64,000 nucleotides of DNA, from contig JAUWOR010000002.1 of the NCBI GenBank assembly GCA_030612025.1, positions 32,001 through 96,000 of the forward strand, given 5' to 3'. Positions within the stretch are counted from its first letter, which is position 1, and the number at the start of each line of letters is the position of its first letter. Origin of the DNA: Dehalococcoidia bacterium. Lineage in GTDB: Bacteria; Chloroflexota; Dehalococcoidia; GIF9; AB-539-J10. The notes below the pieces were generated by a model. The model was not told the origin of the DNA. It saw only the letters and a program-made list of their open reading frames with translations, and searched no databases. This document shows positions 1 to 64,000 of the stretch, one piece after another. Position numbers and translations under genes: made by a program.

Positions 1-906
1 GTTGGTGTAGCCTCTGCATTATTAGTAATGAATAAAGTATTTGGTTTGCACCGCGCCGATTGGGAGCGTATTCCGGAAACCAGTAAACGCAAAACTATGG
101 ATTTCCAGCTTGCTTCCGATGGCAATGACTTCATATTAGTTGAAGCCAAAGGAACTGCTTTTGAGACCGGTAATTTGCATCGGGATGCAGATTTGGAGCG
201 ACATATTAAGGAAAAGAAAAAGGCTCATCTAGCGGAAAATGCCAACCTTACATCACTTTTTGGTGTCATCACAGGTATTCCTTGCGAATTAGAGAAAACT
301 GCTCAATGTCTATTGTTAGACCCTCTTTTTGAGAATATCAGAATGGACGCGGCAAAATATCAGCTATTAGCTCGCTTATATTTCTATTCTCGGATACTGA
401 GAGTAATTTCACGTGGTCAGTTGGTCAGGGCACTTCTTAATCGCATTGCTGTTTTAAAAAGAGCCAGCAACTATACTGAATTCGACAAGCTCCCATTAGT
501 AGACATATACGGAGAGCCAATAGCCCCACCGCCTGAGAATACTTCATCAATATGGAACAAGACCGTCGTAAAAGATAAGATAATTGGGCAAATGTTCCCT
601 GTGAGTAAAACTGATTTTGTCTATTATGCACTTGATATGGACATATATCGTCTAATGGTGGAGCAGAATTTTGAGGCTATCCGCAAGTTCAGCTCAACGC
701 TAGACGAGCAGTTTATTGAGAATGTAACCTATGATAATGCGATAGTTGACGTTCGAGATTTGCAGGAATATGGCATTCCTTATGAATCATTTGAGAAATT
801 TGACGAAGCAAACAAAGTCATTATCGCTCTTACTGGCAGTGTAAATTATAGTCTGTCAGGGCAAGTGATTGGTTTTTTTAGGTTGCCAGAGAGGACATTG
901 CCATAA
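1..906 (+). CDS. Hypothetical protein with PD-(D/E)XK nuclease-like motif, 5'-truncated by the window edge
   Basis: Frame is open from base 1 (VGVASALLV before the ATG at 28). MDFQLASDGNDFILVEAKG fits a D...ExK restriction-endonuclease-like motif. Confidence 0.55.
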   Translation, partial: VGVASALLVMNKVFGLHRADWERIPETSKRKTMDFQLASDGNDFILVEAKGTAFETGNLHRDADLERHIKEKKKAHLAENANLTSLFGVITGIPCELEKTAQCLLLDPLFENIRMDAAKYQLLARLYFYSRILRVISRGQLVRALLNRIAVLKRASNYTEFDKLPLVDIYGEPIAPPPENTSSIWNKTVVKDKIIGQMFPVSKTDFVYYALDMDIYRLMVEQNFEAIRKFSSTLDEQFIENVTYDNAIVDVRDLQEYGIPYESFEKFDEANKVIIALTGSVNYSLSGQVIGFFRLPERTLP

Positions 907-953
907 ATATTGGCGTTTTATTATGTTTTTCTTTGAAGTCGTAATTCTTGTTT

Positions 954-1031
954 GCCCAGACTGACTAGATGGTTTATAAGCTGTATGGGCTAACGCCGGA
1001 AGAGATTGCGGTAGAGGGTAAGTTGAAATAG
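954..1031 (+). repeat. Degenerate repeat copy 1 encoding a type IIG R-M/methyltransferase C-terminal tail (AQTD*MVYKLYGLTPEEIAVEGKLK*)
   Basis: Translated by hand. Matches the IDxxVYxLYGLTxEEIxxVE terminal motif and aligns with 1634-1717. Has an internal TAG at 966-968. Confidence 0.75.
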
Positions 1032-1057
1032 ACAATACATAAAAGATAGGAGGAGCT

Positions 1058-1624
1058 ATGCGTTATCTAAATAACTCAGAACTATCCCAGTTCCACGACG
1101 CTTTGTTGAAAATGTTCCAAAAGCACGCCACCAATGTAGGTAAAAAGGATTGGGGACATCCGCACGGGATAGACTATTGTGACACCTACTCATTCAATAC
1201 TAAATATGGTACTTTGCGTATAGGTCACGAAGATTACGTACAGGAGGAGCGCTGGTGGATACCGATAGAGTTGAAAAAACAAGTTCCCAGTGATCAATTG
1301 TCAATCGCCTTTGAAATGAACATACCAAAAACAAGGAATATGCGTCTTGCAGTTCACTACGCAATTGACGAGAATAATATCGTCCATATACTTCATAAAG
1401 GGAAATTCACGGTTGGGCATGGCAGTGTGAGTATGTCCGAGTTTTTTAATTACTACCGAAAAATTCCTAGCAAATGGCAACTCATCAATTTTTACAGCTA
1501 TGACTATTTGGAGCTTGGGAGAGTTAACCTGATTTTAACCGATACCGAGTTCGTCCAATTGCTTGACTCGCTGGCTGAATTTGCTAGATACATCCCAAAA
1601 TTTAAGAGCATTTATAGGGAATGA
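1058..1624 (+). CDS. Hypothetical protein (188 aa)
   Basis: Strong RBS (aggagg) before the ATG; AT-rich ORF with no recognised family. Confidence 0.75.
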   Translation: MRYLNNSELSQFHDALLKMFQKHATNVGKKDWGHPHGIDYCDTYSFNTKYGTLRIGHEDYVQEERWWIPIELKKQVPSDQLSIAFEMNIPKTRNMRLAVHYAIDENNIVHILHKGKFTVGHGSVSMSEFFNYYRKIPSKWQLINFYSYDYLELGRVNLILTDTEFVQLLDSLAEFARYIPKFKSIYRE

Positions 1625-1633
1625 AATAAAAAC

Positions 1634-1717
1634 GAACGCCAAATTGACCAGATGGTTTATCAGCTCTACGACTTCACGGCCGAGGAGATTGCGGTGGTGG
1701 AGGGCATGAATAAATAG
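1634..1717 (+). repeat. Degenerate repeat copy 2 encoding a type IIG R-M/methyltransferase C-terminal tail (ERQIDQMVYQLYDFTAEEIAVVEGMNK*)
   Basis: Translated by hand. Shares gac-ag-atggtttat-agct...gagattgcggt...gaggg with 954-1031. Begins 9 bp after the stop of 1058..1624. Confidence 0.75.
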
Positions 1718-2066
1718 TAGATTCCCTCCGTTAGTGAAGGGCAGTAATTAATTCGAATTTGCGTAATCCGATAGCTTGAGATGCCTGGCCAAGGGCTTAA
1801 ACTCATCTGCAAATGAAGCATTGTCCCAGTAGTACAAAGCTATAGTCAGAGATTACTACGATACCTGGTGCTTTCTTGACACCTTACTGCACTTTTTAGC
1901 GCTCTGTGCAATCTACCGAAGAACGCCTTTGGAAGAGAATCCCACCGGCAAGCTAATCTGATCTCGTTCAGATAGATAGAGGACACTTTAAAGTATAAGG
2001 ACATCTTCTGCTCTAAACTTGGAACAGGTCCTCGCAGCTCTTTGTGTCCTTACGAACCTCCCCTAT

Positions 2067-2212
2067 TGTCATTGCGAGCCAAAGGCGCAGCAGTCCGTTC
2101 CTGAGATTGCTTCGTCGATTAGCTTCCTCGCAATGACAGGAAGGAGTGATTGGGGACGAGCCCCAACCCTACGAGATTGCTTCGTCGCTTACGCTCCTCG
2201 CAATGACAGGAA
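2067..2212. repeat. REP/RPE-like palindromic element cluster (GTCATTGCGAG...GAGATTGCTTCGTCG...CTCGCAATGAC)
   Basis: tgtcattgcgag at 2067 is inverted relative to ctcgcaatgaca, which occurs twice. Near-identical direct copies at 2103-2142 and 2173-2212. Confidence 0.8.
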
Positions 2213-2321
2213 AGGCAGCAATGATAAGAAAGGAAGTTATGTGTCACTGATTATACTAATGAGTACACTCCCTTGCTGTGTAGAAGCTATCAGCGTAAAA
2301 TCTGCTTATAGGGGGTAAAAA

Positions 2322-2840
2322 TTGAAGCAAGTGAAGCTAGAGGAACTTCCTAAGGAGACCTTGATAGAATTAGCCAGAATGTATGCTCGAAACTGGCAAA
2401 CCTTAGACGGGCTGTGGTTTCGAAACGTTGAAGCCCAATACGGGCTTGAAGCAGCGGTCAAGCTAGATTTAAAGAATTGGGAAAGGCAATCCGTGGTAGA
2501 AGCAGAAAGGATTAAGAAAATACTTAACTTAACCAAGGGTGGGCTTCCCTCTGTTCTCAAAGTTTTAAGTCTTATGAGCTGGCAACTTGTCTCCCCAATC
2601 TTTGACCTTGAGGAGGAAAGTCCCCAGAAAATCGTCTTTTATTACCCTCGCTGCCCCGTTCAGGAAGGCAGGAAGAGGCAGGGTAAACAGGAATTTCCTT
2701 GCAAGACCATGAAACTAACCCTCCTATCCAATCTCGCCAAGGTAGTTGAACCCAAGGCAGCAGTGAAATGCCTTATATGCCCCCCCGACCCTCACCCTGA
2801 CAAGTTCTGGTGCAAATGGGAACTTACTATGAAGGAATAA
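2322..2840 (+). CDS. DUF6125 family protein
   Basis: DGLWF motif, CPVQEGRKRQG...FPCK, and CPPDPHPDKFWCKWE C-terminus. Confidence 0.7.
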   Translation: MKQVKLEELPKETLIELARMYARNWQTLDGLWFRNVEAQYGLEAAVKLDLKNWERQSVVEAERIKKILNLTKGGLPSVLKVLSLMSWQLVSPIFDLEEESPQKIVFYYPRCPVQEGRKRQGKQEFPCKTMKLTLLSNLAKVVEPKAAVKCLICPPDPHPDKFWCKWELTMKE

Positions 2841-2981
2841 AAACGTATTTGACAGGAGTAGTGTGCAGTTGTATTTTAATTTGTGTAATTGTAATAGAAA
2901 TCTGTGTCTCTCTATTGGCACTTAGCGCTAGCTAGAAGCCTGGAATGTGATGCGATATGTCTATATCAATGCGGGGTGAAG

Positions 2982-4628
2982 ATGCCTAAAAGAAAGGAGC
3001 CAGCAATTTATCGAACCACCGGACCCGCAGGCTTTGACTTAAGCCTGCAGGACATTATGGAAGGCTTAGAGGACGAACTTCTGGTCGTCGACAGTGAATA
3101 CCGGGTCAAGTCCGCCAATTCAGCCATACGACACAAGTTGCCTGAGAGCACTGAGTCACCTATTGGTAGGCACTGCTATGAGGTCTTCCATGGCAGAGAC
3201 AAACCCTGCAGCGCCCCCTTATGGGAATGCCCACTCAGAAAAGTGCTGCAAAGCAGCAGCCCAGCAACAATTATTCATCCTGACCGCAATAAGTATATCA
3301 AGGTCACCATGTGGCCGCTAAAAAACAGCCATGGCAGGATCAAGGCAGTGTTTGAGTTGAGGAAAGATATTACCGCAGAAAGAGAACTAGAGAAGGAGAT
3401 TTTGAGACGACACCACCATCTTGATGCCTTGAGTCGCATTTCCTGTGCCGTAAGTGGGTTAACGAACTTAGATGCTATCTTGAATACAGCGTTGGACATT
3501 GTGCTACAGATCTTTGCTGGTAGTGTGGGAGGAATCCTGCTTTTTGATGAACAAATCCAAAAGCTATGTTATAAAGTGCACCGCGGCCTCTCTGCCAAAT
3601 ACGCTGGAGAGATGTGCATTACCATGAACAAGGGGATAGCAGGAAAGGTGGCTCAAACGGGTGAGCCTATTTTGGTAGAAGATATCTCTAAAGACCCAGA
3701 TGCTGCTCGCCCTGATTTGATAACCACAGAAGGTCTTAAAGGATTTGTCAGCGTTCCTCTAAAAGCAAAGGATAAGATTATGGGGGTGATGAATGTCGCC
3801 AGCTATCTACCTGGTCAATTTAGCCCAGACGACATGTACCTCCTGAACTCCATCGGCTACCAGCTAGGCATAGCAATCGAGCAGGCAAAGCTATATAAAA
3901 CGATAGATGATGCCCGAGAAAGATACCAGATATTGCTGAGACAGGCACTCACTATCCAAGAAGAGGAGCGAAAAAGAGTTGCTAGAGAGCTACATGATGA
4001 AACTGGTCAAGAGCTCACTGCCTTGTCGCTTAACCTGCAGGCGCTGACTGAAATGCTGGGAATGAGCGCCGTTCCGGAAGCTGAATTTAACGAGTTGCTT
4101 GAAAAGACTCATTCTATAGCAGTTCGTGCCGGCGCTGAGTTAACCAAACTTATAAGGGAACTCCGCCCTACCTTATTAGACACATTGGGGCTACCTGCTG
4201 CTATTCGTCACCTTGCTGAGACTGCTCTCAGTTCTCAAGGCATTAACGTCTCAACAGAGTTCAAAGGGATGGAGCAGAGGTTGCCAGCGGAAATTGAATT
4301 GGCGCTTTTCCGCATTGCTCAGGAGGCTATTAGTAATGTTGTGAGGCATTCGGAGGCAAAAAATGCCTCTATTCGTGTCGAATGCAATGCCAATAAATGT
4401 GTTTTACAGGTTGGGGATGATGGCAAGGGATTTGATGTTAGCAAGATCACTAGCATCGATCAGACTGGCCGTGGCGCTGGCCTATTCGGTATGAAAGAAA
4501 GGGTAACACTCGTAGGTGGCGAGTGTGCTTATGATTCCCAGCCTGGACAGGGGACTAAAGTTATCGCCAAGGTTCCCATAATCAGGGGCACAGCCAATGC
4601 AGAAGATAAGAATGTTGGTAGTGGATGA
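2982..4628 (+). CDS. PAS/GAF sensor histidine kinase (HisKA_3, NarX/UhpB type)
   Basis: PAS region with CYEVFHGRDKPC, a GAF domain, H-box EERKRVARELHDETGQ, and HATPase motifs DDGKGF/GLFGMKERV. Start moved to ATG 2982. Confidence 0.9.
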   Translation: MPKRKEPAIYRTTGPAGFDLSLQDIMEGLEDELLVVDSEYRVKSANSAIRHKLPESTESPIGRHCYEVFHGRDKPCSAPLWECPLRKVLQSSSPATIIHPDRNKYIKVTMWPLKNSHGRIKAVFELRKDITAERELEKEILRRHHHLDALSRISCAVSGLTNLDAILNTALDIVLQIFAGSVGGILLFDEQIQKLCYKVHRGLSAKYAGEMCITMNKGIAGKVAQTGEPILVEDISKDPDAARPDLITTEGLKGFVSVPLKAKDKIMGVMNVASYLPGQFSPDDMYLLNSIGYQLGIAIEQAKLYKTIDDARERYQILLRQALTIQEEERKRVARELHDETGQELTALSLNLQALTEMLGMSAVPEAEFNELLEKTHSIAVRAGAELTKLIRELRPTLLDTLGLPAAIRHLAETALSSQGINVSTEFKGMEQRLPAEIELALFRIAQEAISNVVRHSEAKNASIRVECNANKCVLQVGDDGKGFDVSKITSIDQTGRGAGLFGMKERVTLVGGECAYDSQPGQGTKVIAKVPIIRGTANAEDKNVGSG

Positions 4629-5250
4629 CCACACCATTGTGCGGGATGGCATCTGCGCCTTGCTAGCTTTGGCTGCAGATATAGAGGTAGTTGGTGAAGC
4701 AGAAAATGGCAGGGAAGCAGTGGAGAAAGTAAAACAGCTTGCCCCTGATGTGGTGCTTATGGACATAGTTATGCCCATTATGGATGGCTTGGAGGCGACA
4801 CGTAGAATACGTAAGGAATTCCCAGAAACAAAGGTGCTGGTGCTGACCCAATACGATGAGGAGGAGTACATCTTCTCCATTATCGAGGCAGGAGCCAAGG
4901 GCTTCATTAGTAAGACAGCAGCATCCTCAGAGCTTGCCTCAGGTATTCGGGCTGTTCACCATGGCGCTTCCTTCCTTTCCCCCACTGCGGCTAAGGTTTT
5001 CGTTGAGGACTTCCAGCTGGGAGCTTCTATGCGGGGAAAACAAGACCCTTATCATCAACTGACAAACAGGGAAAGAGAGGTGCTCAAGCTGGTTGCTGAA
5101 GCATATACCACCAGGGAAATAGCCGACATATTAGCAGTCAGCCCCAAAACTGTAGAAGGACATAAGACCAATCTAATGGATAAACTGGATATCCACAACA
5201 AGACTGACCTTATTAAGTATGCCATACGCAAAGGCATTATAACTGTGTGA
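4597..5250 (+). CDS. NarL/LuxR family response regulator
   Basis: REC domain (VVDDH, DVVLMD) plus LuxR HTH (LTNREREVLKLVAE...TVEGHKTNLMDKL). Confidence 0.93.
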   Translation: MQKIRMLVVDDHTIVRDGICALLALAADIEVVGEAENGREAVEKVKQLAPDVVLMDIVMPIMDGLEATRRIRKEFPETKVLVLTQYDEEEYIFSIIEAGAKGFISKTAASSELASGIRAVHHGASFLSPTAAKVFVEDFQLGASMRGKQDPYHQLTNREREVLKLVAEAYTTREIADILAVSPKTVEGHKTNLMDKLDIHNKTDLIKYAIRKGIITV

Positions 5251-5354
5251 CAGCATGGGCAAAATTTGCCCTTCTCCAACCTCTATTATCCCTTTCTTAG
5301 CATCTCAGATTGCTTAGCAATCCTACTTGTCATTCTGGGCATCCCTCGCTTTGA

Positions 5355-5432
5355 TTGGGTTTTACACCAAAAACAGGGTTAAATCCCACAGAATTCAAGA
5401 GTTAAAACCATACATATTGAGGGAAATCCCTC
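5355..5432 (+). promoter_or_regulatory. Candidate tandem response-regulator binding boxes upstream of the metVF operon
   Basis: Four GGG/GAG-(A/T-rich)-CC(C) boxes spaced about 20 bp apart, the last a near-perfect palindrome gagggaaatccctc (5419-5432). Lies directly after the NarL-type regulator. Confidence 0.35.
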
Positions 5433-5511
5433 TTTTGTTTCACCCTATCTCGAATTACCATATAGCTAAAGATTAAAAGAGGCAGAGTTATGTTTATGAA
5501 GGGAGAAACTA

Positions 5512-7638
5512 ATGTATCCAGCGGGCATTAGTGCCTTTAGAAATTACGACAGCGCTGCTGCTAAAGAAGCTTCCTCGGACCACACCTTTATGCCACCTTG
5601 CCAGGCTGCTTGTCCCTTGCATATGGAGATTAGAGAATACGTTGATTTGATTGCCCAAGGGCGGGTGATGGAGGCATTACAGGTCATAAGGGAAAGCAAT
5701 CCCTTCCCCTCCATCTGTGCTTATGTGTGCACCCACCCTTGTGAAGAGGTTTGCCGACGTGGCCAGGTAGACAAGCCCATTGCTATCAGGGCACTGAAAA
5801 GATTCGCAGTAGAATTTGGCGGCGATAGAATGATCCAGCTTGAAGCTGAGACGACGCACGAGGAGAAGGTAGCCATAGTGGGATCTGGCCCGGCAGGATT
5901 GTCTGCTGCTTACTACCTAAGGAAGCTAGGCTATCCCGTAACTATTTTTGAGGCCTGCTCTGAATTGGGAGGCATGCTGCGAGTGGGTATTCCCAAATAT
6001 CGCCTTCCCCGAGAGATACTCGATACCGAGGTTCAAAGGTTGATTCAAATGGGGATTGAAATTAGGACGAATACGCCAGTGATTTCCTTAGACCTGCTGT
6101 TCAAGATGGGTTATAAAGCCATCTTTGTCACCGTGGGTGCTCATCAAGGCCTTAGGCTGGGAATAGAAGGAGAGGAAAACCCAGGAGTGGTGGATGGAGC
6201 AACTTTCCTCCGCGAGGTGAACCTAGGACTTAAACCATCTATCGGCGAAAGGGTTGCTATAGTAGGAGGCGGCAATGTAGCTGTTGATGCTGCTCGCACG
6301 GCACTTCGATTGGGCGCAAGGGAGGTAAAAATCCTCTACCGCCGCAGTCGAGAAGAAATGCCAGCGGACCCCTCGGAAGTAGCGCAAGCAATAGAGGAAA
6401 AAGTGGAGGTTCTATTCTTAATGACACCAACTAAGATAGAAAGAGAGGATGGACAGTTAGGACTAACTTGCATGCGCATGAAGCTTGGCGAGCCGGATGT
6501 TAGCGGCAGACGTCGGCCAGTGCCCATCCAAGGCAGTGAGTTCAGCATAAAAGTTGACACCTTAATTACTGCTATTGGCCAGGCACCACAAATCCCCGAT
6601 AATTTCCGTCTCCGCATAGGCAGAGGCAGCACTATTCGAGTCGATCCCGTCACTCTCACCACCAATCGGGAAGGTGTTTTCGCTGGAGGCGATGCCGTCA
6701 CTGGACCAGCAACCGTAGTCCAAGCGTTGGCAACTGGGAGACAATCAGCTTTCCGCATTAACGAATATCTCCAGCACAGATATCCATTAGTGAGCAAAGA
6801 CGAAGGGGAAACCTTGACAGGTGACCTCCTCCCCAAAACCATCGAGATGATAAGAAAGCTCAAGCGCTTTGAGCCACCTATCCTTTCTCCCCAAGAAAGG
6901 GCAAAAGAGTTCGAGCCAGTAGAACTTGTTTATGACTGGGAAAGCGCTATCAATGAAGCTAGAAGATGCCTGCGCTGCGGTATGGGCGCTGAGATCTTGT
7001 TTCAAGATAAATGTGCTACCTGTCTCACCTGTTTACGGATTTGTCCTTATCATGTGCCCTACTTGGATGACAGCGGCACAGTCCAAATACCTGCTGACCA
7101 GTGCCAAGCCTGCGGCATATGTGTTGCCGAATGTCCTGCTAAGGCTATAGTTTTGCGCAAGCCACAGGATCGCCGACATATAGATGAGGAGCTTAACCAT
7201 GCCCTTAAATCTGCGGCACAATCGAAGTCAAAGCCCTTGATTTTCGGCTTCTGCTGCCAATACGGGCTTTACGGCACTGGCGCTCTGGCGAGTTTGTGGA
7301 GGGAGGCCAAAGCGGGCATTTGGATAGTGCCTGTCCTATGTGTAGCCAAAATAGAAACTGAGCACATTCTGCGTGCCTTTGAAATGGGTGCTGAGGGTGT
7401 TTTTATCGCCGGATGCGGGCAAGAGCAGTGCGCCAGGGAGGATACTGCCTTCTGGGCTCTACAGCGGATTGAAAAGGCCAGAAGGATACTTCGTCAAATT
7501 GGCTTTGAATCGCAACGCTTGCAAGCTTTCAACCTGCATGCCAATGAAGAGAATCTTGCCAATGCCTTAGATGAATTCACTGAACAAATAGGAGAGCTCT
7601 ACCTAGCTTCAGCAATAAGACAGGAGGTGAAAACTTGA
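5512..7638 (+). CDS. FAD/NAD(P)-dependent oxidoreductase (GltD/NfnB-like) fused to 2x[4Fe-4S] ferredoxin and MvhD/FlpD domains
   Basis: PPCQAACP...CTHPCEEVCRRG, GSGPAGL, GGGNVAVD and GGDAVTGP motifs; CATCLTCLRICP and CQACGICVAECP; C-terminal FGFCC...VLCVAKI...GVFIAGC (MvhD-like). Confidence 0.85.
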   Translation: MYPAGISAFRNYDSAAAKEASSDHTFMPPCQAACPLHMEIREYVDLIAQGRVMEALQVIRESNPFPSICAYVCTHPCEEVCRRGQVDKPIAIRALKRFAVEFGGDRMIQLEAETTHEEKVAIVGSGPAGLSAAYYLRKLGYPVTIFEACSELGGMLRVGIPKYRLPREILDTEVQRLIQMGIEIRTNTPVISLDLLFKMGYKAIFVTVGAHQGLRLGIEGEENPGVVDGATFLREVNLGLKPSIGERVAIVGGGNVAVDAARTALRLGAREVKILYRRSREEMPADPSEVAQAIEEKVEVLFLMTPTKIEREDGQLGLTCMRMKLGEPDVSGRRRPVPIQGSEFSIKVDTLITAIGQAPQIPDNFRLRIGRGSTIRVDPVTLTTNREGVFAGGDAVTGPATVVQALATGRQSAFRINEYLQHRYPLVSKDEGETLTGDLLPKTIEMIRKLKRFEPPILSPQERAKEFEPVELVYDWESAINEARRCLRCGMGAEILFQDKCATCLTCLRICPYHVPYLDDSGTVQIPADQCQACGICVAECPAKAIVLRKPQDRRHIDEELNHALKSAAQSKSKPLIFGFCCQYGLYGTGALASLWREAKAGIWIVPVLCVAKIETEHILRAFEMGAEGVFIAGCGQEQCAREDTAFWALQRIEKARRILRQIGFESQRLQAFNLHANEENLANALDEFTEQIGELYLASAIRQEVKT

Positions 7639-8318
7639 TAGTCGCAGAGCAAAAGCCATTGGATGAAATAAGACGTATGATTGCCCCTTACGAGAAGATA
7701 TTAATACTTGGCTGTGGCACTTGTATGACGGTGTGTAATGCTGGTGGCGAGAAAGAGGTCTCTGTGCTCCATAGTGCATTGAGGGTGGCTCAGGCTAGAG
7801 ATGGTGATGAAACTCACAGTTTCCTGGAATATACAGTGAAACGGCAGTGCGAATTTGAATTCTTAGACATGCTCGTAGACAAAGTCAAGGAAATGGATGC
7901 CATTCTTTCGTTAGGCTGTGGGGTTGGGGTACAGGTGCTAGCCGAGCGCTTCTCAGATACACCCATTTTGCCCGGCGTAAACACGTCTTTTATGGGTGCG
8001 TCTAAGGAGTGGGGTGTTTGGGATGAGCGATGTGCTGCCTGCGGTGATTGCAGACTGGCCGAGACTGCTGGCATCTGCCCCATTACTAGATGCGCCAAGG
8101 GCATACTTAATGGTCCCTGTGCTGGTAGCAAGAACGGTAAATGCGAGGTGAATAAGGATACGGACTGCGCCTGGATACTGATTTATGAGCGCCTGGAGAG
8201 ACTAGGGCAACTGGAGAAAATGCGCCGATATTATCCCCCCAGGAACTTTCGCACCATCCCCAGGCCAAGGAGGCTCGTGAGCAAAGCTGATATTGATCTC
8301 GGAGGGAACGATGGCTAA
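7635..8318 (+). CDS. metV: Methylenetetrahydrofolate reductase Fe-S/zinc-finger subunit MetV
   Basis: GCGTCMTVC and CAACGDC...GICPITRCAKGILNGPCAG...CEV...CAW (MTHFR C-terminal/MetV motif); adjacent to metF. Confidence 0.88.
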   Translation: MIVAEQKPLDEIRRMIAPYEKILILGCGTCMTVCNAGGEKEVSVLHSALRVAQARDGDETHSFLEYTVKRQCEFEFLDMLVDKVKEMDAILSLGCGVGVQVLAERFSDTPILPGVNTSFMGASKEWGVWDERCAACGDCRLAETAGICPITRCAKGILNGPCAGSKNGKCEVNKDTDCAWILIYERLERLGQLEKMRRYYPPRNFRTIPRPRRLVSKADIDLGGNDG

Positions 8319-9210
8319 ATCGCTGTTTGAGGAGAAACTCAATTCCGGCAAGTTTTTGGTCACCACGGAGATCGGACCTCCCAAAGGAGCAGATACCTCA
8401 GAGATAGTTCACCATATAGAGCTACTTAAGGATAAGGTTGATGCTATTAATGTCACCGACCATCAAAGTTCTGTGATGAGGTTTCCCTCTTTGGGTGGTT
8501 GTCTATTAATCAAGGAACACGGCGGAGAGCCTATTCTCCAGATGACCACCCGTGACCGCAATCGCCTGGCGCTTCAAGCAGACCTACTTTTGGCATATTC
8601 TCGGGGCATCAGGAATGTGCTTTGCCTCACCGGCGATGCTATTGAAGTTGGGGATCATAAGGAAGCAAAACCAGTATTTGACCTGGATTCCGTGCAATTA
8701 ATAAGAATGGTCAGGACAATGGAATCAGGGAAGGATCTGGCTGGGCATGATCTTAAGGGCGCCCCAGAATTTTGCCTTGGCGCTTCGGTTCATCCGGCGG
8801 CAGATTTCATTGAGCCACAACTTATCAAATTTGACAAAAAAGTGGCTGCCGGGACGCAATTCTTCCAGACCCAGGGTATATATGACTTGGATTGTCTCCG
8901 CAGATTTATGCAGTATGCCCGCCAGTTCAACGTCAAAATTCTGGCAGGCATTATAGTCCTGGCTTCAGCAAGAATGGCTCGGTATATGAACGATAATGTT
9001 CCTGGGATAATGGTCCCCAATGCCACAATTGACGAACTAGCCAGTGTGGAGAAAGGCAAGGGACTTCAGAAGGGCATTGAAATTGCTGTGCAGTTGATAA
9101 AGACGATAAAGGAGGAAAACCTGTGCCATGGGGTTCATATTATGGCAGTAGGGAGGGAAAGCATCGTGCCTGATATCTTAGAGGCAGTAGGGGTCGGTGT
9201 GCCCGCTTAG
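8311..9210 (+). CDS. metF: Methylenetetrahydrofolate reductase
   Basis: EIGPPKG, INVTD, QMTTRDRNRLALQ, LTGD, FFQTQ and GVHIM motifs. RBS ggaggg before ATG 8311. Confidence 0.92.
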   Translation: MAKSLFEEKLNSGKFLVTTEIGPPKGADTSEIVHHIELLKDKVDAINVTDHQSSVMRFPSLGGCLLIKEHGGEPILQMTTRDRNRLALQADLLLAYSRGIRNVLCLTGDAIEVGDHKEAKPVFDLDSVQLIRMVRTMESGKDLAGHDLKGAPEFCLGASVHPAADFIEPQLIKFDKKVAAGTQFFQTQGIYDLDCLRRFMQYARQFNVKILAGIIVLASARMARYMNDNVPGIMVPNATIDELASVEKGKGLQKGIEIAVQLIKTIKEENLCHGVHIMAVGRESIVPDILEAVGVGVPA

Positions 9211-9284
9211 GTTTTACTAAAGATAGCCCGCGGGTCGAGCGAGCTAATAAAATCTAATAAAGGAGAGCAAGGAGGGGAGACAAA

Positions 9285-10082
9285 ATGGGAAATAACAAAA
9301 AAATCTTAATCGTAGATGATGAGCCTGAATTTCTATTAGCTTTGCAGAGGACTCTAGAAGCCAAATCCTATGAGGTGACTACTGCCAGCAACAAAACAGA
9401 GGCGCAGGAAAAAATCAGGATGAGAGAGCCCGATGTTATTATTCTGGGCACGATGACTCCCCGTGGAGAGGCATTCTCGCTACACAAATGGCTGAAACAA
9501 AATCCCCGAACTAAGGACTCGCCCATTGTGATCATTGATGCTCCACTTGAAAAACGTCTTGTTAGTGGGTGGAGCATGGATGAGGGAGTGCAAATGGAGG
9601 CTGAGGACTATCTAACCAAGCCAATTGAGCCAGCGTCACTTGTGCCTCTAATCCAAGCGCTGCTGGAGAGGGCGATCAAGCGGATAAAAGTGCTCATAGT
9701 AGATGACCACACTGTAATCCGGGATGGCATTCGTGCTGTGCTCGCGCTGCAAAAAGACATTGCGGTAGTAGGTGAGGCCATGGATGGAAAAGACGCAGTG
9801 GGGAAGACTCTCCAGCTTTTGCCTGACGTAGTAGTAATGGACATAGTCATGCCGGTAATGAATGGGCTGGAGGCTACTAAGCGGATATGCAAGGAACGCC
9901 CTCAGACTAAGGTTTTGATGCTAACACAGTATGATGACGAAGAGAATATCCTTATGGCCGAGCAGGTAGGAGCCTATGGATTTATCCCCAAGAGGGCTGC
10001 TAGTTCCCAGCTTCTAACTGGCATAAGATCTGTGTACCAGGGAGAACGACTTCAAAGGCCCACTGCAGCAATTTCTAGCTGA
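9285..10082 (+). CDS. Response regulator with two tandem receiver domains and no output domain
   Basis: ILIVDDE...YLTKP followed by VLIVDDH...VVMD...FIPK; the protein ends without an HTH. Confidence 0.8.
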   Translation: MGNNKKILIVDDEPEFLLALQRTLEAKSYEVTTASNKTEAQEKIRMREPDVIILGTMTPRGEAFSLHKWLKQNPRTKDSPIVIIDAPLEKRLVSGWSMDEGVQMEAEDYLTKPIEPASLVPLIQALLERAIKRIKVLIVDDHTVIRDGIRAVLALQKDIAVVGEAMDGKDAVGKTLQLLPDVVVMDIVMPVMNGLEATKRICKERPQTKVLMLTQYDDEENILMAEQVGAYGFIPKRAASSQLLTGIRSVYQGERLQRPTAAISS

Positions 10083-10175
10083 AAGTCAATGGTAGCATAG
10101 TGCCAAGCTCCTACTTAACAAAATGCAGCTCGGGCCCTTTATAACACGTGTAGCTGTTTTTGAGATTGTTTAATG

Positions 10176-10254
10176 GTCACCCTGAGCGTTAGCGAAGGGT
10201 CTCTAGATTCTTCGCTAACCCTTCGCTTTGCTCAGGGCTTCGGTTCAGAATGAC
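10176..10254. repeat. Palindromic REP/RPE-like element (GTCACCCTGAGC...GCTCAGGG...CAGAATGAC family)
   Basis: Nested inverted repeats: ccctgagc/gctcaggg and gttagcgaag/cttcgctaac. Related copies at 12831, 15568, 18221 and 63372. Confidence 0.75.
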
Positions 10255-10284
10255 AGGTGAATCGCCAAATAAGCTGTTTTTCTC

Positions 10285-10313
10285 TTGAATTACTTAGCAT
10301 TACAAGCTACTAT
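10285..10313 (+). promoter_or_regulatory. Putative sigma70 promoter of lysA (near-leaderless)
   Basis: TTGAAT-17bp-TACTAT, ending 9 bp before the TTG start; no SD sequence. Confidence 0.4.
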
Positions 10314-10322
10314 ATCTAAAAT

Positions 10323-11648
10323 TTGAATACAAACAAAGTACCCAAACTATCCCTCTTCCCCTTAACCACCGAAATAAATAATCAAGGTCATCTTTGCGTC
10401 GGTGGCTGTGATGTCGTTGCGCTAGCTAAGGAGTACGGCACGCCACTGTATATTTTCGATGAGTTCACCCTTCACCACAAGTGCCGTGAATTTAAGGCTG
10501 AGTTCACCAAGCGCTATCCTGATACCTTGGTCATTTACGCCTCGAAAGCTTTCCTAAATAAGGCATTGGCTCTTATTTTCAAAGAGGAAGATTTAGGACT
10601 CGACGTTGTCTCCGGTGGAGAGCTCAGCATTGCTCGCTCGGCAAATTTCCCCTTAGATAAAGTTTACTTCCATGGCAACAACAAGACGCCAGAAGAACTG
10701 GAGCTGGCTCTAAATTGGGGCATCGGTCGGGTTGTGGTAGATAACTTCTATGAGCTTGAACTACTTAGCAGACTAGCTAAAGGAAAAGGGATTATTCAGG
10801 ATATTTTGCTTCGCCTTACCCCTGGAGTTGACTCTCATACTCATGAATATACTACTACAGGAACGCTAGATAGCAAATTCGGCTTCCCATTGGCTACAGG
10901 ACAAGCTGAAGAGGCGGGAAAACGAGCTCTATCAGCTTCTAACCTTAATCTTTTGGGTTTTCATTTTCACCTCGGCTCGCCTATATTTGAAACAAAGCCT
11001 TATGAGTTGGCTATAGAGCTTGTTCTTCGCTTTGCCCATGAAATCAAAGGAGAATTTAGCTTCCAACTCAGTGAATTTAGCATTGGCGGCGGCTTTGCTG
11101 TTCAATACACCTTAGACTCTAAAGTGCCCGCTATAGCTGATTATGCACAGGCCATAACCAGCAAGCTAAACAGCCTTACCTCACTTCTAGAATTAGGCCC
11201 TCCACGACTCATTATTGAGCCAGGAAGGGCAATAGTGGGGCAAGCCGGGGTAGCAGTATATGCTGTAGGAACAATTAAAGAGGTACCCAGAGTAAGAAAA
11301 TATGTCTGCGTTGATGGTGGCATAAGTGATAATATTCGCCCGGCTCTTTACGGAGCCAAATATGAAGCCCTCATAGCTAGTAAAGCTTTAGGGGCGGAAG
11401 AGGGCCCAGTCACAATTGCCGGTAAGCTCTGCGAATCAGGAGATATTCTGATAAGAGACACCAATTTGGCTTCAGTTTCCCCCGGTGATATTATTGCCAT
11501 ACCAGTTTGCGGCGCTTACTCCATCCCCATGTGGAGCAATTACAATGCCCTACCCAGACCAGCTATAGTCATGGTGGATCAAGGCGAAGCACATCTCATT
11601 CGGCGCCGAGAAAGTTATCAAGATTTGATGAGCTTAGACACAATATGA
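10323..11648 (+). CDS. lysA: Diaminopimelate decarboxylase
   Basis: YASKAF (PLP lysine), HGNNK, HFHLGS, EPGRAIV and GKLCESGD motifs. Confidence 0.95.
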   Translation: MNTNKVPKLSLFPLTTEINNQGHLCVGGCDVVALAKEYGTPLYIFDEFTLHHKCREFKAEFTKRYPDTLVIYASKAFLNKALALIFKEEDLGLDVVSGGELSIARSANFPLDKVYFHGNNKTPEELELALNWGIGRVVVDNFYELELLSRLAKGKGIIQDILLRLTPGVDSHTHEYTTTGTLDSKFGFPLATGQAEEAGKRALSASNLNLLGFHFHLGSPIFETKPYELAIELVLRFAHEIKGEFSFQLSEFSIGGGFAVQYTLDSKVPAIADYAQAITSKLNSLTSLLELGPPRLIIEPGRAIVGQAGVAVYAVGTIKEVPRVRKYVCVDGGISDNIRPALYGAKYEALIASKALGAEEGPVTIAGKLCESGDILIRDTNLASVSPGDIIAIPVCGAYSIPMWSNYNALPRPAIVMVDQGEAHLIRRRESYQDLMSLDTI

Positions 11649-11649
11649 T

Positions 11650-11831
11650 AAATTCTAAGCACGAAATCTTAAATGCTAAACAATATCAAAGCACTAATAA
11701 CAAATGTTCAAAACAAAATGGGTTTCCTTATTTGAATTTTGAATTTAGAATTTGTTTAGGATTTAGATATTAGAATTTAGGATTTTACAATTGTATTTGT
11801 TTAGAATTTGGAGCTTTGATATTAGAATTTT
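11650..11831. repeat. AT-rich 7-nt periodic imperfect inverted-repeat element
   Basis: aaattct-aagcacg-aaatctt-aaatgct units are mirrored by tttagaa/tttagga/tttagat/attagaa units. Related element at 25958-26022. Confidence 0.65.
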
Positions 11832-11838
11832 ATATTAG

Positions 11839-12834
11839 ATGTGGCAGGTAATAGGACAAGATAAAATTTTGGCTTTGTTGGGTCACTGCCTTAAGGAAGA
11901 TAACGTAGCTCATGCCTACCTTTTGGTGGGACCACGCCATGTGGGCAAAAGAACCCTGGCCCTTAATTTAGCTCAAGCTCTCAATTGTGATCATCCCGAG
12001 CCACCTTGTGGCCAATGTCATTCCTGTCATCGAATCTTCGAAGGTAAGCATGCCGACGTTACTTCCCTAGGCCTTGACTCCAAAGTGGAGATTGGCATCG
12101 ATGACATTCGGCAGCTTCAGAGGTTAGCTAATTTGCCACCATATGAAGGTAAGTGCAAAGTATTTATCATTGATGAGGCTGAATATCTATCCACTGAGGC
12201 GGCTAATTCCTTACTCAAGATATTGGAAGAGCCACCACCTAAAGTAGTCTGGCTTTTGTTAGCTGCTGAGGAAAGGCGCCTCTTGCCCACGATTATTTCT
12301 CGCTGTCAACGGCTGGAATTGAAGCCCATGCCCTCAGAGCAAATACAACAAATACTTACCGCTTCCTATAATGTTGACCTTGCTAAAGCAAAGCTTCTGG
12401 CTCGCTTGTGCCACGGCTGCCTTGGCTGGGCATTATCTGCCCTAGCAGACGATGACTTGCTCCACCAGCGGTCGCAAAAAATTGATAACTTAGCCTCCTT
12501 ACTAACTGCTAGCTTGGGGCAGCGCTTCGCTTATGCTCAGGAGTTAGCCATACAATTCAGTCAAGATCGGAGGTCTGCGATGGAAGTGATGGAGACCTGG
12601 CTCAGTTGGTGGCATGACTTGATGCTTATCAAGGGTGGCTACAAGGAGGCCATCACCAATGTAGACCATGAAGTAGTCCTAGAGAAACAAGCAAATAGGA
12701 TGAGCCTAAAAGAGATTAAAGACTTCACCGCTACCCTATGCTTAACAGAAGAAGAGATTTCCAGAAACGTTAATGCTCGTTTGGCATTCGAATCACTGAT
12801 GCTTAACATGCCAAAAATTGTTAGCTACCAGTGA
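11839..12834 (+). CDS. holB: DNA polymerase III subunit delta'
   Basis: HAYLLVGP, zinc finger C..PCGQCHSC, ANSLLKILEEPP and TIISRCQ motifs. Confidence 0.92.
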   Translation: MWQVIGQDKILALLGHCLKEDNVAHAYLLVGPRHVGKRTLALNLAQALNCDHPEPPCGQCHSCHRIFEGKHADVTSLGLDSKVEIGIDDIRQLQRLANLPPYEGKCKVFIIDEAEYLSTEAANSLLKILEEPPPKVVWLLLAAEERRLLPTIISRCQRLELKPMPSEQIQQILTASYNVDLAKAKLLARLCHGCLGWALSALADDDLLHQRSQKIDNLASLLTASLGQRFAYAQELAIQFSQDRRSAMEVMETWLSWWHDLMLIKGGYKEAITNVDHEVVLEKQANRMSLKEIKDFTATLCLTEEEISRNVNARLAFESLMLNMPKIVSYQ

Positions 12835-12877
12835 GCCGAAGCTCCGAGTGAAGCGAGGAGGCAGCGAAACAAATCTA

Positions 12878-13678
12878 ATGGCTGAGATAATCGGAGTTCG
12901 CTTTCAACCTAGAGGCAATCTGTTCTATTGTGACGCTGGTGACATACCGCTACAAGTTGGCAACTATGTAGTGGTGGAGACCAGCCACGGTTTGGACTTG
13001 GCTAAAGTCACCATTTCTAAAGCTCAAGTTCAAGCAAGCGACCTAACCGAACCGTTAATGACAGTGATACGTCGTGCTCAATCAGAAGACTTGGAAAAGG
13101 CCCGACAGAACAAAGAAAAGGAGGTTTTAGCTAAATGCAAAGAAATGGTGACCTCACTTGGTTTAAGAATGAAGCCCCTATCAGCTCACTATAACCTTGA
13201 TGGCAGTCACCTAACTATATTCTTTAGCGCTCGTGAAAGGGTTGATTTTCGAAATTTAGTGCGAAAATTGAGCCGCAGCTTCAAAACACGTGTGGAGTTA
13301 AGGCAAATGGGACCAAGGGATGAAGCTAAATTAGTGGGTGGTATAGGTAAGTGCGGTTATCCCTTATGCTGCCAGGGTTTTCTCACCGGCTTTACCCCTG
13401 TCTCTATTAGAATGGCTAAACAACAGAACCTAGCTTTAAATCCTGCTAAGATATCAGGCATCTGTGGGCGGCTTCTGTGCTGCCTTAGCTATGAAAGTAA
13501 ACAATATGCAACCATGAGGGAGAAAATGCCTCGGGTAGGGCAGGAAGTATCCACACCCTTTGGCAAAGCTAAGGTAGTCAGTGTGAATCCCTTGAAAGAA
13601 ACGGTAACAATCGAGCTTGATAACGTTGTTAAAGAATTGCCTCTTGATCAACTAAGTGAGAAACCAAGGCCGGACTAG
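12878..13678 (+). CDS. ricT: PSP1-domain protein (RicT/YaaT)
   Basis: RVDFRNLVR, ELRQMGPRDEAK..GG.G.CG..LCC and KISGICGRLLCCL motifs; the usual neighbour of holB. Confidence 0.88.
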   Translation: MAEIIGVRFQPRGNLFYCDAGDIPLQVGNYVVVETSHGLDLAKVTISKAQVQASDLTEPLMTVIRRAQSEDLEKARQNKEKEVLAKCKEMVTSLGLRMKPLSAHYNLDGSHLTIFFSARERVDFRNLVRKLSRSFKTRVELRQMGPRDEAKLVGGIGKCGYPLCCQGFLTGFTPVSIRMAKQQNLALNPAKISGICGRLLCCLSYESKQYATMREKMPRVGQEVSTPFGKAKVVSVNPLKETVTIELDNVVKELPLDQLSEKPRPD

Positions 13679-13685
13679 AATTGCG

Positions 13686-14189
13686 CTACTGCGGCACATA
13701 TTTTCTCCACTCATCATGGCTATTGAAATAGTGATAAGGAATGTAGAAGCCATCATTACGAGGTGTGCGTGGCTGACGAAGTAATTTCATCCCAGCCTCA
13801 GCTGGTGTACGCCCACCTTTGTGACGATTGCAAACTTTGCAAGCGCTAACCACATTCTCCCAAGCATGCTCTCCACCTCGCCGCCGTGGGATAACATGGT
13901 CTAAGGTGAGTTCCTTTATCTGTCGACCACAATATTGACAGGTATATTGATCACGATTAAACACCTCGAGTTTAGTCAACTTTCTTTGACGACGAGGGCA
14001 TTTAACCATATAAACGAGGCGGATTACTGAAGGTATGGGGAAAACCTGTGTAACAGAATGAAGCTCTCCTCGGCTGTTTTCTAACACCTCGGCTTTACCG
14101 CAAAAGACTAAGACTACAGCCCGACGTACGCGACACAAATTGAGCGGCTCATAGCTTTGATTAAGAACTAAAACCGGGAAATTTATCAT
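13686..14189 (-). CDS. HNH endonuclease
   Basis: VLVLNQSYEP, RDQYTCQYCG, LTLDHVIP...GG...WENVVSACKVCN..KG motifs. Confidence 0.9.
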   Translation of the reverse strand: MINFPVLVLNQSYEPLNLCRVRRAVVLVFCGKAEVLENSRGELHSVTQVFPIPSVIRLVYMVKCPRRQRKLTKLEVFNRDQYTCQYCGRQIKELTLDHVIPRRRGGEHAWENVVSACKVCNRHKGGRTPAEAGMKLLRQPRTPRNDGFYIPYHYFNSHDEWRKYVPQ

Positions 14190-14259
14190 AACTGAACTCT
14201 CTGCACTAGCTATTGGCTTATTTTAGCAGTCATGTTTCCCAATTGCAATAACGTGACAC

Positions 14260-15702
14260 TCAGAGATGATGCCTCCTAGTGATACGTGGCTCAGGACGCT
14301 TAGCCATCTGGCTAGGTCTTACATCACTACGATAATCGGGAGCAATGATGTTAAATACCAGGCTCAGCCTTGCATCCGCCATTCGTGAACTGATTCGTGG
14401 CTCAATCTCGTCCAGGGAAAAGCAACTGGTAATCATGGTTGGCAACCTAGCATTATAGCGATAGTTAATTAACTGATACAGCTTCTCTTGAGCCCAAGGC
14501 GTAATTGACTGCTCACCAAAATCATCGAGTATCAGCAATGGGCATTGTTTAATCCCCTCGAAAAACTCATCGTAAGATATGTTGCTCTGGGGATTGAATG
14601 TGGAGCGCAAATGGTCAAGGAGGTCAGGAACGACCACAAAGAAAACTGCTTTGCCTTGCGTCAGGCGATAATTAGCAATAGCTGCTGCCAGATGGGTCTT
14701 GCCACAACCATTAACACCGTGAAATATTAACCAACCTTCTGGATTAGGAGCAAAATCCCTCGCTAGGTGGAAAGCTTGTTGTAAATTTTGACGCTGCTCC
14801 AAGGGGAGATTTAGTCGCTTATAGTCAAAATTATCGAAAGTCATACTTCGCAGTAGCTCCAATTGTAAGCTATCTAAGCACGCCAAAGATGACTTCTGTC
14901 CCACTATACACACTTGGCAAAATTCACTATCCCTTAGCCTACCACCTAAGCGTTCATCAAACTTCTCTAATGGCAGATCCGTAGTAATCACGGTTGCTAA
15001 CCTAGCATTGAACCTATGGTTAAGAAGTTGCTCTAGTTTTTCCTTTGCCCAGAGTGTGGTACCTTCCATACTCAAGTCATCAAGCACCAGCAAGGGGGTA
15101 TTCTTCACCTGCTCAAATAACGCATCATAGGTTATATCGCTTGTGGGGCTAAAAGCAGACCGAAGATGGTCCAGAAGATCAGCAACTCCAATATAAAAGG
15201 ACGGCTGCCCCAAGTTTAGACGGTGATTAGCAATAGCACAAGCTAGATGGGTTTTGCCACAGCCAGCAGGACCGAAGAAAACCAGCCAGCCTTTGGGATT
15301 ATCAGCAAAAACCCTGGCCATTTGGTAAACACGAGCAAAATGCTCTTGTGAAATAGCATCATCTCTCTTCCCTTTTGGAGATAAATTATCAAAGGTAAGC
15401 CGTGACAGGAAACCAAGATTGCTATATTTCTGGAGATATTGGAACTTCTCCCTCTGCAGTTCCTCCCTTTTGCACTGGCAAGGCACTACCCGACTGAAAT
15501 CAGGCCGCCCTGAATCCAAGAGAGGATGAACAAACCCAGCTCCCTTACAGATAGGGCAGGTCTCTTCCCCTTCACTTTGTTCAGGGCTTCGGCTCACTCG
15601 CGCAGAATGACAAGCAAGGTTATCTTTTGACCAAGTGTCCGTACTTGCCCCTGATGTATTTGTCGGGGTCAACTTTTTTAGTACTTTGTCTATACTTTCC
15701 AC
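14260..15702 (-). CDS. DnaC/IstB-like AAA+ ATPase with two tandem ATPase domains (putative helicase loader)
   Basis: N-terminal CPIC...PCQC zinc site; two Walker A motifs (GPAGCGKT, GVNGCGKT) and two Walker B motifs (LVLDD, LILDD); downstream of dnaB-dnaD. Confidence 0.85.
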   Translation of the reverse strand: MESIDKVLKKLTPTNTSGASTDTWSKDNLACHSARVSRSPEQSEGEETCPICKGAGFVHPLLDSGRPDFSRVVPCQCKREELQREKFQYLQKYSNLGFLSRLTFDNLSPKGKRDDAISQEHFARVYQMARVFADNPKGWLVFFGPAGCGKTHLACAIANHRLNLGQPSFYIGVADLLDHLRSAFSPTSDITYDALFEQVKNTPLLVLDDLSMEGTTLWAKEKLEQLLNHRFNARLATVITTDLPLEKFDERLGGRLRDSEFCQVCIVGQKSSLACLDSLQLELLRSMTFDNFDYKRLNLPLEQRQNLQQAFHLARDFAPNPEGWLIFHGVNGCGKTHLAAAIANYRLTQGKAVFFVVVPDLLDHLRSTFNPQSNISYDEFFEGIKQCPLLILDDFGEQSITPWAQEKLYQLINYRYNARLPTMITSCFSLDEIEPRISSRMADARLSLVFNIIAPDYRSDVRPSQMAKRPEPRITRRHHL

Positions 15703-16387
15703 TGTCCTTGCCCTCGCTAGCCCACCTCTCGAGAATACGGGCGATATATTTCCAACTGCGCTTATTCATTAGGACTGCTTCTCTGAAAGCCTCATTAATC
15801 CATTGCGATGGGTAGAGCCTTGCCGCTTCCTTAAGTTCTTCCACAATCATCGGAGTTATTACCCCGATATTTTGCTCATAGAGAGCGAAGATGTTAGGTA
15901 ATTGCACTGCATGTCCTATTCCTTCTTCGCTAGAGGGCTGCTCCCTAACGGAAAGTTCCCCACGCTTGATCTTAGCAATAGTCTCCCTATCGGATTCCAT
16001 ATTGGCAAAGTAGGCATCTTCCCATTTACCATCTATATTTAAGTTTAGCTGTAAAATGGTGCCGCGGCTTACGGCTAAGTGTAAAGCGTGACGAAGCACT
16101 TCCTCGTCTATCCCAGTCATTAGTGCCTCCTGAGACAGCAATTCTCCATATGTAACAAAAGGAGGCCGGGAAATGCCCACCCTACTACCCCCCTTTATCT
16201 GTCGAGGGACGTAATGGCATCCTTGCTTATGACTGAGCAGGTAAAAAATGTACATTGTTACTTTAAGCTCAGCTAAGTCTTGAATTTGAGGCATCACCTG
16301 AGCAAAGAAGACATCGGGTAAGGGAGTAAATTCCACTTCTGCTGGGAAACCGGGAAATTTTCTCTCTGGCATCTTTTTACCCTTCAA
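15620..16387 (-). CDS. DnaD domain protein
   Basis: NIFALYEQNIG...WINEAFREAV..NKRSWKYIARILERW (DnaD C-terminal domain). Confidence 0.82.
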   Translation of the reverse strand: MKGKKMPERKFPGFPAEVEFTPLPDVFFAQVMPQIQDLAELKVTMYIFYLLSHKQGCHYVPRQIKGGSRVGISRPPFVTYGELLSQEALMTGIDEEVLRHALHLAVSRGTILQLNLNIDGKWEDAYFANMESDRETIAKIKRGELSVREQPSSEEGIGHAVQLPNIFALYEQNIGVITPMIVEELKEAARLYPSQWINEAFREAVLMNKRSWKYIARILERWASEGKDSGKYRQSTKKVDPDKYIRGKYGHLVKR

Positions 16388-17763
16388 GGAGTTGAAATTG
16401 CCTCAGTCTCCTCCACGTTGTCAAATTTAACCACTCTATTCAGGAAACGTAGCTTAATCCGCCCCAAAGGGCCATTGCGGTGCTTAGCTACAATAATATC
16501 GGCGATACCACGGGGATATGGTTCTTTACTAATATCATGCGAGCCCCCCCACTGCTCCTCAGTAAAATATAGGTCATCTCGGTAAATAAAAACAACAACA
16601 TCAGCATCCTGCTCGATGGTGCCACTTTCACGCAGGTCAGCAAGCTGAGGTATATGGGAAGCTCGCCATTCCACAGCTCGGCTGAGTTGAGACACAGCTA
16701 GCACGGGCACATCCAGCTCCCTAGCCAATATCTTTAACGAACGAGTTATTTTACTGATCTCCTGAACCCGAGTTTCATTCCTACTATCACCTTGTATTAG
16801 CTGCAAATAATCAACGATTATTAAGTCAATATCACGCTCAAAATAAAGGCGCCGTGCTTTGCTCCTTATATCTACAGCTCGGAGTTGAGGTGAATCATCA
16901 ATGTAGATCGCTGCTTCGGATAAAATTCCGCTGGCTTCCATAATTCTCGCCTCATCATTTTCACTAAAGCGCCCCAAACGGACATCCCTCGAATTCACCC
17001 CTGATTCGCTAGCCAGAAGACGCTGAACCACCGCCTCCCGAGACATCTCCAAACTGAATAGAGCCACGCAAGCTCTTTGGTTAATAGCAGCATTTCTGGC
17101 AATATTTAGAGCTAAGCTGGTTTTACCCAAGCTAGGCCTGGCAGCTAAAACAATCAAGTCAGATGGCTGCAAACCACCCAGTAAATCATCTAAACCGGCA
17201 AAACCGGTTAAAGCATGAGCTAGCTCCCTTTCCCGGAGCACAGTAGGCTGTCCAGCCTCCTCGAAGTATTGCCCTAAGGCCTCACGTATTGAAATGAAAT
17301 CTCTAGTGCCCTGTCTCCTTCTTACTTGAAAAAGGATATCCTCAGCTTTATTGAGGCTAGCCTCGATATCTGGGCCAGCCTCATAACCAATGGCGGCAAT
17401 TTGCCCTGCAGCAACGATCATTTGCCGCATCACTCCTGTCTTAGATACTATCTGAGCATAATGTTCAACATGCAGGGATGTAGGCACAACAGATATTAGA
17501 TGGGATAAATAGGCCGCGCCACCAATCTGCTCTAGCTTGTTCTGGCGCATCAGTTCATGTGCTACCGTGATCTGGTTTATAACTTCATTGCGTTGGTAAA
17601 GAGACAAGCAAGCTTGATAAATCGCTTGATTTGTTTCATCAAAAAAGTCCTCGGACTTAAGAGAAGTAGCTACTTTCAATATAGCTTCAGGATCGATAAG
17701 CAAAGAGCCAATCACTGCCTCCTCTGCTTCAATGTCGTGGGGGGGTAATTTTTCCTGTGCCAT
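16384..17763 (-). CDS. dnaB: Replicative DNA helicase
   Basis: PPHDIEAEEAV, AARPSLGKT, DYLQL, SQLSR and DLRESGTIEQDAD motifs. Confidence 0.97.
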   Translation of the reverse strand: MAQEKLPPHDIEAEEAVIGSLLIDPEAILKVATSLKSEDFFDETNQAIYQACLSLYQRNEVINQITVAHELMRQNKLEQIGGAAYLSHLISVVPTSLHVEHYAQIVSKTGVMRQMIVAAGQIAAIGYEAGPDIEASLNKAEDILFQVRRRQGTRDFISIREALGQYFEEAGQPTVLRERELAHALTGFAGLDDLLGGLQPSDLIVLAARPSLGKTSLALNIARNAAINQRACVALFSLEMSREAVVQRLLASESGVNSRDVRLGRFSENDEARIMEASGILSEAAIYIDDSPQLRAVDIRSKARRLYFERDIDLIIVDYLQLIQGDSRNETRVQEISKITRSLKILARELDVPVLAVSQLSRAVEWRASHIPQLADLRESGTIEQDADVVVFIYRDDLYFTEEQWGGSHDISKEPYPRGIADIIVAKHRNGPLGRIKLRFLNRVVKFDNVEETEAISTP

Positions 17764-17766
17764 TTT

Positions 17767-18219
17767 TTAAGCCTTCCTCGGCTCAATGACCACTGTGATT
17801 CGTGGCTCCAACCCCTTAGCTAATTTAATACTTATTTCGTAGTTACCTGCTTGGCGCAAAGGCTTGTCCAAGTCTATCTTCCTCTTATCAATAGAAGAAC
17901 CTATAACTCGACTTAATTCCTCGGCTATGCCGGCAGCGGTAATAGAGCCAAATAAACGGTCATCAGCACCCACATGGGCCTGAAAATGGATTTCTCTTCC
18001 ATCGATTTGTTCAGCTAACTTAGCTAGTTTAGCTTGGTCAAGACTTTCTTTAATCCCTTCCTTTAGAAGCTTCAGTTTGGCTTGCTTTATAGCTGCTGGC
18101 GTAGCTGCCAAGGCTAAACCCTGGGGGAAAAGGAAATTCCTAGCATAGCCCTTGGCCACCTCCGTTATCTCTCCAGCCTCTCCCTTCCCAGAAACATCCT
18201 TTAACAAAATAACTTTCAT
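17767..18219 (-). CDS. rplI: 50S ribosomal protein L9
   Basis: [12 protein letters not shown]...[16 protein letters not shown] and LFGSIT motifs. Confidence 0.96.
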
Positions 18220-18220
18220 A

Positions 18221-18247
18221 GAGATCCTTCGCTTCGCTCAGGATGAC
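18221..18247. repeat. Short palindromic REP-like element overlapping the trxB stop and rplI RBS
   Basis: Minus strand reads gtcatcctgagcgaagcgaaggatctc; same family as 10176 and 63420. Confidence 0.7.
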
Positions 18248-19194
18248 ATTCGCCAGTTTAGAAATCTCTCTGCTGATAAAGCAGCCGTGGCACCATCACC
18301 AGCAGCAGCTATTGCCTGCCTAGCTGAGTTATAGCGAACATCTCCAGCAGCTAATACTCCAGGTATTTCCGTTTCCATCACTTCATTAGTGATTAAATAT
18401 CCTCCCTTGTCCAGAGGCAAAACTCCCTTTAAATAGCTGGTGTTAGGCTCCAATCCAATGGCAACAAAAACACCCGCTATTGGCAATGTTGATATTGTAA
18501 CATCTTTTGTCTTTTTTAGCCTGAGCTGCCTGACTGCTCCCTCACCCTCAATTTGGGCTACTAGAGTATCCCAGATAAACTCTATTTTTGGTTCAACCAT
18601 AGCTTTTTCTCGGAGTATCTTGCTAGCTCTAAGCTGATTACGGCGGTGAATGACTAAAATCTTAGAAGCAAACTTACTCAAGTAAAGAGCCTCGGTGAGG
18701 GCCGCATCCCCACCTCCTATCACAGCCACTGCTTTATCTCGGAATAAAGGCCCATCACAAGTGGCACAATAAGAGACGCCTTTGCCCAAAAGCTCGGCTT
18801 CCCCGGGCACCATTAACTTGCGGAATTGCGAGCCAGAAGCAATAATCACTGACTCAGCAACAAATTTACCTTCACTGGTGCTAACCAGCTTATGTAGTTG
18901 GTTAGGCACTAAACTAGTGACCTCAGCAAGCAAAATTTGCAATCCGTAAGCCGTAGCTTGCTGATGCATGAGTTGCCCTAACTCAATGCCAGAAATCCCC
19001 TGGGGGAAACCAGGGTAATTCTCCACCCGATCAGCGTAAGTTATTTGACCACCTATCACCCCTCTTTCAATAAGTAAAGTATTAAGCTTTGACCTAGCAC
19101 AATATAAGCCAGCGGTAAGTCCAGCAGGCCCACCACCAATGATAATTACTTGATAATTCCTGTTGGGATTGATTCGCTGCCTCGTAGCTAACAT
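18238..19194 (-). CDS. trxB: Thioredoxin-disulfide reductase
   Basis: GGGPAGL, VENYPGF, GVSYCATCDG, GGGDAA and AAGD motifs. Start uncertain (19194 or 19230). Confidence 0.93.
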   Translation of the reverse strand: MLATRQRINPNRNYQVIIIGGGPAGLTAGLYCARSKLNTLLIERGVIGGQITYADRVENYPGFPQGISGIELGQLMHQQATAYGLQILLAEVTSLVPNQLHKLVSTSEGKFVAESVIIASGSQFRKLMVPGEAELLGKGVSYCATCDGPLFRDKAVAVIGGGDAALTEALYLSKFASKILVIHRRNQLRASKILREKAMVEPKIEFIWDTLVAQIEGEGAVRQLRLKKTKDVTISTLPIAGVFVAIGLEPNTSYLKGVLPLDKGGYLITNEVMETEIPGVLAAGDVRYNSARQAIAAAGDGATAALSAERFLNWRMSS

Positions 19195-19198
19195 TACT

Positions 19199-19654
19199 TT
19201 AACCTGTAGCTGCCCCTTCCCACCGGTCACAGTGTCCTCCCCACCTAGCTAGGACTTTACCATTAACCGAGATATGGAAATCCGTTTGGCTAACCTCAAA
19301 TCCTTTAAACTCTGTTTTGCAATTGTTAGTCCCCATCTCTTCATGTATTAACAAGGCAGCGCCAATAGCACCCATGCGCTCATGGTGAGGAGGGACAATA
19401 ATCTCCGTATCTAAAATCTCGCCAAGCGCCTTAATTATTCCCTGATTGAAAGCAACACCACCCTGGAATACCACTTGAGGCAGAATTTCCTTGCCTAAAG
19501 CAACGTTATTAAGATAGTTGCGCACCAATGCTTGGCATAAACCATAAAGGATGTCATCGGTTTTATGCCCCATCTGCTGCTTATGAATCATGTCTGATTC
19601 AGCAAATACAGTGCATCTTCCGGCGATGCGCACAGGCATTTTGCTCCTTAAAGC
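19199..19654 (-). pseudogene. C-terminal fragment of an acyl-CoA dehydratase activase (BadF/BadG/BcrA/BcrD ATPase family)
   Basis: ALRSKMPVRIAGRCTVFAESD...VVFQGGVAFNQG...MGAIGAAL. The N-terminal half (GIDVGS ATP-binding motif) is absent and an in-frame stop lies immediately upstream. Confidence 0.75.
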
Positions 19655-19691
19655 CTATTGATAATAGAACAAGGCTCGTGGAATAGCTACT

Positions 19692-20882
19692 TTAATCATG
19701 ACCACCTCGAAATTCTTGCTTAATTTTGCCTAGCATCTCAGGCTGGCTAAGTATGTCGACAACGGTCATTGCCATCGCCTTAGCGGCATCTAACAGCCCT
19801 TTATTTCCAGCTTCAGAGGCAGCAGCGGAGGCAAACTCTGGCGTATGCACTAATATCTCAGGAGAGGCAACGGCCACCATAGGATGTATGCTGGGCACTA
19901 CTTGGCTGACATTCCCCATATCTGTGCTGCCAAAGCCAAAAGAAGGGTCAAAAACATCCACATGGCGTCCCAGCGATTCCAGATTTTGGCGAAACAGTCG
20001 AGCCAAAGTAATATTATTTCTCAGAGGAGCATAAGTTTTTTCTCCCCAGCTATATTCCAACCTAGCTCCACTGGCTAAAGATGCTCCCTTAAAGCAGTTC
20101 AAGACCTTTTCTTTCAGCTCATCAAGGTAAGCATTATCCGGGGCACGTATCAGAAATTTAGCAGCACTATGGGCAGGAACTATGTTAGGTGCTTCACCAC
20201 CGTCAGTAATTATGCCATGAATGCGTGCTCCTCCCTTTATGTGCTGCCGCAACGAATTTATGCTGGTAAAGGCTAAAATCAGAGCTTCAAGAGCATTTAT
20301 ACCTTTGTAAGGTTGGGCAGCAGCATGAGCCGGCTTGCCAAAGAATTCTACACCTAAAGAAATGCAGGCAAGCGTCTGTGAGGTTGCCAAGTTGCGTGTA
20401 TTAGGATGTACCATCATAGCCACATCTATTTCTTCAAAGATACCTGCTTTCACCATATCTATCTTACCCCCAAGAACCTCTTCTCCTGGGGTACCTAAAA
20501 CTACAATACTACCTCCCAAGCTATCAATGGCAAGCTTACTAGCTACGCCGGCACCAACTGCTGAAGCAGCTATTATGTTATGTCCACAGCCATGTCCTAT
20601 TTTAGGTAAAGCATCATACTCAGCAAGCAAGGCAATCCTTGGTTTCTCTTGACCATACGTTGTCTGAAAGGCTGTGGCTAAACCAGCAATGCATTTTTGC
20701 ACCCGGAATCCATTATCTTCAAGGTAATTGATGAGCCAAGATGATGCTTTCTCCTCCTGGAAACCTAACTCAGGGTTATCGTGGATATTGAGACTCAACT
20801 GGGTAAGCTCTCGGCATTGTGCTTCCACTTTATTTCTTACCTTCGTTTTTAACCTCTTTATTTCCAATGCCTGAACCCCCAC
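19692..20882 (-). CDS. M20 family metallopeptidase/amidohydrolase
   Basis: HDNPELGFQE, EYDALP..GHGCGHN, GTPGEE and GSTDMGNVS motifs. Confidence 0.9.
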   Translation of the reverse strand: MGVQALEIKRLKTKVRNKVEAQCRELTQLSLNIHDNPELGFQEEKASSWLINYLEDNGFRVQKCIAGLATAFQTTYGQEKPRIALLAEYDALPKIGHGCGHNIIAASAVGAGVASKLAIDSLGGSIVVLGTPGEEVLGGKIDMVKAGIFEEIDVAMMVHPNTRNLATSQTLACISLGVEFFGKPAHAAAQPYKGINALEALILAFTSINSLRQHIKGGARIHGIITDGGEAPNIVPAHSAAKFLIRAPDNAYLDELKEKVLNCFKGASLASGARLEYSWGEKTYAPLRNNITLARLFRQNLESLGRHVDVFDPSFGFGSTDMGNVSQVVPSIHPMVAVASPEILVHTPEFASAAASEAGNKGLLDAAKAMAMTVVDILSQPEMLGKIKQEFRGGHD

Positions 20883-20890
20883 AAATAGCT

Positions 20891-20896
20891 ATTATA
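20891..20896 (-). promoter_or_regulatory. -10 box (TATAAT) 8 bp upstream of the M20 GTG start; leaderless transcript candidate
   Basis: attata at 20891-20896 reads TATAAT on the minus strand; no SD sequence between it and the start. Confidence 0.45.
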
Positions 20897-21155
20897 CTTC
20901 GATTTCAGCCTAGATTTCTAGGCGCTGCCCCTGGCTAACCATGAGAGATTGACATATCCAGCAGTTTACCCTTTCTCTGCTTGAAGAATCATATGGCACA
21001 AAATCAACCTCCTTGCATGACAAGAGATGCAATGTTATGCTTTTTAATATTGATGGCTTTTAATAGCTGAAATGCTTATTCGTTCACCTGCTGAAAGAAC
21101 TCATTCCCAGACACTACCTGGCAATAGCCAAAAGAATTGACTAAAGAGGTATGTT

Positions 21156-21476
21156 ATGTCAATAAAGAAAATTTCTAAGAGCGTAGAAGAGATTGAGAGC
21201 GAAGCTGAAAAAATACTTGAGGAAGCTAGAACCAAAGCTAATGAAATCATCCTTAAAGCTAAAGAGGAGGCAAAGGAAATTCTCTCTTCCCAGTTGCCAA
21301 TGGATGAAGTCAAAACAGAGTGCCAGGAGATTATACATAACGCCAAGGTAGAAGCCGATAAGAAAAGCAAGGATGCCGCGAACAAAGCTTCCGAAATTGA
21401 AATCACCTCTGATAAGAAAATAGAGGGAGTTGTCGAACGCATAGTGAATATCATCATCGGGGCGCAGTTGACGTGA
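21156..21476 (+). CDS. A/V-type ATP synthase subunit H (G-like peripheral stalk)
   Basis: Charged coiled coil (EAEKILEEARTKANEII); first gene of the ATPase operon. Confidence 0.75.
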   Translation: MSIKKISKSVEEIESEAEKILEEARTKANEIILKAKEEAKEILSSQLPMDEVKTECQEIIHNAKVEADKKSKDAANKASEIEITSDKKIEGVVERIVNIIIGAQLT

Positions 21477-23467
21477 AGCCTATAATCCTCAATACACCTG
21501 ACCCTATGGTCAAAGTGAGGGTGATGACCGCCAAGGATTACTCCAATAAAGCCCTCAAGACTTTACACAGAGCTGGTGTGCTCCATGTTGAGGAAAGTGA
21601 AGAGTTAAAGCCCATAGACAGGGAAGCCATTGAACATGAAAGAAGAGAAGTTGCTGAGTTATTAACAGACATTGAGGATGTATTGGTTTACATACCAAAA
21701 GGAGAGAAGATATCGCTGGGGGAGGATATTGAGGTTATATACACTAGACCTTTTAGCGAAACTGATAGTGAAGTCAGGCTACTATATACCAAGCTCAGCA
21801 ACATGCACCAGAGAGCCATTAAACTCGAGCAGGAGGCTGAAGAGCTAAAAGAAGTAAAGAGATATCTCAAACCCCTGGGACAGCAAGCAAACATTAGATT
21901 AAGAGACTTAAGTTTCTCTGGAAGTTACCTTTTTTCCAAGGTTTTTGTGCTCCCAAGTGAGACATACAAAATTCTATACCACAAGCTTGGAAATTACCTA
22001 TTTTGGGGCATGGTCGCCACAATAGAAAACGACACCATTCTCCATGTAATTGCTAAGGCCGAAGACCAAAAAATTATAGAATCCACAGTCAAGGATAACG
22101 GGGGCAAAATTCTGCCGATACCAGATGAGGATTTAACCCTGAAGGAATTCATGGGAGCGGCTGAGGGCAAAATTCACCGCCTAGAAGAGGAATTGGCAAA
22201 AATCAACGAGGAAATAGAATGCAAAACGAGAGAGAACTTGGAGAAGCTCATCCTTTTCAGAGAGGCACTATCAGCAGAAAATGAAAGGCTGTCAGTTTTA
22301 GAAAAAGCTTGCGAAGCGAAGTATGTGACACTAATCGAGGGGTGGATTCCAGAGAACAATGTTGAGGCTACAGTTTCCGAACTCAAAGAGAACATAGGCT
22401 ATGTGTTTATTGACACGAGGAAGCCAGAGCAAGTAGAAGAACCTCCTACTAAGATGAGGAACTTAACCGCGCTTAAGCCATTCCAGGTTATTGTAAATCT
22501 GTTTGGCATTCCCAAGTATAGGGAGTGGGATCCCACACCAATAATAGCTTACTCTTTTGCTTTTTTCTTTGGCCTTATGTTAGGTGATGTGATTTATGCT
22601 GTATGCCTCATACTGGTGACAAAATTTGCCCTGCGACGGTTTGTCGATGATCCAGAATCCGAAGGCTTTAAGCTATTTCAGCGGATATTTTATATAAGTT
22701 GCGGTGTTGCTCTAATTGTTGGTCTGCTCACTGGGACCTATCTAGGAGATTTCCATCAGCTTTTTGGAATTGAGAGTTTAGCACTTGCCAAAGGGATTGA
22801 AAATCTGCTTGGGGATTCCTTATCCTTCATAGTATTCGGCATAATAATAGGTCTTGTCCACGTAAATATAGCTCATGTAATAGCGCTCATTAAAGGCATA
22901 AAAGCAGGAAACAAAGCAGTAATACTAGGTAAAACTGGTTTATTCATACTTCAAATCGCCGGGATACCTTGGGTCATACACTTCCTCGGTATAGATATCC
23001 TTCTACTAAATGCACAAATATATCCTATCCTATTATACATTATGCTTCTGGGTATACTATTGATTGTTATCTCTTCTATCATGCAGCAGGGTGCTTTCTT
23101 AGGTAGCATTCTTTGGCTGTTTGATGTAACTGGTCTCTTGGGAGATATTATGTCGTATTGCCGGCTAGCAGGCGTAGGCTTAGCTACATATTACCTTGCC
23201 ATGACCTTTAATATGATGTCAGGTTTGATAGCCGGGATGATGCCTGCCGGGATGATGCGACTTGTCCTCGGTACCTTAATAGCAATCGTGGTTCTGCTTT
23301 TTGGGCATGTGCTTAACTTGCTACTCAGCGCCATCTGCTGTTTTGTCCACTCCCTCAGACTGTGCTTTGTAGAGTTTCTATTTAAGTTCTACGAAGGGGG
23401 TGGCAGAGAGTATAGTCCATTCCGGCTGAGGAAGCGAGCACTTGTGCCGGTCAAGGGAAAAGCTTAA
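21473..23467 (+). CDS. ntpI: A/V-type ATP synthase subunit I (a)
   Basis: EGWIP, PPT, DPT...FFFGLMLGD, DIMSYCRL and HSLRLCFVEF motifs. Confidence 0.92.
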   Translation: MKPIILNTPDPMVKVRVMTAKDYSNKALKTLHRAGVLHVEESEELKPIDREAIEHERREVAELLTDIEDVLVYIPKGEKISLGEDIEVIYTRPFSETDSEVRLLYTKLSNMHQRAIKLEQEAEELKEVKRYLKPLGQQANIRLRDLSFSGSYLFSKVFVLPSETYKILYHKLGNYLFWGMVATIENDTILHVIAKAEDQKIIESTVKDNGGKILPIPDEDLTLKEFMGAAEGKIHRLEEELAKINEEIECKTRENLEKLILFREALSAENERLSVLEKACEAKYVTLIEGWIPENNVEATVSELKENIGYVFIDTRKPEQVEEPPTKMRNLTALKPFQVIVNLFGIPKYREWDPTPIIAYSFAFFFGLMLGDVIYAVCLILVTKFALRRFVDDPESEGFKLFQRIFYISCGVALIVGLLTGTYLGDFHQLFGIESLALAKGIENLLGDSLSFIVFGIIIGLVHVNIAHVIALIKGIKAGNKAVILGKTGLFILQIAGIPWVIHFLGIDILLLNAQIYPILLYIMLLGILLIVISSIMQQGAFLGSILWLFDVTGLLGDIMSYCRLAGVGLATYYLAMTFNMMSGLIAGMMPAGMMRLVLGTLIAIVVLLFGHVLNLLLSAICCFVHSLRLCFVEFLFKFYEGGGREYSPFRLRKRALVPVKGKA

Positions 23468-23481
23468 AAAGGAGGGATAAA

Positions 23482-23961
23482 ATGCTAATTGAACCAACAT
23501 CGCTAGCAACTCTTGGTGGTGCCATAGCCTTAGGAGGGGGATTGATAGGGTCTTCGATAGGTATAGGCATTGCTGGGTCTGCCGCAGCAGCTACATTGAG
23601 TGAGGAGCCTGGACAGCTCAGGAATGTCATAGTGCTGGTATCTCTGCCAATGACACAAACTTTCTACGGGCTGATAATATTGATACTCATTCTAACAAGG
23701 GTGATCCCTAACCTCGCTGCTATGCCCGATGCCGGTGGCAGTGGTTTTGCTGTACTTGCTTGCGGCGTCATAGCTGCCTGTGCTGAATCATTCTCAGCAG
23801 CATATCAGGGCGTTATATGCGCTTCCGGTATTTCACTTCTGCCCATGACAAAGGGGCGAATACTAACTAACGCCGTGATGTTAGCTGTGTTTGTCGAGTT
23901 GTTAGGTGTCCTGGGACTAGTGTTTACTATAATGTCATTAACCATGTTAGGACTTTTTTAA
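23482..23961 (+). CDS. ntpK: A/V-type ATP synthase subunit K (c), four-helix, with Na+-binding signature
   Basis: Two hairpins: LPMTQTFYG, AYQG and FVELLG. Confidence 0.9.
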   Translation: MLIEPTSLATLGGAIALGGGLIGSSIGIGIAGSAAAATLSEEPGQLRNVIVLVSLPMTQTFYGLIILILILTRVIPNLAAMPDAGGSGFAVLACGVIAACAESFSAAYQGVICASGISLLPMTKGRILTNAVMLAVFVELLGVLGLVFTIMSLTMLGLF

Positions 23962-23974
23962 AGGGCTCTTAAAA

Positions 23975-24556
23975 ATGGAGAAAATAAGCGAGGCTGTTGT
24001 CAGCAAAGTAAGAATGGAGGCCCAGAATATAATAAAGGAGGCTGAGGAAAAGGCACAGGAGGAAAGAGAGAGGACCGGAAAGCAGCGAGAAGCAAAGCTA
24101 CAGGAAGAGAAGCGCAAAATGCTGGAAGAAGCTGAGGAAGAGGCTGCTAGAATCGTGGCTCAGGCTTCTATAAAAGCACGCCGGCAACTATCAAGCGCGA
24201 AAAGCGACGTAATCACTAAAATAATCGGCAAGGTAAAACAAGAGTTGTTTGAATTCTCAAGCGATGAAAACTATTTTCTGAACTTGCTTAAAGAAGCCAT
24301 AGATGGACTTGGTGCCGATAAAAGCAGGATTTACGTTTCTCCTAAAGATGTAAGCATGGTGCGCAAATTCCTTGAAAGGGATAAGGAATTAGCTAGCAAA
24401 ATAATGGAAGTCAAGGAGGATAATTTTCTAGGAGGAGTTATAGCCGAAGACATTGATGGGAAACTCCGAATAGATAATACTTATGAGACCAGGCTTGAAA
24501 TGTTACTACCAAAACTATTGCCTGAAATAAGCAAGGAGCTCTTCGAAGCAACATAG
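23975..24556 (+). CDS. ntpE: A/V-type ATP synthase subunit E
   Basis: Coiled coil plus LGGVIAE..DG..RIDNTYETRL. Confidence 0.88.
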   Translation: MEKISEAVVSKVRMEAQNIIKEAEEKAQEERERTGKQREAKLQEEKRKMLEEAEEEAARIVAQASIKARRQLSSAKSDVITKIIGKVKQELFEFSSDENYFLNLLKEAIDGLGADKSRIYVSPKDVSMVRKFLERDKELASKIMEVKEDNFLGGVIAEDIDGKLRIDNTYETRLEMLLPKLLPEISKELFEAT

Positions 24557-24564
24557 GAGGACTT

Positions 24565-25599
24565 TTGTCCTACGCAAAGTATGCCTTTATATCAGCTTAT
24601 CTAAAAGGTGAAGAACCTAAGGTTGTGACTTCTGACCATATAGATAGGATGTCGAAAGCATCCGATATTCAAGATGCATTGGAAACCATCAGAGAGACCG
24701 ATGTAGGAAGTTACCTTGAAGAATTAACTGTTAAAACCTTCGATGATGTAGATGAATACTTGTGGAGATATTTTGTAAAGCGGGTTAATTATATAGAATC
24801 ATTTAAGTTCCTGCCAGGCGATATACTGAAGGTATCGAGAGCATACATAGCAAAATACGATGTCCTAAACATTAAAGCCGCTTTACAGGGTATTTCAACG
24901 GGCAAGAAGAGTCGCATGATACCAGTGGGAATTATCCACAATAATGGCTTATTAGACGGACTTTCCACTGCTGAAAATACAGGGGACATTATTGAGTTAC
25001 TTGTCAGGTGCAAACTGGGGAATTATGTGCCGGCACTAGAAGGATATGAAGTAGCTGGAGGAGCGAAGTCAAAACTTCTAGCTGAAGCTAGATTAGACAG
25101 TGAATACTACAAAAGCATGTTAAACATGGCGAGAGGTATAAAAGATGGCTCTGTCCTTTCAAAAGCCTTTGGTCTCATTATAGACCTAACAAACTTACAA
25201 ATTGCCTCGAGGGCTATAATTGAGGGCATAGGATTAGACGCCGCCGAATGTACCATTCCCGGTGGATATATGATTACAGACAAAGCTATCAGGGACTTAT
25301 TATCCTCCAAGCTCACCGATATGCCCCAGAAAGTAGAGAATGCTCAATATCGGCGTGTGGCCGCAGAAGTATTAAATAGTTACGATAAGACTAAGAGCAT
25401 CACAGCCGTAGAGGAAATCATTGATAAGCATAAGTTCAGGGTGGTGAAGAAAATATTATCACCAAGGGTGTTATCCCCTTTGATGATGGCCTGGTATCTA
25501 ATCCTCAAAGAGTTTGAAATACGAAACTTGAGGCTAATCGTGAAAGCAATAGCTGATGATGTTCCCACAGAGGAAATAAAGATGTATTTGGCGTTCTGA
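24565..25599 (+). CDS. ntpC: A/V-type ATP synthase subunit C
   Basis: YDVLNIK, IDLTNL and KEFEIRNLRLI repeats; operon position. Confidence 0.85.
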   Translation: MSYAKYAFISAYLKGEEPKVVTSDHIDRMSKASDIQDALETIRETDVGSYLEELTVKTFDDVDEYLWRYFVKRVNYIESFKFLPGDILKVSRAYIAKYDVLNIKAALQGISTGKKSRMIPVGIIHNNGLLDGLSTAENTGDIIELLVRCKLGNYVPALEGYEVAGGAKSKLLAEARLDSEYYKSMLNMARGIKDGSVLSKAFGLIIDLTNLQIASRAIIEGIGLDAAECTIPGGYMITDKAIRDLLSSKLTDMPQKVENAQYRRVAAEVLNSYDKTKSITAVEEIIDKHKFRVVKKILSPRVLSPLMMAWYLILKEFEIRNLRLIVKAIADDVPTEEIKMYLAF

Positions 25600-25601
25600 A
25601 T

Positions 25602-25955
25602 ATGATAACGGTTAAACACCTAGACATAGCTGTTATAGGAGATGAAGATCTGGTCAGTGGATTGAGGCTGGCTGGCATCGGTAGATATTTCATGATAAAA
25701 GGCAACCATGATACCGACGAAGAGGTAAGGAAGGCTCTAAGTGAGTTGATAAACGAGCCCAATATTGGTGTAGTAGTGATACAGGAGGATTATGTAGAAT
25801 ATGTTAAGGACCTAGTGGCTCACGTTAGAGAAGGGCGGAAAATAACTCCCGTAATCATCGAGGCCCCATCAAAGTTTGGGACAAAATATAAGGATGTTGT
25901 CGGATATTACAAAACATTTATTAAAGCAGCTATAGGATTTGAGGTGGAAATATGA
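25602..25955 (+). CDS. ntpF: A/V-type ATP synthase subunit F
   Basis: IAVIGDEDLVSGLRLAGI...IKAAIG. Confidence 0.9.
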   Translation: MITVKHLDIAVIGDEDLVSGLRLAGIGRYFMIKGNHDTDEEVRKALSELINEPNIGVVVIQEDYVEYVKDLVAHVREGRKITPVIIEAPSKFGTKYKDVVGYYKTFIKAAIGFEVEI

Positions 25956-25957
25956 AA

Positions 25958-26022
25958 AAGCACCAAATACCAATATCCAAATCCCAAAATATTTGGAGCT
26001 TGGAATTTAGGATTTGAGATTT
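25958..26022. repeat. 7-nt periodic inverted-repeat element between ATPase subunits F and A
   Basis: aagcacc-aaatacc-aatatcc-aaatccc is mirrored by tttggag-cttggaa-tttagga-tttgaga. Confidence 0.65.
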
Positions 26023-26043
26023 AAGTTAGGGAGGTAGTGAACC

Positions 26044-27798
26044 ATGGGTAAAATATGGAGAGTTTCTGGTCCCCTAGTTATAGCTGATGACATGAAAGGC
26101 TCCCATGTTTATGAAATTGTTGAGATAGGGGAGGAAGGGCTCATAGGAGAGATAATAGGTCTGGAGGGAAATAAGGCCATAATACAAGCACATGAAGATA
26201 CTCTGGGATTAAAAACTGGCGAAGTAGTGAGAGGAACAGGAAGGATTTTGAGCGCCGAGTTAGGCCCGGGGCTGGTGGGCTCTATTTATGATGGGCTGCA
26301 AAAATCTTTGCTTACTCTGGCTGAGAGTACCGGCTCGTTTATAAAACGAGGTGCTAAAGCACTGGCACTTTCCCGGGACAAGAAGTGGCAGTTCACAGCT
26401 AAAGTCAAAGTTGGGGATACAATCAGTGAAGGGGATATAATAGGCACAGTCCCCGAGACTAACCTCATAGAACACAGAATAATGGTGCCTGTAGGAACCA
26501 AAGGCATAGTAAAGGAGATACGCACAGGCGACTATACCGTTGAGGAGCCTATAGCAAGGGTAGAGCATGATGGGGAAGTAAAAGAGCTCACGCTGATGCA
26601 AGAATGGCCAGTAAGAAAGCCCAGGCCCTATAAGCAGAGGCTCGACCCTTCAGGCTTGCTCACCACCGGCATGCGAATTCTGGATTATATGTTCCCTTTA
26701 GCTCTTGGTGGCAAAGCTTCCATACCAGGAGGCTTTGGCACTGGGAAGACCGTTGCTTTACAGCAGCTAGCGAGGTGGGCTCAGACGCATCTGAATATCT
26801 ACGTTGGCTGTGGTGAAAGAGGCAATGAGATGGCTGATGTACTTTATAGCTTTAGAAAGCTTAAGGAACCTAACACGGGAAGACTACTACAGGAGAAGGA
26901 AATATTCATAGCTAACACTTCTAACATGCCGGTTGTGGCTAGGGAAGCAAGCATCTTTGTCGGTATTACTATGGCTGAATACTTCAGAGATATGGGTTAC
27001 GATGTTTTGCTGGTTGCCGATTCAACTTCGAGATGGGCTGAAGCTATGAGGGAAATGGGCGGCAGGCTGGAGGAAATGCCAGGGGAGGAGGGTTTCCCTT
27101 CATATCTGGGTTCACGGCTTTCCTCTTTCTATGAAAGGGCAGGAATGGTTGAATGCTTAGGCAGCCCCAAAAGGAAAGGGTCGGTAACAGTAGCTGGCGC
27201 TGTAAGTCCTCCCGGGGCTGACTTCAGTGAACCAGTAACTCAGAATACGATTAGAATAATAGATGCTTTATACGCCTTAGATGTTTCCCTGGCGAACAAG
27301 AGACATTTCCCAGCGATAAGCTGGCTCACTAGCTATAGCCTCTATGTGGATGCAGTTAAAGATTGGTGGGAAAAGGTTGACCCAGGGTGGGATAATACCA
27401 GGGCTACCGCTTTGAGGATACTGCAACAAGAGGCTGAGTTGGAGGAAATTGTAAGACTTGTAGGTCCTGAAGCTTTACCTGAGGATGACAAACTATTGCT
27501 GCTTACCTCCAGGATGATACGTGAGGACTTTCTCCAGCAAAGTGCTTATCACGAAGTTGATACCTATTGCGTGCCAGCTAAGGCTGGCCTTATGCTTAAA
27601 ACCATCATAAAGTTTTATGAACTAGCTCAGGATATGTTGAATTCGGGACTAGGTATTGAGGAGGTTCGTTCATCTCCGATAGTGTATCGGATATCAAGGA
27701 TGAAAGAGATACCCAATGATACCTTTGAACAAAAAGCCAAGGAACTATGGTCCGAAATGGAAAAAAGCTTAGTAGCTCGCAAAGGAGGAATCTCATGA
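26044..27798 (+). CDS. ntpA: A/V-type ATP synthase subunit A
   Basis: [38 protein letters not shown] and EMPGEEGFP motifs. Confidence 0.97.
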
Positions 27799-29198
27799 AT
27801 ATCTCTTCGCTCTACGTCAAAGAGGGAAGAGCAATCAACAAGGCCAAAGGAGCTTTGATCATAGCTGAAAGCATCCCGGGCATAAAATTTAATGAGATAG
27901 TTGATGTTCAGCTTAGCAGTGGTGAGATAAAAACTGGTCAAGCAATAGACATCAGTGAGGAGGCAACTATAGTTCAGGTATTTGGTGGAGTCAGCGAAGT
28001 AGACCTTATTGGGAGCAAAGTAAGGTGCAAAGGCGAGACTCTAAAACTGCCGGTATCTATAGACATCTTAGGAAGAATCTTTAATGGGATGGGAGAACCT
28101 ATAGATGGAGCTCCACCCATAATTCCAGAAGACTACTTGGATATTAACGGACAGCCTATAAACCCTGCATCTCGCCAGCCACCATCCGAGTTTATTGAAA
28201 CAGGTATATCGGCAATAGATGGCTTAAATAGCTTGGTTAGAGGACAGAAATTGCCCATATTTAGCGGTTCAGGTCTGCCGCACAACCGAATTGCGGCTCA
28301 AATAATCAGGCAAGCCACGGTAAAAGGTGAAGAGGAAAGATTCGCTTTAGTGTTCGGAGCCATTGGTGTAAGCTATGACGATGCTTCCTTCTTCATGAGG
28401 AATCTTGAGAGGACAGGCGCTCTGGAGAGAACAGTGGCCTTCATCAACACTGCGTCAGATCCCGTTATAGAGCGAATATCAACGCCAAGGTTGGCTTTAA
28501 CCGCAGCCGCGTACCTGGCATGGAAACAAGATATGCATGTACTGGTTGTACTTACTGACATGACTAATTATTGCGAGGCTCTTCGTGAGCTCTCCTCCAT
28601 GCGTGAAGAAATACCCTCAAGAAGAGGATACCCAGGATATATGTATACCGACCTGGCTACAATGTATGAAAGAGCCGGTAGGATTTTTGGTAAAGAAGGC
28701 TCAGTAACTATAATGCCCATTCTGACCATGCCCGATGATGATATAACACATCCCATACCCGACCTTACTGGCTATATAACCGAAGGGCAAATTGTGCTTT
28801 CCCGAACTCTGGAAAGAAAGGGAATATACCCGCCGATAGATGTATTCCTGTCCCTTTCACGGATGATGAAAGAAGGAATTGGTCCCGGTAAGACCAGGGA
28901 GGATCATAACAATGTCTTCATGCAATCATATGCTGCTTATTCTGAAGGATGTTACCTCAGGGAAATATCAACCATCATAGGTGCTGAGGCGTTAGGTGAA
29001 AGGGATAAAATATATTTAGCGAATGCAGATGAGTTTGAGAGGAAATTCATATCTCAGGGCGAGTTTGAAAAAAGAAAAGTAGCAGACACCTTAGATATAG
29101 CTTGGAGGCTATTTTCGGCATTGCCTGAAGAAGACCTAAAGCTAATTAGTGAGAAATTCATCAAAGGGTATCTTCCAAAGTACTCAAGAAAGACTTAA
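27795..29198 (+). CDS. ntpB: A/V-type ATP synthase subunit B
   Basis: [28 protein letters not shown] and [15 protein letters not shown] motifs. ATG 27795 follows aggagg. Confidence 0.97.
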
Positions 29199-29210
29199 GC
29201 GTGAGCAAAA

Positions 29211-29843
29211 ATGCCACAGCAATTAATCAAAGTTAGACCGACAAAAATTGAGCTGGTAAAACTGAAGCGCAGGCTTAAATTGGCTCAAAGAGTACAAAAA
29301 ATAGTCAAGGATAGGCTTTCAATATTAACCATGGAATTCTTGCAGACAGCGAGAGAGACAGTAGAGGCTAAAAGAAAGCTAGTTGATGCCTTCTCCGAGG
29401 CTTATAAGGCACTATCATTTGCCACTGGGTATCATGGATACATAGCGCTGGAAAAGGAATTAATAGCAACTGAAGCTGATCCTAAAGTCGCTGCTGGCTC
29501 AAGAAATATAGCCGGGGTGAGAATCCCCTCTTTTGAGCTAAGGGGCAATGGAAAGCCAATGAGAGGGTATAACCTGGTTGATACCTCTTCATGGTTAGAT
29601 CACTCAGCCCAACTAGCTGGAAAATGCCTTGAAGCTACCATAGAAATAGCTGAACTCCAGAGGAGCCTTGAATTATTGGGAATGGAAATAAAAAGGACGA
29701 AAAGGATAACCAATGCTTTAGAATATATGATAATCCCCGGGCTTCAGGCGACGATAAAATACTTGAATATGAAGTTTGAGGAAAGGGATAGAGAAGAGAA
29801 GGGACGGCTAAAACGTGTGAAGGTGCTGGTTGCGCGAGGATAG
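29211..29843 (+). CDS. ntpD: A/V-type ATP synthase subunit D
   Basis: RPTKIEL..LKRRL and EIKRTKRITNALEY..IP motifs. Confidence 0.93.
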   Translation: MPQQLIKVRPTKIELVKLKRRLKLAQRVQKIVKDRLSILTMEFLQTARETVEAKRKLVDAFSEAYKALSFATGYHGYIALEKELIATEADPKVAAGSRNIAGVRIPSFELRGNGKPMRGYNLVDTSSWLDHSAQLAGKCLEATIEIAELQRSLELLGMEIKRTKRITNALEYMIIPGLQATIKYLNMKFEERDREEKGRLKRVKVLVARG

Positions 29844-29847
29844 GAGG

Positions 29848-30285
29848 ATGCCTAATAACCTACCTTACGAAAAGATGCTTCAGGAATGCTTGAGAGGTGA
29901 GCTCAGAGTAGTAAATGCTGGACTACCACGGAGCCAGAAACCGCTATCCACTTTATTACGTGAAGAATACCCCCATGTAATATGCAGTGATGGCAGCACT
30001 CACTCCTTTAAAAGAAGAGAGCTTGAGCATCTTGCCAGCATGATAAATACTGAGGAGCAAAAAGCATTGTTATTGCCTATACTTATAGAACTGGGGCGAA
30101 ATCAAGCCGAGGCAGCCATAATATGCCAAGCAGATGTAGAGGAAAAAGTTATATCAAAAATACTTAGCATGCCCACTACACCCGAGCAAGGAAGGATTAG
30201 GATATATAAGCCACAGTTAGCCCTGCTAAGGAAAAGGCTAAAAACAACAACGCAGTACGTATTTTCTCCCAAAATCCTCAAATAA
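29848..30285 (+). CDS. DUF61/UPF0216-like protein
   Basis: NAGLPRSQKPLSTLL.EEYP....DGSTHSFKRREL..L and LPILIE resemble archaeal DUF61. RBS ggagg precedes ATG 29848. Confidence 0.65.
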   Translation: MPNNLPYEKMLQECLRGELRVVNAGLPRSQKPLSTLLREEYPHVICSDGSTHSFKRRELEHLASMINTEEQKALLLPILIELGRNQAEAAIICQADVEEKVISKILSMPTTPEQGRIRIYKPQLALLRKRLKTTTQYVFSPKILK

Positions 30286-30396
30286 CCACAATGTGCTTGA
30301 CTTAGGAGAGATAATACGTCAATATACTGTGCTAAATTTGCTTATGAAACCAGTATGACGACCTGATCGCACCGGGATTAAGGAGGTAAGTTCTAT

Positions 30397-30591
30397 ATGG
30401 CTCTGCCTAAGAAAAAAACTGCCAAGGCACGCCAAGGTAAAAGGCGTAGCCACCTTAAGCTTAATTTACCGGCCTTGGATATCTGCCCTCAGTGCCAGAG
30501 TCTTAAGTTAGCTCACCATGTTTGCCCTACTTGCGGTAGTTATAATGATAGACATGCGGTCGAGGTCAAGACACCTAAGAAAAAAGGCTAG
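30397..30591 (+). CDS. rpmF: 50S ribosomal protein L32
   Basis: MALPKKK...RRSH...CPQC....HHVCPTCGSY. Confidence 0.95.
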   Translation: MALPKKKTAKARQGKRRSHLKLNLPALDICPQCQSLKLAHHVCPTCGSYNDRHAVEVKTPKKKG

Positions 30592-30599
30592 CTAGGGGT

Positions 30600-31547
30600 A
30601 TGGCTGAGATATCTAAGACAGCCTATGTTTTTCCCGGGCAGGGGTCCCAGAGCGTTGGTATGGGGTTGGACTTATATCGCCGCTATTCTACAGCTAGGGA
30701 AGTCTTCGATGAAGCTGATGCTACTTTAGCTTTTCCCCTCTCGTGCCTATGCTTTGACGGGCCGGAAGAGGAACTAACGAGAACAGATAATGTCCAGCCA
30801 GCGATATTAGTAACCAGTATTGCTTGCCTAAGGGCAGCTCAACAAGCTAGCAATAAGGATTTGCCCACTCCCTCCTTTGTCGCTGGACATAGCTTGGGGG
30901 AATACACTGCCCTCGTGGCTGCCAATGCCCTCAGCTTGGGCGACGCCGTGCGCTTAGTTCGGGAAAGGGGGAGATTAATGTATAAAGCGGGGCAAAAAAA
31001 TGCGGGAGGCATGCTAGCCATAATAGGGCTTGATATAGACACTGTTGCAGATGTATGCCTTCGCAGCGAAAGCACTATCTCCAACATCAACTGCCCAGGA
31101 CAGATTGTAATTAGTGGCGCTACTGATGCTCTGGCTGAGGCCAGCAAATTAGCTAGAATGAAAGGTGCCCGTCGCCTTATTCCCTTAAAGGTAAGCGGTG
31201 CCTTTCATTCCCCCTTAATGGAACCGATTATAGCTGAATTCAGAGAAGGTATCTCAAATTTCACCTTTCACCCACCAGCTATTCCCTTGATAGCTAACGT
31301 AACTGCTCAGCCACTGACTAACGTTGATTCCATCAAAGAGGAGCTTCTAAAACAGCTTCGCCACTGCATCCAATGGCAGCCTTCTATTGAATATATGACG
31401 CATAACGGGGTTGCTTCCTTTTATGAGATTGGCCCCGGAAGGGTGCTCTGTGGTTTAATTAAACGAATCGATCCAAGAGTACAGACCTTCAACATTTCAG
31501 GAATTGAGGATGTCACACAGCTAGAAAGTTCAGCCACATCTAACTAA
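30600..31547 (+). CDS. fabD: Malonyl-CoA:ACP transacylase
   Basis: FPGQGSQ, GHSLGEY, VSGAFHS and EIGPGRVL motifs. Confidence 0.95.
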   Translation: MAEISKTAYVFPGQGSQSVGMGLDLYRRYSTAREVFDEADATLAFPLSCLCFDGPEEELTRTDNVQPAILVTSIACLRAAQQASNKDLPTPSFVAGHSLGEYTALVAANALSLGDAVRLVRERGRLMYKAGQKNAGGMLAIIGLDIDTVADVCLRSESTISNINCPGQIVISGATDALAEASKLARMKGARRLIPLKVSGAFHSPLMEPIIAEFREGISNFTFHPPAIPLIANVTAQPLTNVDSIKEELLKQLRHCIQWQPSIEYMTHNGVASFYEIGPGRVLCGLIKRIDPRVQTFNISGIEDVTQLESSATSN

Positions 31548-31549
31548 CT

Positions 31550-32014
31550 ATGGGTTTAAGGCGAAAGGCGCGATTCACTGCTCTTCAGATACTCTATGAG
31601 CTCGATTGCACAGAACATGGAGCAAAAGAAGCTTTAGCTCGTTTAGCAACTGAGAAAGCGTTACCGCAAGAGGCACTTAGCTTCAGTGAGGAACTTATAC
31701 AAGGGGTGCTGCAAAATAAATTCAAACTCGATGACATCATTAAGCGCTTTGCACCAGCTTTTCCTATAGAACAAATGTCTGCTATCGATAGAAATATCCT
31801 GCGACTTGCCATCTTTGAGATTTTATTTGATAATAACACCCCAATTAAGGTAGCTATAAATGAGGCTGTAGAGCTAGCTAAGGCTTTTGGCAGCGATTCT
31901 TCGCCAAGGCTAATTAACGGAGTGTTAGGGTCAATAGTAACTGAATATGGTGCGAAGAAACACAAGCCAGAAAACCTAACAGACCGTTCAAGACACTATT
32001 GCTTACCTTTATGA
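31550..32014 (+). CDS. nusB: Transcription antitermination factor NusB
   Basis: RRKAR..ALQILY, DRNILRLA..E and INEAVELAK.FG...S..LINGVL motifs. Confidence 0.95.
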   Translation: MGLRRKARFTALQILYELDCTEHGAKEALARLATEKALPQEALSFSEELIQGVLQNKFKLDDIIKRFAPAFPIEQMSAIDRNILRLAIFEILFDNNTPIKVAINEAVELAKAFGSDSSPRLINGVLGSIVTEYGAKKHKPENLTDRSRHYCLPL

Positions 32015-32100
32015 CCACGGAATAGAAGATGAGTAACTCTCCTTTTAATAACTTTGCCATGCCGACTTTCAGGAAAATCTGAAAAATTTCACGCAAAGTA

Positions 32101-32130
32101 TTGCCTTTTGCTTAATCTTTGTTTTATAAT
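32101..32130 (+). promoter_or_regulatory. Putative sigma70 promoter of the hdr/mvh cluster
   Basis: TTGCCT-18bp-TATAAT. A Rex-like imperfect palindrome (atctgaaaaatttcacgc, 32077-32094) lies just upstream. Confidence 0.5.
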
Positions 32131-32144
32131 ACTTTCTCGTGCTT

Positions 32145-32188
32145 AAAAAGGGATAGCTAGAGGGTTTTTACACTAGCTATCCTTTTTT
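32145..32188 (+). terminator. Intrinsic-terminator-like hairpin in the hdr cluster leader
   Basis: aaaaagggatagctag / ctagctatcctttttt 16-bp stem with a 12-nt loop and a U-tract. Confidence 0.6.
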
Positions 32189-32222
32189 ATTGCCCATTTT
32201 GGAAAGTGCGGTTTATGTTGAA

Positions 32223-33371
32223 ATGGAAGTGCTAAGCCCTTACAAGGAAGCTACAGAGGTAATAATTGAGGCTGGCGGTGAGCCTCTCAGATTGTGTTAC
32301 CAATGTGGTATTTGCACCGGCATCTGTCCCTGGAATTTGGTTAGAGGCTTTATTGTTCGCCGTATTATTCATGAAGCTCAACTCGGAGCGACAGATTTTG
32401 GCAGCGAAGAGGTCTGGCTTTGTGCTACCTGTCGGGCTTGTGTCCAGAGGTGCCCGCGCGGTGTAGAGATAATTGATGTTATGAGGGCCGCGCGCCGAGC
32501 CGTAGTTAGTTTGGGCATTGGCATTGTCCCTGATGCCCTCAGAATCTCGGCCAAAAACATCGCTGGCGCTGGCAATCCACTTGGCGAAGCCCCAGAAAAA
32601 CGAGGTGATTGGGCCAAGGATTTAGGGGTGAAAAAATTCTCGCCGGGCATGGAAATACTTTATTTCCCGTGTTGTGTTCCTGCATATGATCCTGATGTTA
32701 AAGTGGTGTCTCGGGCTACCGCTACTATCCTCAGCAAATTAGGAGTAGATTTTGGCATTTTAGGCAGTGAGGAGAGATGCTGCGGTGAGGCAATCCGCAA
32801 AGCTGGATATGAAGATACATTTCACAGCCTGGCTCAGAGCAATATTGCTGCCTTTAGTAGCAACGACGTTAAGACTGTAGTGGTCTCCTCACCGCATTGT
32901 TACCACACCTTTAAGAATGAGTATCCTGAACTCGGAGGTGAATTCCAGGTAATTCATATCACTCAATACCTAGTCCAGCTTATTGACCAAGGGAGATTAA
33001 AGTTTTCTAAGGAAATAAATAAAAGGGTAATTTACTCTGATCCCTGTTATTTAGGACGGCACAATGGCATATACGACGAGCCAAGGAAGGTATTACAAAG
33101 TATTCCTGGCGTGGAATTAATTGAATTTCCTGATTCTCGTGAGGATAGTCTTTGTTGTGGTGGCGGTGGCGGCAGAATCTGGATGGAGACCGTGAAGGGA
33201 GAAAGATTTTCTGATATAAGGGTGGAGCAAGCTCTAGAGAAGGGCGCAGATATAATAGCTGTGGCTTGCCCTTACTGCTTCCTCAACTATAGGGATAGCG
33301 TGCTCACTATGGACAAGGCAGAGGTTATTGAGGTTAAAGATGTCTCGGAGCTTGTTGCTGAAGCAATGTAG
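32223..33371 (+). CDS. HdrD-like (Fe-S)-binding oxidoreductase (HdrC-like 2x[4Fe-4S] plus two CCG domains)
   Basis: CYQCGICTGICP, CATCRACVQRCP, ERCCG, DPCYLGR and CCGGGGG motifs. Confidence 0.85.
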   Translation: MEVLSPYKEATEVIIEAGGEPLRLCYQCGICTGICPWNLVRGFIVRRIIHEAQLGATDFGSEEVWLCATCRACVQRCPRGVEIIDVMRAARRAVVSLGIGIVPDALRISAKNIAGAGNPLGEAPEKRGDWAKDLGVKKFSPGMEILYFPCCVPAYDPDVKVVSRATATILSKLGVDFGILGSEERCCGEAIRKAGYEDTFHSLAQSNIAAFSSNDVKTVVVSSPHCYHTFKNEYPELGGEFQVIHITQYLVQLIDQGRLKFSKEINKRVIYSDPCYLGRHNGIYDEPRKVLQSIPGVELIEFPDSREDSLCCGGGGGRIWMETVKGERFSDIRVEQALEKGADIIAVACPYCFLNYRDSVLTMDKAEVIEVKDVSELVAEAM

Positions 33372-33389
33372 CCAAGAGAGAGGGATGAA

Positions 33390-35378
33390 ATGGAAGAGGT
33401 AAAGATTGGTGTTTATGTTTGCCATTGTGGATTAAATATTGCCGGCACGGTAGATGTAGAAGAGGTAGCTAAGTATGCAGCAACCTTACCTTCGGTGGTG
33501 GTGTCCCGTGACTACAGGTATATGTGCTCTGATCCGGGGCAGGATCTGATCAAAAATGATATTAAAGAGTATGGACTTAATCGAGTTGTGGTTGCTTCCT
33601 GCTCCCCAAGGATGCACGAGCCTACCTTCCGCAATGCTTGTCAAGAGGGGGGGCTAAATCCTTATCTCTATGAGCATGCCAATATCAGGGAACACTGTTC
33701 CTGGGTTCACGATGATAAGAAGATAAATACTGAAAAGGCTAAAGATTTGGTAAGAGCGGCAGTAAAGCGAGTTTACCATCATGAGCCTTTAGAGGTTAAG
33801 GAGGCGCCGGTTAACCCTAACGTCTTGGTTGTTGGCGGAGGTATCGCTGGAATTCAGGCTGCTTTGGACATCGCCAACGGTGAAAAGAGGGTCTATCTCG
33901 TGGAGCGGGAACCTAGTATTGGTGGGCACATGATTCAGCTTGATAGGACCTTCCCTACTTTAGACTGCTCTGAATGCATTCTTACCCCAAAGATGGCTGA
34001 TGTGGGGCACCATCCTTTCATCGAGCTTCTAGCCTATAGTGAAGTGGAGGAGGTTTCCGGATCCATAGGCCAATTTAAGGTCAAGGTGAGAAAGAAAGCT
34101 AGACATATAGATGAGAGTAAATGCGTCGGCTGTGGAATTTGTGAGGAGAAATGCCCTTGGAAAGTGCCGAGTGAGTTCGAGATGGGCTTGGCAATGAGAA
34201 AGGCGATTTATATTCCCTTTGCCCAAGCTATCCCCAATCTAGTAACAGTAGACCCAGATCTCTGTGTCTATATTCAATCAAATGGGAAGAAATGTGGAGC
34301 TTGTATAAAGTTCTGTGAAGCGAAAGCCATAACCCCTGAGACTCTTCTTAATCAAACCGACCAAATCATTGAGCTTGAGGTGGGCTCGATCATTGTTGCC
34401 ACCGGCTATGACCAATTTGATCCCTCTGTTATACCTCAATATGGATATGGAAAGTATGACAACGTGTTAACGGGACTTCAATTTGAGAGGATGACCTGTG
34501 CTGCGGGGCCGACTGGTGGCAAAGTTCTATTGAAAGATGGCAGAGAACCAGAGAGTATGGCTATCATACACTGCGTTGGCAGTCGAGACCAGAATTACCA
34601 TGAGTATTGCTCCCGAGTTTGTTGCATGTATGGTCTCAAATATGCCCACTTAATAAAAGAGTTTACTAAAGCCGATGTGTATGAATTTTATATTGATATG
34701 CGTTGCTTTGGAGAAGGTTATGAGGAATTTTACAAACGCTGCTCAGAAGAGGGGGTTAATTTCATAAGGGGCAAGGTAGCCAAGGTTACAGACCAGGCTG
34801 CAACTGAGGAAGAAAAGGGAAAGTTAATCGTAGTTGCTGAGGATACACTTCTAGGAAGGCTGATACGCGTTCCCGTAGATATGGTTATCCTATGTGCTGC
34901 TCTGGAGGCGAGGGCCGATGCTGACAAGGTTGCTAGCCTCTTCACCCTCAATCGGAGGGCAGACGGCTTTTTCCTAGAGAGGCATGTTAAGCTTGACCCT
35001 GTGGCTACGCCAACTGACGGAGTTTTTATCGCCGGTTGTTGCGAAGGACCAAGAGACATACCCGATACTGTAGCTCAAGCTGAAGCAACAGCAGCTAAAG
35101 CTTTATCCCTAATAAGCAAAGGCAAAATCACACTTGAATCCGCCATAGCTAATGTAGATGAGACTCGATGTTTAGGTTGTGGACGATGTGAAGAGATATG
35201 CACTTTCCACGCCCCTAAAGTCATTAGCAAGAACGGGGTCATGGTTTCTGAGATAAATGAGACCTTGTGCAAGGGCTGTGGCGCCTGTGCTGTTGTCTGT
35301 CCCACAGGGGCAATGGTGATTAGGCATTATAAGCCTGAACAAATAATGAGTCAGGTCGGTGCTTTAATGGAAGTATAA
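33390..35378 (+). CDS. hdrA: Heterodisulfide reductase subunit A
   Basis: IGVYVCHCG, ASCSPRMHE, NIREHCSWVH, GGGIAG, TFPTLDC, CVGSRD, CSRVCCMY and C-terminal ferredoxin. Confidence 0.93.
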   Translation: MEEVKIGVYVCHCGLNIAGTVDVEEVAKYAATLPSVVVSRDYRYMCSDPGQDLIKNDIKEYGLNRVVVASCSPRMHEPTFRNACQEGGLNPYLYEHANIREHCSWVHDDKKINTEKAKDLVRAAVKRVYHHEPLEVKEAPVNPNVLVVGGGIAGIQAALDIANGEKRVYLVEREPSIGGHMIQLDRTFPTLDCSECILTPKMADVGHHPFIELLAYSEVEEVSGSIGQFKVKVRKKARHIDESKCVGCGICEEKCPWKVPSEFEMGLAMRKAIYIPFAQAIPNLVTVDPDLCVYIQSNGKKCGACIKFCEAKAITPETLLNQTDQIIELEVGSIIVATGYDQFDPSVIPQYGYGKYDNVLTGLQFERMTCAAGPTGGKVLLKDGREPESMAIIHCVGSRDQNYHEYCSRVCCMYGLKYAHLIKEFTKADVYEFYIDMRCFGEGYEEFYKRCSEEGVNFIRGKVAKVTDQAATEEEKGKLIVVAEDTLLGRLIRVPVDMVILCAALEARADADKVASLFTLNRRADGFFLERHVKLDPVATPTDGVFIAGCCEGPRDIPDTVAQAEATAAKALSLISKGKITLESAIANVDETRCLGCGRCEEICTFHAPKVISKNGVMVSEINETLCKGCGACAVVCPTGAMVIRHYKPEQIMSQVGALMEV

Positions 35379-35380
35379 TA

Positions 35381-35809
35381 ATGGCTGAATTTGAACCTCA
35401 GATCATTGCCTTTACCTGCAATTGGTGCACCTATGCTGCAGCCGATTTAGCTGGAACAAGCCGCATTCATTACCCAGCAAATGTCAGGATTGTAAGGGTG
35501 ATGTGCAGCGGCATGGTAAACCCCATGTATGTCTTTAAAGCCTTTGAGGGTGGTGCCGATGGAGTCATAGTCGCTGGGTGTAACTATACAGACTGCCATT
35601 ACATCGATGGCCCGGTAAAGTGTGATGCCATGTTTGCCAGGCTGAAGAAGATGGTCCTCATACTTGGCTTAGAGGAGGAGAGGTTAAGGCGTGAGATGAT
35701 TTCCACCTCTGAGGGAGTAATATTTGCTCGAGTAGTTGAGGAGATGGTGGAGCAACTCAAGAAATTAGGCCCTTCACCTTTTAAAATTAAAATGGAGACT
35801 CTGGCGTGA
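35381..35809 (+). CDS. mvhD: Hydrogenase iron-sulfur subunit MvhD/FlpD
   Basis: FTCNWCTYAAADLAG, RVMCSG and GC...DCHY motifs. Confidence 0.9.
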   Translation: MAEFEPQIIAFTCNWCTYAAADLAGTSRIHYPANVRIVRVMCSGMVNPMYVFKAFEGGADGVIVAGCNYTDCHYIDGPVKCDAMFARLKKMVLILGLEEERLRREMISTSEGVIFARVVEEMVEQLKKLGPSPFKIKMETLA

Positions 35810-36954
35810 ATTTAGAGGATATTATTCAAGAAACTAAGACCTACTATTGTTTGGAGTGTGGCAAGTGTTCCAGCCTATGCCCTATTTCAAGGTATGATCC
35901 TCAGTATTCGCCACGAGTGATGGTAGAGAATGCCTTGCTTGGACTCGAAGATGAGATAGTTTACAATAAAAAGCTCTTTTCCTGCCTTACATGCTATACC
36001 TGCCAGCTCAAATGCCCCTCTGATGTAGATTATCCTTTATTCATTCAGAAAGCACGGGTTTTAGCCACAGCAGCAGGGCAACACGGGGATTATGCCCATT
36101 CAGGCACCTTGCAATCCATTGCCATGCTTATGGCAAGGTCGCCACTCAAGCAAAATAGATTGGAGTGGCTTAAGAAGGATGGGTATCGCACTTCAGAGAA
36201 GAGCGACGTCATGTTATTCATTGGCTGCTCCCCCTATTTCGAGCCCGTTTTTGAGGACATCCCGATGAGAACGCTAAACATCGCCGAGGCAAGCCTGAAG
36301 GTTCTCAATTCTCTAGGGATAGAGCCTTTGGTGCATCCTGATGAGAGATGCTGTGGGCACGATGCTCTGTGGGTGGGAGATATGGAGACTTTCAAGAAGC
36401 TAGCGGAGCACAATGCTGCCCTTATAAAGGAAAGCGGTGTAAAGAAAGTTATTTTCTTCTGCCCTGAGGGTTATCGCACCTTTAAATTGGATTATCCCAA
36501 TTATGTCAAACTAGATTGCGAGGTTATGCATATTTCCGAACTTTTGGCTCAGAGGCTGGAAACAGAGGGCTTACGCTTTAACGAAGTCAAAAAGAAAGTC
36601 ACTTACCAAGACCCTTGCCGCTTAGGAAGACATTTGGGGATTTACGATGCTCCGAGGAAAGTGCTACAGGCTATCCCTGGGATAGAGCTCGTGGAAATGG
36701 AACATAATAGAGAGGAATCCATCTGCTGTGGCACGAGCTGTTTTACCAATTGCGATTCATATTCCAAGCAGATAAGGGTGGAGAGGCTGCTTGAAGCTAA
36801 AGCCACTGGGGCGGAGACCTTAATCACCTCTTGCCCCAAATGTCAAACCCATTTCAGATGCGCTATGGTGAACAAGGGTGAGGAGAAAGGCCCTGATATA
36901 GAAATAGAGCTTATGGATTTGGTTAATCTGGTAGCAACTTCCCTGGGAGGCTAA
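35806..36954 (+). CDS. HdrD-like (Fe-S)-binding oxidoreductase, second copy
   Basis: CLECGKCSSLCP, CLTCYTCQLKCP, ERCCG, QDPCRLGR and ICCG motifs. Confidence 0.85.
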   Translation: MNLEDIIQETKTYYCLECGKCSSLCPISRYDPQYSPRVMVENALLGLEDEIVYNKKLFSCLTCYTCQLKCPSDVDYPLFIQKARVLATAAGQHGDYAHSGTLQSIAMLMARSPLKQNRLEWLKKDGYRTSEKSDVMLFIGCSPYFEPVFEDIPMRTLNIAEASLKVLNSLGIEPLVHPDERCCGHDALWVGDMETFKKLAEHNAALIKESGVKKVIFFCPEGYRTFKLDYPNYVKLDCEVMHISELLAQRLETEGLRFNEVKKKVTYQDPCRLGRHLGIYDAPRKVLQAIPGIELVEMEHNREESICCGTSCFTNCDSYSKQIRVERLLEAKATGAETLITSCPKCQTHFRCAMVNKGEEKGPDIEIELMDLVNLVATSLGG

Positions 36955-36956
36955 GA

Positions 36957-39686
36957 ATGAATGGGCAAAATGGACATAAATCAGTCTTAGTGATTGGTGG
37001 TGGCATTGCCGGCATTCAAGCCTCGCTCGACTTAGCTAATATGGGTTTTAAAGTTTATCTGGTGGAAAAGTCACCTAGCATTGGGGGGAGGATGGCACAG
37101 CTAGATAAGACCTTTCCCACTAATGATTGTGCCATGTGCATTCTCGCCCCTAGGATGATAGAAGCGAACTCTCACTCTAATATAGACCTTTATACTTATT
37201 CTGAAGTGGAGGATGTCTCTGGAGAGGTTGGCGACTTCAAAGTCAAGATAAAGAGGAATTCACCTTTTGTTGATTGGAGTAAATGCACTGGATGTGGTCT
37301 CTGCGAGGAGGGATGCCCTGTTATCCTGCCCAAGGAATTCGATCAAGGACTTGGGAAAAGAAAAGCTATCTTTATCCCCTTCCCTCAGGCTGTTCCTAAG
37401 AAATATACCATTGATAAGAGGGAGGAGAGGCCATGTAAAGCAGCCTGCATGGATGCTTGCCCTGCTCATACTAATGTGCTGGGTTATATCAAGCTAATTG
37501 CCGAAGGGGAGTTTCAAGAGGCTTATAAGCTTATAAGGGATACAAATCCTCTCCCGGCATCCGTTGGTCGAGTTTGCTACGCTCCCTGTGAGGAAGCTTG
37601 TAATCGAGGGCAGCTTGACGAGCCTATGGCTATCCGCGACCTTAAGAGATTTGCTGCCGACCAAGTGGATATTGAGGAGCTTGAAGTTCCGACTATTACC
37701 AAAACCGATAAGAAGGTAGCGATTGTAGGCTCAGGCCCTGCAGGTCTCGCTGCTGCCAATGACCTTGCCTTGAAAGGGCATGATGTGACTATCTTTGAGG
37801 CTCTTCCCGAACCTGGAGGTATGCTTCGCGTCGGCATCCCTGAATATCGCCTTCCAAAAGAGATTTTGCGGAAGGAGATAGGCTACATCCAGAAGCTTGG
37901 TGTAGAGATAAGAACAGGGGTTCAGGTTGGCAAAGATATTGCGCTGGAAGAATTAAGGAGAAACTATGATGCCCTTTTTATTGCCGCTGGAGCTCACGGT
38001 GGGATGAGACTCAGGGTGGAGGGGGAGGAGCTTCCTGGGGTGATAGAAGGGATAAGATTCCTGCGCGCGGTGAACCTTGGTGAGAAGGTAGAGGTAGGGA
38101 AGAAGACAGCAGTGATTGGCGGAGGGAATACTGCTGTAGACTGTGCTAGAACAGCAAAGCGCCTTGGAGCAGAAGCGGTAAAAATAGTGTATCGTCGTTC
38201 CCGAAGTGAGATGCCAGCTTCTGCAGAAGAAACAGCAGCAGTGGAGGAGGAAGGGATACCAATTGAATTTCTAACCACCCCAACCCGCTTCTTTCCAGAA
38301 AACGGGAAACTTGCCAAGATGGAGTGCGTAAAGATGAAGCTTGGGGAGCCAGATGCCAGCGGTCGTCCTCGACCCATCCCTATCGAGGGCTCCGAGTTCA
38401 CTACTTCGGTGGATACGGTGATTGCTGCTCTTGGCCAGGCTCCGGAAACGGAATTCGTTAAGGAGTTCGGGATCTCGCTCTCCAAGAGAGGCATGATAGA
38501 AATTGATCCTGAGACCGGGGCGACTAACATTGAGGGAGTCTTCGCCGGGGGGGATGTAGTTACCGGACCTGCTTTCGTGATTGATGCCATAGCAGCAGGA
38601 AAAAGGGCGGCTCGCTCCATAGATCGGCATTTGAAAGGAGAGCCTATTGAGGTTAAAGAGGAGGGAAAAGAGCCGGAGAAGCTCTCTGAGGAGGAGGTTG
38701 AGGATAGGAAGAAACGCTTCCCCTCCCAAAAACGGGTGAAGCTGAGAGATGAGCCTATCGGGGAGAGAATAAAGGACTTTCGTGAGGTTTCTTTAGGTTA
38801 TACCGTGGAAGAGGCCATAGAGGAGGCTTCACGCTGCCTTGCAGGACAAATAGAAGGGTGCATCGAGTGTCATGAATGCGCGAAGCGATGCGAGGCAAAT
38901 GCGATAGCTTACACGATGCAAGACGAACACATCGAAATCGATGTCGGTGCGATAATCCTCGCCACAGGCCTTGACCTCTACGATGTCTCACCATTAACGG
39001 AATATGGCTATGGAAAGATAAAGAATGTCGTCACCGCGATAGAATTTGAGAGATTAACTGCAGCATCAGGACCCACTTTCGGAGAGCTCAAGCGCCCTTC
39101 GGACGGAAAGATTCCCCATGCTATAGCCTTCATTCAGTGTGTTGGCTCTCGTGATTTCAAACACAAAGCATACTGCTCCAGTGTCTGCTGCATGCATGCT
39201 ACCAAGGAAGCGATACTAGCCTACGAACATCATCCAGGGACAAAATCCACCATCTTCTATATGGACTTAAGGGCTGTAGGCAAAAGATTCCAAGAATATG
39301 TCACCAGGGCGAAAGAGGAGTACAACGTGACATATATCCGGAGTCGTCCTGGTAGGGTCGCGGTCAACCCGGAAAACCAAAATCCCATCGTGTGGTATGA
39401 GGACACCACTACTACGGAAACAAAGAATATGGAAGTAGATTTAGTGGTTCTTTGTCAGGCAATGACCCCCCGAGGCAGCAAGGAATTAGCAGAGATATTA
39501 GGCATAGAGCTAAATGAATATGGCTTTGTAGAGGTTCCTGATAAATTGTCCCACCCAGTAGATAGCACCAGACCGGGAATATTTGCCTGTGGCTATGTTC
39601 ACAGCCCCAGGGATATCCCAGACTCTGTAACACAAGGGTCAGGGGCAGCAGCTAGAGCAGCCGAGGTCATAGCAGGAGGTAGTTGA
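36957..39686 (+). CDS. hdrA: HdrA-family flavoprotein with inserted GltD/NfnB-like NAD(P)H-binding module (HdrL-type)
   Basis: HdrA motifs (GGGIAGIQASL, TFPTNDCAMC, QCVGSRD, CSSVCCM) are interrupted by CMDACPAH...GRVCYAPCE, GSGPAGL, GGGNTAVD and GGDVVTGP. Confidence 0.85.
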   Translation: MNGQNGHKSVLVIGGGIAGIQASLDLANMGFKVYLVEKSPSIGGRMAQLDKTFPTNDCAMCILAPRMIEANSHSNIDLYTYSEVEDVSGEVGDFKVKIKRNSPFVDWSKCTGCGLCEEGCPVILPKEFDQGLGKRKAIFIPFPQAVPKKYTIDKREERPCKAACMDACPAHTNVLGYIKLIAEGEFQEAYKLIRDTNPLPASVGRVCYAPCEEACNRGQLDEPMAIRDLKRFAADQVDIEELEVPTITKTDKKVAIVGSGPAGLAAANDLALKGHDVTIFEALPEPGGMLRVGIPEYRLPKEILRKEIGYIQKLGVEIRTGVQVGKDIALEELRRNYDALFIAAGAHGGMRLRVEGEELPGVIEGIRFLRAVNLGEKVEVGKKTAVIGGGNTAVDCARTAKRLGAEAVKIVYRRSRSEMPASAEETAAVEEEGIPIEFLTTPTRFFPENGKLAKMECVKMKLGEPDASGRPRPIPIEGSEFTTSVDTVIAALGQAPETEFVKEFGISLSKRGMIEIDPETGATNIEGVFAGGDVVTGPAFVIDAIAAGKRAARSIDRHLKGEPIEVKEEGKEPEKLSEEEVEDRKKRFPSQKRVKLRDEPIGERIKDFREVSLGYTVEEAIEEASRCLAGQIEGCIECHECAKRCEANAIAYTMQDEHIEIDVGAIILATGLDLYDVSPLTEYGYGKIKNVVTAIEFERLTAASGPTFGELKRPSDGKIPHAIAFIQCVGSRDFKHKAYCSSVCCMHATKEAILAYEHHPGTKSTIFYMDLRAVGKRFQEYVTRAKEEYNVTYIRSRPGRVAVNPENQNPIVWYEDTTTTETKNMEVDLVVLCQAMTPRGSKELAEILGIELNEYGFVEVPDKLSHPVDSTRPGIFACGYVHSPRDIPDSVTQGSGAAARAAEVIAGGS

Positions 39687-39687
39687 C

Positions 39688-41367
39688 GTGGAAGAAGCTC
39701 GTATCGGGGTTTTCGTCTGCCATTGTGGCACAAATATTGGAGCATATGTGGATGTTCCTGAGGTAGTGGAATATGTCAAGGGGCTCCCCAATGTAGTTCA
39801 TGCCGAGCGCAATTTATTTACTTGCTCTGAGGAAGGAATCTCAGCAATAAAGAAAGCAATCCCAGAGTATAGCTTAAATCGGGTTATAGTAGCCTCTTGC
39901 ACCCCGAGAACCCATGAGCCACTATTCAGGGCTGCCTGTGAGGAAGCAGGCTTGAATAAATATCTCTTCGAATTTGTCAATATAAGAGACCAGTGCTCTT
40001 GGGTGCATATGCGTGAGCCAGAGAAAGCAACCGAAAAGGCTAAAGAGCTCATCAGGATGGGAGTAGCCAAGGCAAGGCTTCTCCAGCCACTGGAGGAGAT
40101 TGAGATCCCGGTGACTCCATCGTGCTTGGTCATGGGTGGCGGCGTGGTTGGGATAAGTGCTGCCTTGAATCTAGCTGAGCAAGGCTTTGAAGTCCATCTA
40201 GTGGAGAAGGAAGGGAAGCTTGGTGGCACTCTTCTGGATGTGTATAAACTCTTCACTACAAATGAAGAGGCGAGTAAATTACTGGGACCACTTGTCCAAA
40301 AAGTAAAGGACCACAGCAAGATTAAGACCCATCTCTCCACTAAAGTAAGGGATGTGAGTGGGTTTATAGGGAACTTCGATGCTACTTTAGAGGAGGATGG
40401 GAAGGAGAGCAAGCTCAAAGTTGGCACCATCATTGTTGCCATTGGCGCTGAGGAACTAAAGCCACTAGGTCAGTATGGTTATGGCAACTTTCCCAACGTC
40501 ATCACCCAACTTGAGCTAGAACAGCAGATGAGGAAAGAGGGGTTTGATGGGCAAAATGTAGTGATGATCAACTGCGTTGGGGCAAGAGTTCCTGAGCGAA
40601 CGTATTGCAGCAGATTCTGTTGCATGACAGCAGTCAAGAATGCCACCTTAATTAAGGAAAGTAATCCTACTTCTAAGGTCTGGCTCCTGCACCGCGATTT
40701 AATGGCCTACGGGGTAGAGTTTGAAAATTATTATCGCAAATCCATGGAGCAAGGTGTTAGATTTATAAGATATGAACTGGAAAAGCCGCCCCGAGTCATC
40801 GGGAATGGGAAGGCTGAGAAGGTGAATGTATGGCACCAGTTGAGGGGCAGAGAGGTAGAGCTCTCTGTGGATACAGTAGTGCTCACCACTCCCTTAATTC
40901 CCCGAGCCGACAACGAGGAAATCTCCAAGATGCTTAAAGTCCCTTTGAGTGAGCAAGGGTTCTTCCTTGAGGCACATCTTAAATTGATGCCAGTTGAATT
41001 TGCCACCGATGGCATCTACCTTTGTGGCTCTGCCAGGTGGCCAACAGACATTGCTGAGGGTGTTTGTCAGGCTTATGCTGCTGCGGCAAAAGCAGCAATT
41101 CCCATGAGAAGGGGCTATGTGAAACCTGAGGCGATAACCGCCTTGGTTGATGAGGATAAGTGCTCAGGCTGTGGGATTTGTGAACCTTTATGCCCCTTCA
41201 AAGCCATTGAGCTTCAGTCCCGAGATGGTAAAAGGGTGTCTCATGTCAGTGAAGCCGTATGCAAAGGTTGCGGCACTTGTGGTGCTGCCTGCCCCTCCAG
41301 AGCGATTACTATGAACCATTTTAGAGATGTGGAGATTCTAGCTCAGATAGAAGCTTTGTTTAGTTAA
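39688..41367 (+). CDS. hdrA: HdrA-family subunit (partner half of the split HdrL/HdrA)
   Basis: IGVFVCHCG, ASCTPRTHE, NIRDQCSWVH, CSRFCCM and C-terminal CSGCGICEPLCP/CKGCGTCGAACP. Confidence 0.87.
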   Translation: MEEARIGVFVCHCGTNIGAYVDVPEVVEYVKGLPNVVHAERNLFTCSEEGISAIKKAIPEYSLNRVIVASCTPRTHEPLFRAACEEAGLNKYLFEFVNIRDQCSWVHMREPEKATEKAKELIRMGVAKARLLQPLEEIEIPVTPSCLVMGGGVVGISAALNLAEQGFEVHLVEKEGKLGGTLLDVYKLFTTNEEASKLLGPLVQKVKDHSKIKTHLSTKVRDVSGFIGNFDATLEEDGKESKLKVGTIIVAIGAEELKPLGQYGYGNFPNVITQLELEQQMRKEGFDGQNVVMINCVGARVPERTYCSRFCCMTAVKNATLIKESNPTSKVWLLHRDLMAYGVEFENYYRKSMEQGVRFIRYELEKPPRVIGNGKAEKVNVWHQLRGREVELSVDTVVLTTPLIPRADNEEISKMLKVPLSEQGFFLEAHLKLMPVEFATDGIYLCGSARWPTDIAEGVCQAYAAAAKAAIPMRRGYVKPEAITALVDEDKCSGCGICEPLCPFKAIELQSRDGKRVSHVSEAVCKGCGTCGAACPSRAITMNHFRDVEILAQIEALFS

Positions 41368-41397
41368 TCTAATTAAAGAAAGGAGGTAATAGAAAAG

Positions 41398-41560
41398 GTG
41401 CCTTTTAATCCACCACAAAGGATGACCTTAATGGCAGGAAACATAAGGGTCTATAAGGCGAAACTGCCGGTATTTCAATTACTTCTCTGTGGATTTATGG
41501 CAGGGCTTTACATCGCTATGGGGGCAGCATTGTGCACTATATGTGGCACTGGTCTTTTAA
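41398..41560 (+). pseudogene. N-terminal remnant of a formate/nitrite transporter (FdhC/FocA family)
   Basis: MPFNPP......GN...KAKLP..QLLLCGFMAGLYIAMGAAL matches the FNT first-helix pattern (K...L...G.LAG.YIA.G). Strong RBS aaggaggt. Truncated after about 52 aa. Confidence 0.65.
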
Positions 41561-41575
41561 AAGGAGCTAATTACC

Positions 41576-41980
41576 ATGGAGGAGTTTGAGCCAAAGATAA
41601 TCGCATTTCTATGTAATTGGTGCTCTTATGCTGGCGCTGATTTAGCCGGTACCTCGCGGATTCAGTATGCTCCTAATGTGCGGGTAATTCGAGTTATGTG
41701 CAGCGGGCGGGTTGATCCTACCTTTGTAATTAAAGCCCTCAGGGCCGGGGCAGATGGTGTATTGATTGGCGGTTGCCATTTTGGCGACTGCCACTATATA
41801 GAGGGAAACTATAAAGCGGCTCGACGTGTTGCTTTATTGAAAAAGATGCTTGGGCAACTAGGGATTGAAGAGGAACGAGTGTGGCTGGAATGGATATCTG
41901 CTGCCGAAGGGAGCCGCTTTGCCCAGGTCATTAACAACATAACAGCCAAGGTAAAAGAGCTGGGACCTTTTGTCCGTTAA
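41576..41980 (+). CDS. mvhD: F420-non-reducing hydrogenase iron-sulfur subunit MvhD
   Basis: FLCNWCSYAGADLAG, RVMCSGRV, GCHFGDCHY and WISAAEG motifs. Confidence 0.93.
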   Translation: MEEFEPKIIAFLCNWCSYAGADLAGTSRIQYAPNVRVIRVMCSGRVDPTFVIKALRAGADGVLIGGCHFGDCHYIEGNYKAARRVALLKKMLGQLGIEEERVWLEWISAAEGSRFAQVINNITAKVKELGPFVR

Positions 41981-42002
41981 AATAGTAACTAGGAGGCGTA
42001 AC

Positions 42003-42956
42003 ATGGTTAAGCTTAAGTTGGCTCTCTATTGGGCAGCTACTTGTGGTGGTTGCGACGTAGCTGTCCTAGACACAAATGAAAAGATACTTGATATAGTTAA
42101 TATTGCTGATATCGTGTTTTGGCCTATAGCTATGGACTTTAAACGCCATCACGTTGAGGCTATGGAGGATAAAAGTATTGATGTCTGCTTATTCAATGGG
42201 GCAGTGAGGAACTCTGAGCTAGAGGATATTGCTAAGCTGCTTCGAGCCAAATCGAAAACGATGGTCGCCTTTGGCTCCTGCGCCTGCTTCGGCGGCATAC
42301 CATCGCTAGCTAACCTCACCAACCGAAGGGAGATATTTGAGCGCACCTATGTAGAGGCGCCATCTAATGTTAATCCCAAGAGGGTTTTTCCAAAAACTAA
42401 GACCAAGGTCAGCGAGGGAGAACTAGAGCTCCCCGAATTCTATGATACTGTACTGGCTCTGGGGCAAGTGGTGCCGGTGGAATACTTCGTCCCTGGCTGC
42501 CCACCACCGGTAGACCTCATACTCAAGGTGGTGGATGCCCTGGCTACAAATCAATTGCCACCGCCAGGCGCTACTATAGCTGCAGAGAAGACCCTTTGCG
42601 ATGAGTGCCCTCGCAAAAAAGAGGAGAAAAGAATTACCAAAATCTATCGCCCTCACGAGATCATCCCCGACCCCGAGAGATGTCTTTTGGAACAGGGGAT
42701 AATCTGCATGGGTCCAGCCACCAGAGGAGGTTGCGGTGCCAGGTGCATTGAGGCAAATATGCCCTGCCGTGGCTGCTTCGGACCACCAGCGGGCGTTTAT
42801 GACCAAGGAGCAAAGATGCTCAGTGCCCTAGCTTCTATTTACGATGTAAAGGACGAGAAGGAGATCGCCAGAATGGTGGAAGAGATAATCGATCCGGCGG
42901 GCACCTTTTACCGCTTCGGAATGTCTACTTCACTTTTGCAAAGAAAAAGAATGTAG
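42003..42956 (+). CDS. mvhG: F420-non-reducing [NiFe]-hydrogenase small subunit
   Basis: ATCGGC, GSCACFGG, PGCPP, CDECP and CMGPATRGGCGARC...CRGCFG motifs. Confidence 0.92.
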   Translation: MVKLKLALYWAATCGGCDVAVLDTNEKILDIVNIADIVFWPIAMDFKRHHVEAMEDKSIDVCLFNGAVRNSELEDIAKLLRAKSKTMVAFGSCACFGGIPSLANLTNRREIFERTYVEAPSNVNPKRVFPKTKTKVSEGELELPEFYDTVLALGQVVPVEYFVPGCPPPVDLILKVVDALATNQLPPPGATIAAEKTLCDECPRKKEEKRITKIYRPHEIIPDPERCLLEQGIICMGPATRGGCGARCIEANMPCRGCFGPPAGVYDQGAKMLSALASIYDVKDEKEIARMVEEIIDPAGTFYRFGMSTSLLQRKRM

Positions 42957-42965
42957 GAGTAACAG

Positions 42966-44426
42966 ATGAGAAAAATAACTATTGACCCGATAACCAGACT
43001 CGAAGGACATGGCAAGATAGAAATCTTTCTTGACGAAGAAGGTAATGTAGCTAATGCTTATTTGCAGATCCCGGAGCTTCGTGGTTTTGAAAAATTCTGC
43101 GAGGGGCGCCCAGTGGAGGAGTTGCCACGGATAACACCAAGAATTTGTGGTGTCTGCCCCTCAGCACACCACATGGCTTCCACTAAGGCTACCGATGCCG
43201 TGTACCATGTTGACCCACCATTAGCAGCCAAGAAGCTCAGGGAACTCTTCTACTGTGCCCATATGATTCACTCCCATATAGCTCACTTCTATGTCTTGGC
43301 TGGCCCTGATTTCATCCCGGGCTATGATGCCCCACCAGCGGAGCGGAATATCTTAGGGCTTATTAAGAAGGTGGGACTAGAGATCGGCAGCGAGGTGATA
43401 AAGCACAGGGCTTATGCCCAAGATATCCAAGCAACCATCGGTGGCAAGGCAACACACCCCGTCTGCGGTCTCCCTGGTGGGATGAGCAGGGTTATAACTG
43501 AGGAGGAAAGAAAGGATTTTGAGGAGAAGGCAAAATCGCTTGTTGAGTTTGGCAAGTTTGGGCTGAAGCTGTTTGATGAGCAGGTATTAGCCAATAAAAA
43601 ATACCTCGATTTAATCACCGGCGATGTCTACTTTATGAAGAGCTACTACATGGGCATGGTAGATGGTAATAACAAGGTGAACTTCTATGATGGAGATATC
43701 AGGGTAGTGGATGAGGATGGCAAGGAGGTAGCCAAATTTAAAGCTCCTGAATATCTGGAGTATATCTCAGAGCGCACCGAGCCCTGGTCTTACCTCAAGT
43801 TCCCTTACCTGAAGAAAGTTGGCTGGAAGGGAATGGTTGAGGGAAAGGACAGTGGCATCTATCGAGTGAATTCCTTAGCTCGGCTCAACGTCGCTGATGG
43901 CATGGCAACACCTTTGGCTCAGGAGGCATATGAGAAATTTTATCAAACCCTTGGCGGCAAGCCAGTTCATGCCACCCTGGCTTTCCACTGGGCAAGGCTT
44001 ATCGAGATTTTGTATGCTGCGGAGCGCCTTCTAGAACTGGCCAAGGATAAAGAAGTAACCGACACCAATATTCGCACCATTCCCACCGCTATCCCAGATG
44101 AAGGTGTGGGTGTGGTGGAAGCACCCCGAGGCACCCTATATCACCACTACCAGACGGATGAGAGAGGTATCGTTCAAAAGGTGAATCTGATTGTAGCTAC
44201 GGTGCAGAATAACCCAGCAATGAACATGTCGGTGAAGAAAGCTGCTCAGGGAGTTATCAAGAAAGGGAAAGAAATTAGCGAGCCTCTTTTGAATATGGTG
44301 GAGATGGCCTTCCGTGCCTATGACCCCTGTATGGCTTGTGCTACTCATTCTCTTCCCGGGCAGATGCCCTTGGAAATCAATATCTACGATTCGGATGGAA
44401 ATATCTGCCAGAGCTTGAGAAGATAG
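42966..44426 (+). CDS. mvhA: [NiFe]-hydrogenase large subunit (group 3c, Mvh)
   Basis: TRLEGHG, L1 motif RICGVC, L2 motif DPCMACATH followed by a cleavable C-terminal extension. Confidence 0.93.
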   Translation: MRKITIDPITRLEGHGKIEIFLDEEGNVANAYLQIPELRGFEKFCEGRPVEELPRITPRICGVCPSAHHMASTKATDAVYHVDPPLAAKKLRELFYCAHMIHSHIAHFYVLAGPDFIPGYDAPPAERNILGLIKKVGLEIGSEVIKHRAYAQDIQATIGGKATHPVCGLPGGMSRVITEEERKDFEEKAKSLVEFGKFGLKLFDEQVLANKKYLDLITGDVYFMKSYYMGMVDGNNKVNFYDGDIRVVDEDGKEVAKFKAPEYLEYISERTEPWSYLKFPYLKKVGWKGMVEGKDSGIYRVNSLARLNVADGMATPLAQEAYEKFYQTLGGKPVHATLAFHWARLIEILYAAERLLELAKDKEVTDTNIRTIPTAIPDEGVGVVEAPRGTLYHHYQTDERGIVQKVNLIVATVQNNPAMNMSVKKAAQGVIKKGKEISEPLLNMVEMAFRAYDPCMACATHSLPGQMPLEINIYDSDGNICQSLRR

Positions 44427-44427
44427 T

Positions 44428-44892
44428 TTGAAAACTCTCGTTTTAGGTATAGGGAATCCAATATTAGGAGATGACGGTATAGGTTTTTGTGCTGCTCAAG
44501 AGCTAGCAAGTAAAGTTAAAGATGCAAACATAGCTGTAAAAGATGCCAACACCCACGGTTTAAACTTATTAGAGCTTATTGCTGGGTACGATAGAGTAAT
44601 TATAGTGGATGCGATTAAGACTGAGAATGGAGAAGTAGGGCGAATATATAAGCTCAGACCAGAAGATTTCACTAATATTGTGCATTTCGCCACCTCGCTG
44701 CATGATACAAACCTTGCTACCACAATCGAAATCGGCAAAAAACTTTTAGCGGAGCAGATGCCAGATGAAATAATAATATTTGCAGTAGAGGTTGAAGAGG
44801 TGATAAAGTTTACCGAAGAGATGACGGAAAAGGTAAAGGAAACTATTCCAAAGGTTGTAAATCTTGTCTTGGGGGAGATTGGTTCAACGTAA
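44428..44892 (+). CDS. Hydrogenase maturation protease
   Basis: LGIGNPILGDDGIG, IIVDAI and SLH motifs; follows mvhA. Confidence 0.9.
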   Translation: MKTLVLGIGNPILGDDGIGFCAAQELASKVKDANIAVKDANTHGLNLLELIAGYDRVIIVDAIKTENGEVGRIYKLRPEDFTNIVHFATSLHDTNLATTIEIGKKLLAEQMPDEIIIFAVEVEEVIKFTEEMTEKVKETIPKVVNLVLGEIGST

Positions 44893-44918
44893 CCCGAATG
44901 TGACCTTGGGATGGTGGT

Positions 44919-45533
44919 TTGATAATGACTTCCATTATTCTTGCCGGCGGCAACAGCTCAAGGTTTGGTTGGAATAAAGCTCTCGAAATTATCAATGGTA
45001 AGAATCTTGTTCAGCGTGTAGTTAACCGCCTTATCTCTCTTAGCAAGGAGATCATTATAGTAACTGCCCAGAACGAAAGCCTTTCTTGCTCTCCCTCCTT
45101 CCCAATGATAAAAACAGTGGCTGATATTCATCCCGGCAAAGGTCCGCTTTGTGGCATCTATTCAGGTCTACTCTTATCGTCTTGCTCACGGGCCATCGTT
45201 GTTGGCTGCGATATGCCATTTCTAAACATTGCTTTGCTTAACTACATGACTCAGCTCTCCCCAGCTTTTGATATTGTCGTCCCCCGTATAGGAGAGAGGA
45301 TAGAGCCACTCTGTGCAATATATTCTAAGAATTGTTTAGTCCCTATCCACAAGTTACTAAAGCGTAATGAGCTAAGGATTGGTGAGCTTTTTAGCGTAGT
45401 TAGGACGAGGTATGTCAAAGAGGATGAGATCAATAAGTTTGACCCAGCGCACTTAAGCTTTTTCAATATAAACACCCAAACTGACCTGGATGAGGCAAGG
45501 AGGCTAGCAGTCGAGAAATGCCTCTTGTTATAG
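44919..45533 (+). CDS. mobA: Molybdenum cofactor guanylyltransferase
   Basis: ILAGG.SSRFG..KA, GPLCGIYSGL, CDMPF, EPLCAIY and FFNINT motifs. Confidence 0.92.
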   Translation: MIMTSIILAGGNSSRFGWNKALEIINGKNLVQRVVNRLISLSKEIIIVTAQNESLSCSPSFPMIKTVADIHPGKGPLCGIYSGLLLSSCSRAIVVGCDMPFLNIALLNYMTQLSPAFDIVVPRIGERIEPLCAIYSKNCLVPIHKLLKRNELRIGELFSVVRTRYVKEDEINKFDPAHLSFFNINTQTDLDEARRLAVEKCLLL

Positions 45534-46198
45534 CAATTACGGGCAAATCTGATGCAGGCAAAACATCTCTAATTAAGGGACTTATACCCGAGATGAAAAA
45601 AAGAGGATATAAAGTTGCTGCTGTTAAGAATTGCCCGCATGGCTTCGATTTGGATGTTGAAGGGAAGGATTCATGGCATTTTACTAAGGCTGGGGCTGGG
45701 GGTATCCTTCTCCAGTCCCCATCAGAACTCGGACTCATTCGCACGAAAGGCAATACAGCTGGCAGCTTAAATGAGGTGGCGAAATATTATCTAGCCGACT
45801 TCGATCTTGTACTAGCCGAAGGTTTTGCCCAAGATACCAGCACAAGGAGGATAGAGGTACTCCGTAAGGGGATGAGCCCAGAGCTTGAGTCTCCCCAGGA
45901 AAGATTGGTTGCAATTGTAACTGATTTTGCCTTCTCCATAGACAAACCAACCTTTAAGCCTACCGAACTCTCTGAGCTTGCGGATTTTATCGAAAATGTC
46001 ATAAAGGTGGATAAAGAAAGTAAGCCTCATGTTGAGCTTAGCATAAATAAAAAGCCCGTCTACCTAAATGAATTCGCCCAGAGCATGATAAAGGGCACGA
46101 TTACCGGACTCGTGGCTTCTTTAAAAAGGGAAGACAAGGAATTAAGGGAAATCGAAGTAAGAATCCCCCCTTCTGAGGAGGTAAAAAAAGATGAATAG
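45518..46198 (+). CDS. mobB: Molybdopterin-guanine dinucleotide biosynthesis protein B
   Basis: GKSDAGKT, K..PHGFDLD.EGKDSW...AGA and DLVLAEGF motifs, plus a C-terminal extension. Confidence 0.88.
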   Translation: MPLVIAITGKSDAGKTSLIKGLIPEMKKRGYKVAAVKNCPHGFDLDVEGKDSWHFTKAGAGGILLQSPSELGLIRTKGNTAGSLNEVAKYYLADFDLVLAEGFAQDTSTRRIEVLRKGMSPELESPQERLVAIVTDFAFSIDKPTFKPTELSELADFIENVIKVDKESKPHVELSINKKPVYLNEFAQSMIKGTITGLVASLKREDKELREIEVRIPPSEEVKKDE

Positions 46199-46841
46199 GT
46201 CTTTAGAAACCAACATAAGAGATGCTTTACTTATCATTTTAATTTGTGGAACGGTCTGGGGCTGCGTTGAAGCAGGCCTGGGGCTATTGCCTAAGTATCC
46301 CTTCTCCTCTGTCCCGCCAACGTTAATAGGCCTTATGGTTTTGGCTTTGGCTCGAACTTACTTGCCCAAACCTGGCTCATCAACGGCTACTGGTGCCATT
46401 GCCATGCTTTATCGGGCGATGACCGCCCATGGCTGGCCCTGTCACATATGGGCAGTGCTCCTGATCGGGGTTTCCTTCGATGTAGTAGCTACACTGCTAG
46501 CCAGAAAGAATGAAAGGTTAGCCTGGAGGATTGTTAGTGGGCCAGCTACTGCTTACCTAGCCTATGCCCTTTTTGGATTTACTATGATCTATATTATGCT
46601 TTATATACCACCTATGAAACATTGTGCTCATTGGTGGGTAATAGGAGGGTTGCCCAAGATTTTAAATTACATTGGCAAAAGCGGAAGCCTTGCGGCTGTC
46701 GGCTCGACAGTTTTCGTACCTCTGGGGTATTGGCTGGGCTCTTTAACAGCTAGTATAAAGGTAAGCCAGCGACGGGCTATGATGGGGGCAGGATTTATTC
46801 TTGCTGCTCTCTGGATCCTTGGGTTTGCTATCTTCCCTTGA
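46191..46841 (+). CDS. Integral membrane protein (possibly ECF S-component-like)
   Basis: About 6-7 hydrophobic segments and a PKPGS loop; overlaps the end of mobB. Function not recognised. Confidence 0.6.
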   Translation: MNRSLETNIRDALLIILICGTVWGCVEAGLGLLPKYPFSSVPPTLIGLMVLALARTYLPKPGSSTATGAIAMLYRAMTAHGWPCHIWAVLLIGVSFDVVATLLARKNERLAWRIVSGPATAYLAYALFGFTMIYIMLYIPPMKHCAHWWVIGGLPKILNYIGKSGSLAAVGSTVFVPLGYWLGSLTASIKVSQRRAMMGAGFILAALWILGFAIFP

Positions 46842-46917
46842 CTTGCGGTGGCGAATGGTTAAGCTGCTGACTGAAACAATAAAAGCGGTAAATTAGGAAA
46901 AGGCGAAAGAAAAACGT

Positions 46918-46983
46918 CTTGTGCCTACGACGTGTCCCATATTGTGGCTGCGGCTTAAATATGGTCGTTGAAGAAGGCACAAG
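46918..46983 (+). pseudogene. Frameshifted remnant of a formate dehydrogenase alpha-subunit N-terminus
   Basis: LVPTTC followed after a +1 shift by PYCGCGLNMVVEEG, a degraded form of the TCPYCGxGCG..V.DG [4Fe-4S] motif. Confidence 0.5.
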
Positions 46984-46986
46984 TGC

Positions 46987-49659
46987 TCATAGTTTCTCCA
47001 CTCTAACTGCTGCGACTTTGAGTTCAGGAATTTTGGATATCGGGTCTAGCTTGGGGTTGGTGAGGATATTGGCAGGGCTTTCAGCGAAATGGAAAGTCAT
47101 AAACACCACTCCAGGGGGCGATGCCTCAGTTATCTTGGCTTTAGTGAGGATTTCACCGCGCCGAGAACTGACTCTAACTTTATCACCCTGAGCTATGCCA
47201 AGTTGTGAAGCATCCTCGGGGCTGATTTCCACAGTACCTTCAGGTTCTATAATATTAAGTCCGGCTACTTTACGAGTCATTGTCCCGGTATGAAAGTGAT
47301 ATAAGCTGCGCCCTGTGGTGAGAATCAAAGGATAGTCTTCGTCTGGCGACTCTCCTGGGGGAACATATTTTAGCGGGATAAATCTGCCTTTCCCCCTGAC
47401 AAAAGTATTCACATGGAGTATTGGTGTACCTGGATGGTCATCGGTAGGGCAAGGCCATTGGAGTCCACCGCTCTCTAAACGCTGGTAACTTATGCCACCA
47501 TAGCTGGGAGTAAGATAGCGAATTTCCTCCATTATATCAAAGGGGTGGCTATAATCAAAGCCTCCAGCCTCTAACCTTTTGGCTATTTGGCAAATAATCC
47601 ACCAATCAGGATGGGAATCGCCAATTGGCTCAATAGCCTTCCTTACCCGCTGCACTCGCCGCTCGGTATTAGTGAAGGTGCCGTTCTTCTCAGCAAAGCT
47701 CACTGCAGGCAAGACAACATGGGCAAACTTTGCTGTTTCAGAAAGGAAAATGTCCTGAACCACAAGAAACTCAAGTTTAGCTAGCGTCTCCCGGACATGG
47801 CCAACATCAGGATCGCTTAATGCCGGGTTCTCACCAATGAGGTATAGCGCCTTTATCTCTTTCCGGTAAGCGGCTTCAAGCATCTCAATCAAGGTTAGCC
47901 CTGGAGATGAGGGTAATGAGCATCTCCAGGCAATTTCAAATTTCTCTCTGATAGCTGGACTGGCTACTGCCTGGTAACCAGGATAGACATTGGGCAGGGC
48001 ACCCATATCGCAAGCACCTTGCACATTGTTTTGACCCCTGAGTGGATTAACCCCGGTTGAGGGCTTGCCTACATTCCCGGTGAGCATTGCCAGGTTGGCA
48101 GTAGCCATCACATTGTCGGTGCCATGGGAATGCTGGGTGATACCCATGGCATAGAGGATGGTGGCTGGACTATTGGTGGCAAACATACGGGCTGCTTGAG
48201 CTATTTTGTCACGTGGCACTCCACAGACGGGCTCAACAAAATCGAGAGCAAAATCATTTAATGCCTGCTTGAAGGCATCAAGGTTTTCACATCTCTCCTC
48301 GATAAAGGCTGAGTCAAGCAGCCCCTCGTCCACTATAACCCGCATCATGCCCATAAGTAAGGCAACATCTGTGCCAGGGTTATGCCGTAGCCAGAGGCTG
48401 GCAAAGCGGCAAAGGTCGATCTCACGGGGGTTAGCTACAATGAGCTTTGCTCCTTTATCTACTGCTCTTTTCACCTCAAGCCCGATCACGGGGTGGTCTT
48501 CTGTGGTGTTGGTGCCGATAGCTAAAATGCAAGCGGCGTTACCAATTCCGTTGATGGAATTAGTCATAGCCCCGCTGCCAAAGCTTTGGACAAGGCCAGC
48601 TACAGTAGGAGCGTGACACAGTCGGGCACAGTGATCAACATTGTTAGTACCCAATACCGCTCGGGCAAATTTTTGCATGACATAGTTCTCCTCGTTGGTG
48701 CACTTGGCCGATGCAATCACTCCTATCTCGTCTGCTTTATAGCCTTTCAATTTCCTAGCCACCAGATCTAGTGCCTCATCCCAGGATGTCTCTTTCAACT
48801 CTCCATTCCTTCTTATTAGGGGAGAAGTTAAACGCTGGGGATGATGGACGAATTCTGCGATACCGAAACGACCTTTGACACATGCTTGGCCATGATTAAC
48901 TGTACCATCTGGAACAGGGACAGAACTTATTATCCTCTCATCCTTGACCTCGAGCTTGAGTTGGCAGCCAACTCCACAATATGGGCAAGTAGTAACTACT
49001 TCACGGTCAGGCAAGCCCTCCCACTTATTAGCTCTTTCCATCAGGGCTCCGGTAGGACAAGCATCAATACAAGCTCCACAGAATTCACAGCTTACTTCCT
49101 GAAGCGGCTGATTGAAAGCGGTGCCTATCAAAGTTTCACTCCCTCGATAGGTAAAGGAGATGGCTCCCACCTTACGTACCTCTTGACACACACGGACGCA
49201 GCGACCACAAAGAATGCACAGGTTATAATCTCGGTCGAAGAATGGGTTTTCCCTGTTAACAGGGAGCTCCTTATAAGTATAAGGGAGAGTTACTTTCTCC
49301 AGTCCGATATAGCGAGCAACCCTCTGTAGCTCACAATTTAGATTTTTGGGGCAGGTGAGGCAGGAATATGGATGCTCGCTTAAAATCAGCTCCATTATGT
49401 TACGGCGAAGCTCCTGCAATTTTGGGGTATTGGTATGGACTACCAATCCTTCAGTCGCTGGGGTAGTGCATGCTGGGGGAAAACCGCGCATCCCCTCGAT
49501 GTCCACAATGCACAGGCGGCAAGCACCAAAGGGAATTAGGTCTGGATAGTAGCAAAGCGTAGGAATATAGATACCAGCTTCCAGGGCTGCCTCCAAAATT
49601 GTAGCCTCCCTTTTCGCTTTTACTTCCTTTTCGTCAATAATCAAAGTAACAGTATCCAT
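46987..49659 (-). CDS. fdhA: Formate dehydrogenase alpha subunit (Mo/W-bisPGD, Cys ligand) with N-terminal [2Fe-2S]/[4Fe-4S] domains
   Basis: IPTLCY...GACRLC, CILCGRCVRVC, TCPYCGVGC, DHCARLCHAPT, LRGQNNVQGACDMG and TFTNTERR motifs. Confidence 0.93.
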   Translation of the reverse strand: MDTVTLIIDEKEVKAKREATILEAALEAGIYIPTLCYYPDLIPFGACRLCIVDIEGMRGFPPACTTPATEGLVVHTNTPKLQELRRNIMELILSEHPYSCLTCPKNLNCELQRVARYIGLEKVTLPYTYKELPVNRENPFFDRDYNLCILCGRCVRVCQEVRKVGAISFTYRGSETLIGTAFNQPLQEVSCEFCGACIDACPTGALMERANKWEGLPDREVVTTCPYCGVGCQLKLEVKDERIISSVPVPDGTVNHGQACVKGRFGIAEFVHHPQRLTSPLIRRNGELKETSWDEALDLVARKLKGYKADEIGVIASAKCTNEENYVMQKFARAVLGTNNVDHCARLCHAPTVAGLVQSFGSGAMTNSINGIGNAACILAIGTNTTEDHPVIGLEVKRAVDKGAKLIVANPREIDLCRFASLWLRHNPGTDVALLMGMMRVIVDEGLLDSAFIEERCENLDAFKQALNDFALDFVEPVCGVPRDKIAQAARMFATNSPATILYAMGITQHSHGTDNVMATANLAMLTGNVGKPSTGVNPLRGQNNVQGACDMGALPNVYPGYQAVASPAIREKFEIAWRCSLPSSPGLTLIEMLEAAYRKEIKALYLIGENPALSDPDVGHVRETLAKLEFLVVQDIFLSETAKFAHVVLPAVSFAEKNGTFTNTERRVQRVRKAIEPIGDSHPDWWIICQIAKRLEAGGFDYSHPFDIMEEIRYLTPSYGGISYQRLESGGLQWPCPTDDHPGTPILHVNTFVRGKGRFIPLKYVPPGESPDEDYPLILTTGRSLYHFHTGTMTRKVAGLNIIEPEGTVEISPEDASQLGIAQGDKVRVSSRRGEILTKAKITEASPPGVVFMTFHFAESPANILTNPKLDPISKIPELKVAAVRVEKL

Positions 49660-49681
49660 GCTTACTCTCTCTTAATCAAAT

Positions 49682-52600
49682 TTACTCCCGCTCCTCCAAG
49701 TCGCATCTCAAGCACCGCGTTGCCTCCTCAATGGCTAATTCCTCACTAAGGCTAAGTTCCACCTCAGCAAAACTACCAAGTCGCTCGCCTAAAGGCAGAG
49801 TAGGTATTGGGAGACGATGCTTCTCCCCCTCGTCAATTTCAGGCAGCGCCTCTAGCTCTTCAGGTGGCGCCAGCTTTTCGTCTATCACTCCCTTGCCACC
49901 TAAATATTTATCAATCGAGATTGCTGCCTGCCTTCCAGCAGCGATGGCCTCGATGACTGTGGCTGGTCCAGTCACGGCATCGCCGCCAGCAAAGACAGCC
50001 TCCCTACCCGTAGCTAAAGTATAAGTGTCAACCTGGAACGTATTTCCCCTTCCCAGGGGGAGCCCGAATTGATCTGGAGTCTCTGGCATCTGACCGATAG
50101 CAGCAATCACAGTATTAAAGCTCGAGCTGAATTCACTGCCTTCGATTGGCACTGGGCGTCGTCTACCACTGGTATCCACCGCCCCCAGCTTCATGCGAAT
50201 GCATATAAGCTCCACCACACTGTCTTTGCTCTCTATTCTAATCGGGGCAGCAAGGAACTCTATCTTCACCCCTTCATGTATTGCCTCATTTATTTCTTCC
50301 TCGCTTGCTGGCATCTCAGTCCTAGTGCGGCGATAGATAATGGTTACCTCCTTGGCGCCAAGTCGAAGTGCGTTGCGGGAAGCATCTATGGCGACATTGC
50401 CCCCGCCGATGATTGCTACTCTGCTCCCTACCCTAACTTTATTCCCCATATTTATCTCTCTGAGAAAGGATATGCCTTCCATAACCTCAGGACTATCCTC
50501 TCCTTCAACCCTTAGCTTAGCCCCTTGGTGAGCGCCAATGGCAAGGAAAATGGCGTTATAACCATCGGCAAAAAGCCCGTCTAAGGAGTTGATTTTTGCA
50601 TTTGTCCTTATGTCAACTCCAACACTCCTTATCTCCTCAATTTCCTCAGCTAATACCTTTCGGGGCAAGCGATACTCGGGAATGCCGTACCTCATCATGC
50701 CACCTGGCTCAGGGAGCGCCTCGAACACAGTAACGGTATGTCCTCGCTTCGCCAGGTAATAGGCTGCAGTAAGTCCTGCTGGCCCGGAGCCAACGATGGC
50801 AACTTGCTTTCCTGTAGCTGGAGCTATTTTTGCCCTCATTTTCCAAAGTCCATTGCCCCTCTCTGCGGCAAAGCGCTTGAGCACCCTTATGGCAATTGAG
50901 TCATCTAGTAGTCCTCGCCGACATTTGGCTTCACAGGGATGGGGACAGACACGCCCACAAACTGAGGGGAAGGGTATTTTCTCTCGAATTACCGCCAACG
51001 CTTGGTCAAACTGCCCCTGACTAATGAAGCGAATATAGCGAGGTACGTCTACACCAGCGGGACAGGTATGGCTGCAAGGTGCTTTGACCAGCCCCTTACA
51101 GACCGCAGCAGGACATTTCTTTCTCTTGATATGGGCTTCATATTCATCACGGAAGTAGCGGATGGTGCTCAGCACTGGATTGGGTGCTGTTCCCCCTAAG
51201 GCGCAGAGCGAGCCATCCCTGACTGTTTCAGCAAGCTGCTGTAATTTATCAATGTCACCGTCTTGCCCCTCTCCACGAGTTATGCGTTCCAAGATATCGA
51301 GCATCTGTCTTGTGCCCACTCGACAGGGGGCACACTTTCCACAGGATTCAGCTTGAACAAAGGTGAGGAAGAATTTGGCAAAATCAACTATGCAAGTATC
51401 TTCGTCAGCCACGATCATGCCACCTGAGCCCATAATGGAGCCCGCTTGGGTCAAAGCTTCATAATCTACAGGTAGGTCTAAGAGCTCAGCGGGAAGGCAG
51501 CCTCCAGAAGGACCACCAGTCTGCACCGCCCTAAACTGCTTATCGTCAGCAATGCCACCTCCAATATCATAGACGATCTCACGAAGGGTGATGCCTAAGG
51601 GAACTTCAATGAGTCCGGTGCGCTTTATCTTTCCCGCCAAAGCAAAAGTCTTTGTTCCTTTGCTCCCCTCGGTTCCATATTGGGCATACCAATCTGCGCT
51701 TTTTTGCAAAATCGCCGCCACAGCGGCAAGGGTTTCTACATTATTGATATTGGTTGGTTTGCCCCAGATGCCTGATTGAGCGGGGAAGGGAGGACGGGGG
51801 CGGGGCATACCCCGTTTACCCTCAATGGAAGCCATCAATGCTGTTTCTTCGCCGCAGACGAAAGCTCCTGCTCCCTCTTTGATTTCTATGTCGAAATTGA
51901 AGCCTGAACCAAGGATATTTGCCCCCAGAAGCCCATATTCCTTCATCTTAGCAAGGGCAATATTCAATCGTTCTAGAGCCAGTGGGTATTCGGCGCGGCA
52001 ATAGATATAGCCATGTGTTGCCCCTATAGTGTAGGCAGCAATAAGCATTCCCTCCAGAACAGCATGTGGGTCTCCTTCCAAGACGGATCGATTCATAAAG
52101 GCCCCAGGGTCTCCTTCATCGGCATTGCAAACGAGGTATTTTTCCCTGCCGGGAGATTTACGGCAGAAATCCCACTTGAGCCATGTAGGGAAGCCAGCAC
52201 CACCTCGCCCCCTGAGCCCCGACTTTTTAATCTCCCCTATAATTTCCCCCGGGCTCATTTTAAGTACCCGGGCAAATCCGCTATAGCCACCACGGGCAAT
52301 ATAGTGATTAATATTTTCGGGATCAATAGTTCCACAATTTCTCAGAATGATGCGAACCTGCGGTTTGAGCATGGGCAAATCAAAGAATCTGGGAATACCC
52401 TCAATGCTATCATCACCTATAGTGCCTAAGGCGAGGTCTGGGCGAGGATTATCTTTAATCAGATAATCCTCGATGAGCTCGGGCACAATTTCAGGGGTGA
52501 TATTGCCATAGCAAATGCGGGGGCGACCTGGCTTGATGATATCAACTAAAGGCTCAAGATAACATAGCCCGACACATCCCACCTGTATCACAATAGCATC

Positions 52601-52762
52601 GGTACTGCGCTTGGCTAATTCATCATTAATAGTTTGGAGCACATTTAACGCGCCCGCTGAGCGACCACAGGTGGCAGCACCAACGAGGATGCGGGGCTTT
52701 TCACTGTGCTCTAAGGCTTCCCACTCTGATTTTGCTCGACTTTGAATCTGGTCAAAAGTCAT
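49682..52762 (-). CDS. NuoF/HydB-like flavoprotein fused to a GltD/NfnB-like oxidoreductase
   Basis: GLRGRGGAGFP, NADEGDPGAFM, GAGAFVCGEET and ESCGKCAPCR, followed by PCSHTCP...GRVCPHPCE, GSGPAGL, GGGNVAID and C-terminal RCLRCD. Confidence 0.88.
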   Translation of the reverse strand: MTFDQIQSRAKSEWEALEHSEKPRILVGAATCGRSAGALNVLQTINDELAKRSTDAIVIQVGCVGLCYLEPLVDIIKPGRPRICYGNITPEIVPELIEDYLIKDNPRPDLALGTIGDDSIEGIPRFFDLPMLKPQVRIILRNCGTIDPENINHYIARGGYSGFARVLKMSPGEIIGEIKKSGLRGRGGAGFPTWLKWDFCRKSPGREKYLVCNADEGDPGAFMNRSVLEGDPHAVLEGMLIAAYTIGATHGYIYCRAEYPLALERLNIALAKMKEYGLLGANILGSGFNFDIEIKEGAGAFVCGEETALMASIEGKRGMPRPRPPFPAQSGIWGKPTNINNVETLAAVAAILQKSADWYAQYGTEGSKGTKTFALAGKIKRTGLIEVPLGITLREIVYDIGGGIADDKQFRAVQTGGPSGGCLPAELLDLPVDYEALTQAGSIMGSGGMIVADEDTCIVDFAKFFLTFVQAESCGKCAPCRVGTRQMLDILERITRGEGQDGDIDKLQQLAETVRDGSLCALGGTAPNPVLSTIRYFRDEYEAHIKRKKCPAAVCKGLVKAPCSHTCPAGVDVPRYIRFISQGQFDQALAVIREKIPFPSVCGRVCPHPCEAKCRRGLLDDSIAIRVLKRFAAERGNGLWKMRAKIAPATGKQVAIVGSGPAGLTAAYYLAKRGHTVTVFEALPEPGGMMRYGIPEYRLPRKVLAEEIEEIRSVGVDIRTNAKINSLDGLFADGYNAIFLAIGAHQGAKLRVEGEDSPEVMEGISFLREINMGNKVRVGSRVAIIGGGNVAIDASRNALRLGAKEVTIIYRRTRTEMPASEEEINEAIHEGVKIEFLAAPIRIESKDSVVELICIRMKLGAVDTSGRRRPVPIEGSEFSSSFNTVIAAIGQMPETPDQFGLPLGRGNTFQVDTYTLATGREAVFAGGDAVTGPATVIEAIAAGRQAAISIDKYLGGKGVIDEKLAPPEELEALPEIDEGEKHRLPIPTLPLGERLGSFAEVELSLSEELAIEEATRCLRCDLEERE

Positions 52763-52776
52763 CTCAGCTTCCGAAG

Positions 52777-53226
52777 CTAATGATAAGAGGACAGAACTTG
52801 CTTTGCCTTTATCGGGGTCACCCTACTATAAACTGTCTTATCCACCACCATCACTGGGGATAAAGCACAGCAACCAAAACAGGCAACCCTCTCCAGACTA
52901 AATTTATAGTCCTCCGTAGTCTCTCCCGGCTTGATGCCAAGTTTTCTTTGCACCGTTTCCATAATGCGCGCTCCACCCCGCACATAACAGGAAGTGCCAA
53001 GACACACCTTAACAGTATATTCACCAGAACGGGTAAAGCGAAACTGAGCATAGAAAGTAGCCACACCGAAAATCTCACTCTTTGAGAGGCCTAGAAAGCG
53101 GGCGATTTCGGATACCGCTTCCTCCGGGAGATAGCTCAGTTCTTCCTGAACTTTTTGCAAGATAGGAATTAAGGTTCCTCGCTTCTCTTTATATGGCGCT
53201 AATATCTCAGCCAGTTTATCGCTGAT
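52777..53226 (-). CDS. nuoE: NuoE/HydC-like [2Fe-2S] subunit
   Basis: GVATFYAQF, VCLGTSCYVRG and VACFGCCALSP motifs. The frame extends upstream of TTG 53160 (SDKLAEILAPYKEKRGTLIPILQ) to an ATC near RBS ggagg; start uncertain. Confidence 0.85.
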   Translation of the reverse strand: MSDKLAEILAPYKEKRGTLIPILQKVQEELSYLPEEAVSEIARFLGLSKSEIFGVATFYAQFRFTRSGEYTVKVCLGTSCYVRGGARIMETVQRKLGIKPGETTEDYKFSLERVACFGCCALSPVMVVDKTVYSRVTPIKAKQVLSSYH

Positions 53227-53373
53227 GATGCCTCCGAAAACTAACTAATTTCTAAAAGGCAGGTTCAAACCCATACTATAGCGTAAATGGAGAAGTTAAT
53301 GCAAGTAGTTGTGCTCGTTGGGTCTGCATTTTTTAGTGTGAAAATCTGTAAAAGGTGCCGGGCCATTTAAAAA

Positions 53374-53425
53374 TGTAGTTGCCCAATTTATTGGGCGACT
53401 GTGCCTGATAAATCAGGCAACTACA
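53374..53425. repeat. GTAG-family REP doublet
   Basis: tgtagttgcc/ggcaactaca terminal inverted repeat enclosing two hairpins (gcccaatttattgggc; gcctgataaatcaggc). Confidence 0.7.
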
Positions 53426-53516
53426 AAAATTTGGGGGGAAACACCTCTGAGGTGGCTGAAATTGAACGGGGAATCAAAATTAAACAACCTGGGTGCCGGG
53501 AAGGAGGTGATTATTC

Positions 53517-53557
53517 GTGGAAGTAAAGGACGTTACCAACTTTAGTGGGAAATGTAC
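53517..53557 (+). repeat. 41-bp direct repeat, copy 1 (copy 2 at 54524-54564)
   Basis: gtggaagtaaaggacgttaccaactttagtgggaaatgtac versus gtgggaggaaaggacgttaccaactttagtgagaaatgcac (4 mismatches). Confidence 0.8.
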
Positions 53558-54258
53558 TTATCTATAACTCTCCACTCATGAGAATAAATATTAAATCGAT
53601 GCCCTCGAGCAAAGCCGATCAATGCTATGCCAAACTTCTGGGCAGCTTCTATGGCTAAGCTAGTAGGGGCTGAGATGCTTACTATCACCGGAATTTGGAC
53701 ACGGGCTGCCTTCACCACGGTTGACTTTGTCTGCCGACTCGAGGTTACCAGTACGCTGTTAGCCAGGTCCAACTTGGTACCAAATGCAAGGCCAATGACC
53801 TTATCTATAGCACAATGCCTACTTACATCTTCAACAAAGATATAACTACGCTGATTACGTATCTGAGCAATATGAGTACCTCCAGTCTCCTTAAATAGGA
53901 TGCTATCTTCATCCAGCTTCTTGATGGCATCCCAGATCTCGGTGACAGCTATCTTGGCTTGCGAGTTAACCTCTTTCACCTTTACAGAATTGCGCCTGCC
54001 AACTGTAACAGCAATGGCAAATTTGCTTCCATCCGGCCTGACTTCTATGCCTTTTATATTCGAGGAATGGCATATCCCCTCAGAAATCAGATGCCCCCTA
54101 GCCAGCTCCTCTAAATGAGTTGGCAAACAATAGAGTGACCGATAAACCTCACCGTTAAGCCTGATCACAACCTCGGCCTCAGAAGTAACTAGATCAAAAC
54201 AGACTTCCCTATGACAATCCGAAATCCTGTGTATTTTAACCTTTCTTAATTCTGCCAC
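53542..54258 (-). CDS. fdhD: Formate dehydrogenase accessory sulfurtransferase FdhD
   Basis: ELARGHLISEG, FKETGGTH, EDVSRHCAIDKVIG, SAPTSLAIEAA and GFARG..FNIY motifs. Confidence 0.9.
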   Translation of the reverse strand: MAELRKVKIHRISDCHREVCFDLVTSEAEVVIRLNGEVYRSLYCLPTHLEELARGHLISEGICHSSNIKGIEVRPDGSKFAIAVTVGRRNSVKVKEVNSQAKIAVTEIWDAIKKLDEDSILFKETGGTHIAQIRNQRSYIFVEDVSRHCAIDKVIGLAFGTKLDLANSVLVTSSRQTKSTVVKAARVQIPVIVSISAPTSLAIEAAQKFGIALIGFARGHRFNIYSHEWRVIDKYISH

Positions 54259-54442
54259 TACTTCTCTGTATCAGAGTTGCTTCTTTATTTTTATCCCTAA
54301 AAATAAGCGTATGCGTTCGCCATGGATTTTACGCTGGTACTTCCTCCATTTCAATTTTGTCCGTGCCGGCTAAGGAAAAGCAGGCCAAACATATCGGCTA
54401 GAACCCAAAGATTTTTCCTTCCCTAAACATCTATCCTCCCCT

Positions 54443-54649
54443 CATCAGATAAACTTGGTCACTGCTCTAGAGCTGGGCAGAATGCTTAGCTTGTCCATGC
54501 TCCAAAGGATTGCTATATTTGCTGTGGGAGGAAAGGACGTTACCAACTTTAGTGAGAAATGCACGCCAGAAGTGGAGCGAGCAATTCCCAAAGTAGTTAA
54601 GATAGTACTCTGTGAGCTAGGCAAGCAATTTCTTGGCACAAAAACCTAA
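54443..54649 (+). pseudogene. C-terminal fragment of a hydrogenase maturation protease
   Basis: HQINLVTALELGR...IAIFAV..KDVTNFSEKCTPEVERAIPKVV parallels the C-terminal half of 44428..44892; the GN..GDDG N-terminus is missing. Confidence 0.65.
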
Positions 54650-54772
54650 CCCCCTTGTTTTTTCCCCCACCTTGGTTTAATATTTACCTTTTGAATACGT
54701 AAGCGGCTTTCTTGCCAAGTGTGGTGCTTGTGCAAAAACTGGGTAAATTAAATACTCACCAAGTTTAGCAAA

Positions 54773-55297
54773 GTGACCGTGATAGCATTTTTAGCAACTG
54801 CGTTTGGGGCTTTTTTACTATACCTATTCTTGACCACCGCATCTGGCCCTTTGTTTCTCTGGAGTAAAGAAGAACTAATTATTGGGGCTATTTTTGCTCT
54901 AATAGTAGCAGCAATAGTAAGAAAGGTGTTCCCAGCAAAAAACCTTCGCTTGCTAAACCCGAAGAGATGGTTTCTACTCCTTGCCTATATTATATGGCCA
55001 TTCTTTCCAGCGATGGCAAAGGCAAATATCGATGTTGCCTACCGAGTAATAACAGGAAGGATAAACCCAGGCATAGTGAAAATTTCCCCTAAGCTAAAGA
55101 CTGACGCTGGTTTAACCATGCTTGCCAACTCCATAACCCTAACTCCAGGCACTTTGAGCGTGGATGTAGATGAAGAAACAAATGACCTGTATGTCCATTG
55201 GATAAATGTGAAGAAAGAAGCCTTGGAAAAGATGCCCAGAGATTACAAATACGTATGTGGTGAATTCCCTGATTGGGCAAGGAGAGTGATGGAATAA
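54773..55297 (+). CDS. mbhA: Mrp-Mbh subunit A (MnhE-like)
   Basis: ANIDVA...INPGIV...LANSITLTPGTLSVD...LYVHWI. Confidence 0.88.
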   Translation: MTVIAFLATAFGAFLLYLFLTTASGPLFLWSKEELIIGAIFALIVAAIVRKVFPAKNLRLLNPKRWFLLLAYIIWPFFPAMAKANIDVAYRVITGRINPGIVKISPKLKTDAGLTMLANSITLTPGTLSVDVDEETNDLYVHWINVKKEALEKMPRDYKYVCGEFPDWARRVME

Positions 55298-55548
55298 TGT
55301 GGCTTCCCGTAGCCATATTCCTTGCAGTTTGCGCCACTATAATTCTTATAAGGCTGTTTCTAGGCCCTACCCCACCAGACCGACTAGTAGGGTTGGATAC
55401 CTTAAACACCGTAGTTGTAGTGTCCATGGTTATCCTGGGAGCGGCATTTGAAGAGGTAATATATGTTGACGTAGCCATTGTTTATGCCTTGCTTTCTTTT
55501 GTCAGCACACTTTTCATAGCCAAGTATATTGAGAAAGGCAAATTCTAA
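55297..55548 (+). CDS. mbhB: Mrp-Mbh subunit B (MnhF-like)
   Basis: GPTPPDRLVGLD and DVAIVYALLSFVSTL motifs. Confidence 0.88.
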   Translation: MWLPVAIFLAVCATIILIRLFLGPTPPDRLVGLDTLNTVVVVSMVILGAAFEEVIYVDVAIVYALLSFVSTLFIAKYIEKGKF

Positions 55549-55907
55549 TGATACTAGATATAATCACCTACATATGTATAGGCATCGGATGCTTTCTTAA
55601 CTTGCTGGCGGCGATCGGTCTGCACCGTTTCCCTGATGTTTATACCAGGCTGCACGCCGGAACAAAGTGCACTACCTTCGGCTCCATACTTCTAATTGCG
55701 GCTGTTGTTATACAATCTGTAAGTGTTTGGGTAGCAGAGGGTCTTTCCTCTCCCCAATCAGTACTTACCCTACATGCAGTTATTGCCTTGGTAGTTATTT
55801 TACTGACCAATCCTACCAGTGCTCATGCCATCGGTAGGGCAGCACATAGGAGCGGGATCAAACCAGCGAGAGCGGTGGTGGATGACCTGGAGAAAGAAAA
55901 ACCATGA
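55548..55907 (+). CDS. mbhC: Mrp-Mbh subunit C (MnhG-like)
   Basis: RFPDVYTRLHAGTK and TNPTSAHAIGRAA motifs. Confidence 0.88.
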   Translation: MILDIITYICIGIGCFLNLLAAIGLHRFPDVYTRLHAGTKCTTFGSILLIAAVVIQSVSVWVAEGLSSPQSVLTLHAVIALVVILLTNPTSAHAIGRAAHRSGIKPARAVVDDLEKEKP

Positions 55908-56146
55908 TTGAGCTAGGAGTTCTACACATAATTATCCCTATTTTGATTGTAGTCTGTGCATTGTTAGTAGCTATATTCAGGGACCTCATCGCTGCTGTAA
56001 TAAGTTTAGCTGCTATGAGCCTGCTCTTAGCCCTAGAGTTTTACTTACTTCAAGCCCCCGACGTGGCTATTGCCGAGGCTGGGGTAGGAGCAACTATCAC
56101 CGTAGCGATTTATATCCTGGCCATAAGGGCAACAAGGCGTGAGTAG
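55904..56146 (+). CDS. mbhD: Mrp-Mbh subunit D (DUF4040)
   Basis: LQAPDVAIAEAGVG motif. Confidence 0.85.
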   Translation: MIELGVLHIIIPILIVVCALLVAIFRDLIAAVISLAAMSLLLALEFYLLQAPDVAIAEAGVGATITVAIYILAIRATRRE

Positions 56147-56153
56147 GAGGAAC

Positions 56154-56426
56154 ATGAGAAAAATTGCTATGGCAGTATCCTTGAGCATCTTTATCGCCTT
56201 CTTGATAGCAACAGCATTCCTCATTCACCCCTTTGGCTATCCTCCATCTGAAATGGATGACTACATAATAGAAAATACCCAGAGTGAAACTGGAGCCAAT
56301 AATGCCGTAACTGCCGTTGTCTTTGATTACAGAGGCTTTGATACTTTAGGAGAGGCTACTATTTTGTTTACCGCAGTGACCGGCGTGGTAATGCTATTTA
56401 GAGCCAAGAAGAAAAGGGAGAAATAA
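56154..56426 (+). CDS. mbhE: Mrp-Mbh subunit E
   Basis: NAVTAVVFDYRGFDTLGEATILF motif. Confidence 0.85.
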   Translation: MRKIAMAVSLSIFIAFLIATAFLIHPFGYPPSEMDDYIIENTQSETGANNAVTAVVFDYRGFDTLGEATILFTAVTGVVMLFRAKKKREK

Positions 56427-56430
56427 AACC

Positions 56431-56892
56431 ATGATGTCTAAAATTGTGCGTACCATGGCCAGCCTCTTAATCCTTTTTGCCCTTATCTATGGCTTATATA
56501 TCATCATGCATGGTCACTTGACCCCCGGCGGTGGGTTTCAGGGAGGTGCTGTCTTTGCCTCCGGCATAGCCTTGCTCATTGTTGCTTTTGGCTCGGACAA
56601 AATTCACAAAAGTCTAAAGGAACACCATCTCTCTATCTTGGAAAGCAGTGGAGCACTAATATTCATCGGCTTAGCCTTTGGCGGCCTAGCCATCGTCTTC
56701 TTCTATAATTTCCTCGTTGGCTCCCCCATCTTCGGTCACATCCCTCCTTCTGGCCCTAACCCTGGAGATATATGGACTGCCGGGGTAATTCCTTTTATGA
56801 ACATAGCAGTAGGCTTAAAAGTCCTGGCCGGCTTGTCTGCCATCCTTCTGGTCATGGCTTTAGCCACCACCGTAATGGAGGTGGAAGAATGA
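56431..56892 (+). CDS. mbhF: Mrp-Mbh subunit F (MnhB-like)
   Basis: HGHLTPGGGFQGG motif. Confidence 0.88.
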   Translation: MMSKIVRTMASLLILFALIYGLYIIMHGHLTPGGGFQGGAVFASGIALLIVAFGSDKIHKSLKEHHLSILESSGALIFIGLAFGGLAIVFFYNFLVGSPIFGHIPPSGPNPGDIWTAGVIPFMNIAVGLKVLAGLSAILLVMALATTVMEVEE

Positions 56893-57245
56893 CACAAGGC
56901 ATTCCTTACAATGTTCCCTATTTGGCAGTAGCGGCATTAATAGGCATTGCCTTTTACATTATTATATCCCAGAGAAATCTGATAAAACTGGTAATGGGGC
57001 TCAGTATCCTGGCATCTGGCGTTAACCTATTCTTGATCACTTTGGGGTATAGGGAAGGTGGGGTGGCTCCCATTTACACCCACGCTCCTGCAGGGATTAT
57101 GGTGTTGCCCGTCCCTCAAGCTTTGACTCTCACCAGCATCGTTATTGCCGTAGCATGTTTGGCTTTGATGCTTTCCATGGTAATACACATTTATCGCCAC
57201 ACCGGGAGCACAGATTCAGAAAAATCTAGAATAATGAAAGGGTAA
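56889..57245 (+). CDS. mbhG: Mrp-Mbh subunit G (MnhC-like)
   Basis: NLIKLVMGL and PVPQALTLTSIVI motifs; ATG at 56889. Confidence 0.88.
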   Translation: MTQGIPYNVPYLAVAALIGIAFYIIISQRNLIKLVMGLSILASGVNLFLITLGYREGGVAPIYTHAPAGIMVLPVPQALTLTSIVIAVACLALMLSMVIHIYRHTGSTDSEKSRIMKG

Positions 57246-57251
57246 AGTAAA

Positions 57252-58817
57252 CTGGACACTCTAATAATTCACTCCCCCATCCTGATAATAGCCATTCCAC
57301 TGTTAGCAGCGTTTTTAACTCCTCTAATTGGCAGAGCCAGTGGAAAGGCTAGAGATGTCTTGGTAGTAGCCAGCCTGGCATTTGTAGAATTCTTGGTCAT
57401 AATTTTAGCCCGGGACATTTACCTCAACGGATTACATATCTACACCCTGGGAGCATCTTCCCCCGACCTTACCATCCCTGAAAATTATATCGTCCCGGTA
57501 CGCATAATCCTAGAAGTGGATAGCATGTCCATATTTATGGCCATAATAGCGGCCACTGTTTCCTTAGCCGCAGCTATATATTCCCTCTCCTTTATGAAAG
57601 GGGAGACAGGCCAGAATAGGTTTTACACTCTCTTGCTACTTTTGGTAGCGGGTATGTTTGGCATGGTGCTTACCGGTGACTTGTTCAACCTGTTTGTCTT
57701 CCTAGAAATAGCTTCTATTGCTGGGGCAGCATTGGTCGCTTTCAGAACCAAGTTTGCCGATACTGCAGAAGGCGGATTGAAATACATAGTTATCTCTACC
57801 GTTGCTGCCCTGATGGTTCTATTCGCTATAGGCATATTTTATGCCCAATATAACTTGCTCAATATAGGTGCTCTGGCCCATGTAATGCAATATACCATGT
57901 TGGATAAGATAGCCCTAGTCTTGTTAGCCATAGCATTTATGATGAAGCTAGCAAGTGTGCCCCTGCACATGTGGTGCCCCGATACTTATAGCGTTGCCCC
58001 GGCCAGTATAACCATTATGCTTGTAGTGGCAAGCTACGCCTGCCTGTACGCCCTTTTCCGGATATGCTTTACCCTGTATGGAGTTAGTCCAGACATGGTT
58101 ACGGTGGGGTGGATAGTGATAACCCTGGGGATGTTAACCATGTTCGTTGGAGTTACTATGGCTGTTTTCCAAACGGATATCAAGAGGTTGATGGCCTATC
58201 ATTGTATTTCCCAGACAGGATATATGCTGCTTGGAATAGGAGTCGGGCTTGCTGTTTTAAATCGCCCAGAAGCCCTAAACACTTACGGAATAGCCGCTAT
58301 GGATGGAGGGATTTTCCACATAATAAATAACGCCCTATACAAAGGACTCCTATTCCTAACTGCGGGGGCTTTATTCTACCGCACGGGCACCAGAGACCTT
58401 AACAGAATGGGTGGCTTAGCCCATAAGATGAAGTGGACTACTATATTCTATATCATCGGGGCTTTGTCCATCTCTGGTATCCCTCCTTTCAATGGATTTG
58501 CTTCAAAGTTATTAATTTACGAGTCTGTGTACCGTTTCAATCCCATCCTGGCTATAGTAGCCATGATAACATCGATCCTCACCCTAGCTTCCTTTACCAA
58601 AGCTTTCTACTCAGCATTCATGGGAGCAGGGCTCCCCGAATACCAGGAGGTAAAAGAGGTGCCAAAATCTATGATAGCCGGCATGGCTATCCTGGCTGCA
58701 GGCATTATCTTCTTTAGCCTCTTCCCCGGGCTTATTGTTGATTGGCTAGCTCACCCAGCTACTGAGGCACTGATAAATCAGGGAGCCTACATCAATGGAA
58801 TTATGGGAGGAGGATAG
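57252..58817 (+). CDS. mbhH: Mrp-Mbh subunit H (MnhD/NuoN-like antiporter subunit)
   Basis: GDLFNLFVFLE, K.ASVPLHMWCPD.Y, KRLMAY, YKGLLFL and GIPPFNGF.SK motifs. The in-frame N-terminal TM segment runs back to CTG 57252; start uncertain. Confidence 0.88.
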   Translation: MDTLIIHSPILIIAIPLLAAFLTPLIGRASGKARDVLVVASLAFVEFLVIILARDIYLNGLHIYTLGASSPDLTIPENYIVPVRIILEVDSMSIFMAIIAATVSLAAAIYSLSFMKGETGQNRFYTLLLLLVAGMFGMVLTGDLFNLFVFLEIASIAGAALVAFRTKFADTAEGGLKYIVISTVAALMVLFAIGIFYAQYNLLNIGALAHVMQYTMLDKIALVLLAIAFMMKLASVPLHMWCPDTYSVAPASITIMLVVASYACLYALFRICFTLYGVSPDMVTVGWIVITLGMLTMFVGVTMAVFQTDIKRLMAYHCISQTGYMLLGIGVGLAVLNRPEALNTYGIAAMDGGIFHIINNALYKGLLFLTAGALFYRTGTRDLNRMGGLAHKMKWTTIFYIIGALSISGIPPFNGFASKLLIYESVYRFNPILAIVAMITSILTLASFTKAFYSAFMGAGLPEYQEVKEVPKSMIAGMAILAAGIIFFSLFPGLIVDWLAHPATEALINQGAYINGIMGGG

Positions 58818-59162
58818 ATGTCAATTTTAGGACTTAGTTATTCTCCCTGGAGCCCAATCTTTTGGCTCCTTGCCTCTGTAGTTGTGATGATAATGGCTTA
58901 CTTTTTTAGGAGGCGCGGACAGAAAAAATATAAGAAAGATACTGAACAAACAAAGATCTTCTTATGCGGTGAAGAGGTACCTGAGGCAAAACAACGACAT
59001 ATAAGAGCCCACAATGTATACTGGGGGTTTTTTGAGACTATGAAAGAATACTATGACGCGAATATAAAAGCGCATACGGGAATAATAAATGATTATATAA
59101 TCTGGTTCCTAGTTCTTATAGCTATAAGCGCCATAATACTCTTTATCGTGGGGATAGTTTAA
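58818..59162 (+). CDS. mbhI: Mrp-Mbh subunit I
   Basis: FLCGEE and HTGIINDYIIW motifs; operon position. Confidence 0.78.
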   Translation: MSILGLSYSPWSPIFWLLASVVVMIMAYFFRRRGQKKYKKDTEQTKIFLCGEEVPEAKQRHIRAHNVYWGFFETMKEYYDANIKAHTGIINDYIIWFLVLIAISAIILFIVGIV

Positions 59163-59169
59163 ATAAGAA

Positions 59170-59198
59170 TGTCATTGCGAGCGAAGCGAAGCAATCTC
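59170..59198. repeat. REP-like half element (GTCATTGCGAGCGAAGCGAAGCAATCTC) inside the mbh operon
   Basis: Same family as 2067-2212. Confidence 0.7.
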
Positions 59199-59211
59199 AA
59201 CTGGAGCGCAT

Positions 59212-59643
59212 ATGAGCCTTAGCGCAATAAAGAGAGCACTTTGGATCTACCATATCAATACTGGCTCGTGCAACGGATGTGATATTGAAATCCTGGCCGC
59301 ACTCACCCCTAGGTATGACCTTGAACGTTTTGGTATGATGCTTGTTGGCTCACCTCGCCATGCTGATGTATTACTGGTGACCGGTCCAGTAGCAAGACAG
59401 ATGGCGCCGAGGCTCAAACGGGTATATGAGCAAACACCCGATCCCAAGGTGGTCATAGTAGTTGGCAGCTGTGGCTTGGAGGGAGGCGTATTCTACGAAT
59501 CCTATAATTTGGTGGGGCCGGTAGACCAACATATACCTGTGGACGTATATGTCCCCGGATGTCCCCCCAGACCCGAAGCTATTATAGAAGCTGTAGCTAA
59601 AGCCTGGGTAAAGCTTGAGAAAGCTGAGCAGCAGGTGGTATAG
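59212..59643 (+). CDS. mbhJ: Membrane-bound hydrogenase small subunit (NuoB-like)
   Basis: GSCNGCDIE, SPRHAD, GSCG and PGCPPRP motifs. Confidence 0.92.
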   Translation: MSLSAIKRALWIYHINTGSCNGCDIEILAALTPRYDLERFGMMLVGSPRHADVLLVTGPVARQMAPRLKRVYEQTPDPKVVIVVGSCGLEGGVFYESYNLVGPVDQHIPVDVYVPGCPPRPEAIIEAVAKAWVKLEKAEQQVV

Positions 59644-60177
59644 ATGGAAATACTGAGTCCTGAAGAAATAGTTGAGAGCTTTAAGGCTGCCCTGGGTAGC
59701 AGCTTTGTCGATTCAAAGATTTATCAAAGAGAGATTGCAGTCAAAAGGAATATCTTCACGTCGATTTGGATATATGTAAAGCGAGAGGCCTTTCGGCCGG
59801 CAGTAGACCTTATCGGCAGACTACAAGAATATCCTCATTTGTCCATAATCTCATCCTCCGACCTCGGGGATAGCGTCGAGTTGATATATCATTTCACAAT
59901 ATATTATGGGCAACACCTCAAAGAATTATCACTAGGACTATGCCTAAATCTACCAAAAAACGATCTTAAGATACCAACAATTACAGATATCATTCCTGGC
60001 GCGCTGTTTGCCGAGCGCGAAACTCAGGAGATGATGGGAGTAGAGGTGGTCGGCATACCAGATAACAGAAGATTGTTCCTGCCAGAGGATTTCCCCGAAG
60101 GTGTCTACCCCTGGAGAAAAGACGAGAAGGGACCACATGACCTGCTCAGGGTCCTACCGGGGAGGGAGAAGAAATGA
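59644..60177 (+). CDS. mbhK: Membrane-bound hydrogenase subunit K (NuoC-like)
   Basis: ELIYHF, IPTIT...GA..AERE..EMMGV...G.PD.RRLFLP and YPWRKD motifs. Confidence 0.88.
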   Translation: MEILSPEEIVESFKAALGSSFVDSKIYQREIAVKRNIFTSIWIYVKREAFRPAVDLIGRLQEYPHLSIISSSDLGDSVELIYHFTIYYGQHLKELSLGLCLNLPKNDLKIPTITDIIPGALFAERETQEMMGVEVVGIPDNRRLFLPEDFPEGVYPWRKDEKGPHDLLRVLPGREKK

Positions 60178-61427
60178 AGAACGAAGAGATGGAAACGACT
60201 TACACTATCCCTATAGGCCCAATTCACCCGGCACTGAAGGAACCTATCCGACTCGATCTTAAGGTCGATGGTGAAGAGATTGTAGATGTAGATGTTATTG
60301 TGGGGCAAGTTCACCGCGGCATCGAATGGCTGGGCATGAATAGAAATAACCCTATCCAGAACATATACCTAGCGGAACGAGTATGTGGCATCTGTTCTGC
60401 CAGTCACCCATTCGCATATGTTATGGCTGTTGAGCAAGCCGCTGGAATCACTCCGCCAGAACGCGCTGAGTATATCAGGGTAATCATTGCCGAAATAGAG
60501 CGAATACATTCACATCTATTATGGGCGGGAGTTGCCGCCCATGAGGTTGGCTTTGATTCGGTGTTTTATCTTGTCTGGCGCGTTAGAGAAAAGGTAATGG
60601 ATTTAACCGAATACCTGACGGGAAACCGAAACTCCAAGGCTATGTATCAAATTGGTGGAGTCAGAAGAGATATTACTGAGGAGCAATTTCCTCAGATTAG
60701 AAAAACTCTGGATTATTACCAGACCATATTCAACCAGTTGAAAACCGTGTTCTTAGATGATAGGACAATAAGGATGCGGACAAAGAATGTGGGTATCCTG
60801 AAAACCGAGGATGCCTTGAAACTGCTTGCATGTGGACCAACCGGTAGGGCAAGCGGGGTAACCAAGGATGTAAGACAAGACCAGGCTTATGGCGCATATG
60901 CTGATATGGATATCAACGCCATCACTCCAGACGTGCTTACCGGGACTGTAGTAGGCGATATATATGACAGAATCGTTGTTCGCTTGCTGGAAGTCAAGCA
61001 ATCCATGGAGATCATAGAGCGCTGCTTAGATGAAATACCACCTGGTGCCATACTGGCAGAGCCAAAGATGGCAAAGGTTTTAAATACACTGAAGAAAGCG
61101 GAAGGCGAAGGTGTCGGGCGACATGAAGCACCTAGAGGTGAATGCATACATTATGTTCGTTTGGAATCTGGCAGAGAAACACTGGCTGTCTGGAGGATAA
61201 GAGCCCCCACATATGTGAATCTTATGGCGGTGCCGACAATGCTCAAGGGGGCTCAGCTTGCTGATGTGCCAATAGTCTTTGCCTCTATCGACCCCTGTAT
61301 CTCATGCACCAACAGAGCTATCGTTGTGGACTTAAAAACGAAGAGGAAAACTTTGCTTATTGATGAGGAGTTGCACCAGCTCTGTGTGGAAAAAACGAGG
61401 AGGTTGAGTAATGAGCTGGCTAGGTAA
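60174..61427 (+). CDS. mbhL: Membrane-bound [NiFe]-hydrogenase large subunit (group 4d-like)
   Basis: GPIHPALKEP, HRGIE, L1 motif ERVCGIC and L2 motif DPCISCTNR with a C-terminal extension. Confidence 0.92.
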   Translation: MKNEEMETTYTIPIGPIHPALKEPIRLDLKVDGEEIVDVDVIVGQVHRGIEWLGMNRNNPIQNIYLAERVCGICSASHPFAYVMAVEQAAGITPPERAEYIRVIIAEIERIHSHLLWAGVAAHEVGFDSVFYLVWRVREKVMDLTEYLTGNRNSKAMYQIGGVRRDITEEQFPQIRKTLDYYQTIFNQLKTVFLDDRTIRMRTKNVGILKTEDALKLLACGPTGRASGVTKDVRQDQAYGAYADMDINAITPDVLTGTVVGDIYDRIVVRLLEVKQSMEIIERCLDEIPPGAILAEPKMAKVLNTLKKAEGEGVGRHEAPRGECIHYVRLESGRETLAVWRIRAPTYVNLMAVPTMLKGAQLADVPIVFASIDPCISCTNRAIVVDLKTKRKTLLIDEELHQLCVEKTRRLSNELAR

Positions 61428-62427
61428 TAGCTACTCCTTAACCATTGCAGCCATAATTGGCGGTTCAATTATTCTGGCCCTGCTCGGAGCCTTCTTCGGA
61501 TTGTTATACCGCGGTATAGACCGCAAGTTAGCAGCTCATATGCAAGGTAGGATAGGTCCCCCGATAATTCAGCCCTTCCGCGATGTCCGAAAGCTACTTA
61601 CCAAGGAAAGTATCATACCTGATGGAGGAGTCTCCTGGCTGTTCCAGGCTTGCCCCTTTATTGGCTTGGTGGCATCCATTTTATTGCTCACTTATATACC
61701 TGTATTTGGGCCGGGAGCGCTTTTAGAAGGCTATGGCGACTTGATATTAATACTATACCTGCTGATCATACCTTCCCTGGCACTGGTAGTAGGCGGCTTT
61801 GCCTCAAGTTCACCATTTGCCACTGTGGGAGCACAGCGTGAAATGGTCATCATGATGAGCTACGAATTCCCCCTGGCAGTGGCCATAATTGCTATTGCTT
61901 GGCGTATCAGTCATGTCACTGATATTAATCCGTTTATATTTTCTACCCTGGCCCAATATCCTATATGGAACCAGGTAGGCCCGGTGGGAGTGGTAGGATC
62001 ATTGATTTTGCTCTTTACTCTTTTAGTAGTTACGCCTGGAGAAGTGGCTAAGGTGCCATTCGACATAGCAGAAGCGGAAACCGAGATCGCTGGGGGATTA
62101 TTAGTAGAGTATTCAGGTAGAAACCTGGCTTTGTTTTACCTCGCCGATACAATAAAGGCCTTTGCCATGGTATCATTGGTAGTGGCTCTATTTTTCCCTT
62201 ACAACCTCTCCCCTGTAATTGGAATCGGAGCAGCTGCCCCCGCAGTCATCGTGGATGCCTTGTTCTTTTTGCTTAAAGTCTTCCTGGTAATGTTCATTAG
62301 TGTAATATTAATACGCACCGCAATGGCGCGGTTTAAGATAAGTCAGGCAAGCTACATTTATATCATGGCCATGACGCTCATAGGCCTCGTTGGTCTAATA
62401 TTGATTCATGTAGATATGATAGTGTGA
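61411..62427 (+). CDS. mbhM: Membrane-bound hydrogenase subunit M (NuoH-like)
   Basis: RKLAAHMQGRIGPP..QPF.D..KL..KE and PFDIAEAETEIAGG..VEYSG motifs. Confidence 0.9.
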   Translation: MSWLGNSYSLTIAAIIGGSIILALLGAFFGLLYRGIDRKLAAHMQGRIGPPIIQPFRDVRKLLTKESIIPDGGVSWLFQACPFIGLVASILLLTYIPVFGPGALLEGYGDLILILYLLIIPSLALVVGGFASSSPFATVGAQREMVIMMSYEFPLAVAIIAIAWRISHVTDINPFIFSTLAQYPIWNQVGPVGVVGSLILLFTLLVVTPGEVAKVPFDIAEAETEIAGGLLVEYSGRNLALFYLADTIKAFAMVSLVVALFFPYNLSPVIGIGAAAPAVIVDALFFLLKVFLVMFISVILIRTAMARFKISQASYIYIMAMTLIGLVGLILIHVDMIV

Positions 62428-62437
62428 GGCAAAAGAA

Positions 62438-62836
62438 ATGGAAATAGTTAAGGTACTGCTAAAGCAACTCTTTCAAACTCCGGCGACAAATAAATTCCCG
62501 ACAAAATATGCTCCCAAATCAACCATCAAATTCCTGGACAGGATTAAAAAGGGTGAATTGAAGCTAACGCCACCAATAGCAGTGCCACCTAAGTTTCGGG
62601 GGAAAATCTCATTCAACAGGGAAAAATGCACCGGATGCCAGTTGTGCATCAAGGTCTGCCCCACTAAAGCCATAGAATTTATACCCGAAGAAAAAAAGGT
62701 GAAAATATTCGTCGCCAGATGCTGCTTCTGTGCTCAATGCAACGACATCTGCCCAGTAGACGCGCTATCCATGACCGATGAGTTTATGCTCTCGAGCTAT
62801 GATAAATATGCCGACGAGCTTGTGGTAACGAAATAG
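62438..62836 (+). CDS. mbhN: Membrane-bound hydrogenase subunit N (2x[4Fe-4S], NuoI-like)
   Basis: PATNKFP, FRGK, CTGCQLCIKVCP and CCFCAQCNDICP motifs. Confidence 0.9.
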   Translation: MEIVKVLLKQLFQTPATNKFPTKYAPKSTIKFLDRIKKGELKLTPPIAVPPKFRGKISFNREKCTGCQLCIKVCPTKAIEFIPEEKKVKIFVARCCFCAQCNDICPVDALSMTDEFMLSSYDKYADELVVTK

Positions 62837-62846
62837 CTTACGCTAC

Positions 62847-63347
62847 TCATATTCCGAGCGTCATTATTTCACTTAGCCGTTTTTCTATGATGAGATTCGC
62901 CACACGATCCCCACTTCCTCGAATAATGCTCGACAATTCTGTGCCAAAATCCATCCTCTCAGGCTGAATCCCCACAAGTACTATATCCTTACAAAGGTCG
63001 CTTACATACAATATTAAGAAAGACAGTGCCATGCTGTGTGTTGAAAGATGCATAACTTCTATTTTCTCTGGCGGTATAATTCTATATGAACCTGGAGTTA
63101 ATCCCATCTCGGCAGCATCCACCAATATAAGTCTATCAGGATTATGCTTTCTAATAATTGAGGTGTAATTCTCTGGGGTTGTACCGCAATTTATGGCAAT
63201 GATTTTCCTTCTCGCCCCTATGAATTTGGCCTGTTCGGACCCCCTTTTAACCTCTTCAAGATATTTATCGATCCTTTCTACAATATAAATACCAATTCCA
63301 TCGTCGCCTTTTAATGTGTTGCCTATACCCAAGACTACTTCTTTCAT
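62847..63347 (-). CDS. hycI: Hydrogenase maturation endopeptidase (HycI-type)
   Basis: LGIGNTLKGDDGIG, GTTPEN, VDAA, STH and GIQP motifs. Confidence 0.87.
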   Translation of the reverse strand: MKEVVLGIGNTLKGDDGIGIYIVERIDKYLEEVKRGSEQAKFIGARRKIIAINCGTTPENYTSIIRKHNPDRLILVDAAEMGLTPGSYRIIPPEKIEVMHLSTHSMALSFLILYVSDLCKDIVLVGIQPERMDFGTELSSIIRGSGDRVANLIIEKRLSEIMTLGI

Positions 63348-63371
63348 GCTAACTGCTTAGCCACCCTTCTA

Positions 63372-63545
63372 TCACCCTGAGCCCTTCGCTTCCTGTCAGT
63401 CTGAGCCCTTCACTCCTTGTCATTCTGAGCGTAGCGAAGAATCTAATCCCTCTCAGGGTAAACTCCGCGAAGAATCTCACGGCGCTCAGGACAGGCTCCG
63501 TGAGGGGTCTCTGAGATTCTTCAGTCGTTACACTCCCTCATAACA
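63372..63545. repeat. Cluster of nested, degenerate REP-like palindromic elements
   Basis: Tandem tcaccctgagc / gtcagtctgagc / gtcattctgagcgtagcgaagaatct units with ctcaggg, gctcagga and gagattcttc counterparts. Confidence 0.75.
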
Positions 63546-63601
63546 TCAAACATTATACTGAAGGAGGCCCTCCACCTACAAGGAAAGCCTGAAAACTCTC
63601 T

Positions 63602-63631
63602 TTGACACTCGAAACTTGGCAATGCTACACT
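63602..63631 (+). promoter_or_regulatory. Sigma70 promoter of nadK (extended -10, near-leaderless)
   Basis: TTGACA-18bp-TACACT with a TGn extension, 10 bp before GTG 63642; no SD sequence. Confidence 0.55.
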
Positions 63632-63641
63632 TCCCTTACTT

Positions 63642-64000
63642 GTGAAGAGAGTTGGCATTCTATATCACCCTCGACTGGACAAAGCCCAAGATTTAGCTAT
63701 TAAGATAAAAGAGCTAGTATCAGCTCATGAAGTATCCTCGTGGCAGTGCTCGGCTTGGGATGAAGATAAAGCTAAACCTCAAGTGGCTGGCACAGATTTA
63801 ATCCTCAGCATTGGCGGTGATGGCACTATCCTCCACGCCGCTCGCACCGTAGCCCCTATAGGAGTGCCCATTTTGGGGGTAAATCTGGGCAGGCTGGGAT
63901 TTATTACTGAGCTGAATGGCGATGAGGTGTTATCAAATTTGCCCAGTTTGCTTGAAGGTAATGGCTGGGTTGAGGAGCGAGCCATGCTTGAAGCCCAGAT
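63642..64000 (+). CDS. nadK: NAD(+) kinase, 3'-truncated by the window edge
   Basis: Hand translation: VKRVGILYHP...SIGGDGTILHAAR...PILGVNLGRLGFITE. Missing from the ORF track because no stop lies in the window. Confidence 0.92.
   Translation, partial: MKRVGILYHPRLDKAQDLAIKIKELVSAHEVSSWQCSAWDEDKAKPQVAGTDLILSIGGDGTILHAARTVAPIGVPILGVNLGRLGFITELNGDEVLSNLPSLLEGNGWVEERAMLEAQ

Follow-up and report, generated by a model that had tools for sequence, protein, structure and literature searches.

Why does the end of a restriction-modification (R-M) gene recur behind genes with which it has nothing in common? The question is raised by the first part of a stretch of 64,000 nucleotides, here called the window, from a Dehalococcoidia bacterium (contig JAUWOR010000002.1 of assembly GCA_030612025.1, positions 32,001 to 96,000, forward strand). 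A first-pass annotation, made from the letters alone, had reported two degenerate direct repeats that resemble the C-terminal tail of type IIG enzymes. It proposed that the 3' end of an R-M gene serves as an integration site at which gene-tail cassettes stack up in an integron-like manner. Both repeats are indeed present and placed as described (Table 1). Tail1 begins 47 nt past the TAA (904-906) of a gene for a 404-aa protein and reads QTD, a stop (in-frame TAG at 966-968), MVYKLYGLTPEEIAVEGKLK and a terminal stop. Tail2 (1625/1634-1717) begins 9 nt past the TGA (1622-1624) of a gene for a 188-aa protein, with which it is in frame, and reads NKNERQIDQMVYQLYDFTAEEIAVVEGMNK followed by a stop. 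The two cargo genes are unrelated to each other, as had been stated, and also to the gene from which the tails derive. In our view both repeats are probably displaced 3' ends of a type IIG-like gene, and recombination at the conserved tail would shunt old tails downstream.

Table 1. Features of the locus in the window, counted from its first letter. C5 and L001 give coordinates on the contig and in the extracted locus.
Feature	Position	Strand	Basis
404-aa accessory gene, 3' 301 codons	1..906 (whole gene C5:31692-32906)	+	ORF call
Terminator-like hairpin and T-run (TTTTATTATG)	899..925 (hairpin L001:14899-14915)	+	consensus match only
Orphan tail1, decayed copy of the last ~26 codons of the IIG-like gene	951..1031	+	DNA repeat, PSSM
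188-aa accessory gene	1058..1624	+	ORF; member of a stand-alone ~187-aa family
Orphan tail2, well-preserved copy of the final ~29 codons with the stop	1625..1717	+	DNA repeat, PSSM
Sequence 3' of tail2	1729..1976 (L001:15729-15976)	+	directly follows the parent-gene tail in another metagenome
Right copy of the island-bracketing direct repeat	2058..2460	+	repeat comparison with left copy
Intact DUF6125 gene, right flank of the island	2322..2840	+	PF19620, E 4.3e-43

The annotation had suggested a search for an intact parent upstream of the window. Such a gene was found at C5:27994-31218 (L001:9994-13218). It encodes 1074 aa and ends in the same motif (ERQIDQMVYQLYDLTPDEIVVVEGSIK and a stop), which identifies the repeats as 3' ends of a type IIG-like gene. 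Its product matches the Pfam families Eco57I (1.5e-36), N6_Mtase (4.2e-18), MmeI_Mtase (1.8e-9) and TaqI_C (1.3e-21) as well as the PADLOC model REase_MTase_IIG (1.9e-262); a gamma-class N6-adenine methylase domain and a TaqI_C-type recognition domain are thus united in a single polypeptide. In residues 1-500 no Pfam nuclease domain was found. Relatives pair the IIG-like gene with a PLD+SNF2 helicase gene, here reduced to its last ~270 residues. Thirteen ORFs of about 950-1250 residues in the loci examined end in IDxxVYxLYGLTxEEIxxVEG. For these loci the position of the motif at the extreme C-terminus of Eco57I-type ORFs is borne out; the first-pass annotation had regarded it as typical of the whole family.

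The order at the locus is the IIG-like gene with its own tail (tail0), a 153-aa GIY-YIG gene and the 404-aa gene, tail1, the 188-aa gene and tail2. All cassettes share one orientation, as they do in a second array, L004. The intact gene ends in tail0 (L001:13130-13217), which shares 84% of its DNA letters with tail2 over 88 nt; with 89% over 72 nt, these two form the most similar pair. Tail1 is 74-76% identical to either over 62 nt (64-76% across comparisons). It has lost one codon in VVEG in addition to acquiring the in-frame TAG, and the 188-aa gene starts 26 nt downstream. A chance test was carried out with a 24-residue PSSM, trained solely on tails of other loci, in six frames of the 1,400,681-base genome. 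Only four sites scored at least 12. Three were the tails of this locus, i.e. 84.6, 43.1 (tail1) and 81.8 (tail2); the fourth lies on contig C15, where another long ORF ends. A terminator-like site, located 5' of tail1, straddles the stop of the 404-aa gene (1 site vs 2.8 expected in shuffles).

Further units of tail and variable cargo, for which the annotation had advised a search in other genomes, exist; the contrary outcome it had named, isolated decayed tails in a constant gene order, was not encountered. The layout recurs in a metagenome contig with four tails and in a Planctomycetota MAG which has the same genes in another order. L004 runs IIG-like gene with tail, 63-aa gene, tail, 84-aa gene, tail, 187-aa gene, tail, DUF429; from the stop of a tail to the start of the cargo gene there are 24-48 nt, and from the end of the cargo gene to the following tail 0-12 nt. 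In L034 the order is IIG-like gene with tail, 187-aa gene, degenerate tail, GIY-YIG (52% identical to that of the window locus) and GmrSD. The 63-aa gene lies directly behind the 187-aa gene in L009, L010, L026 and L028. The stacking that had been claimed is thus real, yet its phase has to be changed. Because the 187-aa gene is located 25-45 nt behind a tail in 12 loci, and considering the spacing in L004, a tail-gene unit fits better than a gene-tail unit.

Across the phylum, a degenerate tail pattern was scanned for with the reversed pattern as a control, and clusters were defined as matches on the same strand within less than 3 kb. The first scan gave at least 58 matches in 42 of 401 genomes against a single control match, with clusters in 6 of the 42; in the second, 45 of 301 genomes matched (two control matches) and 8 of the 45 had clusters. 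All 14 retrieved array regions contained short-ORF tails between genes. The largest number, nine tails in 12.7 kb, was seen in G493, with AAA_13, M78+DUF4411, radical SAM, ParE and DUF3800 as cargo and three opposite-strand genes in the array interior. The cargo across arrays is variable and mostly of defence or toxin-antitoxin type.

Do these tails reflect a process or merely wreckage? Tandem type IIG genes in a defence island might have been deleted to scraps by ordinary decay, with no recurrent mechanism involved. Defence islands generally gain and lose R-M genes, tail1 is decayed by a stop and a lost codon, the IIG gene of G697 is broken into four pieces and L003 is simply a split gene. 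However, when 16 array regions were searched by tblastn with 15 IIG proteins, only C-terminal fragments were returned. Their length was about 19-104 residues, and their ends lay within 0-7 residues of the C-terminus, except for one at 25; pieces from the N-terminus, the methylase or the recognition domain were not found in the 16 regions. The orphans comprise mostly 19-70 residues of genes with about 1000-1250 residues. In all 11 loci with an intact tail-bearing ORF the intact copy is 5'-most, and the 17 orphans of these loci are without exception downstream and on the same strand. Furthermore, of the 72 core nucleotides, 8 differ between tail2 and tail0, and none of the changes alters a conserved motif residue (hand count). 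This makes it most improbable that decay accounts for the arrays.

Alternatively, orphan tails may be kept for a function, be it as a read-through docking peptide, as a C-terminal module of small proteins or as a cis element for the next gene. Every cargo gene is located shortly behind a tail. The 188-aa gene as well as the 84-aa and 187-aa genes of L004 each share the reading frame of the next tail, with only one stop in between. In addition, two homologous ORFs, of 225 aa in L005 and 208 aa in G493 (36% identity over 152 residues, E 1e-15), combine an HSDR_N-like PD-(D/E)XK core with the ~60-residue C-terminal module. Yet the in-frame junctions of the 187-aa genes represent one inherited junction and not independent cases. 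The junction TGA-AAT-AAA-AAC-GAA-CGC between the 188-aa gene and tail2 is common to the window locus and L004, and degenerate or truncated remnants of the 187-aa/tail junction are present in L034, L003, L006, L015, L016, L022 and L027. From the shared junction and the seven remnant loci we infer that the 5' part of tail2 travelled with the cargo. For the 63-aa and 404-aa cargo genes, the tail is not in the same frame and itself contains stops. Of the nine loci in which a trace of the tail behind the 187-aa gene survives, seven have it in a degenerate, truncated or internally deleted form. A sigma-70 scan of L001:12900-16400 yielded 8 sites with 8.1 expected, none of them in a tail, and L001:4800-16500 had no Rfam match. 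It was also considered whether the 187-aa protein is a severed C-terminal region of a IIG enzyme; when the two alignments were compared with hhalign, the probability was 0.1. Accordingly, tblastn alignments running from the tail into the 187-aa ORF were treated as BLAST over-reach. A retained function is as hard to credit as decay.

Population variants are known from assembled metagenome contigs, not from reads. The 435-nt contig X9 (record 27) follows L001:13055-13207, continues with 22 other letters and then follows L001:15729-15976. It is the cassette-free form, carries one tail copy and differs from the flank behind tail2 at 3 of 248 letters. Against tail0, 20 of the 153 letters in its tail part are changed; X9 therefore cannot be explained simply as this strain having lost the cassettes by excision. 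In contig X5, L001:12050-13089 is replaced by 1088 other letters. This variant swaps the recognition domain and rejoins about 40 nt before the tail. Another X5 joint, 13161 to 15682, was not used because one side has only 23 letters; joints such as 8159 to 16173 arise from a dispersed REP-like repeat with a depth in the thousands and were set aside as well. A recombination intermediate or circle was not seen among the contigs.

On a larger scale, the whole 7.9-kb island is bracketed by a direct repeat of ~400-480 nt (L001:8121-8600 vs 16058-16460, 88-94% identical). The DUF6125 gene, whose 5' end is the duplicated target of the island, contributes its promoter region and its first 45 codons to the right copy, which also holds REP-like palindromes. 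The cut IIG gene in the relative G003 has been joined, at an SGDL microhomology, to a copied 3' end of the pyruvate-kinase gene. Both cases show the same habit in this neighbourhood and count in favour of displacement at the tail. Could the tails instead be duplicated targets themselves? [quoted passage not shown] Apart from the bracket of the island, this would be in line with insertions of R-M units with direct repeats of more than 30 bp and without mobility genes, as reported by Furuta, Abe and Kobayashi (2010, PMC2853133). It would also be in line with G307 and G386, where the tail region is plainly repeated in tandem (123 and 272 nt) without cargo and the copies are 94-99% identical. But the tails flanking one insert are not the most alike (64-76%) when compared with tail0/tail2 (84-89%), and with 3 differences in the 248-nt flank of X9 a fresh duplication that young should be near-identical. 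The junction shared between the window locus and L004, with its remnants in seven more loci, is a further counter-argument. Target duplication is an unlikely origin of the tails.

How may displacement at the tail have proceeded? The IIG bodies have about 28% protein identity to the gene of the window locus whereas the 187-aa proteins have 58-65%. Nevertheless, the last ~80-90 nt of the IIG genes are 75-93% identical in DNA across loci, and therefore recombination between foreign and resident genes is likely to land there. With a starting tail-flanked unit taken as given, a unit of tail and cargo would recombine homologously with the resident tail. It could be a circle (Campbell-type entry) or a fragment whose two ends are both homologous to the tail. 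The outcome would be the gene with a tail, the new cargo and the old tail shunted downstream. Repeated entries would lead to stacks, and displaced tails would decay unless refreshed by conversion. A dedicated recombinase would not be needed; RecA is present in the genome. The last event in the window was probably the entry of a composite block, GIY-YIG-404-tail1-188, into one tail which now exists as tail0 and tail2. The close similarity of tail0 and tail2 together with the decay of tail1 fits one composite insertion.

Three features of the tails speak against this model. The perfect-identity runs shared by tail0 and tail2 are only 14-15 nt, which is short for a RecA-type exchange unless the tails diverged later. 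The cargo-free tandem repeats of G307 and G386 are not predicted. Finally, the detectable left edges of eight orphans from five loci, all of the 187-linked tail clade, are located at -79 to -89 nt from the stop, as a site-specific cut would also give.

The last point leads to the machinery that the first-pass annotation had in mind. A dedicated integron-like system, in which a specific enzyme, a recombinase or a nuclease, uses the tail as its attachment site and is either supplied in trans or encoded by some of the cargo, would capture and shuffle defence cassettes. The narrow range of left edges, the regular spacing in L004 and the occurrence of the same cargo in different orders would be expected. 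Nuclease-type cargo is available at the window locus with GIY-YIG and the possible PD-(D/E)XK protein, and behind the last tail there are IS200-like Y1 transposase genes in G481 (5.6e-7) and, as a weak match, in G307 (5.9e-4). However, the latter are present in only 2 of 17 loci. A nearby recombinase was sought and was absent from the 10 ORFs of the island (no PF00589). The genome has three tyrosine-recombinase matches, on contigs C16, C8 and C12 and none on C5, and a serine recombinase was not found in it. Phage_integrase, resolvase and DDE families were missing among the ORFs scanned in 17 other array loci (in one set, ORFs of at least 150 aa). The tails do not have an attC-like fold. Nine of ten folds, covering seven tails, had z between -0.9 and +0.6; the exception, the + strand of tail1 (z -2.9), was not shared by other tail copies. 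The variable length of the orphans, the reach of tail homology in G493, at least 45 nt further upstream than in L004, and a cut MFS transporter gene fused to a tail in G151, a sign of untidy joining, equally argue against a dedicated enzyme. We thus regard such a system as somewhat less likely still than target duplication.

What remains of the original proposal is the recurrence of the IIG 3' end as a probable site of recombination and the layout of the arrays; a dedicated integron-like machinery was not encountered. The best reading is that the arrays are integron-like in layout and not in machinery. A far-reaching version would make the IIG tail a widely used cassette-exchange site. Tail-carrying defence and toxin-antitoxin cassettes would be captured, reordered and lost across phyla as integrase-free 'defence integrons', and breaks set by the R-M/helicase-nuclease system or by cargo nucleases could be repaired on tail homology. 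In this generality we consider it improbable, about on a par with target duplication.

What do the cassettes carry? The 188-aa protein belongs to a stand-alone family of ~187 aa (79 clusters at 47-100% identity) that is habitually encoded directly behind a type IIG tail. Among 41 relatives only the genome studied here has the gene, and the other 40 are without it. No family match was obtained in Pfam, PADLOC, NCBIfam or PHROGs. The AF2 model is confident (pLDDT 90.5), and a structure search gave no PDB match (Foldseek E>=0.08; best Z in VIA 5.1; best Atlas score 0.85). The 404-aa protein was equally devoid of matches in Pfam, PADLOC, NCBIfam and PHROGs. Its family is conserved at about 400 aa (32 clusters), and in an alignment of 22 sequences D137, E151 and K153 are invariant. 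The AF2 model (pLDDT 85.8) matches PD-(D/E)XK nucleases weakly (Z 4-5.5 in VIA; Foldseek E>=0.016). Possibly the protein has a PD-(D/E)XK-like nuclease core; at present this is a lead only. In the phylum sample of 401 genomes the gene was restricted to the genome studied here and absent from the other 400. The 63-aa and 84-aa proteins of L004 have no known family either. As the 187-aa and 404-aa proteins are likewise without a clear structural relative, these cargo families are candidates for new defence functions.

In unrelated bacteria, too, orphan tails mark the joints between defence-type genes that were swapped in, and the gene end seems to serve as a docking point again and again. If so, an orphan tail would be a sequence handle for defence and toxin-antitoxin genes that are presently unknown, and the growth of defence islands without integrases would be explained.

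How does this compare with known systems? As in an integron, a fixed platform gene is followed by variable genes of one orientation, each with a short site that recurs, and the cargo is rich in defence and toxin-antitoxin genes. Unlike in an integron, an IntI-type integrase is lacking, the site codes for protein and shows no fold of the attC kind, the fragment lengths vary, and some arrays hold opposite-strand genes and cut gene fragments. The 3' ends of tRNA and tmRNA genes are sites of tandem accretion of integrative or cis-mobilizable elements, brought about at a fixed core site by tyrosine integrases that at least one element carries. There, too, the incoming element restores the 3' end of the gene, the old end is displaced and tandem arrays form between the end copies, whereas at the IIG arrays a tyrosine integrase was not found.

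The insertions described by Furuta et al. resemble the present case in that they are linked to R-M genes, lack mobility genes and have at both sides direct repeats that greatly exceed transposon target sites in length. The same paper reports allelic swaps of recognition domains in type IIG genes, which the replacement in X5 matches. There, the repeats duplicate an arbitrary target around the R-M unit. Here, the repeat is the conserved end of the R-M gene itself, is reiterated up to nine times, separates non-R-M cargo, and its copies are diverged and not fresh. Subscription journals and supplements aside, no literature on reiterated type IIG gene ends was found, and in a 2025 EcoSal review (PMC12707154) the terms 'target duplication' and 'displaced' do not occur.

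The closest resemblance in outline may be to C-terminal displacement arrays of the Rhs type, and also of the CDI/MafB type. For these, homologous recombination via a circular intermediate has been proposed to shunt the old unit downstream (Jackson et al., 2009, PMC2935791). In both cases an intact gene comes first and orphan units follow on the same strand, each unit starting with a fragment of the conserved part, variable in length, and continuing with a variable module. In both, the conserved and the variable parts evolve separately and no recombinase adjoins. The anchor in Rhs is the core upstream of the variable tip, whereas in IIG arrays it is the extreme 3' end of the ORF. Similarly, Rhs arrays carry toxin tips and immunity genes whereas the IIG cargo consists of whole separate genes (nucleases, toxin-antitoxin pairs, GmrSD, AAA_13), and the host gene here is an R-M or methyltransferase gene. 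Rhs units are defined by a C-terminal tip in the same ORF together with an immunity gene; the IIG cargo genes have their own starts. Therefore, the IIG arrays are an analogue and not a member of the Rhs type, and, if our reading is true, the idea of C-terminal displacement extends from polymorphic toxins to R-M loci.

Translation of the window confirmed both degenerate repeats, which the first-pass annotation had read as detached C-terminal ends of a type IIG-like restriction-modification (R-M) gene, at the positions it had claimed. Tail1 starts 47 nt past the TAA of a 404-aa gene that extends beyond the left end of the window; tail2 starts 9 nt past the TGA of a 188-aa gene, in the same frame. 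For a scan of all six frames of the 1.4-Mb genome, a 24-residue scoring matrix was trained solely with tails of other loci. Just four sites scored at least 12, the cut-off. Three were the two repeats and a further upstream copy, tail0 (scores of the trio 84.6, 43.1 and 81.8), and the fourth, on contig C15, terminates another long ORF. Therefore, the repeats are real and not due to chance. Tail0 and tail2, 84% identical over 88 nt and 89% over 72 nt, are the most similar pair here, and tail1 is the outlier (74-76% identity to the other two over 62 nt). Tail0 and tail2 match perfectly only in short runs (14-15 nt). Because their eight core nucleotide differences spare the conserved motif residues (manual count), the comparison suggests that tail2 was a working gene end until recently.

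An intact type IIG gene ending in the motif had been expected upstream of the window and is present as a 1074-aa ORF, which matched the PADLOC type IIG model at 1.9e-262. The island reads NYN (162 aa), IIG-tail0, GIY-YIG (153 aa, starting 1 nt past the IIG stop), 404-aa gene, tail1, 188-aa gene, tail2, and is followed by an ORF-free stretch of about 340 nt, REP-like repeats and the DUF6125 gene. A direct repeat of about 400-480 nt, 88-94% identical, brackets the entire 7.9-kb island; judged by sequence, this is the apparent signature of the 'insertion with long target duplication' type. At the left copy of this repeat, a fusion ORF carries a helicase fragment which is 52% identical to the helicase preceding the IIG gene in genome G493 and also matches phrog_26785. 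Only its C-terminal part is left, and therefore the usual partner gene of the IIG parent is truncated in this genome. The palindromic element at the island's flanks contains an 11-mer with 100 copies in 1.4 Mb against about 0.7 expected, and its word depths reach thousands in four sediment and seep metagenomes.

Coordinates of the island's features and of related elements in other loci (the window is C5:32001-96000; L001, the 18-kb stretch C5:18001-36000 of the same contig, has window coordinates plus 14000)
Feature	Coordinates	Strand	Remarks
Intact type IIG-like gene, 1074 aa	C5:27994-31218	+	ends in tail0; Eco57I, N6_Mtase, MmeI_Mtase, TaqI_C domains
Tail0 (third copy)	L001:13130-13217	+	repeat search of L001
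Tail1 (copy 1)	window 951-1031	+	translation QTD*MVYKLYGLTPEEIAVEGKLK*
Tail2 (copy 2)	window 1625/1634-1717	+	translation NKNERQIDQMVYQLYDFTAEEIAVVEGMNK*
188-aa gene	window 1058-1624
Bracketing repeat, two copies	window 2058-2460; L001:8121-8600		REP-like palindromes, promoter region, first 45 codons of DUF6125
Fusion ORF, 312 aa	L001:8463-9401		upstream of window; first ~45 DUF6125 codons, last ~270 residues of PLD+SNF2-type helicase
Palindromic element GTCATTGCGAG ... CTCGCAATGAC	window 2058-2212; L001:5025-5230, 8121-8300		dispersed, genome-wide
Joint in G003	L043:8098-8500		cut IIG gene and pyruvate-kinase 3' end
Small ORFs	L005:7300-7974; L051:8696-9319		225 aa; 208 aa
Y1 transposase genes	L056:7254-7763; L046:7612-8295		genomes G481; G307

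Among same-genus relatives, G001 is without the entire 12-kb region that separates pyruvate kinase from DUF6125. G003 retains the left part, but with an IIG gene that breaks off after about 107 codons. An SGDL microhomology marks the joint of this gene with a 91-nt copy of the 3' end of pyruvate kinase, and two other genes follow. The joint, at the same hot spot, looks like a product of one-sided homologous plus illegitimate recombination. With the bracketing DUF6125 copy and this pyruvate-kinase copy, duplication of the ends of flanking genes is thus a habit of the variable region and is not peculiar to the R-M tail. Natural variants were also found in metagenomes, as Logan contigs rather than reads. 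A 435-nt contig from a run of another study (X9) consists of L001:13055-13207, 22 other letters and L001:15729-15976 with 3 differences, i.e. the parent 3' end with its tail and then the sequence just past tail2. This form is devoid of GIY-YIG, the 404-aa gene, tail1, the 188-aa gene and one tail. In a 4540-nt contig from run X5, 1088 other letters take the place of L001:12050-13089, the recognition-domain region; the contig returns to the L001 sequence about 40 nt ahead of the tail and runs on through the cassettes. By its sequence the replacement is a putative natural specificity-domain allele of the same R-M gene. Both contigs have their breakpoints at the tail.

The 188-aa protein belongs to a stand-alone conserved family (79 clusters, about 187 aa, ending FKxxYR), to which family-profile searches gave no assignment. 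Its AF2 model is confident (pLDDT 90.5, pTM 0.88), and no solved structure proved convincingly related to it (Foldseek E at least 0.08, best VIA Z 5.1); the predicted fold may be undescribed. The 404-aa protein represents a conserved family of about 400 aa with D137, E151 and K153 invariant in the alignment; in model-based structure comparison it resembles PD-(D/E)XK nucleases only weakly. The 188-aa gene was not found in the other relatives sampled, nor the 404-aa gene in the other genomes sampled from the phylum.

Elsewhere, of 32 loci with a 187-aa homologue, 12 have it 25-45 nt past a tail. Most of these tails end ORFs of about 950-1100 aa, the rest being at contig ends or on short ORFs. 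Locus L004 has the order IIG-tail, 63-aa gene, tail, 84-aa gene, tail, 187-aa gene, tail, DUF429 gene, and every cargo gene starts 24-48 nt past the stop of a tail. Its 63-aa gene stands directly 3' of the 187-aa gene in L009, L010, L026 and L028. L034, from a Planctomycetota MAG, reads IIG-tail, 187, degenerate tail, GIY-YIG (52% identical to the island's), GmrSD: the same parts as in the window island, differently ordered. The window and L004 share the sequence by which the 187-aa gene passes into the next tail (stop, AAT-AAA-AAC-GAA-CGC...), and degenerate, truncated or internally deleted remnants of it persist in seven more loci. The tail there is, as far as sequence tells, a long companion of the gene that is usually decaying. 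Across these loci the IIG proteins are about 28% identical to the window's parent (L034 52% in part), the 187-aa proteins 58-68% identical to the window's, and the 72-nt tail cores 75-93% identical as DNA. Small ORFs in L005 and L051, from different phyla and homologous (36% over 152 residues), join an HSDR_N-like PD-(D/E)XK core to a type IIG C-terminal module of about 60 residues; they could form a family of mini-proteins, or else have arisen by repeated internal deletion.

Prevalence was estimated with a degenerate pattern of 35 letters (2 mismatches at most; reversed pattern as control; clusters on the same strand within less than 3 kb). Matches occurred in 42 of 401 genomes of the window's own phylum (58 listed matches, 1 control hit, clusters in 6 of the 42) and in 45 of 301 from the phylum of L034's genome (2 control hits, clusters in 8 of the 45). 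All 14 regions fetched from cluster genomes had tails with short upstream ORFs between genes. Behind an IIG gene that belongs to the window parent's subfamily, G493 carries nine tails within 12.7 kb; AAA_13, M78 peptidase plus DUF4411, radical SAM, ParE and DUF3800 genes are among the cargo, and a second locus has ParE, RelA_SpoT and MazF genes. G151 shares NYN + IIG with the window's island, followed by two orphan tails, one fused to a cut MFS transporter gene, and DarT-Macro. Thus L004, L034, G493 and G151 supply the further units with variable cargo that had been anticipated in other genomes, and the layout proposed in the first-pass annotation is real and general. The gene-plus-tail unit does recur; it is better phased as tail, then gene. 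The contrary picture, no parent or further copies upstream and constant gene order around isolated decayed tails, was not encountered.

In 11 loci with an intact tail-bearing ORF of at least 400 aa, all 17 orphans are situated downstream of that ORF and on its strand. The regions from the phylum samples were picked for two same-strand matches, and therefore same-strandedness comes partly from selection, which leaves the order of intact copy and orphans unaffected. Eight further loci have 23 short-ORF tails and no such ORF in the fetched stretch; among these tails are split genes and, where a contig begins, true gene ends. A tblastn search of 15 IIG proteins against 16 array regions returned C-terminal fragments only (about 19-104 residues), ending 0-7 residues from the IIG C-terminus, one at 25; N-terminal, methylase or recognition-domain scraps were not found in these regions. 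The longest extensions, into the 187-aa ORF, were discarded for want of hhalign support. To plain decay of R-M genes we assign a smaller share of the probability. Relative to the resident gene, the detectable left edges of orphans fall between -79 and -89 nt in five loci from the tail clade linked to the 187-aa gene, at -158 nt in G228 and further upstream in G493. G307 and G386 have near-identical tandem units (123 nt, three copies; 272 nt, 2.3 copies) of R-M gene 3' end plus a little downstream sequence and no cargo between.

Recombination at tail homology is the origin of the arrays that we rather favour. One composite block (GIY-YIG, 404, tail1, 188) would have entered one tail and so divided it into the present tail0 and tail2, and the window data fit such a single entry. 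The clustered left edges and cargo-free tandem repeats, however, do not follow from simple homologous exchange; fresh target duplication takes a lesser part of our expectation. A dedicated system is likewise the less probable reading: integrase, resolvase and DDE transposase families were found neither among the island ORFs nor among ORFs scanned in 17 other array loci (those below 150 aa partly covered). The nearby recombinase of an integron-like system was thus not borne out, no integron-type enzyme being indicated at any of these loci. The genome has a RecA gene and three tyrosine-recombinase matches, all on other contigs, and no serine recombinase was found in it. IS200-like Y1 transposase genes lie directly past the last tail in G481 (E 5.6e-7) and G307 (weak, 5.9e-4); at 2 of 17 array loci they may be coincidence or cargo. 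Folding revealed no attC-like structure in the tails, which also have no promoter-like site and no Rfam match; that the tail itself is functional is again a minority view.

A description of such IIG tail arrays was found neither in the literature searched nor in a 2025 review. Furuta et al. (2010; PMC2853133) report R-M insertions accompanied by long target duplications, and alleles of type IIG genes that differ in their recognition domain. Their cases account for the outer repeat of the island and for the X5 allele; the reiterated tails lie outside them. The closest described mechanism, an analogue, is C-terminal displacement at Rhs loci. There, according to Jackson et al. (2009; PMC2935791), homologous recombination via a circular intermediate puts a new unit at the conserved part, the old unit is shunted downstream and core fragments of variable length remain. 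In the IIG arrays, unlike in Rhs, the conserved element sits at the very 3' end, and complete genes make up the variable units.

Follow-up and report, generated by a model that had tools for sequence, protein, structure and literature searches.

A GltD-ferredoxin-MvhD fusion protein encoded with metV and metF in Dehalococcoidia as the putative input subunit of a linear NADPH-dependent methylene-tetrahydrofolate reductase

Three overlapping genes of an uncultured Dehalococcoidia bacterium encode a 708-aa flavoprotein fusion, MetV and MetF. We propose that the three proteins probably act as a linear wire from NADPH to methylene-tetrahydrofolate (methylene-THF) in which no electrons are bifurcated. 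In the closest solved relatives of the fusion, with which it shares a lysine ligand, the corresponding FAD is reported as non-bifurcating, and its gene precedes metV and metF in all ten loci that encode a close relative. The window is the whole stretch of 64,000 nucleotides that was analysed; the genes and features of the cassette located below lie on its plus strand.

Results

Cassette and gene junctions

The earlier note on this DNA had described three overlapping genes at 5512-9210, and both the ORFs and the overlaps were found as it said: the fusion gene at 5512-7638, metV (227 aa) at 7635-8318 and metF at 8293/8311-9210. The TTG start of metV overlaps the TGA stop of the fusion gene (TTGA, 4 nt) and GGAGGTG stands ahead of it. 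The mechanical ORF start of metF, TTG 8293, would give an overlap of 26 nt; ATG 8311 is the likelier start, with GGAGGG ahead of it and 8 nt shared with the metV stop, and yields a predicted flavin-containing methylene-THF reductase (MTHFR) subunit of ~299 aa (8311-9210).

In the cassette the order is kinase/regulator, fusion, metV, metF and REC-REC. The upstream part consists of a sensor histidine kinase (PAS-GAF-HisKA_3-HATPase in Pfam; 2904-4628), present upstream of the fusion in all six close loci with enough upstream DNA (L001, L002, L003, L004, L007, L008), and a NarL/LuxR-type response regulator (REC and GerE in Pfam and NCBIfam; 4597-5250) that is conserved alongside it. The downstream part is a double-receiver protein without output domain (two Response_reg stretches in Pfam; 9285-10082), which recurs in six of six close loci with downstream DNA (L003, L005, L007, L008, L009, L010). 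A region of ~140 nt directly before the fusion gene (5370-5511) is conserved over six aligned loci and contains a terminator-like site made up of a hairpin (5419-5432) with a T-run behind it; the stem of this hairpin is retained via G-U or changed pairs. The region may either terminate transcription of the kinase/regulator genes or serve as a leader. A riboswitch in this region was considered and dropped, as a comparison of 5150-5600 with Rfam gave nothing at E≤1 (best E=2.1) and the consensus fold was weak (-6.06 kcal/mol). A Sigma-70 promoter scan of 4500-10500 gave 7 sites against 6.8 expected.

RNA run X1 contained 0.09 of the sampled words and run X2 nothing. An 843-nt contig from X1, which stems from a relative (34 differences, 90% likeness), covers 8149-8982 and thereby spans the metV/metF junction, keeping in mind that a contig over two genes is not the same as one transcript and that an RNA library may contain DNA. 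Further X1 pieces lie on parts of 7813-9262, and 5200-7812 was uncovered.

Domains and ligands of the fusion protein

Pfam agrees with the earlier description of the first gene as a GltD-like NAD(P)H/FAD module joined to 2x[4Fe-4S] and an MvhD-like domain. Matches to the 708-aa product are Fer4_20 at residues 27-102 (9.6e-21), Pyr_redox_2 at 119-409 (5.6e-33), a 4Fe-4S dicluster domain at 498-546 (7e-6) and FlpD/MvhD at 577-696 (2.7e-23); the AlphaFold2 model has a pLDDT of 85.9 and a pTM of 0.85. The N-terminal cluster domain (5590-5817) carries C30, C34, C69, C73, C77, C81 and K96 (codon 5797-5799), and its Fer4_20 match corresponds to profile positions 29-107 of 113, without positions 1-28. 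The CxxC that opens this domain in NfnL, GltD and dihydropyrimidine dehydrogenase (DPD) is permuted in the fusion, where it follows the flavin domain as C486 and C489 of an EA-RCLRC motif (6955-6978). Between them lie the FAD and NAD(P)H Rossmann domains (5866-6738) with the NAD(P)H pocket motif YRRS..EMPA (residues 276-285, nt 6337-6366), recognized by motif comparisons. The ferredoxin domain (Fer4_10/Fer4_7; 7003-7149) has the two quartets C501, C504, C507, C511 and C531, C534, C537, C541. The MvhD domain (7240-7599), which aligns with the MvhD of 5odc_D (3.3e-16) and ends 12 residues ahead of the metV start, contains C582, C610, C635 and C640, the putative ligands of one [2Fe-2S] cluster. 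The NCBIfam HdrA2 model covers only residues 497-696, the ferredoxin and MvhD tail.

These residues are strongly conserved among 28 diverse fusions that are 34-79% identical. K96, C34, C73, C77, C81, C486, C489 and all eight cysteines of the ferredoxin domain are invariant (28/28), as is R164, the counterpart of the arginine that contacts the flavin N5 in bifurcating NfnL. C30 is kept in 27 and C69 in 25 sequences, and the MvhD cysteines C582, C610, C635 and C640 in 26, 25, 28 and 26, respectively.

Relation to solved GltD-fold flavoproteins

By sequence, the closest solved proteins are 9bov_A (6e-122), 9n5u_A (5e-121) and StnC (8oh5_C, 7e-105), followed by NfnL (4ylf_B, 6e-84). The first three also take ranks 1-3 by fold, with 9n5v_A, a second T. 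sibiricus entry, at rank 4 and then NfnL, GltD and DPD. In PMC10482914 and PMC12018979, the FAD of StnC and of Tsi NfnA is described as non-bifurcating and as part of a linear cluster chain, and the ligands of the proximal cluster are given as three Cys and one Lys, with Glu in place of the Lys in NfnL. K96 aligns with K170 of StnC, and T. maritima NfnB (4ylf_B) has Glu at this position; the Glu type was found in none of the 28 fusions. Together with StnC and NfnA of the Bfu-type NfnABC (8OH5, 9N5U, 9BOV) the fusion thus has an NfnL-like domain with the lysine that ligates the proximal cluster in these enzymes, and likewise the YRR[ST]..EMPA pocket, the permuted EA-RC..C motif, which aligns in StnC, 9bov_A and 9n5u_A, and a following [4Fe-4S] cluster. 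Homology to StnC, which was solved with NADPH bound (PMC10482914), extends through residue 542 and so includes the permuted CxxC as well as the cluster that comes next in the wire of StnC. The YRR of the pocket is the default of the family, present too in HdrA-like proteins of ~1480-1500 aa, and CLE replaces it in many relatives.

The surroundings of the module are different. In StnC/NfnA it is located within a NuoG/FdhF-like subunit that feeds a NuoEF-type bifurcating core, whereas the fusion ends in ferredoxin and MvhD domains, adjoins MetVF and keeps C69, which StnC lacks; the cassette contains no NuoE/F genes, NuoG/FdhF body or BfuBC partners. NfnL/NfnB of NfnSL (NfnAB; 4YLF, 5JCA) has the same fold, the same FAD and NADPH sites and two N-terminal [4Fe-4S] clusters, but differs in the Glu ligand, in the N-terminal position of its CxxC and in requiring NfnS. 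No NfnS-type partner ([2Fe-2S] and FAD, PyrK-like) is encoded in the cassette; the three DHODB_Fe-S_bind ORFs of the genome are on contigs C1, C8 and C12. DPD (1H7X and others) also unites in one chain clusters at its N-terminus, FAD/NADPH domains and, at the C-terminus, a 2x[4Fe-4S] ferredoxin that wires NADPH to a distant flavin. However, DPD has an FMN barrel of its own and no MvhD, and its similarity to the fusion is much lower (1.4e-42; ranks 12 and below by fold).

MetV-MetF core and predicted complex

MetV matches DUF5981 (7.6e-37) and MetF matches MTHFR (6.6e-38) in Pfam. The MetV, an iron-sulfur subunit by this match, has 12 cysteines that are invariant over 16 aligned sequences, and an MTHFR-family MetF adjoining such a MetV is the core of MetVF-type enzymes. 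In the multimer prediction that the earlier note had suggested, MetV paired with residues 480-708 of the fusion at an ipSAE of 0.47 (runs 0.47, 0.49, 0.44), while the best of three controls reached 0.01. The pairing stands clear of its controls, but the score belongs to the band graded as weak support: 58 of 80 solved complexes reach this mark, as do 2 of 110 mismatched pairs, and among these, only seven of the 80 solved complexes but both mismatches are at 0.60 or under. Contacts were 100% alike between runs and the partners had a pLDDT of at least 79, with custom alignments as input. The prediction is not the recall of a solved complex, since the PDB copy searched contains no MetV chain.

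Distribution and genome context

A survey of this domain architecture near metVF recovered the order fusion-metV-metF in ten of ten loci with a close relative (79-99% identity), and in eight of them the MetV match begins on the last base of the last fusion codon, as in the window. The remaining eight of the 18 loci encode GltD-like proteins that end near residue 490-550 and are without MvhD, MetV or MetF matches. The association is not universal. Fusions lie beside metVF in four of five Chloroflexota cases, but only in two of ten (G646, G507) in a second phylum. Among more distant fusions G087 and G284 have the same order, and in G371, a member of the Chloroflexota, metV follows within an HdrA(1023 aa)-MvhD-fusion-MetV-HdrCB cluster, which suggests that in some organisms the fusion works with Hdr parts. 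For the other eight fusions of the second phylum the 1.5 kb downstream contain no metV; in two of them, the two annotated downstream, the genes that follow are dnaG and rpoD. G077 has an orphan fusion beside genes for a carboxyltransferase, a HAD hydrolase and a G3P dehydrogenase. All five orphan-fusion genomes tested encode exactly one metV-metF pair elsewhere, and their MetV is 45-51% identical to that of the window, the same level as in the two adjacent-type genomes of the second phylum.

The cassette is frequent among uncultured Dehalococcoidia of the subsurface: at least 120 clusters at 74-98% identity were among the matches listed, and another ~27 clusters at the 50%-identity level are of equal length and layout. 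A metagenome survey was unusable as a synteny count: its patterns were the generic glycine motifs of FAD and NAD(P)H sites, so that most of the 80 loci retained encode GltD-like proteins of other kinds. Five of them (L035, L038, L048, L049, L069) matched to at least residue 668. Their available DNA, which in L035 stops 187 nt past the match, contained no MetV or MetF; three of the five span ~3 kb, which points to larger arrangements.

Besides the set of the cassette, this 1.4-Mb genome encodes two further MetVF sets; a [NiFe] hydrogenase accompanies one of them and HdrA-MvhD the other. The window contains two Hdr-MvhD clusters (32190-35809 and 35806-44426), and the GltD module is reused in its HdrA and NuoF scaffolds with 47% and 53% identity to the fusion. 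Farther upstream on this contig, at a distance of 26-31 kb, lies an archaeal-type CODH/ACS cluster; genes for FTHFS and FolD are present as well.

Discussion

We propose that the three genes encode one soluble methylene-THF reductase of the Wood-Ljungdahl methyl branch, with MetF as catalytic flavoprotein, MetV as iron-sulfur partner and the fusion as electron-input subunit. NADPH would reduce the FAD of the GltD-like module, from which single electrons would travel along one path, first through the lysine-ligated proximal and the distal [4Fe-4S], next through both [4Fe-4S] clusters of the ferredoxin domain, the MvhD [2Fe-2S] and the clusters of MetV, and finally to the MetF flavin and methylene-THF. 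No second acceptor would be required. Gene order, the domains with their ligands, homology and conservation are observations, from which we infer a complex of the three proteins, NADPH as its donor, the path through the clusters and a mechanism without bifurcation. Such an enzyme would in principle be reversible, and methyl-THF oxidation yielding NADPH is thus conceivable. The flanking kinase/regulator pair may set expression, while the other MetVF sets may serve other donors (H2, Hdr-linked). A GltD module as pyridine-nucleotide site of an MTHFR complex has a precedent in the HdrA of Moorella (PMC9430772). That GltD-bearing HdrA oxidises NADH according to PMC8760232 and PMC9430772, and YRR is the family default, so the specificity of the fusion for NADPH is not secure.

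Four MTHFR types are named in PMC8760232. The extra subunit of the cassette is neither RnfC2 nor HdrCBA, which places it outside these four, and it would be a fifth subunit arrangement; the literature searched on this question contained no description of fusion-MetV-MetF, neither as a standard non-bifurcating type, which the earlier note had considered, nor otherwise. Type III, RnfC2-MetV-MetF of Acetobacterium woodii, likewise has three subunits with pyridine-nucleotide site and iron-sulfur clusters on the extra one, and it is soluble and non-bifurcating (PMC8760232), the behaviour that we predict for the cassette. Its input subunit, however, is RnfC/NuoF-like and uses FMN and NADH; the GltD-like, FAD-containing, MvhD-bearing fusion belongs to an unrelated family, and no Complex1_51K or RnfC match was obtained on the three products. 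Type IV, HdrCBA-MvhD-MetVF of Moorella thermoacetica and Sporomusa ovata (PMC8760232, PMC9430772), shares the MetV-MetF core and an MvhD module adjoining MetV, and in Moorella also the GltD domain as pyridine-nucleotide site, there inserted in HdrA (PMC9430772). In contrast to Type IV, the cassette is without the thioredoxin-reductase-like flavin domain of HdrA, the CCG domain of HdrB and HdrC (Pfam found no CCG or HdrA-type ORF between 2904 and 10082), its MvhD is fused instead of free, and its input subunit has one flavin instead of two or three. The earlier view of a compact three-subunit type is supported by the lack of RnfC2 and HdrCBA and by the GltD-type module as the sole NAD(P)H site among the three genes. 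That an Nfn-like flavoprotein replaces Hdr needs correcting, as the module retains part of Hdr more than it replaces it: the Moorella HdrA itself carries a GltD domain, and the G371 cluster unites Hdr-type and fusion-type designs.

The earlier note had regarded the fusion as NfnB-like and possibly bifurcating. The fold is indeed that of NfnL/NfnB, to our knowledge the only GltD-type flavoprotein known to bifurcate. A minimal bifurcating (or confurcating) MTHFR would oxidise two NADPH and send electrons to both methylene-THF and ferredoxin, the downhill pair via MvhD and MetV and the uphill pair via the [4Fe-4S] clusters, with the GltD-module FAD or the MetF flavin as branch point. In its favour, at potentials of -320 mV for NADPH and -200 mV for methylene-THF the reduction releases ~23 kJ/mol by calculation. 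The second value is the E0' given in PMC9430772, and bifurcation by an MTHFR is a long-standing proposal (PMC8760232). Cluster arms of two types would be present in the protein, the [4Fe-4S] chains and the [2Fe-2S] of MvhD; it is a [2Fe-2S] cluster that accepts the high-potential electron in NfnSL. The protein also retains C69, which is found in NfnL but not in StnC. R164 is invariant, and the sequence alone is compatible with a bifurcating flavin, since this arginine is kept in bifurcating and non-bifurcating enzymes alike. However, the closest solved relatives are the non-bifurcating version of the fold, the ligand is their Lys and not the Glu of NfnL, homology runs into the next cluster of the linear StnC wire, and the cassette is without an NfnS-type partner, the DHODB_Fe-S_bind proteins of the genome being encoded on other contigs. 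The relatives and the lysine make bifurcation the less likely reading, and we consider it improbable that fusion-MetV-MetF is the smallest electron-bifurcating methylene-THF reductase, with NADPH electrons split by one fused flavoprotein. If it were, energy coupling at the MTHFR step would be achieved with three proteins in uncultured Wood-Ljungdahl organisms.

Similarly doubtful, in our view, is that the fusion serves as an NAD(P)H-to-MvhD adaptor of general use, for any MvhD-accepting partner (Hdr-like, hydrogenase, MetVF), instead of a dedicated MetVF subunit, so that adjacency in this clade would reflect co-regulation or assembly with Hdr/Mvh parts, encoded at other places of the window, into a larger complex. 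The G371 fusion between HdrA-MvhD and MetV-HdrCB, the orphan of G077 among unrelated genes, the second-phylum fusions without a nearby metV, the two Hdr-MvhD clusters and the reuse of the GltD module in HdrA and NuoF scaffolds would all suit an adaptor. Yet the gene order is constant in close loci, mostly with the overlap seen in the window and with ribosome-binding sites of their own, and the MetV pairing with the C-terminal half of the fusion passed its controls, if weakly. The single metV-metF pair kept by each orphan-fusion genome tested fits a partnership in trans. A bold extension of the bifurcation reading is that, where it is unlinked from metVF, the fusion might be the physiological donor so far missing for enzymes that look “MetVF-only”.

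We return to the linear wire as the preferred reading. How much ATP the Wood-Ljungdahl pathway yields depends on the connection of the MTHFR step to electron carriers, which according to PMC8760232 and PMC9430772 is not yet settled for two of the four named types. With three proteins and one NAD(P)H site, the arrangement is simple enough for expression and assay. It also offers a natural experiment, with one 1.4-Mb genome in which the same MetVF core is combined with three input modules under separate regulators, and with a switch between YRR and CLE in the pocket within the fusion family at ~80% overall identity.

Results

The host genome is a 1.40-Mb assembly of 19 contigs (95.6% complete), in which the window spans C5:32001-96000, and window positions 5512-9210 are filled by three open reading frames on the + strand. 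The earlier note described three overlapping genes, the first joining a GltD-like module, a 2x[4Fe-4S] ferredoxin and an MvhD-like domain, and the reading frames, the Pfam domains and the overlaps bear this out in full. The 708-aa product of the first gene (5512-7638), hereafter the fusion, contains Fer4_20 (residues 27-102), Pyr_redox_2 (119-409), a 4Fe-4S dicluster domain (498-546) and FlpD/MvhD (577-696). The NCBIfam model of a GltD-like "NAD(P)-binding protein" matches residues 18-549 with 501.9 bits, slightly below the cut-off of 516, and the tail of the HdrA2 model covers residues 497-696. The second frame (7635-8318) encodes MetV (Pfam DUF5981) and the third (8311-9210) MetF (Pfam MTHFR family). 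The TTG start codon of metV, preceded by GGAGGTG, overlaps the stop codon of the fusion gene in a common TTGA; the ATG of metF at 8311, preceded by GGAGGG, lies in an 8-nt overlap with the metV stop.

Among 18 loci surveyed in species genomes, ten encode close relatives of the fusion (79-99% identity) with MetV directly behind in all ten; MetF is visible in nine, the tenth contig stopping within metV. The remaining eight loci encode shorter GltD-like proteins without an MvhD domain, and neither MetV nor MetF was found nearby. Within the close clade a PAS-GAF histidine kinase and a NarL-type regulator stand upstream (6/6 loci with sufficient DNA) and a REC-REC protein downstream (6/6 loci). The leader of ~140 nt upstream of the fusion (window 5370-5511) is also conserved, has a hairpin with a T-run at 80 nt from the start codon, and matches no Rfam family.

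The best solved sequence relatives of the fusion are the large subunits of Bfu-type NfnABC/Stn transhydrogenases, namely C. saccharolyticus NfnABC (9bov_A, E-value 6e-122), T. sibiricus NfnA (9n5u_A, 5e-121) and S. ovata StnC (8oh5_C, 7e-105), followed by the classical NfnL of T. maritima, NfnB (4ylf_B, 6e-84), and, with lower scores, GltD and DPD. Foldseek ranked the AlphaFold2 model of the fusion (pLDDT 85.9, pTM 0.85) against them in the same order. According to two reports (PMC10482914, PMC12018979), the NfnL-like domain of StnC/NfnA carries a non-bifurcating FAD that passes NADPH electrons into a linear cluster chain, and the proximal [4Fe-4S] cluster has three Cys and one Lys as ligands (StnC K170, Tsi K165), the Lys position being Glu in bifurcating NfnL. 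K96 of the fusion aligns with StnC K170; T. maritima NfnB has Glu in the same column. A further alignment comprised the query and 27 full-length fusions, taken from 50%-identity representatives and 34-79% identical to the query. K96, C34, C73, C77, C81, C486, C489, C635 and the eight ferredoxin-domain cysteines are invariant in this alignment (28/28), and C30, C69, C582, C610 and C640 are retained in 25-27 of the 28 sequences.

The N-terminal Fer4_20 match of the fusion is without the first 28 profile positions, and the missing EA-RC..C motif is found behind the flavin domain at residues 482-489, as it is in StnC, 9bov_A and 9n5u_A. Because this CxxC motif stands after the flavin domain, the cluster domain is permuted when compared with NfnL, GltD and DPD. 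Similarity by homology with StnC extends to residue 542 of the fusion and takes in the following cluster of the electron wire in StnC. Together, ligand conservation, the permuted motif and the StnC homology predict FAD, four [4Fe-4S] clusters (one Lys-ligated) and one [2Fe-2S] cluster in the MvhD domain as cofactors.

The NAD(P)H pocket motif of the fusion, YRRS..EMPA (YRRS at residues 276-279, window 6337-6348), is common to 9bov_A, 9n5u_A and StnC, the last of which was solved with bound NADPH (PMC10482914). Among the query and 120 close homologues, 113/121 read YRR and 8/121 CLES, and the CLES sub-clade (P0020, P0022, P0024, P0025, P0029, P0033 and P0061 are among its members) is still ~80% identical overall. 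The diverse fusions divide into 13/28 with YRR and 15/28 with CLE[SAKC] or a close variant (SLEK in one). In a second phylum CLE occurs in 9/9 fusions in which the motif was found by script, and also in a 1487-aa HdrA-like protein with GltD insertion. In Rossmann folds, loss of both Arg together with a gained Glu usually marks a preference for NADH. Because of the StnC-like pocket and this signature, we favour NADPH as the probable donor of the window's enzyme and NADH as that of the CLE forms, with the caveats that YRR is also present in HdrA-like proteins of ~1480-1500 aa and that NADH is the reported substrate of the Moorella enzyme (PMC8760232, PMC9430772).

Two further copies of the GltD module lie within the window, one inserted in HdrA and one fused to NuoF, both with YRR and the Lys motif. 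The NuoF::GltD fusion (1026 aa) is encoded at 46987-53160 (-) with a NuoE-like gene and an 890-aa formate-dehydrogenase-like molybdopterin subunit; it is 53% identical to the MTHFR fusion over 29-491 and also has the permuted CxxC. Positions 32190-44892 hold two tandem Hdr clusters, the first HdrBC-HdrA-MvhD, the second composed of HdrBC, HdrA with the GltD insertion (909 aa), a 559-aa HdrA C-part in another frame, MvhD and Mvh-type [NiFe] hydrogenase subunits.

A survey of the architecture beside metVF, as proposed in the earlier note, covered 401 Chloroflexota genomes and 301 genomes of the second phylum, with 2 or 3 candidates scored per genome. In Chloroflexota (2 candidates each), a GltD-like match with E<=1e-100 occurs in 90 genomes and the full fusion in only 5. 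The order fusion-metV-metF is found in the host genome, in G087 of the same family (85% identity) and in G284. Genome G371 has the order HdrA(1023 aa)-MvhD-fusion-MetV-HdrCB with no metF within the 14 kb examined, and in G077 the fusion is surrounded by unrelated genes. Four more genomes belong to the window's own family, and in none of them is either of the two scored matches a full fusion; those listed end near residues 490-545. The second phylum has the full fusion in 10 genomes, with metV-metF directly behind it in only 2/10 and no metV within 1.5 kb in the other 8/10. The fusion does not always stand in front of metVF.

Seven unlinked loci of the second phylum were inspected (L162-L168, genomes G673, G699, G568, G616, G531, G583 and G547). 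In L162 and L167, the two annotated downstream, dnaG and rpoD follow closely after the fusion; on its other side L162 has an FMN-reductase-like gene, and L168 has a PPDK gene upstream. Exactly one metV-metF pair is encoded elsewhere in 5/5 unlinked-fusion genomes tested, and their MetV is 45-51% identical to the window's, level with the linked cases. Further fusion clusters carry the source labels Planctomycetota, Actinomycetota, Bacillota, Spirochaetota and Anaerolineae. Two metagenome loci (L036, L055) have a shorter design, a GltD-like gene ending at ~residue 491 and then MetV-MetF directly, and a third (L066) has a separate GltD gene followed by Fd-MvhD-MetV-MetF. As a movable NAD(P)H plug, the GltD module frequently has MetVF as its socket, and other sockets exist.

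A structure search found no MetV chain in the PDB. Complex prediction of MetV (16-row alignment) with fusion residues 480-708 (28-row alignment) gave an ipSAE of 0.47 (0.47, 0.49, 0.44), the best of three controls reaching 0.01, with 100% contact agreement between runs and partner pLDDT of at least 79; the tool's verdict is "weak support". Its mark is passed by 58/80 solved complexes and 2/110 mismatches, and at or under 0.60 by only 7/80 solved complexes plus both mismatches, counts that are only rough here because custom alignments were used. The predicted contact would be a small addition to the gene-order evidence.

Discussion

We regard the window's enzyme as probably a linear, non-bifurcating NADPH:methylene-THF oxidoreductase, in which electrons from NADPH would enter the FAD of the fusion and run along a linear wire to methylene-THF. 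Its proposed function is like that of type III MTHFR (RnfC2-MetVF), and structurally it is a cut-down version of type IV (HdrCBA-MvhD-MetVF). The possible bifurcation raised in the earlier note keeps some footing: the fusion folds like NfnL, conserves Arg R164, has C69 in common with NfnL and carries cluster arms of two kinds, and there are ~23 kJ/mol to spare. Against it stand the Lys as cluster ligand, the resemblance to StnC and the absence of an NfnS partner from the cassette, and we regard a bifurcating enzyme as unlikely. The Hdr-embedded cluster of G371 and the orphan fusions speak for a third reading, in which the fusion would be a general adaptor that may pair with Hdr or other partners; we give this reading little weight. 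The linear NADPH-dependent route is the one we prefer.

The 2021 classification of MTHFRs distinguishes four types and, in its available sections, none with a GltD-ferredoxin-MvhD subunit (PMC8760232). NfnB-like insertions in HdrA are known for ANME-1 (PMC9012536) and Moorella (PMC9430772), and marine Chloroflexi have hdrABC-mvhD-metVF as well as two-component genes adjacent to metF, according to Sewell et al. (PMC5736913). No description of a GltD-ferredoxin-MvhD fusion with MetVF was found in full-text searches of open-access articles excluding supplements. What this analysis adds is the non-bifurcating signature, the split of the pocket into YRR and CLE forms, an intermediate embedded in an Hdr cluster and a genome with three cassettes.

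This genome holds four MTHFR-family genes and five MvhD modules. On contig C4 (L029:4095-8790), the small and large subunits of a [NiFe] hydrogenase and a HycI protease are followed directly by a second MetV-MetF, with no MvhD or Hdr gene in between; no twin-arginine motif was seen in the N-terminus of the 295-aa small subunit. The set is a candidate H2-linked MTHFR. A lone fourth metF without adjoining metV lies at L029:9120-10067 (-). The third cassette (L029:10309 to L030:4805) comprises a kinase, two single-receiver proteins, two overlapping HdrA ORFs, MvhD, MetV and MetF, and continues with an HdrC-like gene, NuoE/F-like genes, a 1089-aa Fer2/Fer4/HdrA-like protein and another MvhD; like the window's cassette, it is an MTHFR set with its own two-component genes. 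The window's MetF is 63% identical to this Hdr-linked copy and 42-44% to the other two, and the hydrogenase-linked and lone MetF share 68% identity.

An archaeal-type CODH/ACS cluster at C5:666-12100 (L031) encodes CdhA (768 aa, with inserted ferredoxin), the epsilon subunit CdhB, CdhC (413 aa), CdhD and CdhE-like proteins together with NuoE/F-like and CooC-like genes. FTHFS and FolD are also encoded in the genome, with an FTHFS fragment at the start of C5. Because CODH/ACS, FTHFS and FolD are all present, the predicted enzyme serves a complete Wood-Ljungdahl pathway.
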